Position numbers and translations under genes: made by a program
The notes under the pieces: generated by a model
What the model saw: the letters and a program-made list of their open reading frames with translations, nothing else
Databases searched by the model: none
Told to the model about the DNA's origin: nothing
Shown: piece after piece, positions 1 through 40,406 of the stretch
Numbering within the stretch: the stretch's first letter is position 1
Layout: every line of letters begins with the position of its first letter
DNA from: Ignavibacteria bacterium
Lineage (GTDB): Bacteria; Bacteroidota; Ignavibacteria; Kapaibacteriales; UBA2268
DNA: 40,406 nt
Assembly: GCA_012522895.1 (NCBI GenBank)
Contig: JAAYJM010000195.1
Span: forward strand, 1 to 40,406
Direction of reading: 5' to 3'

Positions 1-1351
1 AAATACTTCTACCATAACTTTCAATCCAGCGCCAGCGGGCTACGGCATAAAGTTCGTTCGCAAGATTGACGGCGAAGAAGTGATAGTGCCGGCTTTGGTC
101 GATTATGTAGTTGATTTGTCGCGCGGGACTACGCTTGGAATTCAGCACAATGGCAAGGAAGTAAGAGTTCAAACCGTGGAGCATGTGATGGCTGCTCTCT
201 ATGGGCTTCAAATTGATAATTGCAAAGTCGAGCTTTCTGAAAGTGAGCCGCCGGTCTGCGATGGCAGTTCAGCTGAATATGTGAAAGTGTTGCTGAAAGC
301 TGGTCTTGTTGAGCAAGAAGAGCAAAGGGAATACTTTGTAATCAACGAAGCTGTGCGATATACAAATGAAAAAAACGGCGTTGATATTGTTGCCCTTCCC
401 ACTGATGACTACCGCATTACCGTGATGATAGATTACCATAATCCCGCACTTGGAAGCCAACACACTGGACTTTTTAATTTAGAAAAAGAATTTGTAAGCG
501 AGTTTGCCTCTGCACGCACTTTTTGTTTTCTTTCCGAAGTAGAAATGCTTTACAATCAAGGCTTAATCAAGGGTGGCAATTTAGATAGCGCGATTGTGAT
601 TGTAGATAAAGAATTTGATGATAAGCAGCTAAAAGAATTGCAAGAAAAATTTAATATGAAAGATGCTCCTGTTCTTGGAGAAACAGGCATATTAAACGAT
701 TCTGCCCTTAGATTTAAAAATGAACCTGCAAGGCATAAATTACTTGATTTGCTTGGAGATTTGTCTTTGGCTGGTGTTCCTTTGAAAGCTCAGATTTTAG
801 CAGCACGCCCGGGCCATGCGGCAAATATCGAATTTGCAAAAAAAATCCGTGCTTTATACAAAAAGACCTCCCCACTTAAAAGATTTCAAATAGATAAAAA
901 CAGCGAATCAGTTTTAAATATAAATGACTTACTGAAAATAATGCCACACCGCTATCCCTTCTTATTGATAGATAAAATTATCGATATAGATTACGAAAAT
1001 AAGACAATACTCGGTGTTAAAAACGTAACTATGAACGAGCAATTTTTTACTGGGCATTTTCCCGGAAAACCTGTAATGCCAGGTGTTTTGATCTGCGAGG
1101 CAATGGCGCAAACTGGTTGTTTGCTGCTTCTTCAAACCCTCGATGATTACACCCAATATCATGTATTTTTCATGGCAATAAAAAATGCAAAGTTCAGAAA
1201 ACCAGTCATCCCTGGCGACCAATTAGTAATGGATTTGCAAATGCTTGGGAAAAAATTTAATTCTTATATGTTTAAAGGGACGGCTTATGTGAATAGCCAA
1301 GTGGTAGCCGAAACAGAATTTAGCGCAGCAGTAATTAAAAAGGAGCTATGA
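1..1351 (+). CDS. lpxC: Bifunctional UDP-3-O-acyl-GlcNAc deacetylase / 3-hydroxyacyl-ACP dehydratase (LpxC-FabZ fusion), 5'-truncated by window edge
   Basis: LpxC motifs TVEH, EPPxxDGS, ARTF, RHKLLDLLGDL and GH, then FabZ motifs PHRYPFLLID and GHFPGKPVMPGVLICEAMAQ. The frame is open upstream of 80 to the window start (NTSTITFNPAPAGYGIKFVR). Confidence 0.95.
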   Translation, partial: NTSTITFNPAPAGYGIKFVRKIDGEEVIVPALVDYVVDLSRGTTLGIQHNGKEVRVQTVEHVMAALYGLQIDNCKVELSESEPPVCDGSSAEYVKVLLKAGLVEQEEQREYFVINEAVRYTNEKNGVDIVALPTDDYRITVMIDYHNPALGSQHTGLFNLEKEFVSEFASARTFCFLSEVEMLYNQGLIKGGNLDSAIVIVDKEFDDKQLKELQEKFNMKDAPVLGETGILNDSALRFKNEPARHKLLDLLGDLSLAGVPLKAQILAARPGHAANIEFAKKIRALYKKTSPLKRFQIDKNSESVLNINDLLKIMPHRYPFLLIDKIIDIDYENKTILGVKNVTMNEQFFTGHFPGKPVMPGVLICEAMAQTGCLLLLQTLDDYTQYHVFFMAIKNAKFRKPVIPGDQLVMDLQMLGKKFNSYMFKGTAYVNSQVVAETEFSAAVIKKEL

Positions 1352-2127
1352 GCGAAGTAAAAATACACCCGACAGCAATAGTATCGCCAAAAGCTGAAAT
1401 AGGAAAATCAGTGAGAATCGGTGCATTTTCAATCGTTGAAGATGACGTTATAATTGGGGATAACTGCGAGATTAGTTCAAGCGTTGTAATTGCTAATGGC
1501 GCAAGGATTGGGAGGGAATGCAAAATATTCGCCGGCGCAGTTATTTCGACCATTCCGCAAGACCTGAAATTTGAAGGAGAGGAAAGTATAGTCAGCATCG
1601 GCAATCAAAACGTAATTCGCGAATATGCTACTATCAATAGAGGGACAAGCGAGACCGGAAAAACTGTTGTTGGGGATAATAATTTGCTTATGGCATACAC
1701 TCACGTTGCCCACGATTGCGTTCTCGGCAGCAATATAATCTTAGCAAACCTTGCTCATTTAGGCGGGCACGTTGTTATTGAGGATTGGGCAATTCTCGGT
1801 GCCTTTGCAAAAGTGCATCAATTTTGCGTTATTGGTGCTCATTCTATGCTTGCCGCAGATGTGAAAGCTGTAAAAGATGTTTCACCTTATGTGCTTTTGG
1901 GGAGAGAGCCGGCAAAGGTAGAAGGAGTTAATAAAATTGGACTTAGAAGGCGTGGCTTTTCAAACGAACTAATTGAAGAAATTGAAAGTTTTTATAACAC
2001 CGTCCTTTATTCTGGTTTCAACAATAAAGAAGGAATTGCAGAGTTTTTAAAGAAAGAAAAAATCAGCGAAGAAGTAAAAAGCTGTATTAATTTTATTGAG
2101 AATTCAAAAAGAGGAATTCATAGATAA
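1348..2127 (+). CDS. lpxA: Acyl-ACP--UDP-N-acetylglucosamine O-acyltransferase
   Basis: IHPTAIV start, hexapeptide repeats, PQDLKF, IREYATINRGT, HVAHDC, VHQF, GLRRRGF. ATGA overlap with fabZ; AGGAG upstream. Confidence 0.96.
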   Translation: MSEVKIHPTAIVSPKAEIGKSVRIGAFSIVEDDVIIGDNCEISSSVVIANGARIGRECKIFAGAVISTIPQDLKFEGEESIVSIGNQNVIREYATINRGTSETGKTVVGDNNLLMAYTHVAHDCVLGSNIILANLAHLGGHVVIEDWAILGAFAKVHQFCVIGAHSMLAADVKAVKDVSPYVLLGREPAKVEGVNKIGLRRRGFSNELIEEIESFYNTVLYSGFNNKEGIAEFLKKEKISEEVKSCINFIENSKRGIHR

Positions 2128-2131
2128 TTCG

Positions 2132-3610
2132 ATGGAAACTTTTACTTTACATCAATTAACTAAAATTGTAAACAACAGCAGCGATTTAAAAATTAAGCCA
2201 AGCGAGATTTTATTAAAAAAAATCGTTGCTGCTGCTATTTTTATTATTTCCGATATTTTGTCCATTGCACTGTCGTTTGGACTTGCGCTTCAAGCTGCTA
2301 ATTTATTTGGATATGGCATAGCAAATTCATCGATCGGGCTTTCAATTTTCTTTTTCTCGCTTTTAATTTTTCCAATTGCATTTGCGCTAAGGCGACTTTA
2401 TCCGGGCTTGGGTATTGATGTAATTGACGAATTAAGAGGGCTAACGCACTCAAGCACCATTGTGTTTGCTGGATTGATTTTCACAAGTTTGTTTTTCGAG
2501 CGTTTTAATAATTTCATATATTTAGTTTTTATCTTTTCTTGGCTAATTTCACTAATTGCTTTGCCGATAGGACGCAGCTTTACTCGGAAACTGTTTTGCA
2601 AAAAAAAGTGGTGGGGTTTGCCCGTCATTATTCTTGGCGCTGGAAATACTGGCGAAAAGATAATAAAAACCTTGCTTAAGCACCAGCAGATTGGATTGCG
2701 TCCAATCGTTGCCGTTGACGATAACGTTGATAAATGGGGCTATATAGAAAAAGTTCCAGTAATTGGTGGCTTAACAATTATTCCGGAGCTTATAAAAAAG
2801 CTTAGTTTGGATTATGCAATTCTGGCAATGCCAAATGCAGAACCGAAGGTGCAAGAGCAGGTAATTGCTAAATATTCTAAATACTTCCACAAAACTTTGA
2901 TTATTCCAGATTTATTTGGTATTTCGAGTGTTTGGATTACTGTGAAAAGCTTCGGTGCATTTTTCGGTTTCGAGCTTCAGCAGAAATTATTAAAAAATTC
3001 TGCTATAATTCAAAAAAGATTCATTGATATATTCCTCTCTTCCTTGTTTATTTTATTGTCGCTTCCCTTTACTTTAGCCATTGCTTTATTAATTAAAATA
3101 GATTCAAAAGGTTCAGTCTTTTTTAAACAGGAAAGAATGGGAAAAAACAACTCGCGCTTCGATATGATTAAATTTCGCACAATGTATACCGATTCCGAAT
3201 ACCGCTTGCAAACGATTTTAAGCCAAAACGAAGAAATGCGTGCCAAATTTAATAAATATCATAAATTAAAAAATGACCCCCGAATGACAAGAATCGGGAA
3301 AATTTTAAGGAAATTTAGTTTAGATGAAGTCCCGCAATTTTTAAATGTGCTAAAAGGGGATATGAGCTTATTGGGTCCCCGGGCTTATCTTGCTTGGGAA
3401 AAACCCAAAATGTTGGGGCAGGAAGATATTATTTTAAGTGTGAAACAAGGGATAACAGGGCTTTGGCAAATTATTGAAAATAGAGATGAAGTTACATTCG
3501 CCGAACGCGTTTCTATTGACGTTTACTATATCAGAAATTGGTCTTTGTTTCTCGATTTTTACATCGTAGTAAGGACGATTGCTTTTGTTTTACTTGGGAA
3601 GAATGCTTGA
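2132..3610 (+). CDS. Undecaprenyl-phosphate hexose-1-phosphate transferase (WbaP/WcaJ family)
   Basis: N-terminal TM helices, a GAG Rossmann-like domain, and a C-terminal PGT domain (KRFID, KFRTM, DPRMTRIGKILRKFSLDEVPQFLNVLKGDMSLLGPR, GITGLWQ, YYIRNWS). ATG at 2132 is preferred over the ORF-track start at 2096, which overlaps lpxA. Confidence 0.9.
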   Translation: METFTLHQLTKIVNNSSDLKIKPSEILLKKIVAAAIFIISDILSIALSFGLALQAANLFGYGIANSSIGLSIFFFSLLIFPIAFALRRLYPGLGIDVIDELRGLTHSSTIVFAGLIFTSLFFERFNNFIYLVFIFSWLISLIALPIGRSFTRKLFCKKKWWGLPVIILGAGNTGEKIIKTLLKHQQIGLRPIVAVDDNVDKWGYIEKVPVIGGLTIIPELIKKLSLDYAILAMPNAEPKVQEQVIAKYSKYFHKTLIIPDLFGISSVWITVKSFGAFFGFELQQKLLKNSAIIQKRFIDIFLSSLFILLSLPFTLAIALLIKIDSKGSVFFKQERMGKNNSRFDMIKFRTMYTDSEYRLQTILSQNEEMRAKFNKYHKLKNDPRMTRIGKILRKFSLDEVPQFLNVLKGDMSLLGPRAYLAWEKPKMLGQEDIILSVKQGITGLWQIIENRDEVTFAERVSIDVYYIRNWSLFLDFYIVVRTIAFVLLGKNA

Positions 3611-3613
3611 TTT

Positions 3614-3646
3614 GTCGGTAGTCGGTAGTCGGTAGTCGGGAATTAG
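3614..3646 (+). repeat. Heptamer tandem repeat (GTCGGTA)x3-GTCGGGA-ATTAG just after the stop codon
   Basis: Read directly: gtcggta gtcggta gtcggta gtcggga attag. Confidence 0.9.
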
Positions 3647-3670
3647 TTTTTATGGAATAAGAAAGGCAGC

Positions 3671-3699
3671 GTCACTCTGAACTCAGTGAAGAATCCAGA
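3671..3699 (+). repeat. Single degenerate arm of the REP/MITE-like element at 6340-6420
   Basis: gtcactctgaactcagtgaagaatccaga matches the reverse complement of 6392-6420 (gtcattttgagcgcagcgaagaatccaga) with 5 mismatches in 29 nt. Confidence 0.7.
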
Positions 3700-3856
3700 T
3701 TGTTTAAGCCCTGATTTTCTTGATTTTTACTTATCCGATTACTCTAAATAGAAGTCCATCATTATAAAAGCCCGACAGCAAAACAGCCGTCTCCTCTGTT
3801 AAAATTTAACAGCCCCACCCAATTTTGTCTAAAAAGAAAAGTATCTAATTCATCGT

Positions 3857-4756
3857 TTAGCAAGAAGCAGCAGCAAGTGCAAGCGAAAGCAATTTGCTTT
3901 TTTCTGAATCGGATCTTGAGGTCAAAACTATTGGCACTGCAGCGCCAAGTATAACAGCTGCCACAGATGCTCCCCCAACGCAGGTGAAGCTCTTATATAA
4001 AATATTCCCAGCCTCAATGTCCGGTGTAAAAAGCAAGTCAGGATCGCCAGCTACTTCACTTTCTAAGCCTTTTACCATTGCAGCCTCTTTCGATAGCGCA
4101 ACATCTAAGGCAAGCGGTCCATCAATCACAGCGTTTTTAATTTGCCCTCGCTTATTCATCATTGTAATAATTGCAGCGTCAGTGCAAGCTGGCATTTTAT
4201 GATTTACAGTTTCAACAGCGGCGAGCATTGCAATTTTCGGCTTTGCTTTCCCTAAGCTATGAAAAATTTTTATTGAATTATTAACGATTGATATTTTATC
4301 TTCCAAGTTTGGAGCAACGTTTTGAGCGGCATCGGTAATTGCAATCAACTTATGATAGCTTGGGGGGTCGAAAAATCCTATGTGGCTTAGCAATTTCCCG
4401 TCCCGCAAGCCATTTTCTTTGTCTAGTATTGCTCTAAGGAAATCTGCAGTGCCTACTAAGCCTTTCATCATAATGTGAGCTTTGTTTTCGCGTATTAATT
4501 TAACGCAAATTTTGCTCGCATTAGAAGGGTTTTCCTCATCAATAATTTCAATGCCTTTCAAATCTACTTTTAGCTTTTCAGCGTTTTCACTTATTTTTTT
4601 TGAATTGCCAACAAGCAAAGGCTGACAGATGCCGCTTGTCCGGGCGGCGCAAACAGCTTCTAATACGTTTTCGTCTTCAGCTGCCGCAACAGCAACCTGC
4701 TTCATTGTTTTTTGTTTCGCGATTTCAATAAAAATATCTAGTTTACTAAACTCCAT
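3857..4756 (-). CDS. ptb: Phosphate butyryltransferase / phosphate acyltransferase (PTA_PTB family)
   Basis: VAVAAAED, MMKGLVGTADFLRAIL, TDAAQN, AAVETVN, DGPLALDVA, PDIEAGNILYK, PIVLTSRSDS. Confidence 0.85.
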   Translation of the reverse strand: MEFSKLDIFIEIAKQKTMKQVAVAAAEDENVLEAVCAARTSGICQPLLVGNSKKISENAEKLKVDLKGIEIIDEENPSNASKICVKLIRENKAHIMMKGLVGTADFLRAILDKENGLRDGKLLSHIGFFDPPSYHKLIAITDAAQNVAPNLEDKISIVNNSIKIFHSLGKAKPKIAMLAAVETVNHKMPACTDAAIITMMNKRGQIKNAVIDGPLALDVALSKEAAMVKGLESEVAGDPDLLFTPDIEAGNILYKSFTCVGGASVAAVILGAAVPIVLTSRSDSEKSKLLSLALAAASC

Positions 4757-4767
4757 AGATACTCCAT

Positions 4768-5703
4768 TTATTTGAATACTACAAAAATATAATTAATTGC
4801 TAAAAAAAGAATGCAAAGACCGAGCAGCCATTTTATAATTTTTGCCGGTATATGCTTTTGTATGCTTGCACCGATATACATTCCAACAAAGCCACCTACC
4901 CCAAAAAGCATACCAAGTGTCCAATCGGGTGCAATTGCTGTGTTCGTGTAAAATAAAGACAGGATTTGATAAAAAATCACTCCAGCTATTGAAGTTAAGA
5001 AAGTTCCCATTAACGCAGGTCCTGCAACTGTATAGACTGGTAACTTATAAAATGCTATATATACTGGAGCAATTATTGCGCCTCCACCAATTCCATAAGC
5101 TCCCCCGATAATCCCAACAATAAAGCTAATGATGAACATAGAAATTGTAGGAACTCGATAACTTTCTCCATAAAATTCATAAACAAGCTCTTTTAAGTTA
5201 AATTTTTTCACCTTGGAGCGCGGGAGCTTAAGCTTTTCATCGCCTTGCGATTTTGAATGGCTTTTTACTAATTCTTGAAATCTATCTTCTGAGCTATTAT
5301 TATTTTTCTTTGAAAGAATATCAGTTACTAATTTTATTCCGATATAAAGCAGCACAAAGCCAGCAAATATTTTAAAAACCTTTGGGTCTGAAAGAAAGTT
5401 TATTCTAATCAAAGCACCAATAAGCACGCCGGGCAAAGTCCCAGCTACTACAATCCAAGTAAGGGGCCACACCATTCGTCCCTCGCGTATATATTTAAGC
5501 ACTCCACTTGGTATTGAAACTATGTTATATAGTTGATTTGTGGAGCTTACAGCCGGGCTTGTGAAACCAAGAAAGCTTACTTGAAACGGCAATAGCAAAA
5601 AACCTCCCGACACACCGCTTGTAGAAGTGAAAGTAGAAACTAATAATGCAACTAAAGGTGGAATTAGAGGGTGGATTTCAACGCCGGATACTTCAAATAA
5701 CAT
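4768..5703 (-). CDS. Sulfite exporter TauE/SafE (TSUP) family membrane protein
   Basis: Duplicated G-x-GGG motifs (GVSGGFLLLP; GIGGGAIIAP), about 8 TM segments, and G-x-IGA. Confidence 0.85.
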   Translation of the reverse strand: MLFEVSGVEIHPLIPPLVALLVSTFTSTSGVSGGFLLLPFQVSFLGFTSPAVSSTNQLYNIVSIPSGVLKYIREGRMVWPLTWIVVAGTLPGVLIGALIRINFLSDPKVFKIFAGFVLLYIGIKLVTDILSKKNNNSSEDRFQELVKSHSKSQGDEKLKLPRSKVKKFNLKELVYEFYGESYRVPTISMFIISFIVGIIGGAYGIGGGAIIAPVYIAFYKLPVYTVAGPALMGTFLTSIAGVIFYQILSLFYTNTAIAPDWTLGMLFGVGGFVGMYIGASIQKHIPAKIIKWLLGLCILFLAINYIFVVFK

Positions 5704-5706
5704 AGA

Positions 5707-6039
5707 TTATTCCTTCAAACAAGTTGCAAGTTCCTCAGTTTTTACCATTCCAAGTTGCTTTTCTGCTATTGGGATAATACGGGCTGGAGATTGTAACTCA
5801 ATCAAGCGACTCCTTAACGTATTATTACTGTTTTTCAAAGTAGAATAGCTTTTATCAAGTATTTGATTTTGTTTTAGTAACTTGTTTATATATACAACGT
5901 TAGCAACGTAAAGTATTGTAAAGCCGGAAACTAATGCTATTATCGCAAAGAAAGTCCAGCGGTTTATTAATTCAATATATTGTTTAAATATGGACAAATA
6001 TTTTATTTTTAATAATTTTTTGTAAAAACATTTTTTCAA
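5707..6039 (-). CDS. FtsL-like bitopic coiled-coil protein (start uncertain)
   Basis: One TM segment, then a leucine heptad stretch and LQSPARIIPIAEKQLGM, resembling the FtsL L-x-S-x-x-R-I-x-x-x-A-x-x-x-L-G-M pattern. Confidence 0.6.
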   Translation of the reverse strand: MKKCFYKKLLKIKYLSIFKQYIELINRWTFFAIIALVSGFTILYVANVVYINKLLKQNQILDKSYSTLKNSNNTLRSRLIELQSPARIIPIAEKQLGMVKTEELATCLKE

Positions 6040-6100
6040 ATTAAAAATAAAAAGAATAATAAAAAATTATTTTTTTTATATCCTGCCAATTTGAACATTA

Positions 6101-6458
6101 TTCCCCGCTGGCGCTGGTGTATTTTTTTAAACATAATATCTGAGTGTAGCGAGGAATCCGGAGAAGTTGTCAGCTATCGGTCATTGAGCGTAGTCGAAAT
6201 GACCATTGTTCTATTCCAAGCAACAGCTAAGAATCCAGAAGCACCTCCCCTTGCTCCTCTTTGATAGGAGAGGATATCCGAAACACAGAGCAGTGCTGTC
6301 TCCCCCGCTGGCGGGGGCAGGGGGTGGAACTTGCATTGGGTCATTCCGAGCGTAGCGAGGAATCCAGAGTGATTGCGATATTGAAATGTTTTCTGGATTC
6401 TTCGCTGCGCTCAAAATGACAGTGCCACTCAATTTTCCCCTTTGAAAAAAGTGGCACT
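6101..6458. repeat. Cluster of GC-rich REP/MITE-like palindromes
   Basis: 29-bp imperfect inverted repeat 6340-6368/6392-6420; GGTCATT...AATGACC 6179-6204; CCCCCGC-TG-GCGGGGG 6302-6317; AGTGCCACT...AGTGGCACT 6421-6458; partial arm copy at 6139-6163. Confidence 0.8.
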
Positions 6459-6502
6459 GAGATTTCTCGCCATCTTTTTCCCCCGAGCGAGCAAGAAATT
6501 CT

Positions 6503-7855
6503 TTATGGAGTAATCCTATAAATTGTCCTTGGAAATGGAATTGTTTCGCGAATATGGGCAGCGCCTGTAATCCATTTTACCGTTCTTTCAAGGCCAAGTC
6601 CAAAGCCGCTATGAGGAACTGAGCCATATTTTCTTAAATCAAGATACCACTTAAATTCATCAAGCGGGAGATCATGCTGCTTAATTTTTTCAAGTAATAA
6701 ATCGTAGTTGTCTTCTCTTTGGCTGCCACCAATAAGCTCGCCAGCTTTTTCTGGACCAAGCATATCCATTGCAAGAACTACTTTCGAATTTTCTGGGTCT
6801 TGTTTCATATAAAATGCTTTTGCACCAACAGGATAGCGGTGAATAATGCAAGGCTTATCAAATTGTTCCATTATAGCTTCTTCTTGGACGGTTCCAAAAT
6901 CCTCGCCCCAAGGGAAGGGATGAATGTGAACGTCTTTTCCTTCGCTATCCTTTTGAATTAAAGGAACTTTGTTTTTTATTAGCCAATCTACTGCCTCGCT
7001 ATAACTCATCCGATGGAAAGGACGCTTAACCTTTTCAAGTTTTGTTGTATCGCGTTCAAGAGTAGCAAGTTCTCTGGTGCAAGTTTTCAAGCAATATTGG
7101 ACTATATACTCAATTAAGTCCTCTGCAAGATCCATATCATCATTTATGTCGAAAAATGCCATTTCCGGCTCGACCATCCAAAATTCCGTTAAATGCTTAC
7201 GTGTTTTGGAACGCTCGGCGCGGAATGTGGGACCAAAAGTATAAACTTTCCCAAGTGATAGAGCAGATGCTTCTGCATAAAGTTGCCCGGATTGAGAAAG
7301 ATACGCTTTTCCGAAATCAAAATAATCTGTTTCAAAAAGAGTGGAGGTGCCTTCGCAGGCATTTGGCGTAAGCAGTGGCGAATCCATAAGCTTAAAGCCA
7401 TTCCCATCAAAGAAATCCCTTATTGCCTTGATAATTGCAGCCCGAACTCTCATTATTGCATGCTGTCTTGAAGAGCGGAGCCAAAGATGCCTATGCTCAA
7501 TTAAAAAAGAATCGCCGTGCTCTTTCGGTGTTATTGGGTAATCTTTGGAAAGTTGCAAAATTTCCAAGTCAGTAACATCAATTTCAAAGCCGCCAGGCGC
7601 TCTGTCTTCTTTTTTAACGGTTCCGGTGATGATAAGCGAGGATTCTTGAGTTAATGCTTTTGCTTGTTCAAAAATCTCCTCGCTGACATTTCCTTTAAAA
7701 ATAACGCATTGCGCGATTCCAGTTCCATCTCGCAATATAACGAATTGCAATTTCCCTTTCCCTGTTTTATTGAAAACCCAACCACGCAAGGTTACCTCTT
7801 TCCCGACTACATCGGATAAGTTTTCAATATATTGATAGCTTTTATATCTTGACAT
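6503..7855 (-). CDS. asnS: Asparagine--tRNA ligase
   Basis: OB-fold N-terminus (RGWV, LRDGTG), RHLWLRS, YLSQSGQLY, FGPTFRAERSKTRKHLTEFWMVEPE, ELIGGSQRE, PHSGFGLGLER. Confidence 0.96.
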   Translation of the reverse strand: MSRYKSYQYIENLSDVVGKEVTLRGWVFNKTGKGKLQFVILRDGTGIAQCVIFKGNVSEEIFEQAKALTQESSLIITGTVKKEDRAPGGFEIDVTDLEILQLSKDYPITPKEHGDSFLIEHRHLWLRSSRQHAIMRVRAAIIKAIRDFFDGNGFKLMDSPLLTPNACEGTSTLFETDYFDFGKAYLSQSGQLYAEASALSLGKVYTFGPTFRAERSKTRKHLTEFWMVEPEMAFFDINDDMDLAEDLIEYIVQYCLKTCTRELATLERDTTKLEKVKRPFHRMSYSEAVDWLIKNKVPLIQKDSEGKDVHIHPFPWGEDFGTVQEEAIMEQFDKPCIIHRYPVGAKAFYMKQDPENSKVVLAMDMLGPEKAGELIGGSQREDNYDLLLEKIKQHDLPLDEFKWYLDLRKYGSVPHSGFGLGLERTVKWITGAAHIRETIPFPRTIYRITP

Positions 7856-7894
7856 AAAACTCTATTATTTGTTAAAAAAATTCTTTTTAAAACA

Positions 7895-7902
7895 CAAATT
7901 TA
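7895..7902 (-). promoter_or_regulatory. Putative Bacteroidota-type -7 promoter element (TAnnTTTG) for asnS
   Basis: TAAATTTG on the minus strand, about 40 nt upstream of the ATG. Confidence 0.45.
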
Positions 7903-7917
7903 CGAATAATTTGCCTT

Positions 7918-9093
7918 TTATTTACTTTTTATAATTGATTTCAGCATTACAATAGCAAAAGCAATAAAAATTGAGAGGAAAAAACCAAGAATTGTGCTAA
8001 TCGAAATTCTTGGCGAAGCTGGCTCGATTGCCGGCTCAGCAATATCAAGTTGCTCAATAATTGAGACATCGCTTTGAGCTTGAATTGCTTCCTGATACTT
8101 TTGAGTTTCCAAATAAATATTTACTTGCTCCAAAATCTTTTGCTGACGAAGCAAATTTGTATATTCACGTATTATATTTGGAATGCTTTGTAGCGGAATA
8201 GAAAATTCATCGCTTGTTGTTAGCCCTCCGCTTTGGATTCGATTATATTGGCTTCTTAAATTTACCACTTTTTCTTTTTGGATTCTCGCGGTGGGAGAGT
8301 TTGGCTCGTATTCTTGTAGCATTAAATTTAGTTCAATTTCAGCTTTTGCAAGCTCGCTACCAATAGTGATTGCATTAGTTACAATAGCTTGAGTTTGCTT
8401 GTCTAATGCAAGAACTTTATTTTGACTTTGAAAGTTTTCAAGTGCTTTATCCACCGAATCAAGTTCGAATTGCTTTTCTTTTAAAACTTTTTCAATAAAT
8501 CCTTTTTTTTGCGTTGCTTTCGCCGAGCTGATGCTTCTATTAATAGAATCCAAGGCAATGTAAGCATAGTTTGCAATATCTGCGGCAAGTTTCGCAGTTT
8601 CTCTTTTTCCCTTTTCATTTGCAAAAAAAGAAGTTTTTAGCGATACTGCGATATAAATAATCCCGCTACGATTGTTGCTAACATTTAGCAGAGCAAGGAT
8701 TTCATAAAGCATTTTATCTCTATTTAAACTTTTGAAAAGCCTATGCTCTTTTAAATTAAGTTTTTCTGCAATGAAGGAGGCAACCTGACGGCTTTTTATC
8801 ATTTCTGAATAAAGCACAGTTTTTGTAGATTGGTCTAAATTTGAAAAAGAAAAGCCGCCACCAGAAAAGGAAGAGAGCATAGAAGAAATACCCGGCGAGC
8901 TTGATTTCTCAGGGGGCATAAGCGAGGTATATGCCTCGTATTCCCTTGGACAAATCAAGCTATAAACGAAAGCAATTCCAGTAAATATGCCGATAAAATA
9001 CAGGAGGAATTTCTTTTGACTTAATAAAAGAGCTGCTATGTCTTTCAATTTAATATGCTCTTTGGGGCTGCTTTCTTCCATTTCAATATTCAA
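7918..9093 (-). CDS. Polysaccharide chain-length determinant (Wzz/GumC family)
   Basis: N-terminal TM followed by P-x-x-Y-x-A, periplasmic coiled coil (LENFQSQNKV, ELAKAEIEL), a proline-rich segment and a C-terminal TM. No kinase domain. Confidence 0.8.
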   Translation of the reverse strand: MNIEMEESSPKEHIKLKDIAALLLSQKKFLLYFIGIFTGIAFVYSLICPREYEAYTSLMPPEKSSSPGISSMLSSFSGGGFSFSNLDQSTKTVLYSEMIKSRQVASFIAEKLNLKEHRLFKSLNRDKMLYEILALLNVSNNRSGIIYIAVSLKTSFFANEKGKRETAKLAADIANYAYIALDSINRSISSAKATQKKGFIEKVLKEKQFELDSVDKALENFQSQNKVLALDKQTQAIVTNAITIGSELAKAEIELNLMLQEYEPNSPTARIQKEKVVNLRSQYNRIQSGGLTTSDEFSIPLQSIPNIIREYTNLLRQQKILEQVNIYLETQKYQEAIQAQSDVSIIEQLDIAEPAIEPASPRISISTILGFFLSIFIAFAIVMLKSIIKSK

Positions 9094-9205
9094 TTACGAT
9101 ATTTAGCAATTAATTTGTATTTTTAACAAATTTAAAGAAAGTAAATTTTAAAAAAAAGTTTTAAAAAAAATCTTAAAGATATTTTTTTAATTTAATATAT
9201 TTTCA

Positions 9206-10879
9206 ATGAAAAATATGAAAAAAGTAGTTATAATTGGTGGAATGGCAGCTGGCTGCAAATGCGCTGCAAGGCTGTCGAGGCTTTCAAGTGAATTTGAGAT
9301 AAGCATTATAGAAAAAAATAGCTTCCTTTCTTATGGAACTTGTGGAATGCCCTTTTATGCTTCAGGCGACATAGATAGCTTTTTCGATTTAGCAAAAACT
9401 CCTTATGGTCTGCTGAGAAATGAAGATTATTTTTTGAAAGTAAAGAACGTAAAAGCATTTTTAAACACAGAAGCTCTTTCAATTAATAGAGATGAGAAAA
9501 CTCTTAACTGCAAAAATCTCAAAGATAATACGCAGTTTACTTTAGAATATGATTTTTTGCTTTTAGCCACCGGCGCCAAGGTTTGCGAGGCGCCCTTTCC
9601 TTATCCACCTTCCGATAATATTTCTTTTTTTCATAATCCGCTTGATGCAAAAAAATTCCGTGAAAAAGTTCAAATAGAAAAAATTGATAAAGTTGCAATA
9701 ATTGGAGCTGGACTAATTGGCTGCGAGCTTGCCGAGGCTATGCGATCTCTTTGGGGAATAGAAACACATATAATTGAAAGAGAAAATCGCTTGCTCCCCA
9801 AAATGTTCGACAGCGATTTCAATTTACTTGCAAATAAAATCTTCAAAGATGAAGGGGTGAAATTGCATTTATTCTCAAAGGTAGAAAAAGTTACAGTTGA
9901 TAGCAAGGAAAACCCCTGTATTCACTTATCAAATGGCGATTTGATTGAATGCAATTACGCTTTTATATGTTTGGGAATAAAACCCAATGTGGTGTTGGCA
10001 AAGCAATCTGGAATAAAAACAGGGGATTTCGCCGGGATTTTAACAAATGAAAAATTACAAACAAATATTGAAGGAGTTTTCGCGGCTGGCGATTGCATTG
10101 AGCTAAAAAATTTGATTACCGAACAAAACGATTATTTCCCGCTTGGCTCTTTAGCAAATAGACAGGGCAGAGCAGTTGCCGACAATATTTTTGGACTTAA
10201 AAGCAAATTCACTGGCGCCATTGGAACAAGCTCAATTAAAGTATTTGATTACTACTTTGCAAGCAGCGGATTGACGGAAGAACGAGCAAAGCAATTTGGC
10301 TTCAACTCCGCTTCGGTGGTTATTTCCACTTACGATAGACCCGATTATCATCCGGACGTTGAGGATTTAGTTTCAAAATTAGTTTATGATATAAACACGT
10401 ATAAGCTATTGGGATTGCAACTAATTGGAAAAGGAGAGCTTACCCGTTATATAGACTCTTTTTCTGCATTTTGTCAAAAAGGAGCAACTCTTTACGATTT
10501 GCTTGAATTTGAGCATTCTTATACTCCATCGCACTCCTCGCCACTTAACCCCTTGAATAATCTTGCTTCAATTGCAATCATGCAAGAAGAAAACCGTTTG
10601 ATGTGCTTGCCGCCAAATTTATTGAGCAAATTTTCTGGTATAATCATAGATTTAAGGGAAGCGAATGAAATAAAGGCAAGTCCTTTAAGAATCAATACGA
10701 TAAAAATTCCAATTTCAGATATTCGCGAAAGGATTAACGATTTCGACAAAAGAGAAGACATTTTACTAATTTGCCAACGTGGTCCTCGTGCTTTCGAGGT
10801 CGGCTGTTATTTTATGCAAAATGGCTACAAAAATGTATTTTACCTTGGTGGAGGTGCGCATCTTGGGAATCTGGAGTAG
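9206..10879 (+). CDS. CoA-disulfide/persulfide reductase family flavoprotein with C-terminal rhodanese domain
   Basis: VIIGG FAD site, SYGTCGMPF active Cys, ATGA, IIGAGLIGCE NAD(P)H site, AAGDC, ANRQGR, and rhodanese CQRGPRA...LGGG. Confidence 0.85.
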   Translation: MKNMKKVVIIGGMAAGCKCAARLSRLSSEFEISIIEKNSFLSYGTCGMPFYASGDIDSFFDLAKTPYGLLRNEDYFLKVKNVKAFLNTEALSINRDEKTLNCKNLKDNTQFTLEYDFLLLATGAKVCEAPFPYPPSDNISFFHNPLDAKKFREKVQIEKIDKVAIIGAGLIGCELAEAMRSLWGIETHIIERENRLLPKMFDSDFNLLANKIFKDEGVKLHLFSKVEKVTVDSKENPCIHLSNGDLIECNYAFICLGIKPNVVLAKQSGIKTGDFAGILTNEKLQTNIEGVFAAGDCIELKNLITEQNDYFPLGSLANRQGRAVADNIFGLKSKFTGAIGTSSIKVFDYYFASSGLTEERAKQFGFNSASVVISTYDRPDYHPDVEDLVSKLVYDINTYKLLGLQLIGKGELTRYIDSFSAFCQKGATLYDLLEFEHSYTPSHSSPLNPLNNLASIAIMQEENRLMCLPPNLLSKFSGIIIDLREANEIKASPLRINTIKIPISDIRERINDFDKREDILLICQRGPRAFEVGCYFMQNGYKNVFYLGGGAHLGNLE

Positions 10880-10914
10880 TAGTCGGGAATCGGGAATCGG
10901 GAATCGGGAATTAG
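10880..10914 (+). repeat. Heptamer tandem repeat (TCGGGAA)x4 ending TTAG
   Basis: tag tcgggaa tcgggaa tcgggaa tcgggaa ttag, directly after the stop codon at 10879. Confidence 0.9.
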
Positions 10915-11054
10915 CCGAGCGAAAAGATAAGAAGTGCAGTTTTTTTCATTTTATCCTCTTTATACTAGTTTAAAAAATATTTAATTTATGGTTTTAAATT
11001 AATGACATAAAGCTAAGCTGAAACTCTGATAGCTCGAGTATTTGCAATAGTTTT

Positions 11055-11183
11055 TTATTCTTTAGCTCCAGCTTTTTTTAGCATTTCAACTATTTCTGTA
11101 TGGCCATTTTGTGAAGCATACATTAGGGCAGTTGCCACCCTCATCTTTTGCGTTTACATCAGCTTTTTTTTTAATTTGTCCAT
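11055..11183 (-). pseudogene. Frameshifted ankyrin-repeat gene remnant
   Basis: The minus strand gives KADVNAKDEGG in one frame and TALMYASQNGHTEIVEMLKKAGAKE* in another, a typical terminal ankyrin repeat. One shift lies in an A9 run. The ATG at 11183 reaches TAA after 9 codons. Confidence 0.75.
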
Positions 11184-11225
11184 AACTTTTACCTATTTTT
11201 GTTAAAAAAAGTAAACGTCATTTAG

Positions 11226-11309
11226 GACAAGACACAAGACAAATTCCCGCTTCCCGCTTCCCGCTTCCTAATTCCCGCTTCCCGACTCCTGATTCCCGAC
11301 CACCGACTT
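11226..11309 (-). repeat. Heptamer tandem repeat array (GCGGGAA/GTCGGGA type) overlapping the 3' end of the CcmC-like gene
   Basis: Plus strand has (ttcccgc)x3 plus further ttcccgc/ttcccga units and (acaagac)x2. The reverse complement resembles the arrays at 3614 and 10880. Confidence 0.85.
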
Positions 11310-12317
11310 AGCTCTTATTTGCAAATTTAACAACCAAAAATAAAGCATAGAGAAAGCAATGATTGAGATTCCGAAACCTATTTGCATTGTAGGATTTAGC
11401 ATATCGCTTTTTGTGGCAAGCAAGGGACCGAGTGCGTCTTCACTGCTTGAGCCGGGGTGCAAACCCGATGCAACTCTTGGCAATATAAATACGAGAAAGG
11501 GGACAGTTATAAATGCTATAATTGAATAAACTGCACTTAATTTTGCTTTTGTCGAATCGTTTTCTATGGAACTTCGCAAGACAAAATATGCGAAATAAAT
11601 AAGCAAAAGAACGAAAATTGAGCTTTGACGGGGATCCCAATTCCAATAGCTGCCCCAATTATATTTTGCCCAAACCGCGCCTGTTAAAGTAGCCAAAATG
11701 CAGAAAATCGTTCCGAGATAAGCAGAAGAAGATGCTTTTATGTCGCTTGAAAAATCTTGTTTCCTTAAATATTGAATTGAGTAAATCATTGAAATTAAAT
11801 AAGCAAGGACGGTGAGCCAAGCAAGTGGAACATGGAAATTCATTATCTTAATTCGCTCTTCAAGTTGGGGGAGGTATGGAATTGAAAAAATTGGATTTTC
11901 ACTTATTATGGAGCGAAAAACAAAAGCATTTTGGCTTTCTTCGTATTTTAATTTTACAATATATTCGCTTCCACTTTTCAATTCAAGTGCTTCTTTTGAA
12001 TAAAGCTTGAAAAGATTTTTTGACTTTTCTTTACTTTGAACGCTATAAACCCAAATCTTATTTGTTTCATCGAAAAAAGAAGCTTCATTGCCCAAGCGGA
12101 GAGCAGCATTTATTGGATGATTAAATATTTTCGAGCTGATGACTTTTGCATTTTCTAAATTAGTTGCTGTTGGTGGAAGAATATTAATTAAAATTGCAAT
12201 AATCATCGTTATAATGGCAAGGCATTTCCATAAAAATGGCTTTGGCTTTTCAATTCGTGGGAAAAAGCCGAGTAGAATTGAAATTAAAAATGCGGAGGAA
12301 ATGATTAGAAACTTCAT
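11268..12317 (-). CDS. ccmC: Cytochrome c biogenesis protein, CcmC/CcsA (heme-handling) family, with N-terminal extension
   Basis: FHVPLAW, WWD motif TGAVWAKYNWGSYWNWDPRQ, Y-F-A-Y-x-x-L-R, and LHP. Confidence 0.8.
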   Translation of the reverse strand: MKFLIISSAFLISILLGFFPRIEKPKPFLWKCLAIITMIIAILINILPPTATNLENAKVISSKIFNHPINAALRLGNEASFFDETNKIWVYSVQSKEKSKNLFKLYSKEALELKSGSEYIVKLKYEESQNAFVFRSIISENPIFSIPYLPQLEERIKIMNFHVPLAWLTVLAYLISMIYSIQYLRKQDFSSDIKASSSAYLGTIFCILATLTGAVWAKYNWGSYWNWDPRQSSIFVLLLIYFAYFVLRSSIENDSTKAKLSAVYSIIAFITVPFLVFILPRVASGLHPGSSSEDALGPLLATKSDMLNPTMQIGFGISIIAFSMLYFWLLNLQIRAKSVVGNQESGSGN

Positions 12318-12524
12318 TTTAAAAAGATTAAATTTAAAAAAGCAAATATAGAAAAAAATATATAATTTTATTTTATCAAAATAATCAATAAATATACATT
12401 AGTTTTGTAAAATAAAAGGTTTTTTAATTAGCTGTTTTTAGAATTTTTTATTTTTCAACTATTTTGAATTGAGTTCGATGATATTGCATTGCTCAATATA
12501 GATATTTAGTTTAGTTATAAAACG

Positions 12525-13679
12525 ATGCAAGAAAAAAAAATTATAACAATACTCGGCTCGACCGGCTCAATAGGAACTCAAGCACTTGAAGTCATTGAGC
12601 AAATGGGCAGCGCCTTTCAAATTGGATACCTTTCAGCTCATAATAATATAAAACTTCTTGCAAAGCAGATTGCGAAGTTTAATCCACTTGGTGTGGTCGT
12701 AAAAAACGAAAAAGACGCCGTTGAAATAAAAAAACTTATAGATACAAGCTGTAAAATTCTCTATTCAGAAGCTGGATTAATTGAAGCGGCATCAGACGAT
12801 AGAAATGATATAGTGCTGGTTGCTCTTGTTGGGTTTAGTGGTGTTTTGCCAACTTTATCTGCTATTGAGCATTGCAGGACGATTTGCCTTGCAAATAAGG
12901 AAACTCTGGTAAGCGCCGGCGCAATAGTTATGGAAAAAGCTAAGCAATTTAAAAGTAACATAATTGCAGTTGATAGCGAGCATAACGCAATTTTGCAATG
13001 CTTGATAGGTGAAGAAAAAAGCAGCATAGAAAAAATAATTTTAACTGCTTCTGGCGGTCCTTTTCTCAATATTCCTTTTGAAGATAATCCAAATTTATCT
13101 TTAAAAAATGCACTTGAGCATCCAAAATGGACAATGGGTAGCAAAATCACAATAGATTCTGCAACTATGATGAACAAGGGTTTTGAGCTGATTGAAGCAA
13201 AATGGCTTTTCGATTTAGGGCAAGAAAAAATTGATGTTCTTGTTCACCCACAAAGTATTGTTCATTCACTTGTCCAATTTGTTGACGGCTCGGTGAAAGC
13301 CCAACTCGGAAATCCAAATATGAGGATTCCGATTTCCTTTGCTATAAATTTTCCTAAAAGATATAAATTTGATTTCCCTCGACTTGACTTAGCTGAGATT
13401 TCAAAATTAGACTTTTTTAAGCCAGATTTAAAAAAATTCCGCTGCCTTGCTCTTGCCTACGAAGCTATGAAAATTGGCGGGAATAGCTGCACTATAATCA
13501 ACGCTGCAAATGAAGTTGCAGTCAACTCTTTCCTCAAAAGCAAAATTCAATTTTTAGACATTGCAAAGCATATTGAAATTGCATTGAATAAAATTAATAT
13601 TATAAGAAATCCGTCTTTAGACGATATTATTGAAACGAATTTGGAAACAAGAAGTTTTACAGAAAAATTGATTAATTAA
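12525..13679 (+). CDS. dxr: 1-deoxy-D-xylulose 5-phosphate reductoisomerase
   Basis: LGSTGSIGTQAL, LANKETLV, VDSEH, LTASGGPF, HPKWTMGSKITIDSATMMNKGFELIEA, HPQSIVHS, NAANE. Confidence 0.97.
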   Translation: MQEKKIITILGSTGSIGTQALEVIEQMGSAFQIGYLSAHNNIKLLAKQIAKFNPLGVVVKNEKDAVEIKKLIDTSCKILYSEAGLIEAASDDRNDIVLVALVGFSGVLPTLSAIEHCRTICLANKETLVSAGAIVMEKAKQFKSNIIAVDSEHNAILQCLIGEEKSSIEKIILTASGGPFLNIPFEDNPNLSLKNALEHPKWTMGSKITIDSATMMNKGFELIEAKWLFDLGQEKIDVLVHPQSIVHSLVQFVDGSVKAQLGNPNMRIPISFAINFPKRYKFDFPRLDLAEISKLDFFKPDLKKFRCLALAYEAMKIGGNSCTIINAANEVAVNSFLKSKIQFLDIAKHIEIALNKINIIRNPSLDDIIETNLETRSFTEKLIN

Positions 13680-13691
13680 ATTGAGTATCAA

Positions 13692-15059
13692 ATGGAATTT
13701 CTAAGTAGTTTATTTTACTTTATAATAGTTATTGGAATTTTAATCGTTGTTCATGAGTTTGGACATTTTATTGCTGCTCGAATGATGAAAATACGGGTGG
13801 ATATTTTTTCTGTTGGAATGGGCTATCGACTCTTTGGATGGAATAAAATCAATGGCTTTTCCTTTGGTCCTTTGGAGAAAGATTGGGACGGCAAGGGGCA
13901 TACTGACTACCGCTTATCTATTTTCCCTATTGGTGGTTACGTAAAAATTGCCGGCATGGTCGACGAAAGCCTGGACACCGATTTTGTTAATCAAGAACCT
14001 CAGCCCTGGGAGTTTCGCACAAAGAACGTTTTTCAAAAAACTTTTGTGATTTCAGCTGGCGTTATTATGAATGCCTTGCTGACCGTTGCTATTTTTTCCG
14101 GGATAATATTAAGTGAGGGGGAGCAACTAAAAGCTACAACAACAGTTGGCTATGTTGAAAAAAACTCTTTTGCTGAAAAAACCGGCTTTAAGTATAATGA
14201 CAGAGTGATTTCAGTAAACGGTGAAAATGTAAGCACTTGGAATGATTTTGTTTATGGAATTTCATTAAAAGATTTTGGCAAAGATAAAAGCGTCCTCGTT
14301 GAGAGAGAAGGCTCGAACATCAATTTGAAAATTGACGCTTCATCTTTAGTAAAAACAATGGCTGGTGAAAAAGCACTTGGTCTTTTCCCCGCTCAATCTG
14401 CTGTTGTGATTGGTGCAGTGGAGTCTTTAAAGCCAGCCGACAAAGCTGGTATCAAGCAAGGCGATACCGTTAGTGCTATTAATGGGGAGCAAATTTCATC
14501 ATATTTACAAATGGTTAGCATACTCCGAAGCCACAAAGAAAAGCCTGTTGCTTTTGAATGGAAAAGAGGAACCCAATATTTTTCCGATAGCATTATTCCA
14601 AGCGATGAAGGACTGATTGGAATTGCTATAAGTCAGCTTTATACTGGAGAAATTATTCATAAAAAATATAATATTTTTGAGGCGACAGGGAAGGGAATTC
14701 AGGAATCCATTTCTGCGGTAGGACTTTTTGCTGGCTCGATTGGGCAAATCATTTCTGGAACAATACACGTTAAGCAGGCACTTGGCGGACCGATAATGAT
14801 AGCGAAAACCGCATCAGACCAAGCAAAGATGGGTATTATATACTTTTTGCACTTTATGGCTCTTCTTTCAATCACTCTTGCAATAATCAATATTTTACCT
14901 TTCCCCGCCCTTGACGGCGGGCATCTTGTATTCATTTGGATCGAAGGGATTTTCAGGCGCGAAATTCCTTTGAAGGTGAAACTTGCATTTCAGCAAATCG
15001 GCTTTTTCCTTTTAATTTTGCTAATGGCTTTTGTTATTTATAACGACATAGTTAGATAG
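13692..15059 (+). CDS. rseP: RIP metalloprotease RseP
   Basis: HEFGH, FSVGMG, PIGGYVKIAG, two PDZ domains, GGPIMIA, NILPFPALDGGH. Follows dxr, a conserved gene order. Confidence 0.95.
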   Translation: MEFLSSLFYFIIVIGILIVVHEFGHFIAARMMKIRVDIFSVGMGYRLFGWNKINGFSFGPLEKDWDGKGHTDYRLSIFPIGGYVKIAGMVDESLDTDFVNQEPQPWEFRTKNVFQKTFVISAGVIMNALLTVAIFSGIILSEGEQLKATTTVGYVEKNSFAEKTGFKYNDRVISVNGENVSTWNDFVYGISLKDFGKDKSVLVEREGSNINLKIDASSLVKTMAGEKALGLFPAQSAVVIGAVESLKPADKAGIKQGDTVSAINGEQISSYLQMVSILRSHKEKPVAFEWKRGTQYFSDSIIPSDEGLIGIAISQLYTGEIIHKKYNIFEATGKGIQESISAVGLFAGSIGQIISGTIHVKQALGGPIMIAKTASDQAKMGIIYFLHFMALLSITLAIINILPFPALDGGHLVFIWIEGIFRREIPLKVKLAFQQIGFFLLILLMAFVIYNDIVR

Positions 15060-15375
15060 TTTTTTTTGGGGGATTTCTTTGTAATTATGTTTTTAATTGT
15101 TTTTTCAAAGAAAGATGCTTATCTTTTGAGTTATGACGATTTAGCGCGTTCTGCTTAATATATCATAAAATATATCATAAATTTCTTGCTTTTTGCATTA
15201 GACCAAATATGCTTTCTTCCGGATTCGATTCAAGTAGAACAATAGAAACAAAAGCGTTGTGTAATAATTTACACACAGTCAGATTTTGTCAACAAAATGC
15301 TTTTATAAAATTTGAAAATGCTATTATTATTATTGGAATTGAAAAATTAAACATTGATATTTCAATTTTATAAGC

Positions 15376-15383
15376 TAAATTTG
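15376..15383 (+). promoter_or_regulatory. Putative TAnnTTTG promoter element for tRNA-Arg
   Basis: TAAATTTG ending 24 nt before the tRNA 5' end. Confidence 0.45.
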
Positions 15384-15406
15384 TATTATGAAAAAGAATG
15401 GGTGAA

Positions 15407-15481
15407 GCGCCCGTAGCTCAATTTGGACAGAGCGTTGGATTCCGGTTCCAAAAGTTGGGGGTTCGAGTCCCTTCGGGCGTG
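15407..15481 (+). tRNA. tRNA-Arg (anticodon CCG); CCA not encoded
   Basis: Acceptor stem GCGCCCG/CGGGCGT, D-arm GCTC...GAGC, anticodon arm TTGGA-TTCCGGT-TCCAA, T-arm GGGGG-TTCGAGT-CCCTT, discriminator G. Confidence 0.95.
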
Positions 15482-15515
15482 CATAAAGTATTTAAAATTA
15501 ATAATTTAATAAGGT

Positions 15516-16262
15516 ATGAAAAAAAAGAATTTTAACCAAGAGACCAAAGAAAACGTAAAAGATAATTTTCCGCTTAAGAAAAAGGACGAATTAAATACTG
15601 TAGAAAAGATCCAAATTTATATACAAGAAAACAGTAAAAAAATAATTACTTATTCAGTTGTTATTATTGTTGTTGTAGCTGCTTTCTTCTTTATTAAAAA
15701 TATGATAGAGAGTAATGCAGCAGAAAAAAAAGAGGCTGCTTCTGTGTCTTTAGCTCGGGTGCTTCCATTTTACACCGAGGGAGACTATGAAGTCGCACTT
15801 AAAGGCAATCCTTCCATCTATATCCGCGGCGAAAAGCTAATTGGGCTCAGCGAGATAGCTGATGCTTACGAAGGTTTAGATGAGGGCAAGGTAGCTGGAT
15901 TATACGCTGGAAATAGCTTATTGAATTTGAATAGATTTGAAGAATCCAAGAAATATTTTGATATAGCTTTAAAGTCTAAATCTAAAACAGTCCTTGAAGG
16001 TGCAAACGCTGGGATGGCTGTTGCTTTAGAGTCTTTGAAAGATTATGCAAATGCTGGCAAATACTATACTGAAGCTGCGGAGCTTGCACTTACTGCGGGC
16101 TTAAAAAACAGATATATGTTCTTTGCTGCGGTTTGTATTGAAAAATCTGGAAATAAAGAAAAAGCGATTGAGATGTATAGAGAGATAATTATTGAGGCTG
16201 GTTCTGAATTTGTAGGACTGTCTAAAGCTCGCTTAATTCGACTTGGCACAGTTATTGAGTAA
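15516..16262 (+). CDS. Membrane-anchored TPR protein (YfgM-like)
   Basis: Single N-terminal TM, then helical TPR-like repeats (AGLYAGNSLL, AGMAVALE, AIEMYREI). Confidence 0.7.
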   Translation: MKKKNFNQETKENVKDNFPLKKKDELNTVEKIQIYIQENSKKIITYSVVIIVVVAAFFFIKNMIESNAAEKKEAASVSLARVLPFYTEGDYEVALKGNPSIYIRGEKLIGLSEIADAYEGLDEGKVAGLYAGNSLLNLNRFEESKKYFDIALKSKSKTVLEGANAGMAVALESLKDYANAGKYYTEAAELALTAGLKNRYMFFAAVCIEKSGNKEKAIEMYREIIIEAGSEFVGLSKARLIRLGTVIE

Positions 16263-16349
16263 TGTTTTTTGGTTTTATTGATGAATTAAGAATATAAATG
16301 TATTTTTTTCATAAATTAATAATATAAATCATTTTTAATCGGAGGTATT

Positions 16350-19300
16350 ATGCATCGATTGTTTCGTTTAAGTTTCTTAGTGATGCTTTTCGGCATATTC
16401 CTGATTTGGGAAGCTGATGCCCAAAGGCCACAGGCTTACATCTCAGGTAAAATCGAGCCGAATGATGTAAGAATCTTACTTAAAGACACTACCTACATAA
16501 TCAATAGAGATTATGTGGTGGCAGGAACATTAATTATTGAACCGGGAACAACAGTGTTGTTCTATCCGAATGGCCGTTTGATTGATTCTGTCGGTGGCAG
16601 AATTATTGCAGACGGCTTTTCAAAGTCAGTTTATAATCAACACCCGGACGGAATCACTCCTTTGCCAGGGCACTCAAGCAACTTAGCAAGGCGTTTTACG
16701 GGCTATTATGACTTAAGGTATTTTGGATACCGCTCTGCTTCTGACCAAACAATCAAATGGACGACAGACAGAGAAAAAACAATCCATAGTGATAAGTATA
16801 ATTTAGTTTATAATTTACTTCTTGACACAGCTCAAAGGAAAATATCAACCCCCAGACCGGGTATTATTCCAGCAGCTAATCAGATTTGGATAAGCTATGA
16901 AGAAGCTATTATGTTCACAGCAGCTAAATTACATACTTTCGACCCAGTTAAAAACTTATATCCTTTAGATTCAGCAAGATTGAGTATTAAAACAGGAAGA
17001 ATTAACTTTATCGGACAGCCCGTGGACAACTTTTCAAGGGAATGGGGACATATTATAATTCTCCCAGGCGCCGGTATTTCTTTCTTTAGAAATTGCACAT
17101 TTGACGGATTTAGAAAAGATACAACAGTAGATAGAACAAACTACTACGGTTATGAAGCTTTTGCTAATCACGGAAACTGGATGGATATGCCTACTTGGCA
17201 AGTCGACAATTTGAACAATAGAATGAGAGTTCTTACAAATGGTAGCGGTGGCGCGATTACAACTTTCTCATCGCGCACTTGGCTTATCGACTGTGAGTTT
17301 AAAAATAATATGGCTCGCCATCGTGGTGGCGCCGTTCAATTTTTACAAGCTCCAAATGGACTCCCAACTGATCCAGCTTTTGCTTTCACTAATTTTTATC
17401 CAGCTATAAAGAATCCAAATATTACCGAAAGAGATGGCGCACCATCTAATGTGAACGCATTTGTTCCGGTGATTGACTATTTAGATGAGCAATTCCCGGA
17501 GCCAGTATTGTCAAGCTTTCCACTTGCAGCAAATCAACTGGATTTTGCAAGACAAGCTTATGATGATGGGCGTATGTCTATTTTCCTCGGTAGATTTAGA
17601 AATATAACATTTACAAATAATAAAGTATTACTTTCCAATATTGGCCAAAAGGCAGTTGGAACTCCTCCAGTCTTAATTGTTACTGATTTAGATAATGAAG
17701 CTGGAATTCAAAAAGACGGACGTAATACTGCAGCTGGCGGCGCTATGTATATTTATGGCTCCAATCCACTTGAAATTGGACTTGGCGTTAATAATAGCAT
17801 ATATATTAAAGCGGCAGATGGCGTTACAGACGAACTTCTTACTTTTGAAGATGATACTTTTGAGGCATTAAATAACAATGCCACATCTTATCAGCCAGTT
17901 TTAGAAAGAGTTCCTACTCAGCAGGGCGCCGTTGGTGGTGCTGTTTATGTTGGTAATCTTAATTTAGATAACCCATATTTGGTTAATGACGCTACTTCTT
18001 TAATAGTTGCTGGCGCATTTAAAAACAACTCAACAGTAACCCCATATATTAATGAGGATGTTGAAGAACTTGATATCGCTGCTAATTTTTCAAAAGGTGG
18101 CGCAATTTATACAAATTCAGATTTTGCCGATGCTCGCTTGCAAGTTCGTGGCGGACCGGCTAGAGTTAGAACAGCTAATGAAACAGAATTCATTAACAAC
18201 AGCTCAGGAGTTGGTGGCGCAATTTATGTTGAAGCTATTTGGGGAAATCAACAATCTCCCGTTCTTGGTGGTCATGATGTGAAAAGCTTAGCTGCTCAAT
18301 TAAACGACTATCCAAGAGATTATGGATTTAATGTTCTGTTCCAAAATAATGCTGCTCAATATTTTGGTGGCGCAATTTATACAGAAAGAAGCCCTGTAAT
18401 CACCGGCGCAGGTGGAATTGATGGATTGTCCTCAATGGGTTATGGTGGAGTTCGCCATATTAGATTCATAGAAAACACAGCTCGATATGCTGGCGGTGCA
18501 ATTGATGTCGATTTGTCGAATAGAGGGCTTTTGCCAGAATTTAGAGCAGTTCAAATTATTCGTGCAGAATTCTCAGAAAACAAAGTAGGCTTTAATTCAG
18601 AAATTTCTGCAGATAACAAAGCGATTATCCGTGGCGGCGGTGCAATTTATTCCGTTGATGCTGACATTAACTTAGTTAAGGGAACTGAGTTTAGAGCAAA
18701 CAAAGTGATGAATGGAAATGGCGCTGCTATTGCTTTAATCCGTCCTATTAGAGAAATAAAAAGATTCTTTTTAACAGATTTAGATAATGTAGTTTTTGAC
18801 CCATTGCTCAATAACATTGCAACTAATTTTGTTTCAAATGATGATGTATTTACATTTAAACCAAGTCCATACCCCGCACAAACAGGTATGTTGACTCGTT
18901 TTCTTGATAATGAAATCGTTGTAGAAAATGAGCTTCTTGAATCTCAAAGCGGCTCAGGCACAACGCAAATCGAAGTTCCAGGAACTATTGTAAGAAATGA
19001 TGACCTTTTTGCAATCACTTTCTTAAATCAAGAAACTGGCTTTGCTGTTGGAGAAAACGGAACTATTGTCAAGATAACTGAAGAAGGAACAAAATGGGAG
19101 TATGTTTCTGCAGCCCCAACTTCTTATTATACAGACATTGCATTTGTTACGAACAACATTGGCTACGCAACTTCTGTAGATGGCTTTTTAGCAAGAACAG
19201 TTGATGGTGGTATGAATTGGGCTCCATGGATTTTCTCGGGCTCGCAACTTAATGCCATTGCTTTCAACGGCTCAAAAGGTGCGGTTATTGGAAATGATGG

Positions 19301-22300
19301 TTTTATTGGTCTAACAAATGATGGCGGAACTAGTTGGGGAACTACCATTCCTGGCTTTGCTGCTCAACCAATTAATTTTACAGATAAAAACTTATATGGT
19401 TTATTCTGGGCAGATGCAGATAACTTATGGATTATCGGCTCCGAGGGAACTATTATTAAAGTAAGCACACTTGGTGGCTGGGAATATGTTACCTCAAATA
19501 CTTTTAACGACTTAAACTCGCTTTATTTTGTTAATGCTAATGTTGGCTATATTGTTGGAGAAGGCGCTATTGTTCTTAAAACAACTAATGGCGGAATTTC
19601 TTGGGAAGGCGATTATAGACCCGAAAACGTAGACTTTAATAAAGTTTCATTCAAATTAAATACTGGTTTTATCATTGGTGAAAACGGTGTTGTTCTTCAA
19701 ACTACAGATGCTGGTGAAACATGGGCTGAGCAAGTTTCCAACACTGATAAGGAATTATACGATCTATTTTTCGTTACACCGCAAATGGGTTATATGGTTG
19801 GTGAAAATGAGTCTGTTGAAGGAACAACTTATAATTCCAGCTTGATGATAACTCGCGATGGTGGCGCAACTTGGAATAAAGTAATCACCAGCGATACTGC
19901 AAGATTAGATGTTGTAAGATACCACCCACATCCAATGGTCAATTTACCAGAAAATGGCATTGGACTTGGTGGAGCAATCTACGTTCTTGACGTTATTAAC
20001 GCAGATAGAGCATTAAGAGAAGACAGCGTTCGCTTAAATAGAGTTAGATTCCAAGATAATAAAGCATATAGTGGCGCTGCAGTTTATTCAGATAACTACA
20101 ACTTAAACTTTATATTAACTCGTTGCTTAGTTACAGGTAACGAAGCAATCGAGCAAAACGATATTGGTATTTTGCAAAACGCAATTACCGGTCCATATAT
20201 TAGAAACCCATTGCCTGGTATTACAGAAAAGAACGTTGCTTCAAGCGATTTAGTTGGCTCAATCTTTTACGCAAACGTAATGGGTCCCTTGCCAGCTAAT
20301 ACATCTTCAATAGCAGCAAACTCAATTTATGATAACAATGCAAGATTCCTCTTCCGCTTGCCAGACGCTCCTAATACAAAAGGTGTTTTGGTTGGAACAA
20401 GTGGTATTGGCTATGGTGGAATCGATACTTTGCGTAGCAACTATTGGGGACATACCGAAGCTAATGTAAACATAGTTATTAACAACGTTCACGGTGGCTG
20501 GGCAAATGCAATTAAGGAAACATTTTTCATTCGCACAGACGATCAAAATCATTTAGGCTATATTTGGTGGAATAACGATAACCCAAGAATGAATTTATTA
20601 GAGCAAGGTCCATTTGAAAGCATTAATAGATTTAATTATCAACCGATTCCACTTCTTAACGTTCAAGGCGACGAAAACGAAGCTGCTGCAAACAGTATCC
20701 CAGAAAAACTTTTGATGTCCGGCTTTGTTTATGATATATACGATAAGGGAACAGACATTAAAACTGCTGACTATTCAAATCGCAGGATGAGCCCAATCGA
20801 AGACTTTGCGGTTGGTATTCCTCCAAAATTTGAATTATATTCTGATGCTTCTCAGCCATCAAATGGTCGCTATGTAAAGAGATATACAAGAGATCCTTTT
20901 GTTGCTGAAGCTTTAGATGAAAATTCTGAGTTGAAATATCCTTTGATTGCAATGTTGCAAGAAGAGTTTTATGCAGATAAAGATGGAACATTTTTCCATC
21001 CAGTTGGCTATCCCTTATATTTAGAAACAAAGATTGATTACGAAGGCTTTATAGACATTTCAAATCATGACCCAAGAGCTTTGAATGAAACTGTATTCTT
21101 CGTGGTTAATGAAAGCACTGGCGATTATATAAGAGTAAATATGAGGCAATTTTCAGAAGACGCAGTTCAAGGTTTAGCAGATGCAAGAAGTTTGTTTAGA
21201 GCAAGAGTAGAATTAGTGCCAGACTCTACAAACCGTTCTTCATCAGTTATTAAGCCTGGCTTAGCAAGACGTATTTCTGAAGGCTTGCCAACTTATGGAA
21301 GCTTATTCCAATTGCTTGATAGTTTAAACAGAAATCCTTACAATGAAGATGCTGCCACACTTCTTGGTAGAAAATACTATGAAAGCACAACTTCATTTGC
21401 AAATAAGACTAACTTATTTAGCAATAGACCAGATATGCCGCAAGCTGACCAAGGCAAGCAAACATTCTTTGCTGGCGAAAGGTATACAGCTTTGCCAGTA
21501 AATGTTGGCGACTCTATTTATATTATATCAAGGTCTTACTTATGGCAACACGGACCAAGTGAAGCTATTGCCAAAGGCTTGCATTTTGTAATTAGTGGTT
21601 CAGTTAATCCTCCCGATTACACTGGCGATATTCCAGCTTTGGGAGAAAGAAAAATTATTGGTATAGTTCCATCAGAATATCCTTGGAAGAGGGATCTTGG
21701 TCTTTCAGATACTATTTGGAATGATGATTTTATTAACAAAGTGCATTTGACTGAAAATCGCGTTTATCCTGTAAGAAAAGGTTCTTATAGCGATCCGAAT
21801 AGCATTTATTATACACTGCATGATGATGAAGCTGCAAGAGGCTTGAACACTGGCGATATGAAAGGACGCGACTCTATTTTAGCGGTAACCGCAGTAGATT
21901 TGAATAATTTTATTGACCCAATGTCCCTGTTGATTCCAACAGAATACACAAACTTATCTTATATGTATAAGTTTGATCGCAATAATGCACTTTTATACTG
22001 GCTCTGGGCTAAGATGATTCCAAGTTCATCTCCAGAAAAGGACGGTGCCGCTGGCTGGATGCAATTTAATGGCAAGCCAATTAACCCATTTGTAGTTCCG
22101 GAAGGCGAATGGCTTACTGTCCGAGTTGACAATTATCCTCCACACTGGAGAACTGTTGATAAGCTAAAGAAATTATCTGACTTAGATGAAGACTATATTA
22201 GCAAATTTATCAATTTATTTAGACCATATTTAAACGCACCTTTATATACAGGTTACTTAGCTCGTTTCTTACAGGCAGATACAATTGATGTCGGTTCAAA

Positions 22301-24515
22301 CTATCATTCACTTGATTTTAAATTCAACATAACTGTTGTTAACGAACCACCTAAATTCTTGCCACATAAGTCACCAAGGGCTTTGAATCCAACTCCAGTA
22401 ACCAGACCTAATTTAGACGTTACAAGACAGCAAATGCAAAATAATAACTTTGTAGTAGATGCAACTACCATTGTAGTTGATACAATTTTCTACCAAGATT
22501 CTTATTATACTTGCGACACTACTTTAGACGGAAAATTGATTGGTAACGTTACTGATAAGTTAAGATTCCAGGCAGACTTTAATACAGACGATGAAATGGA
22601 AGATGCTTATGCAGCGAGACTTGATTGGGAATTCCCCTTTGGTAGATTGAATTACTCTTTAATTGATAGACCTAACTTTATGGGGCCCCAATATCTTTAT
22701 GTTTATGGCTCTGATACTGATCTAGATCCTTTTGCTGTCGATCTTACTACTTATGGCAAGGTTAATATTAGAATTCCAGCTGCAGAGGCAAGACAGCTTC
22801 TAAAACCAGTTAATCAATATAATAGATATTTGGTCAATGATACCGTCTTTACTATTTTAGCTGAAGATGGTCATGGTGGTTTAACAAGTTTAAATGTTAA
22901 ACTGTTCATTAACTACGCTCCTGAAATTATAACCCAAACTCTTCCAGATGCTAAAGAAGATTATGATTATAATCCTGGATTGCTCGATAGCGCAAAAATG
23001 ATTAACGTGTTTGACGCTAACTTTGGGCAAGAGCATAGATATGAACTCGTTTATGAAGATTATCCATTTGACCAATTAGATAGAGACCCATGCTTTGCTG
23101 AAGCTGGAGTTTGGGACTTATCTGGAATGAAAACTACTCCTAAATGGCTCAAAATAAATGAGACAAGCGGTTTACTTTATGGAGTCCCAAGCATTGGGAA
23201 CGCTCCAAAGGATGAGCAAGTTACTGTCGTTGTTTGGGATATGATTGATGGCGAAAGAAAAATACCAGTTGTTAAGACATTTAACCTGTTTGTCGATTCA
23301 ACTAATCATGCGCCTCATTTTGTATCTTCTCCAGCAGTCCAATGTATTGATTATGGAAAACCTTATGAGGATTTCTTAGTTGTAAGCGATAGAGATTTGC
23401 TTAGAGCAAATATCGATGGCAGAACAGCTGAAGAGCTAACAGTAACTGTTACTCAACCAACAAGTGGCTTGAGCGCACAATTTATTGGCGGAGGAAAGAG
23501 CCCACAAGGAGACGAATACGATACAATTAGAGTATGGACAGATAACTTTGATTTGCCTCGCGATTCTGATGGTAAAATCACAATTAAAATTGAAGTAAAA
23601 GACAAAGCAAATAATAGAGTTGAATTAGTATATCGCTTGAAGATGTCAGATCTTACTAATTTTGTTGCAACTATTAAAGTTGAGAACTCAAGACCAGACG
23701 GTAGCCCAGGTGCATTCCAGCTCTTAGAATTTGGAACTGCAAATCCACAAACAGGCGTAACTACTGGTGATGGTTCTGACAACAACCCTGTTGGTATATT
23801 AGACTACAATTTCTGCGAATTTGAATTGCCACCAATACCAAATCAAGATATTTTTGATGTAAGATGGCAAATCCCACAAACTAACGGAACTTTAAGGAAT
23901 ATTTATCCTAAGGGTTCGGCAACTGAAGGCTCTTACATATACAGAGGTATTTTCCAAGCTGGTGGTGAAAAAGGCAATACCGGTATATACTACCCAATTC
24001 ATATTAGCTGGAATAGAACTGAAATTCCTCAAAAAGCTCAAGCAAGTGATCCAACTTGGTGGATTGGGGACGCTATTTCACTCGGCAACTATTTTAGCTA
24101 CAATATGAGCACAGGTGAAGGACGCAAGACATCAGATATTCAATACAGCATAACTGATGACGTTTGCAAGATTTCAATTGCAAGTGATGTTGTTAATGCT
24201 TTTGTAATTTATTACGATTGGACGAGCAGCGTTGATCAGCCAATCGCTGGCTTAGAAACTGCAATTACATCAATTTCACCTAACCCATTCGATGGAAATA
24301 CTAATATTCATTTTGAGATTGGAAAATCCAGCAAAGTTAGAATTGAAGTAGTTGATCAACTTGGAAATGTTGTCGCTTTAATATCAGACGCAGATTACAC
24401 ACCAGGACAATATACAATTAATTGGAACGCAAAAGACCTATCAAGTGGAACGTATACTTGTAGAATGGTTGCTGGCTCAGTTACATCAGCTTACAAAATG
24501 ATAATTGTAAAATAG
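16350..24515 (+). CDS. Giant (2721 aa) T9SS-secreted protein: GGA(I/V)-repeat beta-helix, YCF48/BNR-like beta-propeller, Ig/cadherin-like domains, type-A C-terminal sorting domain
   Basis: GGAGGT SD and signal peptide. About 12 GG/GA-A(I/V/M) repeats, most with nearby FxxN motifs. T-x-D/N-G-G-x-x-W repeats. PEIITQTLPDAKE...WLKINETSGLLYGVP. C-terminus ISPNPF...LSSGTYTCRM...KMIIVK. Confidence 0.85.
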   Translation: MHRLFRLSFLVMLFGIFLIWEADAQRPQAYISGKIEPNDVRILLKDTTYIINRDYVVAGTLIIEPGTTVLFYPNGRLIDSVGGRIIADGFSKSVYNQHPDGITPLPGHSSNLARRFTGYYDLRYFGYRSASDQTIKWTTDREKTIHSDKYNLVYNLLLDTAQRKISTPRPGIIPAANQIWISYEEAIMFTAAKLHTFDPVKNLYPLDSARLSIKTGRINFIGQPVDNFSREWGHIIILPGAGISFFRNCTFDGFRKDTTVDRTNYYGYEAFANHGNWMDMPTWQVDNLNNRMRVLTNGSGGAITTFSSRTWLIDCEFKNNMARHRGGAVQFLQAPNGLPTDPAFAFTNFYPAIKNPNITERDGAPSNVNAFVPVIDYLDEQFPEPVLSSFPLAANQLDFARQAYDDGRMSIFLGRFRNITFTNNKVLLSNIGQKAVGTPPVLIVTDLDNEAGIQKDGRNTAAGGAMYIYGSNPLEIGLGVNNSIYIKAADGVTDELLTFEDDTFEALNNNATSYQPVLERVPTQQGAVGGAVYVGNLNLDNPYLVNDATSLIVAGAFKNNSTVTPYINEDVEELDIAANFSKGGAIYTNSDFADARLQVRGGPARVRTANETEFINNSSGVGGAIYVEAIWGNQQSPVLGGHDVKSLAAQLNDYPRDYGFNVLFQNNAAQYFGGAIYTERSPVITGAGGIDGLSSMGYGGVRHIRFIENTARYAGGAIDVDLSNRGLLPEFRAVQIIRAEFSENKVGFNSEISADNKAIIRGGGAIYSVDADINLVKGTEFRANKVMNGNGAAIALIRPIREIKRFFLTDLDNVVFDPLLNNIATNFVSNDDVFTFKPSPYPAQTGMLTRFLDNEIVVENELLESQSGSGTTQIEVPGTIVRNDDLFAITFLNQETGFAVGENGTIVKITEEGTKWEYVSAAPTSYYTDIAFVTNNIGYATSVDGFLARTVDGGMNWAPWIFSGSQLNAIAFNGSKGAVIGNDGFIGLTNDGGTSWGTTIPGFAAQPINFTDKNLYGLFWADADNLWIIGSEGTIIKVSTLGGWEYVTSNTFNDLNSLYFVNANVGYIVGEGAIVLKTTNGGISWEGDYRPENVDFNKVSFKLNTGFIIGENGVVLQTTDAGETWAEQVSNTDKELYDLFFVTPQMGYMVGENESVEGTTYNSSLMITRDGGATWNKVITSDTARLDVVRYHPHPMVNLPENGIGLGGAIYVLDVINADRALREDSVRLNRVRFQDNKAYSGAAVYSDNYNLNFILTRCLVTGNEAIEQNDIGILQNAITGPYIRNPLPGITEKNVASSDLVGSIFYANVMGPLPANTSSIAANSIYDNNARFLFRLPDAPNTKGVLVGTSGIGYGGIDTLRSNYWGHTEANVNIVINNVHGGWANAIKETFFIRTDDQNHLGYIWWNNDNPRMNLLEQGPFESINRFNYQPIPLLNVQGDENEAAANSIPEKLLMSGFVYDIYDKGTDIKTADYSNRRMSPIEDFAVGIPPKFELYSDASQPSNGRYVKRYTRDPFVAEALDENSELKYPLIAMLQEEFYADKDGTFFHPVGYPLYLETKIDYEGFIDISNHDPRALNETVFFVVNESTGDYIRVNMRQFSEDAVQGLADARSLFRARVELVPDSTNRSSSVIKPGLARRISEGLPTYGSLFQLLDSLNRNPYNEDAATLLGRKYYESTTSFANKTNLFSNRPDMPQADQGKQTFFAGERYTALPVNVGDSIYIISRSYLWQHGPSEAIAKGLHFVISGSVNPPDYTGDIPALGERKIIGIVPSEYPWKRDLGLSDTIWNDDFINKVHLTENRVYPVRKGSYSDPNSIYYTLHDDEAARGLNTGDMKGRDSILAVTAVDLNNFIDPMSLLIPTEYTNLSYMYKFDRNNALLYWLWAKMIPSSSPEKDGAAGWMQFNGKPINPFVVPEGEWLTVRVDNYPPHWRTVDKLKKLSDLDEDYISKFINLFRPYLNAPLYTGYLARFLQADTIDVGSNYHSLDFKFNITVVNEPPKFLPHKSPRALNPTPVTRPNLDVTRQQMQNNNFVVDATTIVVDTIFYQDSYYTCDTTLDGKLIGNVTDKLRFQADFNTDDEMEDAYAARLDWEFPFGRLNYSLIDRPNFMGPQYLYVYGSDTDLDPFAVDLTTYGKVNIRIPAAEARQLLKPVNQYNRYLVNDTVFTILAEDGHGGLTSLNVKLFINYAPEIITQTLPDAKEDYDYNPGLLDSAKMINVFDANFGQEHRYELVYEDYPFDQLDRDPCFAEAGVWDLSGMKTTPKWLKINETSGLLYGVPSIGNAPKDEQVTVVVWDMIDGERKIPVVKTFNLFVDSTNHAPHFVSSPAVQCIDYGKPYEDFLVVSDRDLLRANIDGRTAEELTVTVTQPTSGLSAQFIGGGKSPQGDEYDTIRVWTDNFDLPRDSDGKITIKIEVKDKANNRVELVYRLKMSDLTNFVATIKVENSRPDGSPGAFQLLEFGTANPQTGVTTGDGSDNNPVGILDYNFCEFELPPIPNQDIFDVRWQIPQTNGTLRNIYPKGSATEGSYIYRGIFQAGGEKGNTGIYYPIHISWNRTEIPQKAQASDPTWWIGDAISLGNYFSYNMSTGEGRKTSDIQYSITDDVCKISIASDVVNAFVIYYDWTSSVDQPIAGLETAITSISPNPFDGNTNIHFEIGKSSKVRIEVVDQLGNVVALISDADYTPGQYTINWNAKDLSSGTYTCRMVAGSVTSAYKMIIVK

Positions 24516-24523
24516 TCATAAAA

Positions 24524-24551
24524 ATGCAGGTATCTTTAAGGATACCTGCAT
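24524..24551 (+). other. Perfect 11-bp intergenic stem-loop (processing/stabiliser element or weak terminator)
   Basis: ATGCAGGTATC-TTTAAG-GATACCTGCAT, with no clean poly-T tail. Confidence 0.65.
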
Positions 24552-24592
24552 AATTAATTATGAAAATAATTTATAAATATATGGAGAAAAAT

Positions 24593-26413
24593 ATGAAGAA
24601 ATACCTATCATTTATGCTCGGGGCTTTGTTTATGCTTGGAATTTTAATTTCATTGCCTGCAACAGCCCAAGTTTATAGTGAATTTGAGCCACCTGTCAAT
24701 GTCAAAAAAGGTAGTTACACCGACCTTGTTAACGATGTGTACATTCCGCACTCCTCGTTTACTCGTGTGTCTTCTGCAATTAACGATACGATAAATGGAT
24801 ATGCTCAGATTCCAATCGGCTTTGAATTTGAATTCAATGGGAATTCATACTCGAATCTTTGGGTTTGCGTTAATGGTTTTGTTACTTTCAACAATCCACT
24901 TTCGCTTGCTCAAGATCTGCCAGATGGACTTTTTACTTTCGATGACGCTCGTTTTCAAAATAACGTGATTGCTCCTTATTGGGGAAATCACTGCTATAGA
25001 GCATCTTCAAGAATTTCTTATAAACAAGAAGAAAACAATACTATTTTGACAGTTCAATGGCAAAATTTGAACGTCAATAGCCCTATTGATCCAACAAGAG
25101 TTGCATCTTTTCAAGTAAAACTTTACAAATCGACCGATGCAAGCTCAAAGCAAGGAAATATAGAATTTAGCTACAGCTCAGTTGGAATGAACGTCGGAAC
25201 TGGCGCCGCTGTTGGAATTAAAGGCGGAAACTTTAACGACTTTTTAAATGCTTTGCAGTATTACAATCCAAGTCAAGCAGCCATTGCAACAACTAAAACA
25301 TTGATTTTCCCACCTACAGGCGCAACAGATAGTATTTTCTTGTTTAGACCTACCATTAGATACAGAGATACATCTAATTGGGGTGATGGTGATGTCGATA
25401 TGTCAAAGAACTTTGCTCACGCTGGAATGCCACAGAATCGTTATGTAACAATTAATGACGCTTACATAATTTTAAATTCAATTGCTACAAGAACACCTTT
25501 AGACAGTGTTCACGGACGTCAAGCATTCCACGGAGACGTAAATCATAATGGCCGTTATTATTATGATTTAGCTCAAAACAAAAAAGTGAAAATTCCTTGG
25601 AGAGACCTGTATTACGATCAAAATATTAACGTTCCACCTTATGTGAATGTTCCATCAAAAAATAATATATTTTTCGAGGTAACCGAATATGACGCCGCAT
25701 TAATACTGCACTATCTAAGCGCAAGATTGCCAAAATTACCTTGGCTAATTGATACAATCGTCCAGTTCGGAAAAAACATTCCACAAGATTTAGTTGCAAA
25801 TAATCTTTCATTAGGAGAAATCACAAAAGTTGGAGATAACAGATACACATTCCCACTTTTCTTAAATGGTTTTTATAATGGAACTATTGCTTCTAAATTA
25901 GAGTTAAACGCTAATATAATAGAGGTAGAATCAAATATTAGCTCTGAGAACTTTTTGATTGATTATTCAAATAATCTTCTTGTATTTGCTGGTTCTGGCG
26001 AATTTGATAAATCATCGCCCATGGCATATATTACAATTTCAAGCTCAGAAAAAGATTTGAATATTAGCGATCTCACATTTAATGATAATGAACTTGGAAA
26101 CCAAAGCTATCGCTTGCCTTTGGAACAAAGCTCAAGCAATGCTTTGCTTTTGCAAAACAGTCCAAATCCATTTGCAAATAGCACAAGTATTATTGTTAAT
26201 ATTGCTGAAGATGCTAATTACACACTTTCAATCTATGACCTTTCTGGCAATAGAATTAAAGTATTAGCAAATGAATTTTTAAGTGCTGGGCAATACTCAT
26301 ATCATTTTGATGGAGTTGATTCAAATGGAAATCAATTAAGCAACGGTATGTATATTTATAAACTTACCAGTGCTAATACTTCTGTTTCTATGAAAATGAT
26401 GCTTAATAGATAA
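24593..26413 (+). CDS. T9SS-secreted protein: NIDO-like domain + dockerin-like module + cohesin-like segment + CTD
   Basis: ATG at 24593 has GGAG upstream and starts a signal peptide (track start 24560). IPIGFEFEFNG...NGFVTF...IAPYW...FQVKLY; GDVD...VTINDAYIIL and GDVNHNG...VTEYDAALILHYL; QNSPNPF...LSNGMYIYKL. Confidence 0.8.
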   Translation: MKKYLSFMLGALFMLGILISLPATAQVYSEFEPPVNVKKGSYTDLVNDVYIPHSSFTRVSSAINDTINGYAQIPIGFEFEFNGNSYSNLWVCVNGFVTFNNPLSLAQDLPDGLFTFDDARFQNNVIAPYWGNHCYRASSRISYKQEENNTILTVQWQNLNVNSPIDPTRVASFQVKLYKSTDASSKQGNIEFSYSSVGMNVGTGAAVGIKGGNFNDFLNALQYYNPSQAAIATTKTLIFPPTGATDSIFLFRPTIRYRDTSNWGDGDVDMSKNFAHAGMPQNRYVTINDAYIILNSIATRTPLDSVHGRQAFHGDVNHNGRYYYDLAQNKKVKIPWRDLYYDQNINVPPYVNVPSKNNIFFEVTEYDAALILHYLSARLPKLPWLIDTIVQFGKNIPQDLVANNLSLGEITKVGDNRYTFPLFLNGFYNGTIASKLELNANIIEVESNISSENFLIDYSNNLLVFAGSGEFDKSSPMAYITISSSEKDLNISDLTFNDNELGNQSYRLPLEQSSSNALLLQNSPNPFANSTSIIVNIAEDANYTLSIYDLSGNRIKVLANEFLSAGQYSYHFDGVDSNGNQLSNGMYIYKLTSANTSVSMKMMLNR

Positions 26414-26419
26414 ATCGAA

Positions 26420-27622
26420 ATGTTTTATCGTGTTTTTAATATAATAATTATTGTGTGGTTGCTTTTTCTAAGTAGCCACACAATAATATTAACAAAAGAA
26501 GCGATGACGGTGCAGCTGAAAAGCAATAATCTTGTTGATGTCTGCGGAAACAAAAAAAATTCAGTTATCGTTTATATTGACATTGGAAATATTTTAAAAA
26601 GCGATTCTTTAGCTGGGTATAATTTTGAATTGCTGTATAATGATGAAAAGCTAAAGTTTAATACAGCGCTGGCAACAGGCTCTTTGACAGAAGGAATAAG
26701 TGCAAAGGATTTCAATTTTGCCGATCCTGGAAAAATATTCGGCTATGCCCTTAAAACAAACGGGTTGATAGAGGGTAATAAGCCGCTAATAGCTTTTCTT
26801 GGTGATTATAAAGGCGATTGCCCCGATAGCGCTTTTGTTAATATTTCGTTCATTGAATTTACAGAATATTTTAAAAAGAAAGCTGATACATTAAAAAATT
26901 GCTTTGTCGAAGCACTTGTTTTTGAAAAAGATGAAAGATTTCTTTCTTCTCAATTTGAGCTGGATTCTATAATAATTCCTTTTGAGGAAAACACTGTTTC
27001 TTCAAAAGTTATGATTTATAGCTATGATGACGCAAGATTGGATACAGTTGATTTTCAAATTAATATATCGGACATAGAAAGGTTTGAAGTTCAAAGCATC
27101 AGCTCTAATACGGATAACATAGAAATTTTAGATTTTAATTCTGAAACAGGGATTTTAAGGACAGTTGTAGATGCTTCTATAAAAGAGGACGATTGGTTCA
27201 TTATTGAGTTGAACGAGAAGTTGAAGGATGAAAATTCCGTTCAATTGAATATTGCACCAATCAAGATAAACGATTGCTCATGCATTAGTTTTCTTAGAGG
27301 AAGCAAACAAATTTTAAAAAGTGAAATTAAAGATACAACTTCAACTGAGGATACAACGGCAAATAGCGTTTATATCAAGCACTTTAAAGAGATTGAAAGT
27401 TTTTATAACAAAGCCTTAGAAGAATTTGTCATTTTAGATAAGAATATGGAGCTTGAAAGTGTATCGCTTATGACATTAGAAGGTAAAATATTGCAAAAGA
27501 AAGATTTACTTAATAGACAAAATAGATATAGTATTGATGTCTCAAACTATGCAAATGGTTTGTTCCTTGTTCAGCTAAAAAACAGAAATGTGATAAAGAA
27601 TATATTATTAATAAAATATTAA
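26420..27622 (+). CDS. Exported protein with cohesin-like N-terminal domain and degenerate T9SS-like C-terminus
   Basis: Signal/TM segment, LAGYNFELLYNDEKLKF...GSLT...PLIAF, and C-terminal LEGKIL...IDVSNYANGLFLVQL. Confidence 0.65.
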   Translation: MFYRVFNIIIIVWLLFLSSHTIILTKEAMTVQLKSNNLVDVCGNKKNSVIVYIDIGNILKSDSLAGYNFELLYNDEKLKFNTALATGSLTEGISAKDFNFADPGKIFGYALKTNGLIEGNKPLIAFLGDYKGDCPDSAFVNISFIEFTEYFKKKADTLKNCFVEALVFEKDERFLSSQFELDSIIIPFEENTVSSKVMIYSYDDARLDTVDFQINISDIERFEVQSISSNTDNIEILDFNSETGILRTVVDASIKEDDWFIIELNEKLKDENSVQLNIAPIKINDCSCISFLRGSKQILKSEIKDTTSTEDTTANSVYIKHFKEIESFYNKALEEFVILDKNMELESVSLMTLEGKILQKKDLLNRQNRYSIDVSNYANGLFLVQLKNRNVIKNILLIKY

Positions 27623-27650
27623 ATTATAATTGTTTTATATGGAGGTTCTT

Positions 27651-30600
27651 ATGAAGTTCAATAATTTACATCAAAGAAGCATCGGCTTGATTTTCGCCCT
27701 TTTATTAGTGGGATTCATTTCGATGCTTACTGAGAATGCATTTAGCCAGAGTCGTCCAAGCATTCCATTGCTAAGCTTAACAGGCGCAGCAGATGGCTGG
27801 AATGATGTCTGGTATCCCGATGGGAGGGTTTGGATTCCACCTTCAAAAGGAAACGAAGTTCGTGAATTCCTTTTGCCGGTTTTTGTAAAAAACCAATGGA
27901 AATCATATCCTCAAACCGCTGATCAATATAAGGCGGATCCAATTCACTCTTTCAAATTTTCTATGCTTTACGATAGCTCTGCTATCAAACCAGTAGATAT
28001 TCAAACTTTCCACCCGGTCAACGACCCCTTGGATCCAAGATTTAGATATGCTCCAGATCCGCTGGCAAAAGATTTTATTGTAGATTGGGAAGTATTTCAC
28101 AACCATAGCTACAGAGAGTTTGTTAACCCTTCTACTCCTTTACAAGATAAGTTAAAAGGGCGCGAAATTGTAATTACAGGTATGTCTTCTAATGCATTAC
28201 CAAATTCTGATGATTACGAGGTGCTTTTATATGTTCGTTTCCAGGTTATTGCGAAAGAAGGTTTGGTTGGAACAGCACGCAAGACTTTGATTTACATTAA
28301 TGCAGATGAAATAATGTATAACGACTTAAACGTTGCGAAATATGCTCCGTTCTTAAATCTTCGTCCCTACAATCCAAACGTAGAATTCGATTTTCCAGAT
28401 CCTACTCCATTTGACCACGTTACTGGATTAGGTGGATTTTCTGGCTTAGCAGGTATAAAAAATAGACCACCCGACCCAACAAATCCACCACCGAACTCAC
28501 AGTGGAACGTTGAGCCGACTTTACCGGGTGTTATTTATATTAACATTACCGATAACCTGCCAAAAATTAATGTTTCTTTGGAAAGAGCTATTGGAACACC
28601 TTCTCCCTTCTCATTATTGCAAGTTGTTCCGGGCGAGCTTTGGCACATGACCGACCCAATCACCGATGATGAGGGGAATATTGAAGCTCCAAGCTATTCA
28701 GGTGATAGAAAAATTAAATTAGCAAACAGCACAACTCGCTCAAGAATTATAGATTTAGAAATTGAATCTGACCAACCCTGGTTGCTTTTCAAAATGGACG
28801 GCATCGTTCCGCCAAGCACTATTTACAATAATTGGTCAACAAAAGGAACTATTTTTAGAATTGATAATAGTATTTTGGGAACAGACCGCGACCCGAATGG
28901 CAGCACTACAAATCTTGATCCAGAAATTTTCCTTAGCATTCGTTGCGATAATACTCAGCTTGCAGCCTTAGAGCAAAAAGCTGGAATTTATGTAGGACAT
29001 ATTACTTTTAGATCTACAACAGCCTCTATTTCACCCGCACGCTTGAGAGTAACATTTATTAACTTTGCTAACCCAGAAGAACCAGAATTGGATCAAGTTT
29101 GGGGAGAGCATCGCGGAATAAAAATTGATGTAAAGAACTCAAGAGGCGCTCATACACACAGAACACAACTTATTTTTGGAACTGGTAAAAGAGCCACAAA
29201 CGGCGTTGATACCCTTTATGGCGAACACGCTCATATAACTCCACCTTCCGGATTTTACGCAAGATGGTTCCCTACAGACGAAACCGTGTTGCAAGATGTT
29301 CCATATGGATTTGGAGACTTTGCTCCTAATGACGAAGAACGCTATTATTTCCCACGCTCACGTGACATTAGAAGCTCCTATGACACCGTTACTTCTATTA
29401 AATATCTTTGCAAGTATTCAGCTGGTAGTTCCGATTATTATCCGGTAATATTAGAATGGAATACAGAAGATTTTCCACCAAATGCACAGCTTTATTTGCG
29501 AGATGCTTTGAACGGTATTAAATTTAACGTTAATATGAGAGAGGCTACAAATATTAGCGGAACAAGGTATTCATATACTTTGAATGACCCGATGGATACT
29601 ACTTTCGTAATTGAGTATACATTGCCAAAAGTTGTTCAATATGTTGATGCAAACAATCAGCCTATTATTAAAAAGGGTTGGAATTTGCTTTCCTTACCTG
29701 TTAAACCTTTGGATTTAAGATATAACAAAGTATATACGCAAGCGGTAAATATTCCTTATTACTTCTCTCAAAATCAATATCAGCAAGCTGAAGAGTTGAA
29801 AGCTGGTGTGGGTTACTTCATCAAGTATAGCGACACCGTGGACACTCGTTTTGCTGGTGCTCATATTATGAATATTTCCCTTGAGCAAGACAATGCAGTT
29901 CGCGTTTATCCTGGTTGGAATACTATTGGAACTTTATCTGTGCCAGTTTCTATTGACCAGATTAGATTTGATGTTATTCCAAACTCAACTTTAAGAGAGC
30001 CACAGACAAGATATACCAAAAAATTTGGTGTTTGGGCTTATAACACAGACAGGGGCTACGAAGAAGTTTCCGGTTTAACTCCAGGTCTTGGCTATTGGAT
30101 TAAAGTTGGTCGCGATGACGAATACCCGGGCCACGGCTATTTGAAAATTGAAAGAGGAACCTCACGTATTTTTGCTAACGATGCACCAAACGAGAGACAA
30201 TCAGTTTTAAGCGATGCCGTTAAATTCAATATCAACGCTCAAAATGCTTCTAATAATTTATATTGGACCTCAAATAATTCAATAGATTTGAATAGCTTTG
30301 AGATGCCACCAGCACCTCCATCTGAATTGTTTGACGTCAGATTTAGCAGCAATAGAAATCTTGAAAATTCAAACGCTACTATTTTATTGCAGGCAGCCGA
30401 TTATCCACTCTCAATTTCTGTTGATAATCCAACAAGGAACTTTAAGCTTTATGACGCTGTTACAAATGAATTCTTTGGTGAAATTAATAATAGCACAAAC
30501 AGTGTAACTATTGCTCAAAGCAAAGCTAATGCAATTAAAGTAGAAGTAGTTCCAAGCTCAACAGAATTTGGTTTGAGCTGCTATCCTAATCCAGTAGCAA

Positions 30601-30821
30601 GCAATTCTACTTTAAGCTTTGTTATCACAGAGAATACTCAGGTTAGCTTAAAGCTTTACGATGCACTTGGAAATGAAGTTTCTGATTTGCTTAATGAATA
30701 CAAAGCCGCTGGCGAGTATAGCATTAATTTGAATGCAAGCACACTCGCAAATGGCAAATATATTTGCAAATTAATTGCTGGACAAAATCAAGCAGTCCAA
30801 ATGATTACTGTTGTTAAATAA
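27651..30821 (+). CDS. Large T9SS-secreted protein with cohesin-like, BACON-like and GWN-repeat regions
   Basis: GGAGGT at 27641 supports ATG 27651 (track start 27630). Signal peptide; LPVFV...SFKFSMLYDSSAI...LLYVRFQV; SDQPWL...GIYVGHITF; KGWNLLSLP/PGWNTIG/PGLGYWIK; CYPNP...LANGKYICKL. Confidence 0.8.
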   Translation: MKFNNLHQRSIGLIFALLLVGFISMLTENAFSQSRPSIPLLSLTGAADGWNDVWYPDGRVWIPPSKGNEVREFLLPVFVKNQWKSYPQTADQYKADPIHSFKFSMLYDSSAIKPVDIQTFHPVNDPLDPRFRYAPDPLAKDFIVDWEVFHNHSYREFVNPSTPLQDKLKGREIVITGMSSNALPNSDDYEVLLYVRFQVIAKEGLVGTARKTLIYINADEIMYNDLNVAKYAPFLNLRPYNPNVEFDFPDPTPFDHVTGLGGFSGLAGIKNRPPDPTNPPPNSQWNVEPTLPGVIYINITDNLPKINVSLERAIGTPSPFSLLQVVPGELWHMTDPITDDEGNIEAPSYSGDRKIKLANSTTRSRIIDLEIESDQPWLLFKMDGIVPPSTIYNNWSTKGTIFRIDNSILGTDRDPNGSTTNLDPEIFLSIRCDNTQLAALEQKAGIYVGHITFRSTTASISPARLRVTFINFANPEEPELDQVWGEHRGIKIDVKNSRGAHTHRTQLIFGTGKRATNGVDTLYGEHAHITPPSGFYARWFPTDETVLQDVPYGFGDFAPNDEERYYFPRSRDIRSSYDTVTSIKYLCKYSAGSSDYYPVILEWNTEDFPPNAQLYLRDALNGIKFNVNMREATNISGTRYSYTLNDPMDTTFVIEYTLPKVVQYVDANNQPIIKKGWNLLSLPVKPLDLRYNKVYTQAVNIPYYFSQNQYQQAEELKAGVGYFIKYSDTVDTRFAGAHIMNISLEQDNAVRVYPGWNTIGTLSVPVSIDQIRFDVIPNSTLREPQTRYTKKFGVWAYNTDRGYEEVSGLTPGLGYWIKVGRDDEYPGHGYLKIERGTSRIFANDAPNERQSVLSDAVKFNINAQNASNNLYWTSNNSIDLNSFEMPPAPPSELFDVRFSSNRNLENSNATILLQAADYPLSISVDNPTRNFKLYDAVTNEFFGEINNSTNSVTIAQSKANAIKVEVVPSSTEFGLSCYPNPVASNSTLSFVITENTQVSLKLYDALGNEVSDLLNEYKAAGEYSINLNASTLANGKYICKLIAGQNQAVQMITVVK

Positions 30822-30842
30822 TTCAGCAATTATATATTAATT

Positions 30843-30875
30843 AAAAAGGGCGATTTTGTATCGCCCTTTTTTTTT
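30843..30875 (+). terminator. Rho-independent terminator closing the four-gene T9SS cluster
   Basis: AAAAAGGGCGAT-TTTGT-ATCGCCC followed by a long T run. Confidence 0.9.
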
Positions 30876-31017
30876 AAAACCTTGAAATATCGGAAATCCC
30901 TTAGATAAATTTGAACAAATATTTGATGGAAACAGACTTTTTTAAAGTATAAAAAAATATAATCAGTTAAAATACGTTTAGATTTGATAAGTATATGCAA
31001 ACAGATCTTAAAAGTAA

Positions 31018-32280
31018 ATGAAAATCATAAAATCTATAATTATAGTTATATTCTTTTTTACACTCTATTCTGCCGAAGCACAAAAGATATTAATTCCTAT
31101 GGACTTTGCCCAGACTGACCATCTAAAATCTTATGGAGTTGCTTATTGGATTTTGGAAAAAGGGCAAACCGTTGATTGGCTTTTAAACTACCGCGGAGGC
31201 TCTTTTATGTGCGATTACAACAATTTAATTGAAGCGGAGTGCAGAGTTCGGGGCGTGTTTTTTGAAAATATTGATGGCCTTACTGCCTCTGGGATATATG
31301 CCCAAGTCCAAAGCGAAGATTATAATATGGATGTAGTTAAGCTTGAAAAAGCTCCAAAAGTAGGGGTTTATGCTCCAAAAAGCATTCTGCCTTGGGATGA
31401 TGCGGTAGTGCTTGCTTTGACTTATGCGGAAATACCACATGATATTTTTTGGGATGACGAGGTTTTAGCTGGCACACTTAACGATTACGATTGGCTTCAT
31501 CTTCACCACGAGGATTTTACTGGGCAATATGGAAAATTTTGGGCATCTTTCCAAAATACGCCTTGGTATATTCAAGATGTTCAGCTAAATGAAAGCAATG
31601 CAAGGAAAAATGGTTTTAGTAAAGTTTCAAAATTAAAACTTGCCGTTGTCTTAAAGATTAAAGAATTTGTTCTCAATGGCGGTTTTTTATTTACAATGTG
31701 CAGCGCAACTGATTCATTCGATGTTGCATTGGCGGCTCAGAATACTGACATTTGCCATGAAGTGTTCGATGGCGATCCAATGGACCCAGATGCTCAAGAA
31801 AAACTTGATTTTTCAGAAACCTTTGCCTTCGAGAATTTTACATTAGTTAAGGATCCTTACACTTACGCCATTTCTTCTATTGATACTGGGCCCACAACTT
31901 TGAGCAACCCTGGTGCTGATTATTTTACCCTATTTGATTTTTCCGCAAAGTGGGATCCCGTTCCTACTATGCTAACTCAATGCCACGTTAATGTTATTCA
32001 GGGCTTTTTGGGCCAAACAACTGCGTTCAGAAAAGAATATATAAAAAAATCGGTAACTATAATGGGAGAGCGCGAAGGGACTGATGAGGTGAAATATATT
32101 CGCGGAAATGTTGGCAAAGGGACTTTCACATTTTACGCCGGGCATGACCCAGAGGACTACCAACATCTCGTTGGAGACCCTCCCACAGACTTAAAACTTC
32201 ACAAAAATTCGCCGGGCTATCGGCTTATTTTGAATAATATACTTTTCCCTGCTGCAAAAAAGAAAAAACAAAAAACATAA
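31018..32280 (+). CDS. Conserved exported FCB protein of unknown function (family often labelled 'asparagine synthetase B' in Bacteroidota)
   Basis: Signal peptide, ILIPMD..Q.DHLK.YG, WLLNYRGGSF, PWDDAV, DWLHLHHEDFTGQYGKF, MCSATDSFD, GHDPEDYQH, SPGYRLILNN. No Ntn glutaminase or PP-loop motif is visible. Confidence 0.8.
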   Translation: MKIIKSIIIVIFFFTLYSAEAQKILIPMDFAQTDHLKSYGVAYWILEKGQTVDWLLNYRGGSFMCDYNNLIEAECRVRGVFFENIDGLTASGIYAQVQSEDYNMDVVKLEKAPKVGVYAPKSILPWDDAVVLALTYAEIPHDIFWDDEVLAGTLNDYDWLHLHHEDFTGQYGKFWASFQNTPWYIQDVQLNESNARKNGFSKVSKLKLAVVLKIKEFVLNGGFLFTMCSATDSFDVALAAQNTDICHEVFDGDPMDPDAQEKLDFSETFAFENFTLVKDPYTYAISSIDTGPTTLSNPGADYFTLFDFSAKWDPVPTMLTQCHVNVIQGFLGQTTAFRKEYIKKSVTIMGEREGTDEVKYIRGNVGKGTFTFYAGHDPEDYQHLVGDPPTDLKLHKNSPGYRLILNNILFPAAKKKKQKT

Positions 32281-32340
32281 TTTTGTTTAATTTCCATATA
32301 TTCTTATTTTTGTTAATTGTTTTTGTATTTATTTAAGAAC

Positions 32341-33162
32341 ATGACAAGAGCATCTTTTTTATTAAAATTTATAGCGATACTGCTTCTAACTTCGAGTTCG
32401 CTTGGGCTGGCGCAAATTAGAATTGATTTTAGCGATGCAGCTTTTCCAAGGGCTAAGAAAGCAAACATTTTTGTTGAGGCGGAAGGGAATTTTGATGCAG
32501 TAAACGAAATAAAAATAGTGCTGAAATATAATTCTTATGTTATTGATATTCTTAAAATTACTGGAAGTGAAAAGCATATTATCGGCTGCTCCGAGCCGGA
32601 TTTAATTAGAAAATTTGATAAAATTGATTCTGCAACAATAGAATTTTCTTGCAATGAAATAAACGCAAAAGCTGGGAAAAGACTTTTTGATATAGAAATC
32701 GAAGGGCTTGCCTCGCCAGATTCCTTGACTTACATTTTTATAGAAAGTATTTATTTTGATGGAAAAAAGCAAGTTCTTGGTTTTCAAAAGAATAGTAAAA
32801 TATTAGTGCAAGGCAGCTCGATTTTCCAGCAAATTGAAGGTATGGGCTTAGCTTACCCAAATCCTTTTTTTGACAAAATATACATACCTTTTGCCCTTTC
32901 TAAAGAATCGAATGTTGATTTTTATATTTATTCTGCAAGTGGAAGCCTTATTTTCGATAAATCTGCTATTGGCAAAGAAATAATTATTAGAAGCGAAAGC
33001 GGAAATGTTTCGGGCAACATAGATTTAAACAAAGCTCTTGAAAAGGGAAGATATATAATTGAGTTTGCTCCAAGGAGCTGGAGTTTTTCAACCGCCCGAT
33101 ATTACTTTTTATTAAAAACGGATAGAGACATATATAGTTCTATACTACTTTATGTAAAATGA
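32341..33162 (+). CDS. Exported protein with cohesin-like domain and T9SS/FlgD-like C-terminus
   Basis: ATG at 32341 (track start TTG 32317). Signal peptide; IKIVLKYNSYVIDI...LFDIEIEGLA...IESIYFDG; AYPNPF...FYIYSASGSLI. Confidence 0.6.
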   Translation: MTRASFLLKFIAILLLTSSSLGLAQIRIDFSDAAFPRAKKANIFVEAEGNFDAVNEIKIVLKYNSYVIDILKITGSEKHIIGCSEPDLIRKFDKIDSATIEFSCNEINAKAGKRLFDIEIEGLASPDSLTYIFIESIYFDGKKQVLGFQKNSKILVQGSSIFQQIEGMGLAYPNPFFDKIYIPFALSKESNVDFYIYSASGSLIFDKSAIGKEIIIRSESGNVSGNIDLNKALEKGRYIIEFAPRSWSFSTARYYFLLKTDRDIYSSILLYVK

Positions 33163-35555
33163 TGAAAAGCAAAGCAAAACATATAAATAAGCCGCTTTTT
33201 AGTAAAACTAACAAACAGTTTGCATGGATTATTCTTATCCTTGTTTTTTGCTTTTCAAGTTTGCTTTCTCAAAAATCTTATGCTTCAAATGATACGAAAA
33301 ACTCGGTGGGTAGAGAATTTTGGATTTGCTTTCAAAAGAATTTTAAAGAATCGAAGCAAAGTTCGTCCCGAGACAGCTTGCAGCTTGAACTTTTTATTTC
33401 TGGCGATAAAGACGCAAGAGTCATCATAGAAATAAAGGGAATTGGCTATAAAAATGTGGTGGATATTAAAAAGGACGAGGTTCTAAACATCCCACTTCCT
33501 AAAGAAGCGCAAGTCCTTAGTAGCGATAAAATTGAGCAACTTGCTGTATATATAAAGTCCGATAACCCAATAACAGTTTATGGCTTAAATAGACGTTTTC
33601 AGACCACAGATTCTTTTCTTTGTTTTCCAATGGAGGTGCTTGGAAAAGAATATCGCGCAATGGCTTATTACGTTTCAGATGGTCTAATGTCTCAATTTGC
33701 TATTGTGGCAACCGAGGACAATACCGATGTTAATATTCTGCCTTCTGTTCACACAAGCAACCATTTAGCGGAACAGCTTTATACGGTTAAGCTAAATAAA
33801 GGCGAGGTTTATCAAGTTGTTGCAAAGAACGACAATACTAATAAATGCGATTTAACTGGCTCAATAATCAAGGCAAATAAGAAAATTGCTGTTTTTAGCG
33901 GGCATCAATGTGCTTATGTTCCGCAAAAAATTCTTGCCTGCAATCATTTAATTGAGCAGATGCCTCCTGTTCCCTCTTGGGGAAAGCACTTTTACATTGG
34001 CAAACTGCAAGGTCGCTCTTTTTATACGTATAGAGTTTTAGCTAACGAGACGGATACTCGAATTTTTGAAGATGATAAACTTGTTGCAACGCTAAAAAAT
34101 GGTGAATTTTACGAAAATAATTCTGATCAAGACATTCAAGTTACAGCAGATAAACCCGTTTTAGTTGCCCAATACTCGCAAGGCTTTAAAAACTCTGATT
34201 CTATTGGCGACCCAATGATGATTATGGTCAGCCCTACACAGCAATTTTTGAAGCATTATCGCTTTGCTACTCCAGTCAACGGGCAATGGCGCCACTATAT
34301 TAATGTTGTTTCACCCACAAACTCTGTTAACACAATTTTGCTGAACGGCAAGCCAGTTGATACCACAAGATTTGAGCTGCTTGGGAAATCGCGCTATTCT
34401 ATTGCCTGCATTGAAGTTCCTTTTGGGACTCATATTATTCAAGGCGCAATGCCTTTTGGTATGTATTCTTATGGCTTTGGTTTTGGACGCGATTCTTATG
34501 ATGCTTATGGAACTATGGCCGGACAATCTTTCGTAGATTATCAGCCAGCTGAAGACGTGCTTGCTCCGATTGGGGAATGCGAAAAAACCGATTCATATAC
34601 CGAGCTTACTTTTTGGGACGATAGAGATGACGACACAGGCATTTTATCAGTAAAAGTGCTTGAAAATGAATATATGATCGCAAGCATTCCAGAGATTAGC
34701 GCCGGAGCTCCAAGAGCTTCTTTCAAGGTTACGCCGCAGTTTAAAGACGCTTCCGGAAGAATTGTTTTTCAGGTTTTGGACATTGCTTTAAATAAATCAG
34801 TTTTCACGCTTTGCTATTTATACGATTTGCCTTTGAATAGATTTATTTTCAAGCTTAGCGAGGGAAATGTTGAAAATTGCTCTTCTGATGGCGGCTGGTA
34901 TGCAGGTGGATTTTTAAAGTTATCTGCAAATATGCACTCTGCTTCATTTTCGTCAAGTGGCAATTTAATTTCAAATGGCAATTTTTCTAATAGTGCTGGC
35001 GTTGGAGGTTTTGCTGGATTATATTTAGGGCGAAGAGTTGGAGGTCCTTACATTCTATCTGCTCGCTTATCACTTGAAAATTATGGAGGAACGATAGAAA
35101 GTCCCGACAGCATCAGCTCGAAAGTTCGCACCGAAACTGGGGAGCTAAAAACTCTCCAAGAAGCAAGAACAGTTACTCTTGACGGCTTGTTTTTAAATCT
35201 CAACTTTGCTTGCGAATACTATTTAAACCCAAGTATTTATCTTCTGGGGGGGCTTAATCTTGGCTTTAGCTTATCCAGTGCGATAAGTGCGGAGCAGACG
35301 ATTCTTTCACCAAGCGATTTTGCATACCAAGGTGATGTTCGCTCTTTTCCATTGAACCTAAAAAATTTAAACTCGATGAACAAACTTAGACTTGGCGCTT
35401 TTGCGGGTCTTGGCTTTACCGTTCCTATTCATCGCAGGTTCAATCTTTTCACCGAAGTCTACTATAATCATTCATTATCAAATATAATTGACGATGGCAC
35501 TTGGAAAATTCACAATCTAAGCTTCCAGCTTGGCGCAAGATTTAGAGTTAGATAA
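33159..35555 (+). CDS. IgGFc-binding-like N-terminal domain fused to a C-terminal outer-membrane beta-barrel
   Basis: GREFWICF, SDNPITVYG, LGKEY, FAIVATEDNT.V, DLTGSII.ANK.IAVFSGHQC, NHLIEQMPP...WGK, GDP.M. Amphipathic strands at the end, finishing FQLGARFRVR. Confidence 0.75.
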   Translation: MMKSKAKHINKPLFSKTNKQFAWIILILVFCFSSLLSQKSYASNDTKNSVGREFWICFQKNFKESKQSSSRDSLQLELFISGDKDARVIIEIKGIGYKNVVDIKKDEVLNIPLPKEAQVLSSDKIEQLAVYIKSDNPITVYGLNRRFQTTDSFLCFPMEVLGKEYRAMAYYVSDGLMSQFAIVATEDNTDVNILPSVHTSNHLAEQLYTVKLNKGEVYQVVAKNDNTNKCDLTGSIIKANKKIAVFSGHQCAYVPQKILACNHLIEQMPPVPSWGKHFYIGKLQGRSFYTYRVLANETDTRIFEDDKLVATLKNGEFYENNSDQDIQVTADKPVLVAQYSQGFKNSDSIGDPMMIMVSPTQQFLKHYRFATPVNGQWRHYINVVSPTNSVNTILLNGKPVDTTRFELLGKSRYSIACIEVPFGTHIIQGAMPFGMYSYGFGFGRDSYDAYGTMAGQSFVDYQPAEDVLAPIGECEKTDSYTELTFWDDRDDDTGILSVKVLENEYMIASIPEISAGAPRASFKVTPQFKDASGRIVFQVLDIALNKSVFTLCYLYDLPLNRFIFKLSEGNVENCSSDGGWYAGGFLKLSANMHSASFSSSGNLISNGNFSNSAGVGGFAGLYLGRRVGGPYILSARLSLENYGGTIESPDSISSKVRTETGELKTLQEARTVTLDGLFLNLNFACEYYLNPSIYLLGGLNLGFSLSSAISAEQTILSPSDFAYQGDVRSFPLNLKNLNSMNKLRLGAFAGLGFTVPIHRRFNLFTEVYYNHSLSNIIDDGTWKIHNLSFQLGARFRVR

Positions 35556-35561
35556 ATTTCC

Positions 35562-36293
35562 CTACTCATCTAACAACTTCAAAAATTCATTTCGCAAATT
35601 TAAGTCGTTTGCAAGATAGCCACGCATAACCGAGCTAACCATAAATGATTTTTCTTCCGAGCCGCGAACCCCGCGAGCTATCATACAATAGTGCTTCGCT
35701 TTAATCACAACGCCAAGTGCTTTGGGACGAATAAGCTCTTCAATGTAGTCCGCAATTTGTTCGCCAAGCTCTTCCTGAATTTGCCCGCGGCGAGCAAACC
35801 AATCTACAATCCTGCTTAGTTTCGACAAGCCAATGACAAAATTACCGGGTATATAACCGATGGCGCAATTGCCAGAAATTGGCTGCCAATGATGAGAACA
35901 AACTGACATTATTTCAATTCCCTTGCTAATAATGAGCTCATCAACTTTTTTTCTATTTGGAAAAACTGTGCTGTTGGGTGGCGGGGCATATCTGCCAGTC
36001 AAAAGCTCATTTACAAACATTTTGGAAAGACGCCTCGCTGTTTTTTCGCTATTGGGGTCGTTTCTCGAAATACGCAAAATATCCATGATTTCCAAAAATT
36101 TTTGCTCAAGCTGTTCAAGCATTTCAGCGCGTTCTTCTTGATTTATCTCGCGGTTATCGTTTGCATCGAAAAGCTCATAACCCATTTGGCTTTTCTGGGG
36201 ATATTTTATTGCAGAAAAGTTGTTTTCAAGGTCTATATTTATTAAATCTGTTTTTTTGTTTAAATTTTTTCTGATGTTTTCATTAATTGCCAT
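35562..36293 (-). CDS. folE: GTP cyclohydrolase I
   Basis: DPNS..TARR..KM, SVCSHH, VIGLSKLSRIV.WFARR.QIQE, H.CM..RGV, LRNEFL. Confidence 0.92.
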   Translation of the reverse strand: MAINENIRKNLNKKTDLINIDLENNFSAIKYPQKSQMGYELFDANDNREINQEERAEMLEQLEQKFLEIMDILRISRNDPNSEKTARRLSKMFVNELLTGRYAPPPNSTVFPNRKKVDELIISKGIEIMSVCSHHWQPISGNCAIGYIPGNFVIGLSKLSRIVDWFARRGQIQEELGEQIADYIEELIRPKALGVVIKAKHYCMIARGVRGSEEKSFMVSSVMRGYLANDLNLRNEFLKLLDE

Positions 36294-36690
36294 AATATTC
36301 TACAAAACTATTATCTGTTTCAAAAATTTTAATTTTATAAAGTTTTCCACTTGGTAATTTATTTTCTAAAATTTGCCAAAAAGCAGTCGCAAGATTTTCA
36401 ATCGAGGGTATTTGATTCTTTAAAAAATCTAGATCCGTATTTAAATTTTTGTGGTCAACTTTTTCAATTATTTCCTTTTCAATAAGGCTTTTAAGTATTT
36501 TTAAATCAATAGCATAACCAGTAAGAGGGTTTATATCTCCGCAAACTGTTACCTCCAATTTATAGTTATGCCCGTGCCCATTTTTATTGCTGCATTTACC
36601 GAATATTTTTTCATTTTCTTCGTCGCTTAGCTCTGGATTGAAAACGCGATGAGAAGCTGAAAAGTTCGTTATTTTTGTTATATAGTGCAT
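36283..36690 (-). CDS. queD: 6-pyruvoyl-tetrahydropterin synthase / QueD family (C-x5-HGH, PTPS-II-like motif)
   Basis: FSASHR, GKCSNKNGHGHNY.LEV, DHKNLN, P(S)IENLA, ETDNSFVEY. Overlaps the folE start. The symbol is family-level only. Confidence 0.85.
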   Translation of the reverse strand: MHYITKITNFSASHRVFNPELSDEENEKIFGKCSNKNGHGHNYKLEVTVCGDINPLTGYAIDLKILKSLIEKEIIEKVDHKNLNTDLDFLKNQIPSIENLATAFWQILENKLPSGKLYKIKIFETDNSFVEYYGN

Positions 36691-36715
36691 TTTTTTTCTA
36701 TTTTTTTTTAAAAGA

Positions 36716-37189
36716 TTATCTATTTATTTCCAAAATTTCAAAAAGCAGTTTTCCCGCTGGAACTTTGACCTCGACCTGCTCGCCAATAGCTTTTCCCATT
36801 AAAGCTTTGCCAATAGGCGAGAGGACGGAAATTTTTTGCTTTTCAAAATCGGCTTCGGCATCGCTAACGAGCATATATTCCAAAATTGCATTGTTCTTTT
36901 TGTTCTGAACCTTTACTTTTGAAAGAATGTAAACCTTGTCGTTTGGGAGTTCATCGGGTCTAATCACCTGAACGCGTCCCAAAGTGCTTTCTAATTTATT
37001 AATTTTTATTTCAAGAAGCTCTTGGAGTTGCTTAGCAGCATCATATTCAGCATTTTCAGATAAATCACCGTGAGAGCGTGCATCTGCAATTTTTTGAGCT
37101 ACTTCCTTACGCTCAACAGTTTTTAAATAATGAATTTCTTCTTCTAAATTCTGAACTCCCTCTTTTGTCATATAAACGACATTAGACAT
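36716..37189 (-). CDS. greA: Transcription elongation factor GreA
   Basis: ARSHGDLSENAEYDAAK, ISVLSPIGKALMGK, VPAG. Confidence 0.96.
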   Translation of the reverse strand: MSNVVYMTKEGVQNLEEEIHYLKTVERKEVAQKIADARSHGDLSENAEYDAAKQLQELLEIKINKLESTLGRVQVIRPDELPNDKVYILSKVKVQNKKNNAILEYMLVSDAEADFEKQKISVLSPIGKALMGKAIGEQVEVKVPAGKLLFEILEINR

Positions 37190-37227
37190 AGCAATTCTCC
37201 CTTTTAAGGATTATAAAATGAAATTTA

Positions 37228-38871
37228 TTACATTTTTTCTGGGGCAGAAATACCGAGTATTTTAAGCCCATTAAATAGTATGTTTTTTGTGGTCAAAGCT
37301 AAATTTATTCTTGCTTGAAAAAGCTGAGCATCTGCATCAATAATTCTGCAATTATGATAAAACTGATGGAAAAGAGCAGCTAAATTCCGCAAATACTCCG
37401 TAACTATGTTAGTTTCTAATTTGCTTGCGGCAAGCTCTATTTTATCTTCAAAATTCAATATTTCCTTGATTAAAGCTAACTCCTCCTTAGTTTGAAGATT
37501 GGAGTAATCTGGCTTTGAGTCTATTTCCATTCCTTTTTCTTGGGCATTGGCAAGTATAGAACAAATGCGAGCATGGGCATATTGCAAGTAAAAAACCGGA
37601 TTTTTTTCGCTTTGTTCTTTTGCAAGCGCCAAATCGAATTCAAGATGGGTCGTAGAAGCACGCATTAAAAGGAAAAATCGCACCACGTCAGCACCCACTT
37701 CCTCCAAAAGCTCGTCTAATGTATAGGACTTGCCAGAGCGTTTGGACATTTTTACCTGCTCGCCAGCCTCGGTTAATGTAACAAACTGGTAGAAAAGGAT
37801 TTTTATTTTGCTTGAATCGTAAGCAAGTGCCTCCACTGCACGAATCACGTCTGGCGCTGAGGCTATGTGGTCAGAGCCAAGCACGTCTATTATAATATCG
37901 AATCCGCGCTTTAATTTATTTAGATGATATGCAATGTCGGGCAGGCGGTATGTTGGCTCGCCGCTTGATTTGATAATCACCCTGTCCTCTTTCATACCGA
38001 GCTTTGTATAGCTTAGCCAAGAGGCGCCGTCTTTTTCATAAATCAGCCCTTTTTCTTTTAAAGCCTTAATAGTGTCTTGGGTTTCGCCGCTGCTATAAAG
38101 ACTGTCTTCATTAAAATAAACATCGTGATGAACGCCTAAATGCTTTGATGTCGCAATTATTTTATCGAAGCAATATTTTTCCCCAATTTTCCTTATTTCA
38201 TTCAGGTTTTCTGCTGTGTTTTCTTTAAAGCGATCTTTGTGCTTTTCGATTATATTTTGAGCTATATCTTTAATGTAATCACCAAAATAGCCGTCTTCAG
38301 GAAAAGGGAAATCCTGCTCGCCAAGTAACTGCCTGTGCCTTGCGTAAATGGATTTCGCAAGATTATTCATTTGATTGCCCGCATTATTAAAATAATACTC
38401 GCGGGTTACTTGATAGCCGCACCATTGCAAAATATTTGCAATAGTATCTCCAATTGCGGCATTTCTACCATGCCCCAAATGGAGCAAGCCCGTAGGGTTA
38501 GCACTCAAAAATTCAATATTTACTTTTTTATTTTTTCCAATATTAAGCCGTCCAATTTCAGTGCCTTTTTGGGCAAGCTCTTTAAAGCAATCAAGAAAAT
38601 ATTGTTTTGTAAATTTGATATTGATGAAACCGGGGTTAATAGCTTTTATTGAATGAATTTGCCTGCTATCGAAACTTAAAATTTGAATTAGTTCATTTGC
38701 AATGTCAAGTGGCTTTTTTTTCAGCTGCTTTGCAAGTTTCATTGCGATATTTGTAGAAAGGTCGCCGTGTTCGGGGTTATTGGGAGTTTCAAATTGTAGC
38801 AAGCTGAGGTCGGAGACAGCCAATTTTTTTAGTCCTTCACTAAATATCTCAATTACAATCTGATGCTTCAT
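37228..38871 (-). CDS. argS: Arginine--tRNA ligase
   Basis: HGDLSTNIAM, PGFIN, EFLSANPTGLLHLGHGR, EYYFN.AG.Q, KMSKRSG, NPVFYLQYAHARICSI, GISAPEKM. Confidence 0.97.
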   Translation of the reverse strand: MKHQIVIEIFSEGLKKLAVSDLSLLQFETPNNPEHGDLSTNIAMKLAKQLKKKPLDIANELIQILSFDSRQIHSIKAINPGFINIKFTKQYFLDCFKELAQKGTEIGRLNIGKNKKVNIEFLSANPTGLLHLGHGRNAAIGDTIANILQWCGYQVTREYYFNNAGNQMNNLAKSIYARHRQLLGEQDFPFPEDGYFGDYIKDIAQNIIEKHKDRFKENTAENLNEIRKIGEKYCFDKIIATSKHLGVHHDVYFNEDSLYSSGETQDTIKALKEKGLIYEKDGASWLSYTKLGMKEDRVIIKSSGEPTYRLPDIAYHLNKLKRGFDIIIDVLGSDHIASAPDVIRAVEALAYDSSKIKILFYQFVTLTEAGEQVKMSKRSGKSYTLDELLEEVGADVVRFFLLMRASTTHLEFDLALAKEQSEKNPVFYLQYAHARICSILANAQEKGMEIDSKPDYSNLQTKEELALIKEILNFEDKIELAASKLETNIVTEYLRNLAALFHQFYHNCRIIDADAQLFQARINLALTTKNILFNGLKILGISAPEKM

Positions 38872-39296
38872 TCTGCTTCGCTCTGTTTAAATAAATCGTT
38901 CTTTTTAATAGGCTTAATCCTTCCTTTGCCGCTCAGCTGATAGAATTTAGAATCGCCCCACAAGCTCTCTAACTTATAGAAATTGCGTGTTTCTTTTAGC
39001 ATTACGTGGACAACTACATCGAAAAAGTCGAGTAAAATCCACTGTGCGTTTTCTGTGCCTTCCACTTTTGGAGTTTGAAGTCCAGTATGTTTGCACTCCA
39101 GCACAATATGCTCAGCAATAGCGCGAGCTTGAATGTCCGATTCTGCGGAGCATACGACAAAATAATCGGCTGGCGAGCTTTCAATACTCGTTAAGTCCAT
39201 TATATAAATATAGCTTGCAATTATTTCATCAGCAAGCTTGGCGCATAAGGCAGCTAAGCCTTTTGCTGTTCTTGGTTTACTTCTTTTTTGACTCAA
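38868..39296 (-). CDS. rsfS: Ribosome silencing factor RsfS (Iojap)
   Basis: DYFVVCSA.S..Q..AIA, VEG....WILLDFFDVVVHVM...R.FYKLESLWGD. TTG start. Confidence 0.9.
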   Translation of the reverse strand: MSQKRSKPRTAKGLAALCAKLADEIIASYIYIMDLTSIESSPADYFVVCSAESDIQARAIAEHIVLECKHTGLQTPKVEGTENAQWILLDFFDVVVHVMLKETRNFYKLESLWGDSKFYQLSGKGRIKPIKKNDLFKQSEAE

Positions 39297-39486
39297 AGTA
39301 TTTAGTATTTTCCCTTTTATTTTAGTAAAAAATCAAAATTAACGATATTCTTATTTTTAAACAAGTTATTTATATTGAATTTTGCAATTTGCGGTAGAAA
39401 TAAAAGCAAGGGGGATGCTTTTAAGATTCGATGGAAAGAGACTGCTAAAAAAAGATAATTTCGTTTGAAAAACTTTTGAGCGTCTT

Positions 39487-40406
39487 TTATTCAAGTAGCT
39501 TTTCATCTTTAATTGCTTCAAAAAAAGGAATGTCTGGCAAAGCGGATTCGGCAATGCCTTTAATTTTGCCATAAAAGTAGGAGCTATTATTAAGAATTTT
39601 TTCTAATTGTGCGTCGCGTTCTCCCCATATTTTTTGAATTTGCATTTTTTCCTTTTCATAATTTTTCTTCAGCGAATAAAAGCCATCGAGCATTGCTTCA
39701 AACTGCCCGCGAAACTCTTGACCTGTCAAATAGTTATAAAGCATCTCCATTCGCGTTTCCCTGCCTTCGTTTGTGATAGCAACTCGATGAACCTCAAGCA
39801 CGCTATAACGAAGCACCGGAACAAGCCAAGGGTATTCACGAATAGAGCAAATCCAAACGCCATCTTTAAAAAAGAATTTGCATTGTCCATCGGACTTTGC
39901 CTCAGAAATAATTACCAAAATGTCCGCTTTTTCTTGCAAATTGTCTTCTTTTAGCTTGCTAATCCAATTTTTATCGAAATTTTTGGTTCGCTTGCTTTCA
40001 TAGTAAATCTTTCCGCAAAGATCTCCCGTACTGTTTTTAATAATTTGAGTGATGTCGGCGCCTCGAACACCTTTTTTCACCTCAATTATTTCATCAAAAG
40101 GAAAGAGCTCTTTCAGTGTTTTTTCTATTTCAAGCTCTTGGACCTCACCTTGCAACTGCACTGAGCCTTGTTCGGCTCGCTTTCTCAAGTCCTCAATTTG
40201 CTTGTGCATATCTTCTATTGTTTTATCGCGTTCTTTCAAGGTCAATTTAAAATCGTCTTCGACTCGCTGAGAAACTTTTTCTCGCTCCTCTTGAAGTTTT
40301 TTGCTGAACTCCTTTTCTTTTTCGGAACTTACTTGCTCTTTTATTTCTTCTTTTTCACGTTTTAATATCTCAATTTCTGCACTCATTTTATTAAAATCTC
40401 TTAGCT
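39487..40406 (-). CDS. DUF2130 domain protein, 5'-truncated by window edge
   Basis: QGSVQLQGEVQELEIE, FPFD.I.EVKKGVRGAD, IYYESKRTKNF...WI.KLKED, LYNYLTGQEF. The frame is open to the window end. Confidence 0.85.
   Translation of the reverse strand, partial: LRDFNKMSAEIEILKREKEEIKEQVSSEKEKEFSKKLQEEREKVSQRVEDDFKLTLKERDKTIEDMHKQIEDLRKRAEQGSVQLQGEVQELEIEKTLKELFPFDEIIEVKKGVRGADITQIIKNSTGDLCGKIYYESKRTKNFDKNWISKLKEDNLQEKADILVIISEAKSDGQCKFFFKDGVWICSIREYPWLVPVLRYSVLEVHRVAITNEGRETRMEMLYNYLTGQEFRGQFEAMLDGFYSLKKNYEKEKMQIQKIWGERDAQLEKILNNSSYFYGKIKGIAESALPDIPFFEAIKDEKLLE

Follow-up and report, generated by a model that had tools for sequence, protein, structure and literature searches.

A dockerin-like module with inserts in both calcium loops and its candidate cohesin-like partner in a surface-protein gene cluster of an Ignavibacteria bacterium

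Described dockerins and the place of the new module among them

Cohesin-dockerin pairs are the usual plug-and-socket connection in surface assemblies of bacteria, and protein engineers have adopted them widely. The usual binding mode of type I dockerins engages helix 1 together with the end of helix 3. These domains (PF00404), exemplified by Clostridium thermocellum structures 2ccl_B, 4dh2_D and 3ul4_B, consist of two tandem loop-helix repeats with calcium ligands at positions 1, 3, 5, 9 and 12, and they are located at the end of clostridial enzymes. Departures from this plan have been described in Ruminococcus flavefaciens. In the ScaA dockerin (5n5p), a 12-residue insert of unknown function splits the second calcium loop, and the published description also reports the loss of some ligands and tetrahedral coordination (PMC5934362). 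The type III X-module-dockerin of CttA (4iu2/4iu3) carries a 13-residue insert in its C-terminal calcium loop and two further buttressing inserts (PMC5934362, PMC4266597). Outside cellulosomes, a system of cohesin and dockerin proteins with a C-terminal sorting domain, inferred to form a surface complex, was described in Cloacimonadota (PMC8542988).

Here we describe a dockerin-like module encoded in a 40,406-nucleotide stretch of the genome of an uncultured, Kapaibacteria-like Ignavibacteria bacterium (the window); all features given below are on its forward (+) strand. The module resembles the C. thermocellum type I dockerins in its two tandem loop-helix repeats and ligand positions, in its three-helix fold (Z 6.6-7.1, rmsd 2.1-2.6, with the 62-65 aligned residues amounting to the whole chain) and in its predicted contact with a cohesin-like sheet, made by helix 1 together with the end of helix 3. 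Unlike them, it has both 12-residue loops interrupted between positions 6/7 and 8 and lies mid-chain in a type IX-secreted protein from a bacterium of the Bacteroidota group. The ScaA dockerin also matches the model (Z 6.1, 82/87 residues, rmsd 3.6), but it has one insert of 12 residues, whereas the module has two, the second of 36-83 residues; the module keeps all ligand residues, and its host protein, in contrast to ScaA, is no Firmicute cellulosomal scaffoldin. The match to CttA is weaker (4iu2_B, Z 3.6); CttA, as described, has five helices and an X-module, whereas our module has three helices with no X-module detected, and the inserts of the two share no evident sequence. In the Cloacimonadota system, according to the published account, the modules are seen by standard scans and reside on enzymes and a scaffoldin, whereas Pfam searches found no enzyme domain in the gene cluster described here.

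Canonical dockerins are also present in the same lineage. There are two types, one of approximately 47 residues (contig C61) and one of approximately 75 residues with a long linker between the repeats (contig C136). Similarly to the module, they occur in type IX-sorted proteins, often beside cohesin-like domains; in contrast to it, they have intact 12-residue loops and pass the Pfam cut-off (31-33 bits). The additional residues of the 75-residue type lie between the repeats, whereas those of the module lie within the loops.

An earlier note on this DNA had implied that such split loops were new. That implication has to be lowered, as the dockerins of ScaA and CttA in R. flavefaciens are known to carry second-loop inserts of 12 and 13 residues (PMC5934362). 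What the module adds to these one-loop cases is the splitting of both loops, the second by 36-83 residues, with the ligands conserved. We found no paper describing the module family or the cluster in a limited library searched for dockerins and cohesins, Ignavibacteria and Kapabacteria, type IX secretion and loop insertions.

Host protein, loop architecture and predicted fold

The module is part of a 617-residue open reading frame (24560..26413), which has 295 homologs at E<=1e-3. Translation probably begins at M12 (24593): this methionine is kept in at least 90% of 53 homologs, and the Atlas record of the protein begins at residue 12. Sequence inspection suggests a signal peptide at M12-A36 (24593..24667), with a hydrophobic stretch and a P-A-T-A end before Q37. 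It is followed by an N-terminal domain rich in beta strands in the full AF2 model (residues ~44-262, 24689..25345), which we regard as NIDO-like: PF06119 is matched by 15 of the 53 family members (best E 5.4e-6), and Pfam gave no NIDO match for the copy in the window. The dockerin-like module (residues 274-395, 25379..25744), delineated by motifs, conservation, model and profile comparisons, precedes a predicted beta-sandwich domain (residues ~410-520, 25787..26119) and a C-terminal sorting domain (residues 526-617, 26135..26410). The latter matched Pfam Por_Secre_tail (1.1e-6) and FlgD_ig (5.3e-10), TIGR04183 (4.4e-10; 39.4 bits with a cut-off of 23) and PF18962 (29.2 bits with a cut-off of 27), and the PorU CTD superposes on it in VIA (Z 12.2, rmsd 2.7, 91 residues). 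Judged by this domain, the protein is a type IX secretion substrate with a type A CTD.

The earlier note had proposed a split dockerin-like module at 25379-25745, with the loop starts and helix entries where we also find them, and both translation and conservation across 53 homologs bear this out. The span encodes the 122 residues quoted (274-395), and the exact codon end is 25744 rather than 25745. Repeat 1 comprises residues 275-310 and starts with G-D276-G-D278-V-D280; after the insert it continues with V296-T-I-N-D300 and a helix. Repeat 2 comprises residues 325-394 and starts with G-D326-V-N328-H-N330-G331-R332; after its insert come V374-T-E-Y-D378-A-A and a helix, and the module closes with L393-P394-W395. 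In the 32-row domain alignment, the first half of calcium loop 1 (25385..25399) supplies positions 1, 3 and 5 as D276-x-D278-x-D280. Insert 1 (M281-Y295, 25400..25444) puts 15 residues in place of the canonical 2, as placed by the homolog alignment. The second half of loop 1 (V296, T297 and D300 at positions 8, 9 and 12) and helix 1 (residues 298-310 in the AF2 models) occupy 25445..25489, and a linker with a short helix 2 (residues 321-325, by DSSP of the full model) occupies 25490..25534. The same alignment places the first half of calcium loop 2, D326 to R332, at 25535..25555. Insert 2 (Y333-E373, 25556..25678), defined from the homolog alignment and the full model, has 41 residues against a canonical 0, and the second half of loop 2 (V374, T375 and D378 at positions 8, 9 and 12), helix 3 (376-386) and the L-P-W end complete the module (25679..25744; alignment and AF2 models).

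Eighteen positions are invariant in the 53 full-length homologs, namely W274, G275, D276, G277, D278, S282, V296, D300, H324, D326, V327, H329, G331, R332, D378, A379, L393 and P394; L314 and D315 in the linker are invariant as well. As sequence evidence, this motif conservation is far beyond chance, and it includes the helix-entry Asp and Ala positions (D300, D378, A379) on whose conservation the earlier note had staked the assignment. In the 32-row domain alignment, loop 1 ligands are conserved as D276 in 32/32, D278 in 32/32, D280 in 30/32 (N in the other 2), T297 in 30/32 and D300 in 32/32; loop 2 ligands as D326 in 32/32, N328 in 31/32, N330 in 30/32, T or N at 375 in 31/32 and D378 in 32/32. 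V296 is invariant in the same alignment, and G331 and R332 are each present in 32/32. Read this way, the alignment has acidic or amide ligands at 1, 3, 5 and 12 of each loop and a polar residue at 9, with the register of loop 1 being uncertain. Position 6 of loop 1 is M, where G is usual. We prefer D276, D278 and D280 as positions 1, 3 and 5 over the start at D278 given in the earlier note; S282 is also invariant, so the D278 register keeps some probability.

Both inserts, whose conservation among orthologs had been put forward as a check, are present in all 56 homologs examined, with 15-20 residues between D280 and V296 and 36-83 residues between R332 and V374. Two tandem loop-plus-helix segments are seen in the sequence and in the AF2 models, and neither loop forms a contiguous 12-residue EF-hand-type loop in any of the 56. 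Within insert 1, S282 is invariant, and H287, Q292 and R294 are kept in at least 90% of the 53 homologs. Insert 2 is predicted in the full model to form a beta-hairpin (332-336, 341-345) with a middle part of variable length.

No standard model recognized the intact module as a dockerin. Pfam gave no dockerin match at E<=1 for the whole protein or at E<=10 for the module and three of its pieces; the module did not reach the Dockerin_1 gathering score (22.9 bits); and Dockerin_1 was absent among the matches listed (25 of 39 families) for 53 family members. NCBIfam also had no dockerin match for the intact module. A six-frame Pfam scan of the whole genome at E<=10 detected canonical Dockerin_1 at 7 places elsewhere in the genome and none on the module's own contig, in agreement with the expectation that the module would escape standard HMMs. 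A PDB profile search with the domain alignment gave no dockerin, its sole match being a Fab chain (E 1.4) that we take as chance.

Profile-to-profile comparisons with hhalign against two dockerin alignments from related genomes gave only local matches of 8-14 columns (probability ~2%) when the domain alignment was left untrimmed. Dockerin similarity was regained, as had been anticipated, when the insert columns were deleted in silico: the score rose to 34.3 (probability 85%, E 6e-6) in a match spanning one repeat only (26 columns), in which the module's second repeat pairs with the first repeat of the 75-residue type. Sixty random deletions of equal size gave a mean score of 16.8 in the same comparison (sd 0.8, maximum 20.4). 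The two-repeat alignment of the trimmed profile scored 17, no better than these controls. Among the 98 proteins (E<=1e-3) that an exhaustive profile search drew from 1.84 billion representatives, two of the three with the weakest E-values, P0206 (E 1.2e-4) and P0207 (1.8e-4), are multi-dockerin proteins (Pfam Dockerin_1 at 7.8e-59 and 2.7e-59, respectively) and represent the first matches outside the module family.

The full-length AF2 model has a mean pLDDT of 85.9, with blocks of the module mostly at 82-95 and those of insert 2 at 64-84; the domain-only model has a pLDDT of 72. The models show long helices 298-310 and 376-386 and a short middle helix 321-325, so that the helix pair whose lack would have refuted the earlier note's reading is present, and the models superpose on solved dockerins. 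In an unbiased VIA search of 48,161 solved chains, ranks 1-13 were all dockerins (Z 7.2 to 3.4, with values near 7 being in the middling range of the tool's own scale; 51-92 aligned residues, rmsd 2.1-4.9), and the next, unrelated row had Z 2.7. Among these, 4dh2_D aligned over 65/70 residues (rmsd 2.1, 23% identity) and 2ccl_B over 62/62. The models cover solved dockerins in full: chains of 64-79 residues aligned over 62-72 residues, at rmsd 1.9-3.3 A and Z 6.5-7.7. Foldseek with the domain model placed dockerins at the head of its list at E 0.18-5, with 0 of 127 chains at E<=0.001. In a second look at these matches, 14 of the 127 had Z>=2, the 11 listed entries (one row each) all being dockerins, and none of the remaining 113 reached Z 2. 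The predicted model superposes on solved dockerins over the whole domain. Residues 274-395 are a real module, with conserved ligand positions and inserts, and its predicted fold is that of a dockerin, despite the lack of a dockerin sequence match.

Gene cluster and a cohesin-like neighbour

The dockerin-like module is single-copy within its own genome and present in 183 species genomes. Its gene belongs to a five-gene cluster, which is present in 20 of the 22 genomes sampled from the order and whose gene order is preserved in 62 of 80 related loci. The cluster begins with a 248-residue TPR protein (15516..16262; Pfam TPR families, homolog in 67/80 loci) and a giant type IX-sorted protein of 2721 residues with Chlam_PMP repeats and a BNR/Ycf48-like propeller (16350..24515; Pfam, homolog in 76/80 loci). 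Downstream of the module gene are the gene of a 400-residue protein that combines a cohesin-like N-domain with a type IX sorting domain (26420..27622), our proposed docking partner, and that of a 1063-residue type IX-sorted protein (27630..30821; Pfam Por_Secre_tail 3.6e-9, homolog in 71/80 loci). A homolog of the 400-residue protein is encoded directly downstream of the module gene in 76 of 80 related loci; at one locus (L076) there is no such gene between those of the 617-residue and 1060-residue proteins. Of 41 genomes comprising this one and its relatives, 28 have PF00404 and 33 have PF00963, and this genome carries four canonical cohesins in one frame on contig C25.

Cohesin-likeness of the 400-residue protein (residues 25-180, 26492..26959) is indicated by Atlas, by Pfam on homologs and by hhalign. 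The Atlas structure search, based on a model with a mean pLDDT of 0.66, returned TM values by query of 0.68-0.76, and in 4 of 10 rows the aligned part was named PF00963 Cohesin over the bar. PF00963 is matched weakly, below the curated cut-off, by 4 of 40 family members (best E 8.2e-4), and Pfam gave no cohesin match for the copy in the window. In hhalign comparisons with cohesins of related genomes, the N-domain had a probability of 39.5%; the TPR family, as a negative control, gave E 0.57, and the 1063-residue family had an unusable probability of 5.5%. A PDB profile search with the 400-residue family returned sorting-domain matches only (the sorting domain itself has a Pfam E of 1.6e-5). 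In that search the one chain with cohesin in its name, 2xdh_A (E 0.67), matched the sorting-domain part of the family and is therefore irrelevant as cohesin evidence.

Structure prediction of the module together with this N-domain gave a complex score of 0.78 (median of three runs), with 0.00 for the best of three controls, a pass that may reflect resemblance to solved cohesin-dockerin complexes. At the mark for this score, 58 of 80 solved complexes passed, as did 2 of 110 mismatched pairs, counts that are only approximate here because our own alignments were used and calcium was included. The three runs shared at least 98% of contacts, with a partner pLDDT of at least 84. In the predicted interface, insert 1 contributes N293 and R294, the end of loop 1 and helix 1 contribute residues 297-299, 301-303, 305 and 309, and the C-terminal end of helix 3 contributes residues 383, 384 and 386-389; those on the surface of helices 1 and 3 are conserved in the 32-row alignment. 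The suggestion that the inserts might add a specificity surface is partly supported by the prediction, through these two residues of insert 1; insert 2 has no residue among the confident contacts. Covariation between the 617- and 400-residue proteins is weak support, because at least 1 of 30 pairing shuffles attains the observed value (maximum 0.0087 vs 0.0083) and kinship between sequences inflates such signals; the MI-APC of the interface block was above 2000 of 2000 entropy-matched random blocks and exceeded random blocks as well.

Explanations weighed and their implications

We propose, with a probability of roughly 0.6, that the module is a divergent dockerin, its loops split by inserts, that docks onto the cohesin-like N-domain of the 400-residue neighbour. 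The proposal draws on what sequence and prediction show of the motifs, their conservation, the fold, the order of the genes and the neighbour's likeness to cohesins. Two EF-hand-like calcium loops, each with the helix that follows it, would fold as a three-helix dockerin. The chain would exit each loop after position 6/7 and re-enter it at position 8, making an excursion of 13-18 residues from loop 1 and one of 36-83 residues, with a beta-hairpin, from loop 2. All of the usual ligand positions (1, 3, 5, 9 and 12) are retained, and the loops presumably bind calcium. Type IX secretion would export the protein, and the sorting domain would hold it on the cell surface, where the module most likely docks through the full length of helix 1, the C-terminal end of helix 3 and the two residues of insert 1. 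Such docking would connect products of the conserved surface-protein cluster.

A true dockerin-fold module could instead have another partner, such as residues 410-520 of its own protein (within or between chains), a C25 cohesin or another product of the cluster; we consider this unlikely. Leads of the cohesin type do exist within the same protein: for residues 410-520, Atlas gives feature scores of 0.86-0.89 to clusters in which 25-79% of members carry Cohesin, along with a TM of 0.67 to a Cohesin cluster (below the naming bar), residues 400-530 have an hhalign probability of 22.7% against cohesins, and the best Foldseek match of the full 617-residue model is the cohesin-FN3 double module 2w1n (E 8.8e-9). 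The Foldseek and VIA lists for that model are, however, dominated by the two C-terminal sandwich domains, with nothing specific on residues 410-520, and VIA sees residues 411-520 as a generic beta-sandwich only; we describe this domain as possibly cohesin-like. The four canonical cohesins of the genome are also candidates, the complex test can be passed by close relatives of a true partner, and the neighbour gene is missing from L076. On the other hand, that gene is immediately downstream in nearly all loci, the strongest cohesin evidence among the candidates belongs to its N-domain, and this was the sole pair predicted, which passed with all controls at 0.00.

Less probable still, the module may be a calcium-stabilised structural spacer, dockerin-like by descent or convergence, that does not dock and whose inserts pack on the flanking domains. 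Its higher pLDDT in the full-length model than alone would fit intramolecular packing, every sequence method failed to recognize the intact module as a dockerin, Dx[DN]xDG loops are reported to be common to many unrelated folds (PMC3123361), and the CttA loop inserts are described as buttressing a neighbouring module (PMC5934362, PMC4266597). Against such a spacer, the 13 best matches among 48,161 solved chains are without exception dockerins covered in full, multi-dockerin proteins come first beyond the family in the exhaustive search, the predicted-interface residues on helices 1 and 3 are conserved, and the adjoining gene encodes a cohesin-like domain. That the motifs arose by chance in an unrelated domain and share no function with dockerins is scarcely credible: short D/N-rich motifs are common and the Foldseek E-values exceed 0.1, but 18 positions are invariant across 53 homologs, the module recurs in 183 species genomes, and its structural matches are exclusively dockerins.

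We tentatively suggest, as a possibility that remains doubtful, that the cluster encodes a lineage-specific surface assembly of the Kapaibacteria-like order, joined by a new type of cohesin-dockerin pair with functional loop inserts. Insert 1 would extend the recognition surface, and insert 2 would be a second binding site or a built-in buttress. If so, a dockerin calcium loop would be able to host a whole subdomain with its ligands intact, and insert 2 as a buttress would take the role of the X-module in ruminococcal type III dockerins.

More generally, the module indicates that a dockerin can have its two calcium loops interrupted while the ligand residues stay conserved. The standard Pfam model fails to see modules split in this way; therefore, surveys of cohesins and dockerins outside Firmicutes likely undercount them. 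For this lineage, the module provides a first testable handle on a conserved and otherwise unannotated five-gene cluster.

A dockerin-like module with two divided loops

The 617-residue protein (24560-26413, forward strand) houses a module of 122 residues (residues 274-395; 25379-25744, same strand). Its translation yields the residues described in an earlier note, which had reported a dockerin-like domain with interruptions in both calcium-binding loops at 25379-25745; the start and the residues given there stand, while the last codon closes at 25744. In the first repeat, the loop start G-D276-G-D278-V-D280 is followed by 15 residues (M281-Y295, insert 1) and then by V296-T-I-N-D300-A-Y and a helix. 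In the second, G-D326-V-N328-H-N330-G331-R332 is followed by 41 residues (Y333-E373, insert 2) and then by V374-T-E-Y-D378-A-A and a helix, after which the module ends in L-P-W. The canonical dockerin loop comprises 12 residues in unbroken sequence, of which positions 1, 3, 5, 9 and 12 supply the ligands (PMC5934362). Both halves of this loop (positions 1-6/7 and 8-12) are kept in each repeat of the module, but the inserts set them apart. The start used here for the open reading frame (24560-24593) is probably 11 codons too early, because M12 is conserved in at least 90% of homologs, the closest homologs have 606-610 residues and the Atlas record starts at residue 12.

Scoring of 8000 candidates returned 295 homologs of the 617-residue protein at E<=1e-3, with query coverage of 85-100% and identity of 36-98% among the matches listed. 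Ligand positions and flanking residues invariant in 53 of these homologs are W274, G275, D276, G277, D278, S282, V296, D300, H324, D326, V327, H329, G331, R332, D378, A379, L393 and P394. Neither insert is missing from any of the 56 sequences measured. Insert 1 has 15-20 residues, with S282, H287, Q292 and R294 conserved; insert 2 has 36-83, with a variable stretch between two conserved strands, R-Y-Y-Y and I-P-W-R-D. Judged from these sequences, the module is a conserved domain rather than a chance pattern.

Searched exhaustively with HMMER, 1.84 billion representatives yielded 98 proteins at E<=1e-3, most of them 600-900 residues long with the module around residue 300. A few differ in architecture, for example P0188, a protein of 1772 residues in which a choice-of-anchor I domain precedes the insert-bearing module (residues 1424-1581); therefore, at least one further architecture exists for the module. 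Two of the three weakest significant matches are proteins built of 8-9 Pfam dockerins; the third, a FERM-domain protein, was taken as spurious. The genome of the window has one copy of the module. Among 401 sampled genomes of the phylum, the module turned up in 23, each of them in the class to which the window belongs; within its order, 20 of 22 sampled genomes have it. Records of close homologs mostly carry the labels Kapaibacterium, Kapabacteria or Ignavibacteria; some labels, such as Hyphomicrobiales, look unreliable.

Relationship to known dockerins

Pfam models matched only the C-terminal sorting domain of the 617-residue protein. No Pfam match to the module or to three of its pieces was obtained even at E<=10 and no NCBIfam match fell within it, bearing out the suggestion that it may escape standard HMMs. 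The sole match in a PDB profile search, a Fab chain at E 1.4, is attributable to chance. A six-frame scan of the whole genome with Pfam Dockerin_1 found no match in the contig of the window and canonical dockerins on other contigs. The 53 family members matched 39 families, and the 25 of these that are listed do not include Dockerin_1.

The intact domain profile gave no significant alignment (probability ~2%) with dockerin alignments from related genomes. Removal of the insert columns, a check proposed in the earlier note, recovered similarity over one repeat: over 26 columns, repeat 2 matched the first repeat of the lineage's canonical 75-residue dockerins with a score of 34.3 (probability 85%, E 6e-6), against a mean of 16.8 (sd 0.8, maximum 20.4) for sixty random deletions of equal size. 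With the canonical 47-residue dockerins, the score was 21.1 (control maximum 17.2). The gain was traced to the removal of insert 2 alone. After trimming, the two-repeat alignment was collinear, yet not significant.

AlphaFold2 modeling from the full-length alignment (mean pLDDT 85.9) placed helices at residues 298-310, 321-325 and 376-386 and a hairpin (332-336/341-345) within insert 2. Foldseek searches of the PDB with the model of the domain folded alone returned no significant E-value; dockerins top the list, the best being 5m2s_B at E 0.18, and 4uyq_B has a target-normalised TM-score of 0.68 with rmsd 3.0. When the 127 Foldseek chains were realigned with VIA-align, 14 reached Z>=2; listed with one row for each entry, these comprise 11 entries, every one a dockerin (Z 5.2-7.7). 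Alignment of all 48,161 representative chains, independent of Foldseek, placed dockerin chains at ranks 1-13 (Z 7.2 to 3.4), followed by the first unrelated chain at Z 2.7. The alignments extend over whole dockerins, taking in, for example, 65 of 70 residues with an rmsd of 2.1 or 62 of 62 with an rmsd of 2.5, and the aligned residues are 19-29% identical. A Z of about 7 counts as middling for this program; the weight of the structural case lies in the appearance of a single fold and in the Z gaps (0.7 after rank 13; 4.5 from the top dockerin to the top chain of any other kind).

The observation of the earlier note and its dockerin interpretation are upheld, and we put the probability that the module has a dockerin fold by descent at roughly 0.85. 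It is not recognized by the Pfam model and its loops are not contiguous, so it is a variant of the dockerin kind rather than a plain member.

Loop inserts in dockerins are already known. As reported in PMC5934362 and PMC4266597, the Ruminococcus flavefaciens ScaA dockerin has a 12-residue second-loop insert of unknown function, and the CttA dockerin has a 13-residue second-loop insert and two others; the ScaA structure 5n5p is among the structural matches to our model. New here are the occurrence of inserts in each of the two loops, the length of insert 2 and its predicted hairpin, the retention of all ligand residues despite the inserts, the lineage, and the predicted pairing with a cohesin-like domain that is just as divergent and is encoded in the same conserved cluster. 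A literature search of limited coverage found no paper on this family. Confidence is higher for the module within the full-length model than for the domain folded alone (pLDDT 72), which fits packing of the module on a neighbouring domain, the arrangement described for the CttA inserts.

A cohesin-like neighbour and predicted docking

Residues 25-180 of the 400-residue protein encoded immediately downstream (26420-27622, forward strand) look like a cohesin, as indicated by three types of comparison. As modelled in the Atlas (pLDDT 0.66 over its entire length), this protein matches Atlas structures with TM by query of 0.68-0.76, and four of ten rows name the aligned part Cohesin over the bar; PF00963 is matched by 4 of 40 family members (best E 8.2e-4); and hhalign gives a probability of 39.5% against cohesins of related genomes.

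Predicted complexes of the module with this region, calcium included, scored 0.80, 0.76 and 0.78, and three controls scored 0.00. Of 80 solved complexes, 58 attain the mark for this score, as do 2 of 110 mismatched pairs; these counts hold only roughly here, with custom alignments and a ligand present, and the pass may stem from resemblance to cohesin-dockerin complexes of solved structure. The three runs share at least 98% of contacts, with partner pLDDT of at least 84. Confident contacts of the module are D280, N293 and R294, residues 297-299, 301-303, 305 and 309 of helix 1, and residues 383, 384 and 386-389 at the end of helix 3. In the usual type I mode, one helix touches along its length and the second at its end. 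The contact list names no residue from insert 2, which according to the tool is not evidence against contact. In 54 paired sequences, covariation in the interface block exceeded that of 2000 of 2000 entropy-matched random blocks, but one or more of 30 pairing shuffles attained as high a value, and the covariation gives weak support to contact between the two proteins. That the module has its dockerin fold by descent and also docks on this neighbour is, taken together, somewhat favoured.

A beta-sandwich following the module in the 617-residue protein (25787-26119) shows a possible likeness to cohesins (Atlas scores 0.86-0.89; hhalign probability 22.7%). The protein may therefore carry both plug and socket.

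Gene cluster and lineage setting

The genome (2.66 Mb in 275 contigs, 97% complete) belongs to a lineage in which canonical cohesin-dockerin components are common: PF00404 (Dockerin_1) occurs in 28 and PF00963 (Cohesin) in 33 of 41 genomes. Another of its contigs, C25 (loci L003, L008-L011), has a 2308-residue open frame with four near-identical tandem Pfam cohesins (33-38 bits) and, upstream, a 330-residue ORF in which a dockerin-like stretch is weak and degenerate (21.6 bits); the arrangement, in a Kapaibacteria-like genome, is scaffoldin-like. Contig C136 of this genome (L002) and relatives (L016-L042) carry a conserved family of type IX-sorted proteins of 460-515 residues, whose dockerin of ~75 residues has two intact loops joined by a conserved linker of ~40 residues. 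Cloacimonadota have been inferred to possess cohesin-dockerin systems of a non-cellulosomal kind, borne on type IX substrates (PMC8542988).

The gene for the 617-residue protein, a type IX substrate, is third in a five-gene cluster on one strand (15516-30821). It is preceded by genes for a 248-residue TPR protein and a 2721-residue type IX substrate with Chlam_PMP repeats and a BNR/Ycf48-like propeller, and followed by those for the 400-residue protein and a 1063-residue protein, both type IX substrates. Of 80 related loci, 62 keep all five genes in the same order, and in 76 the 400-residue gene directly follows the 617-residue gene. Two of the four exceptions are on truncated contigs and one has a 194-residue ORF in that place; in the last (L076, a related genome), the sole clear exception among untruncated loci, the gene is missing and the 617- and 1060-residue homologs adjoin. 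Further along the window, a 798-residue protein (33159-35555) combines an IgGFc_binding domain (E 3.7e-75) with a C-terminal outer-membrane beta-barrel domain; the two short proteins that precede it have no Pfam matches apart from one sorting domain.

Motifs, conservation, fold, sorting domain, gene order and the cohesin-like neighbour are shown by sequence and prediction. In the mechanism that we propose, the 617-residue protein would be exported and anchored on the outer surface through its C-terminal domain, as is known of type IX substrates, and two calcium ions would order the loops of the module. The helix 1/helix 3 face, extended by insert 1, would then dock on the cohesin-like sheet of the 400-residue protein, tying products of the cluster to one another. 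No enzyme domain was found in the five-gene cluster, which may encode a lineage-specific surface structure.
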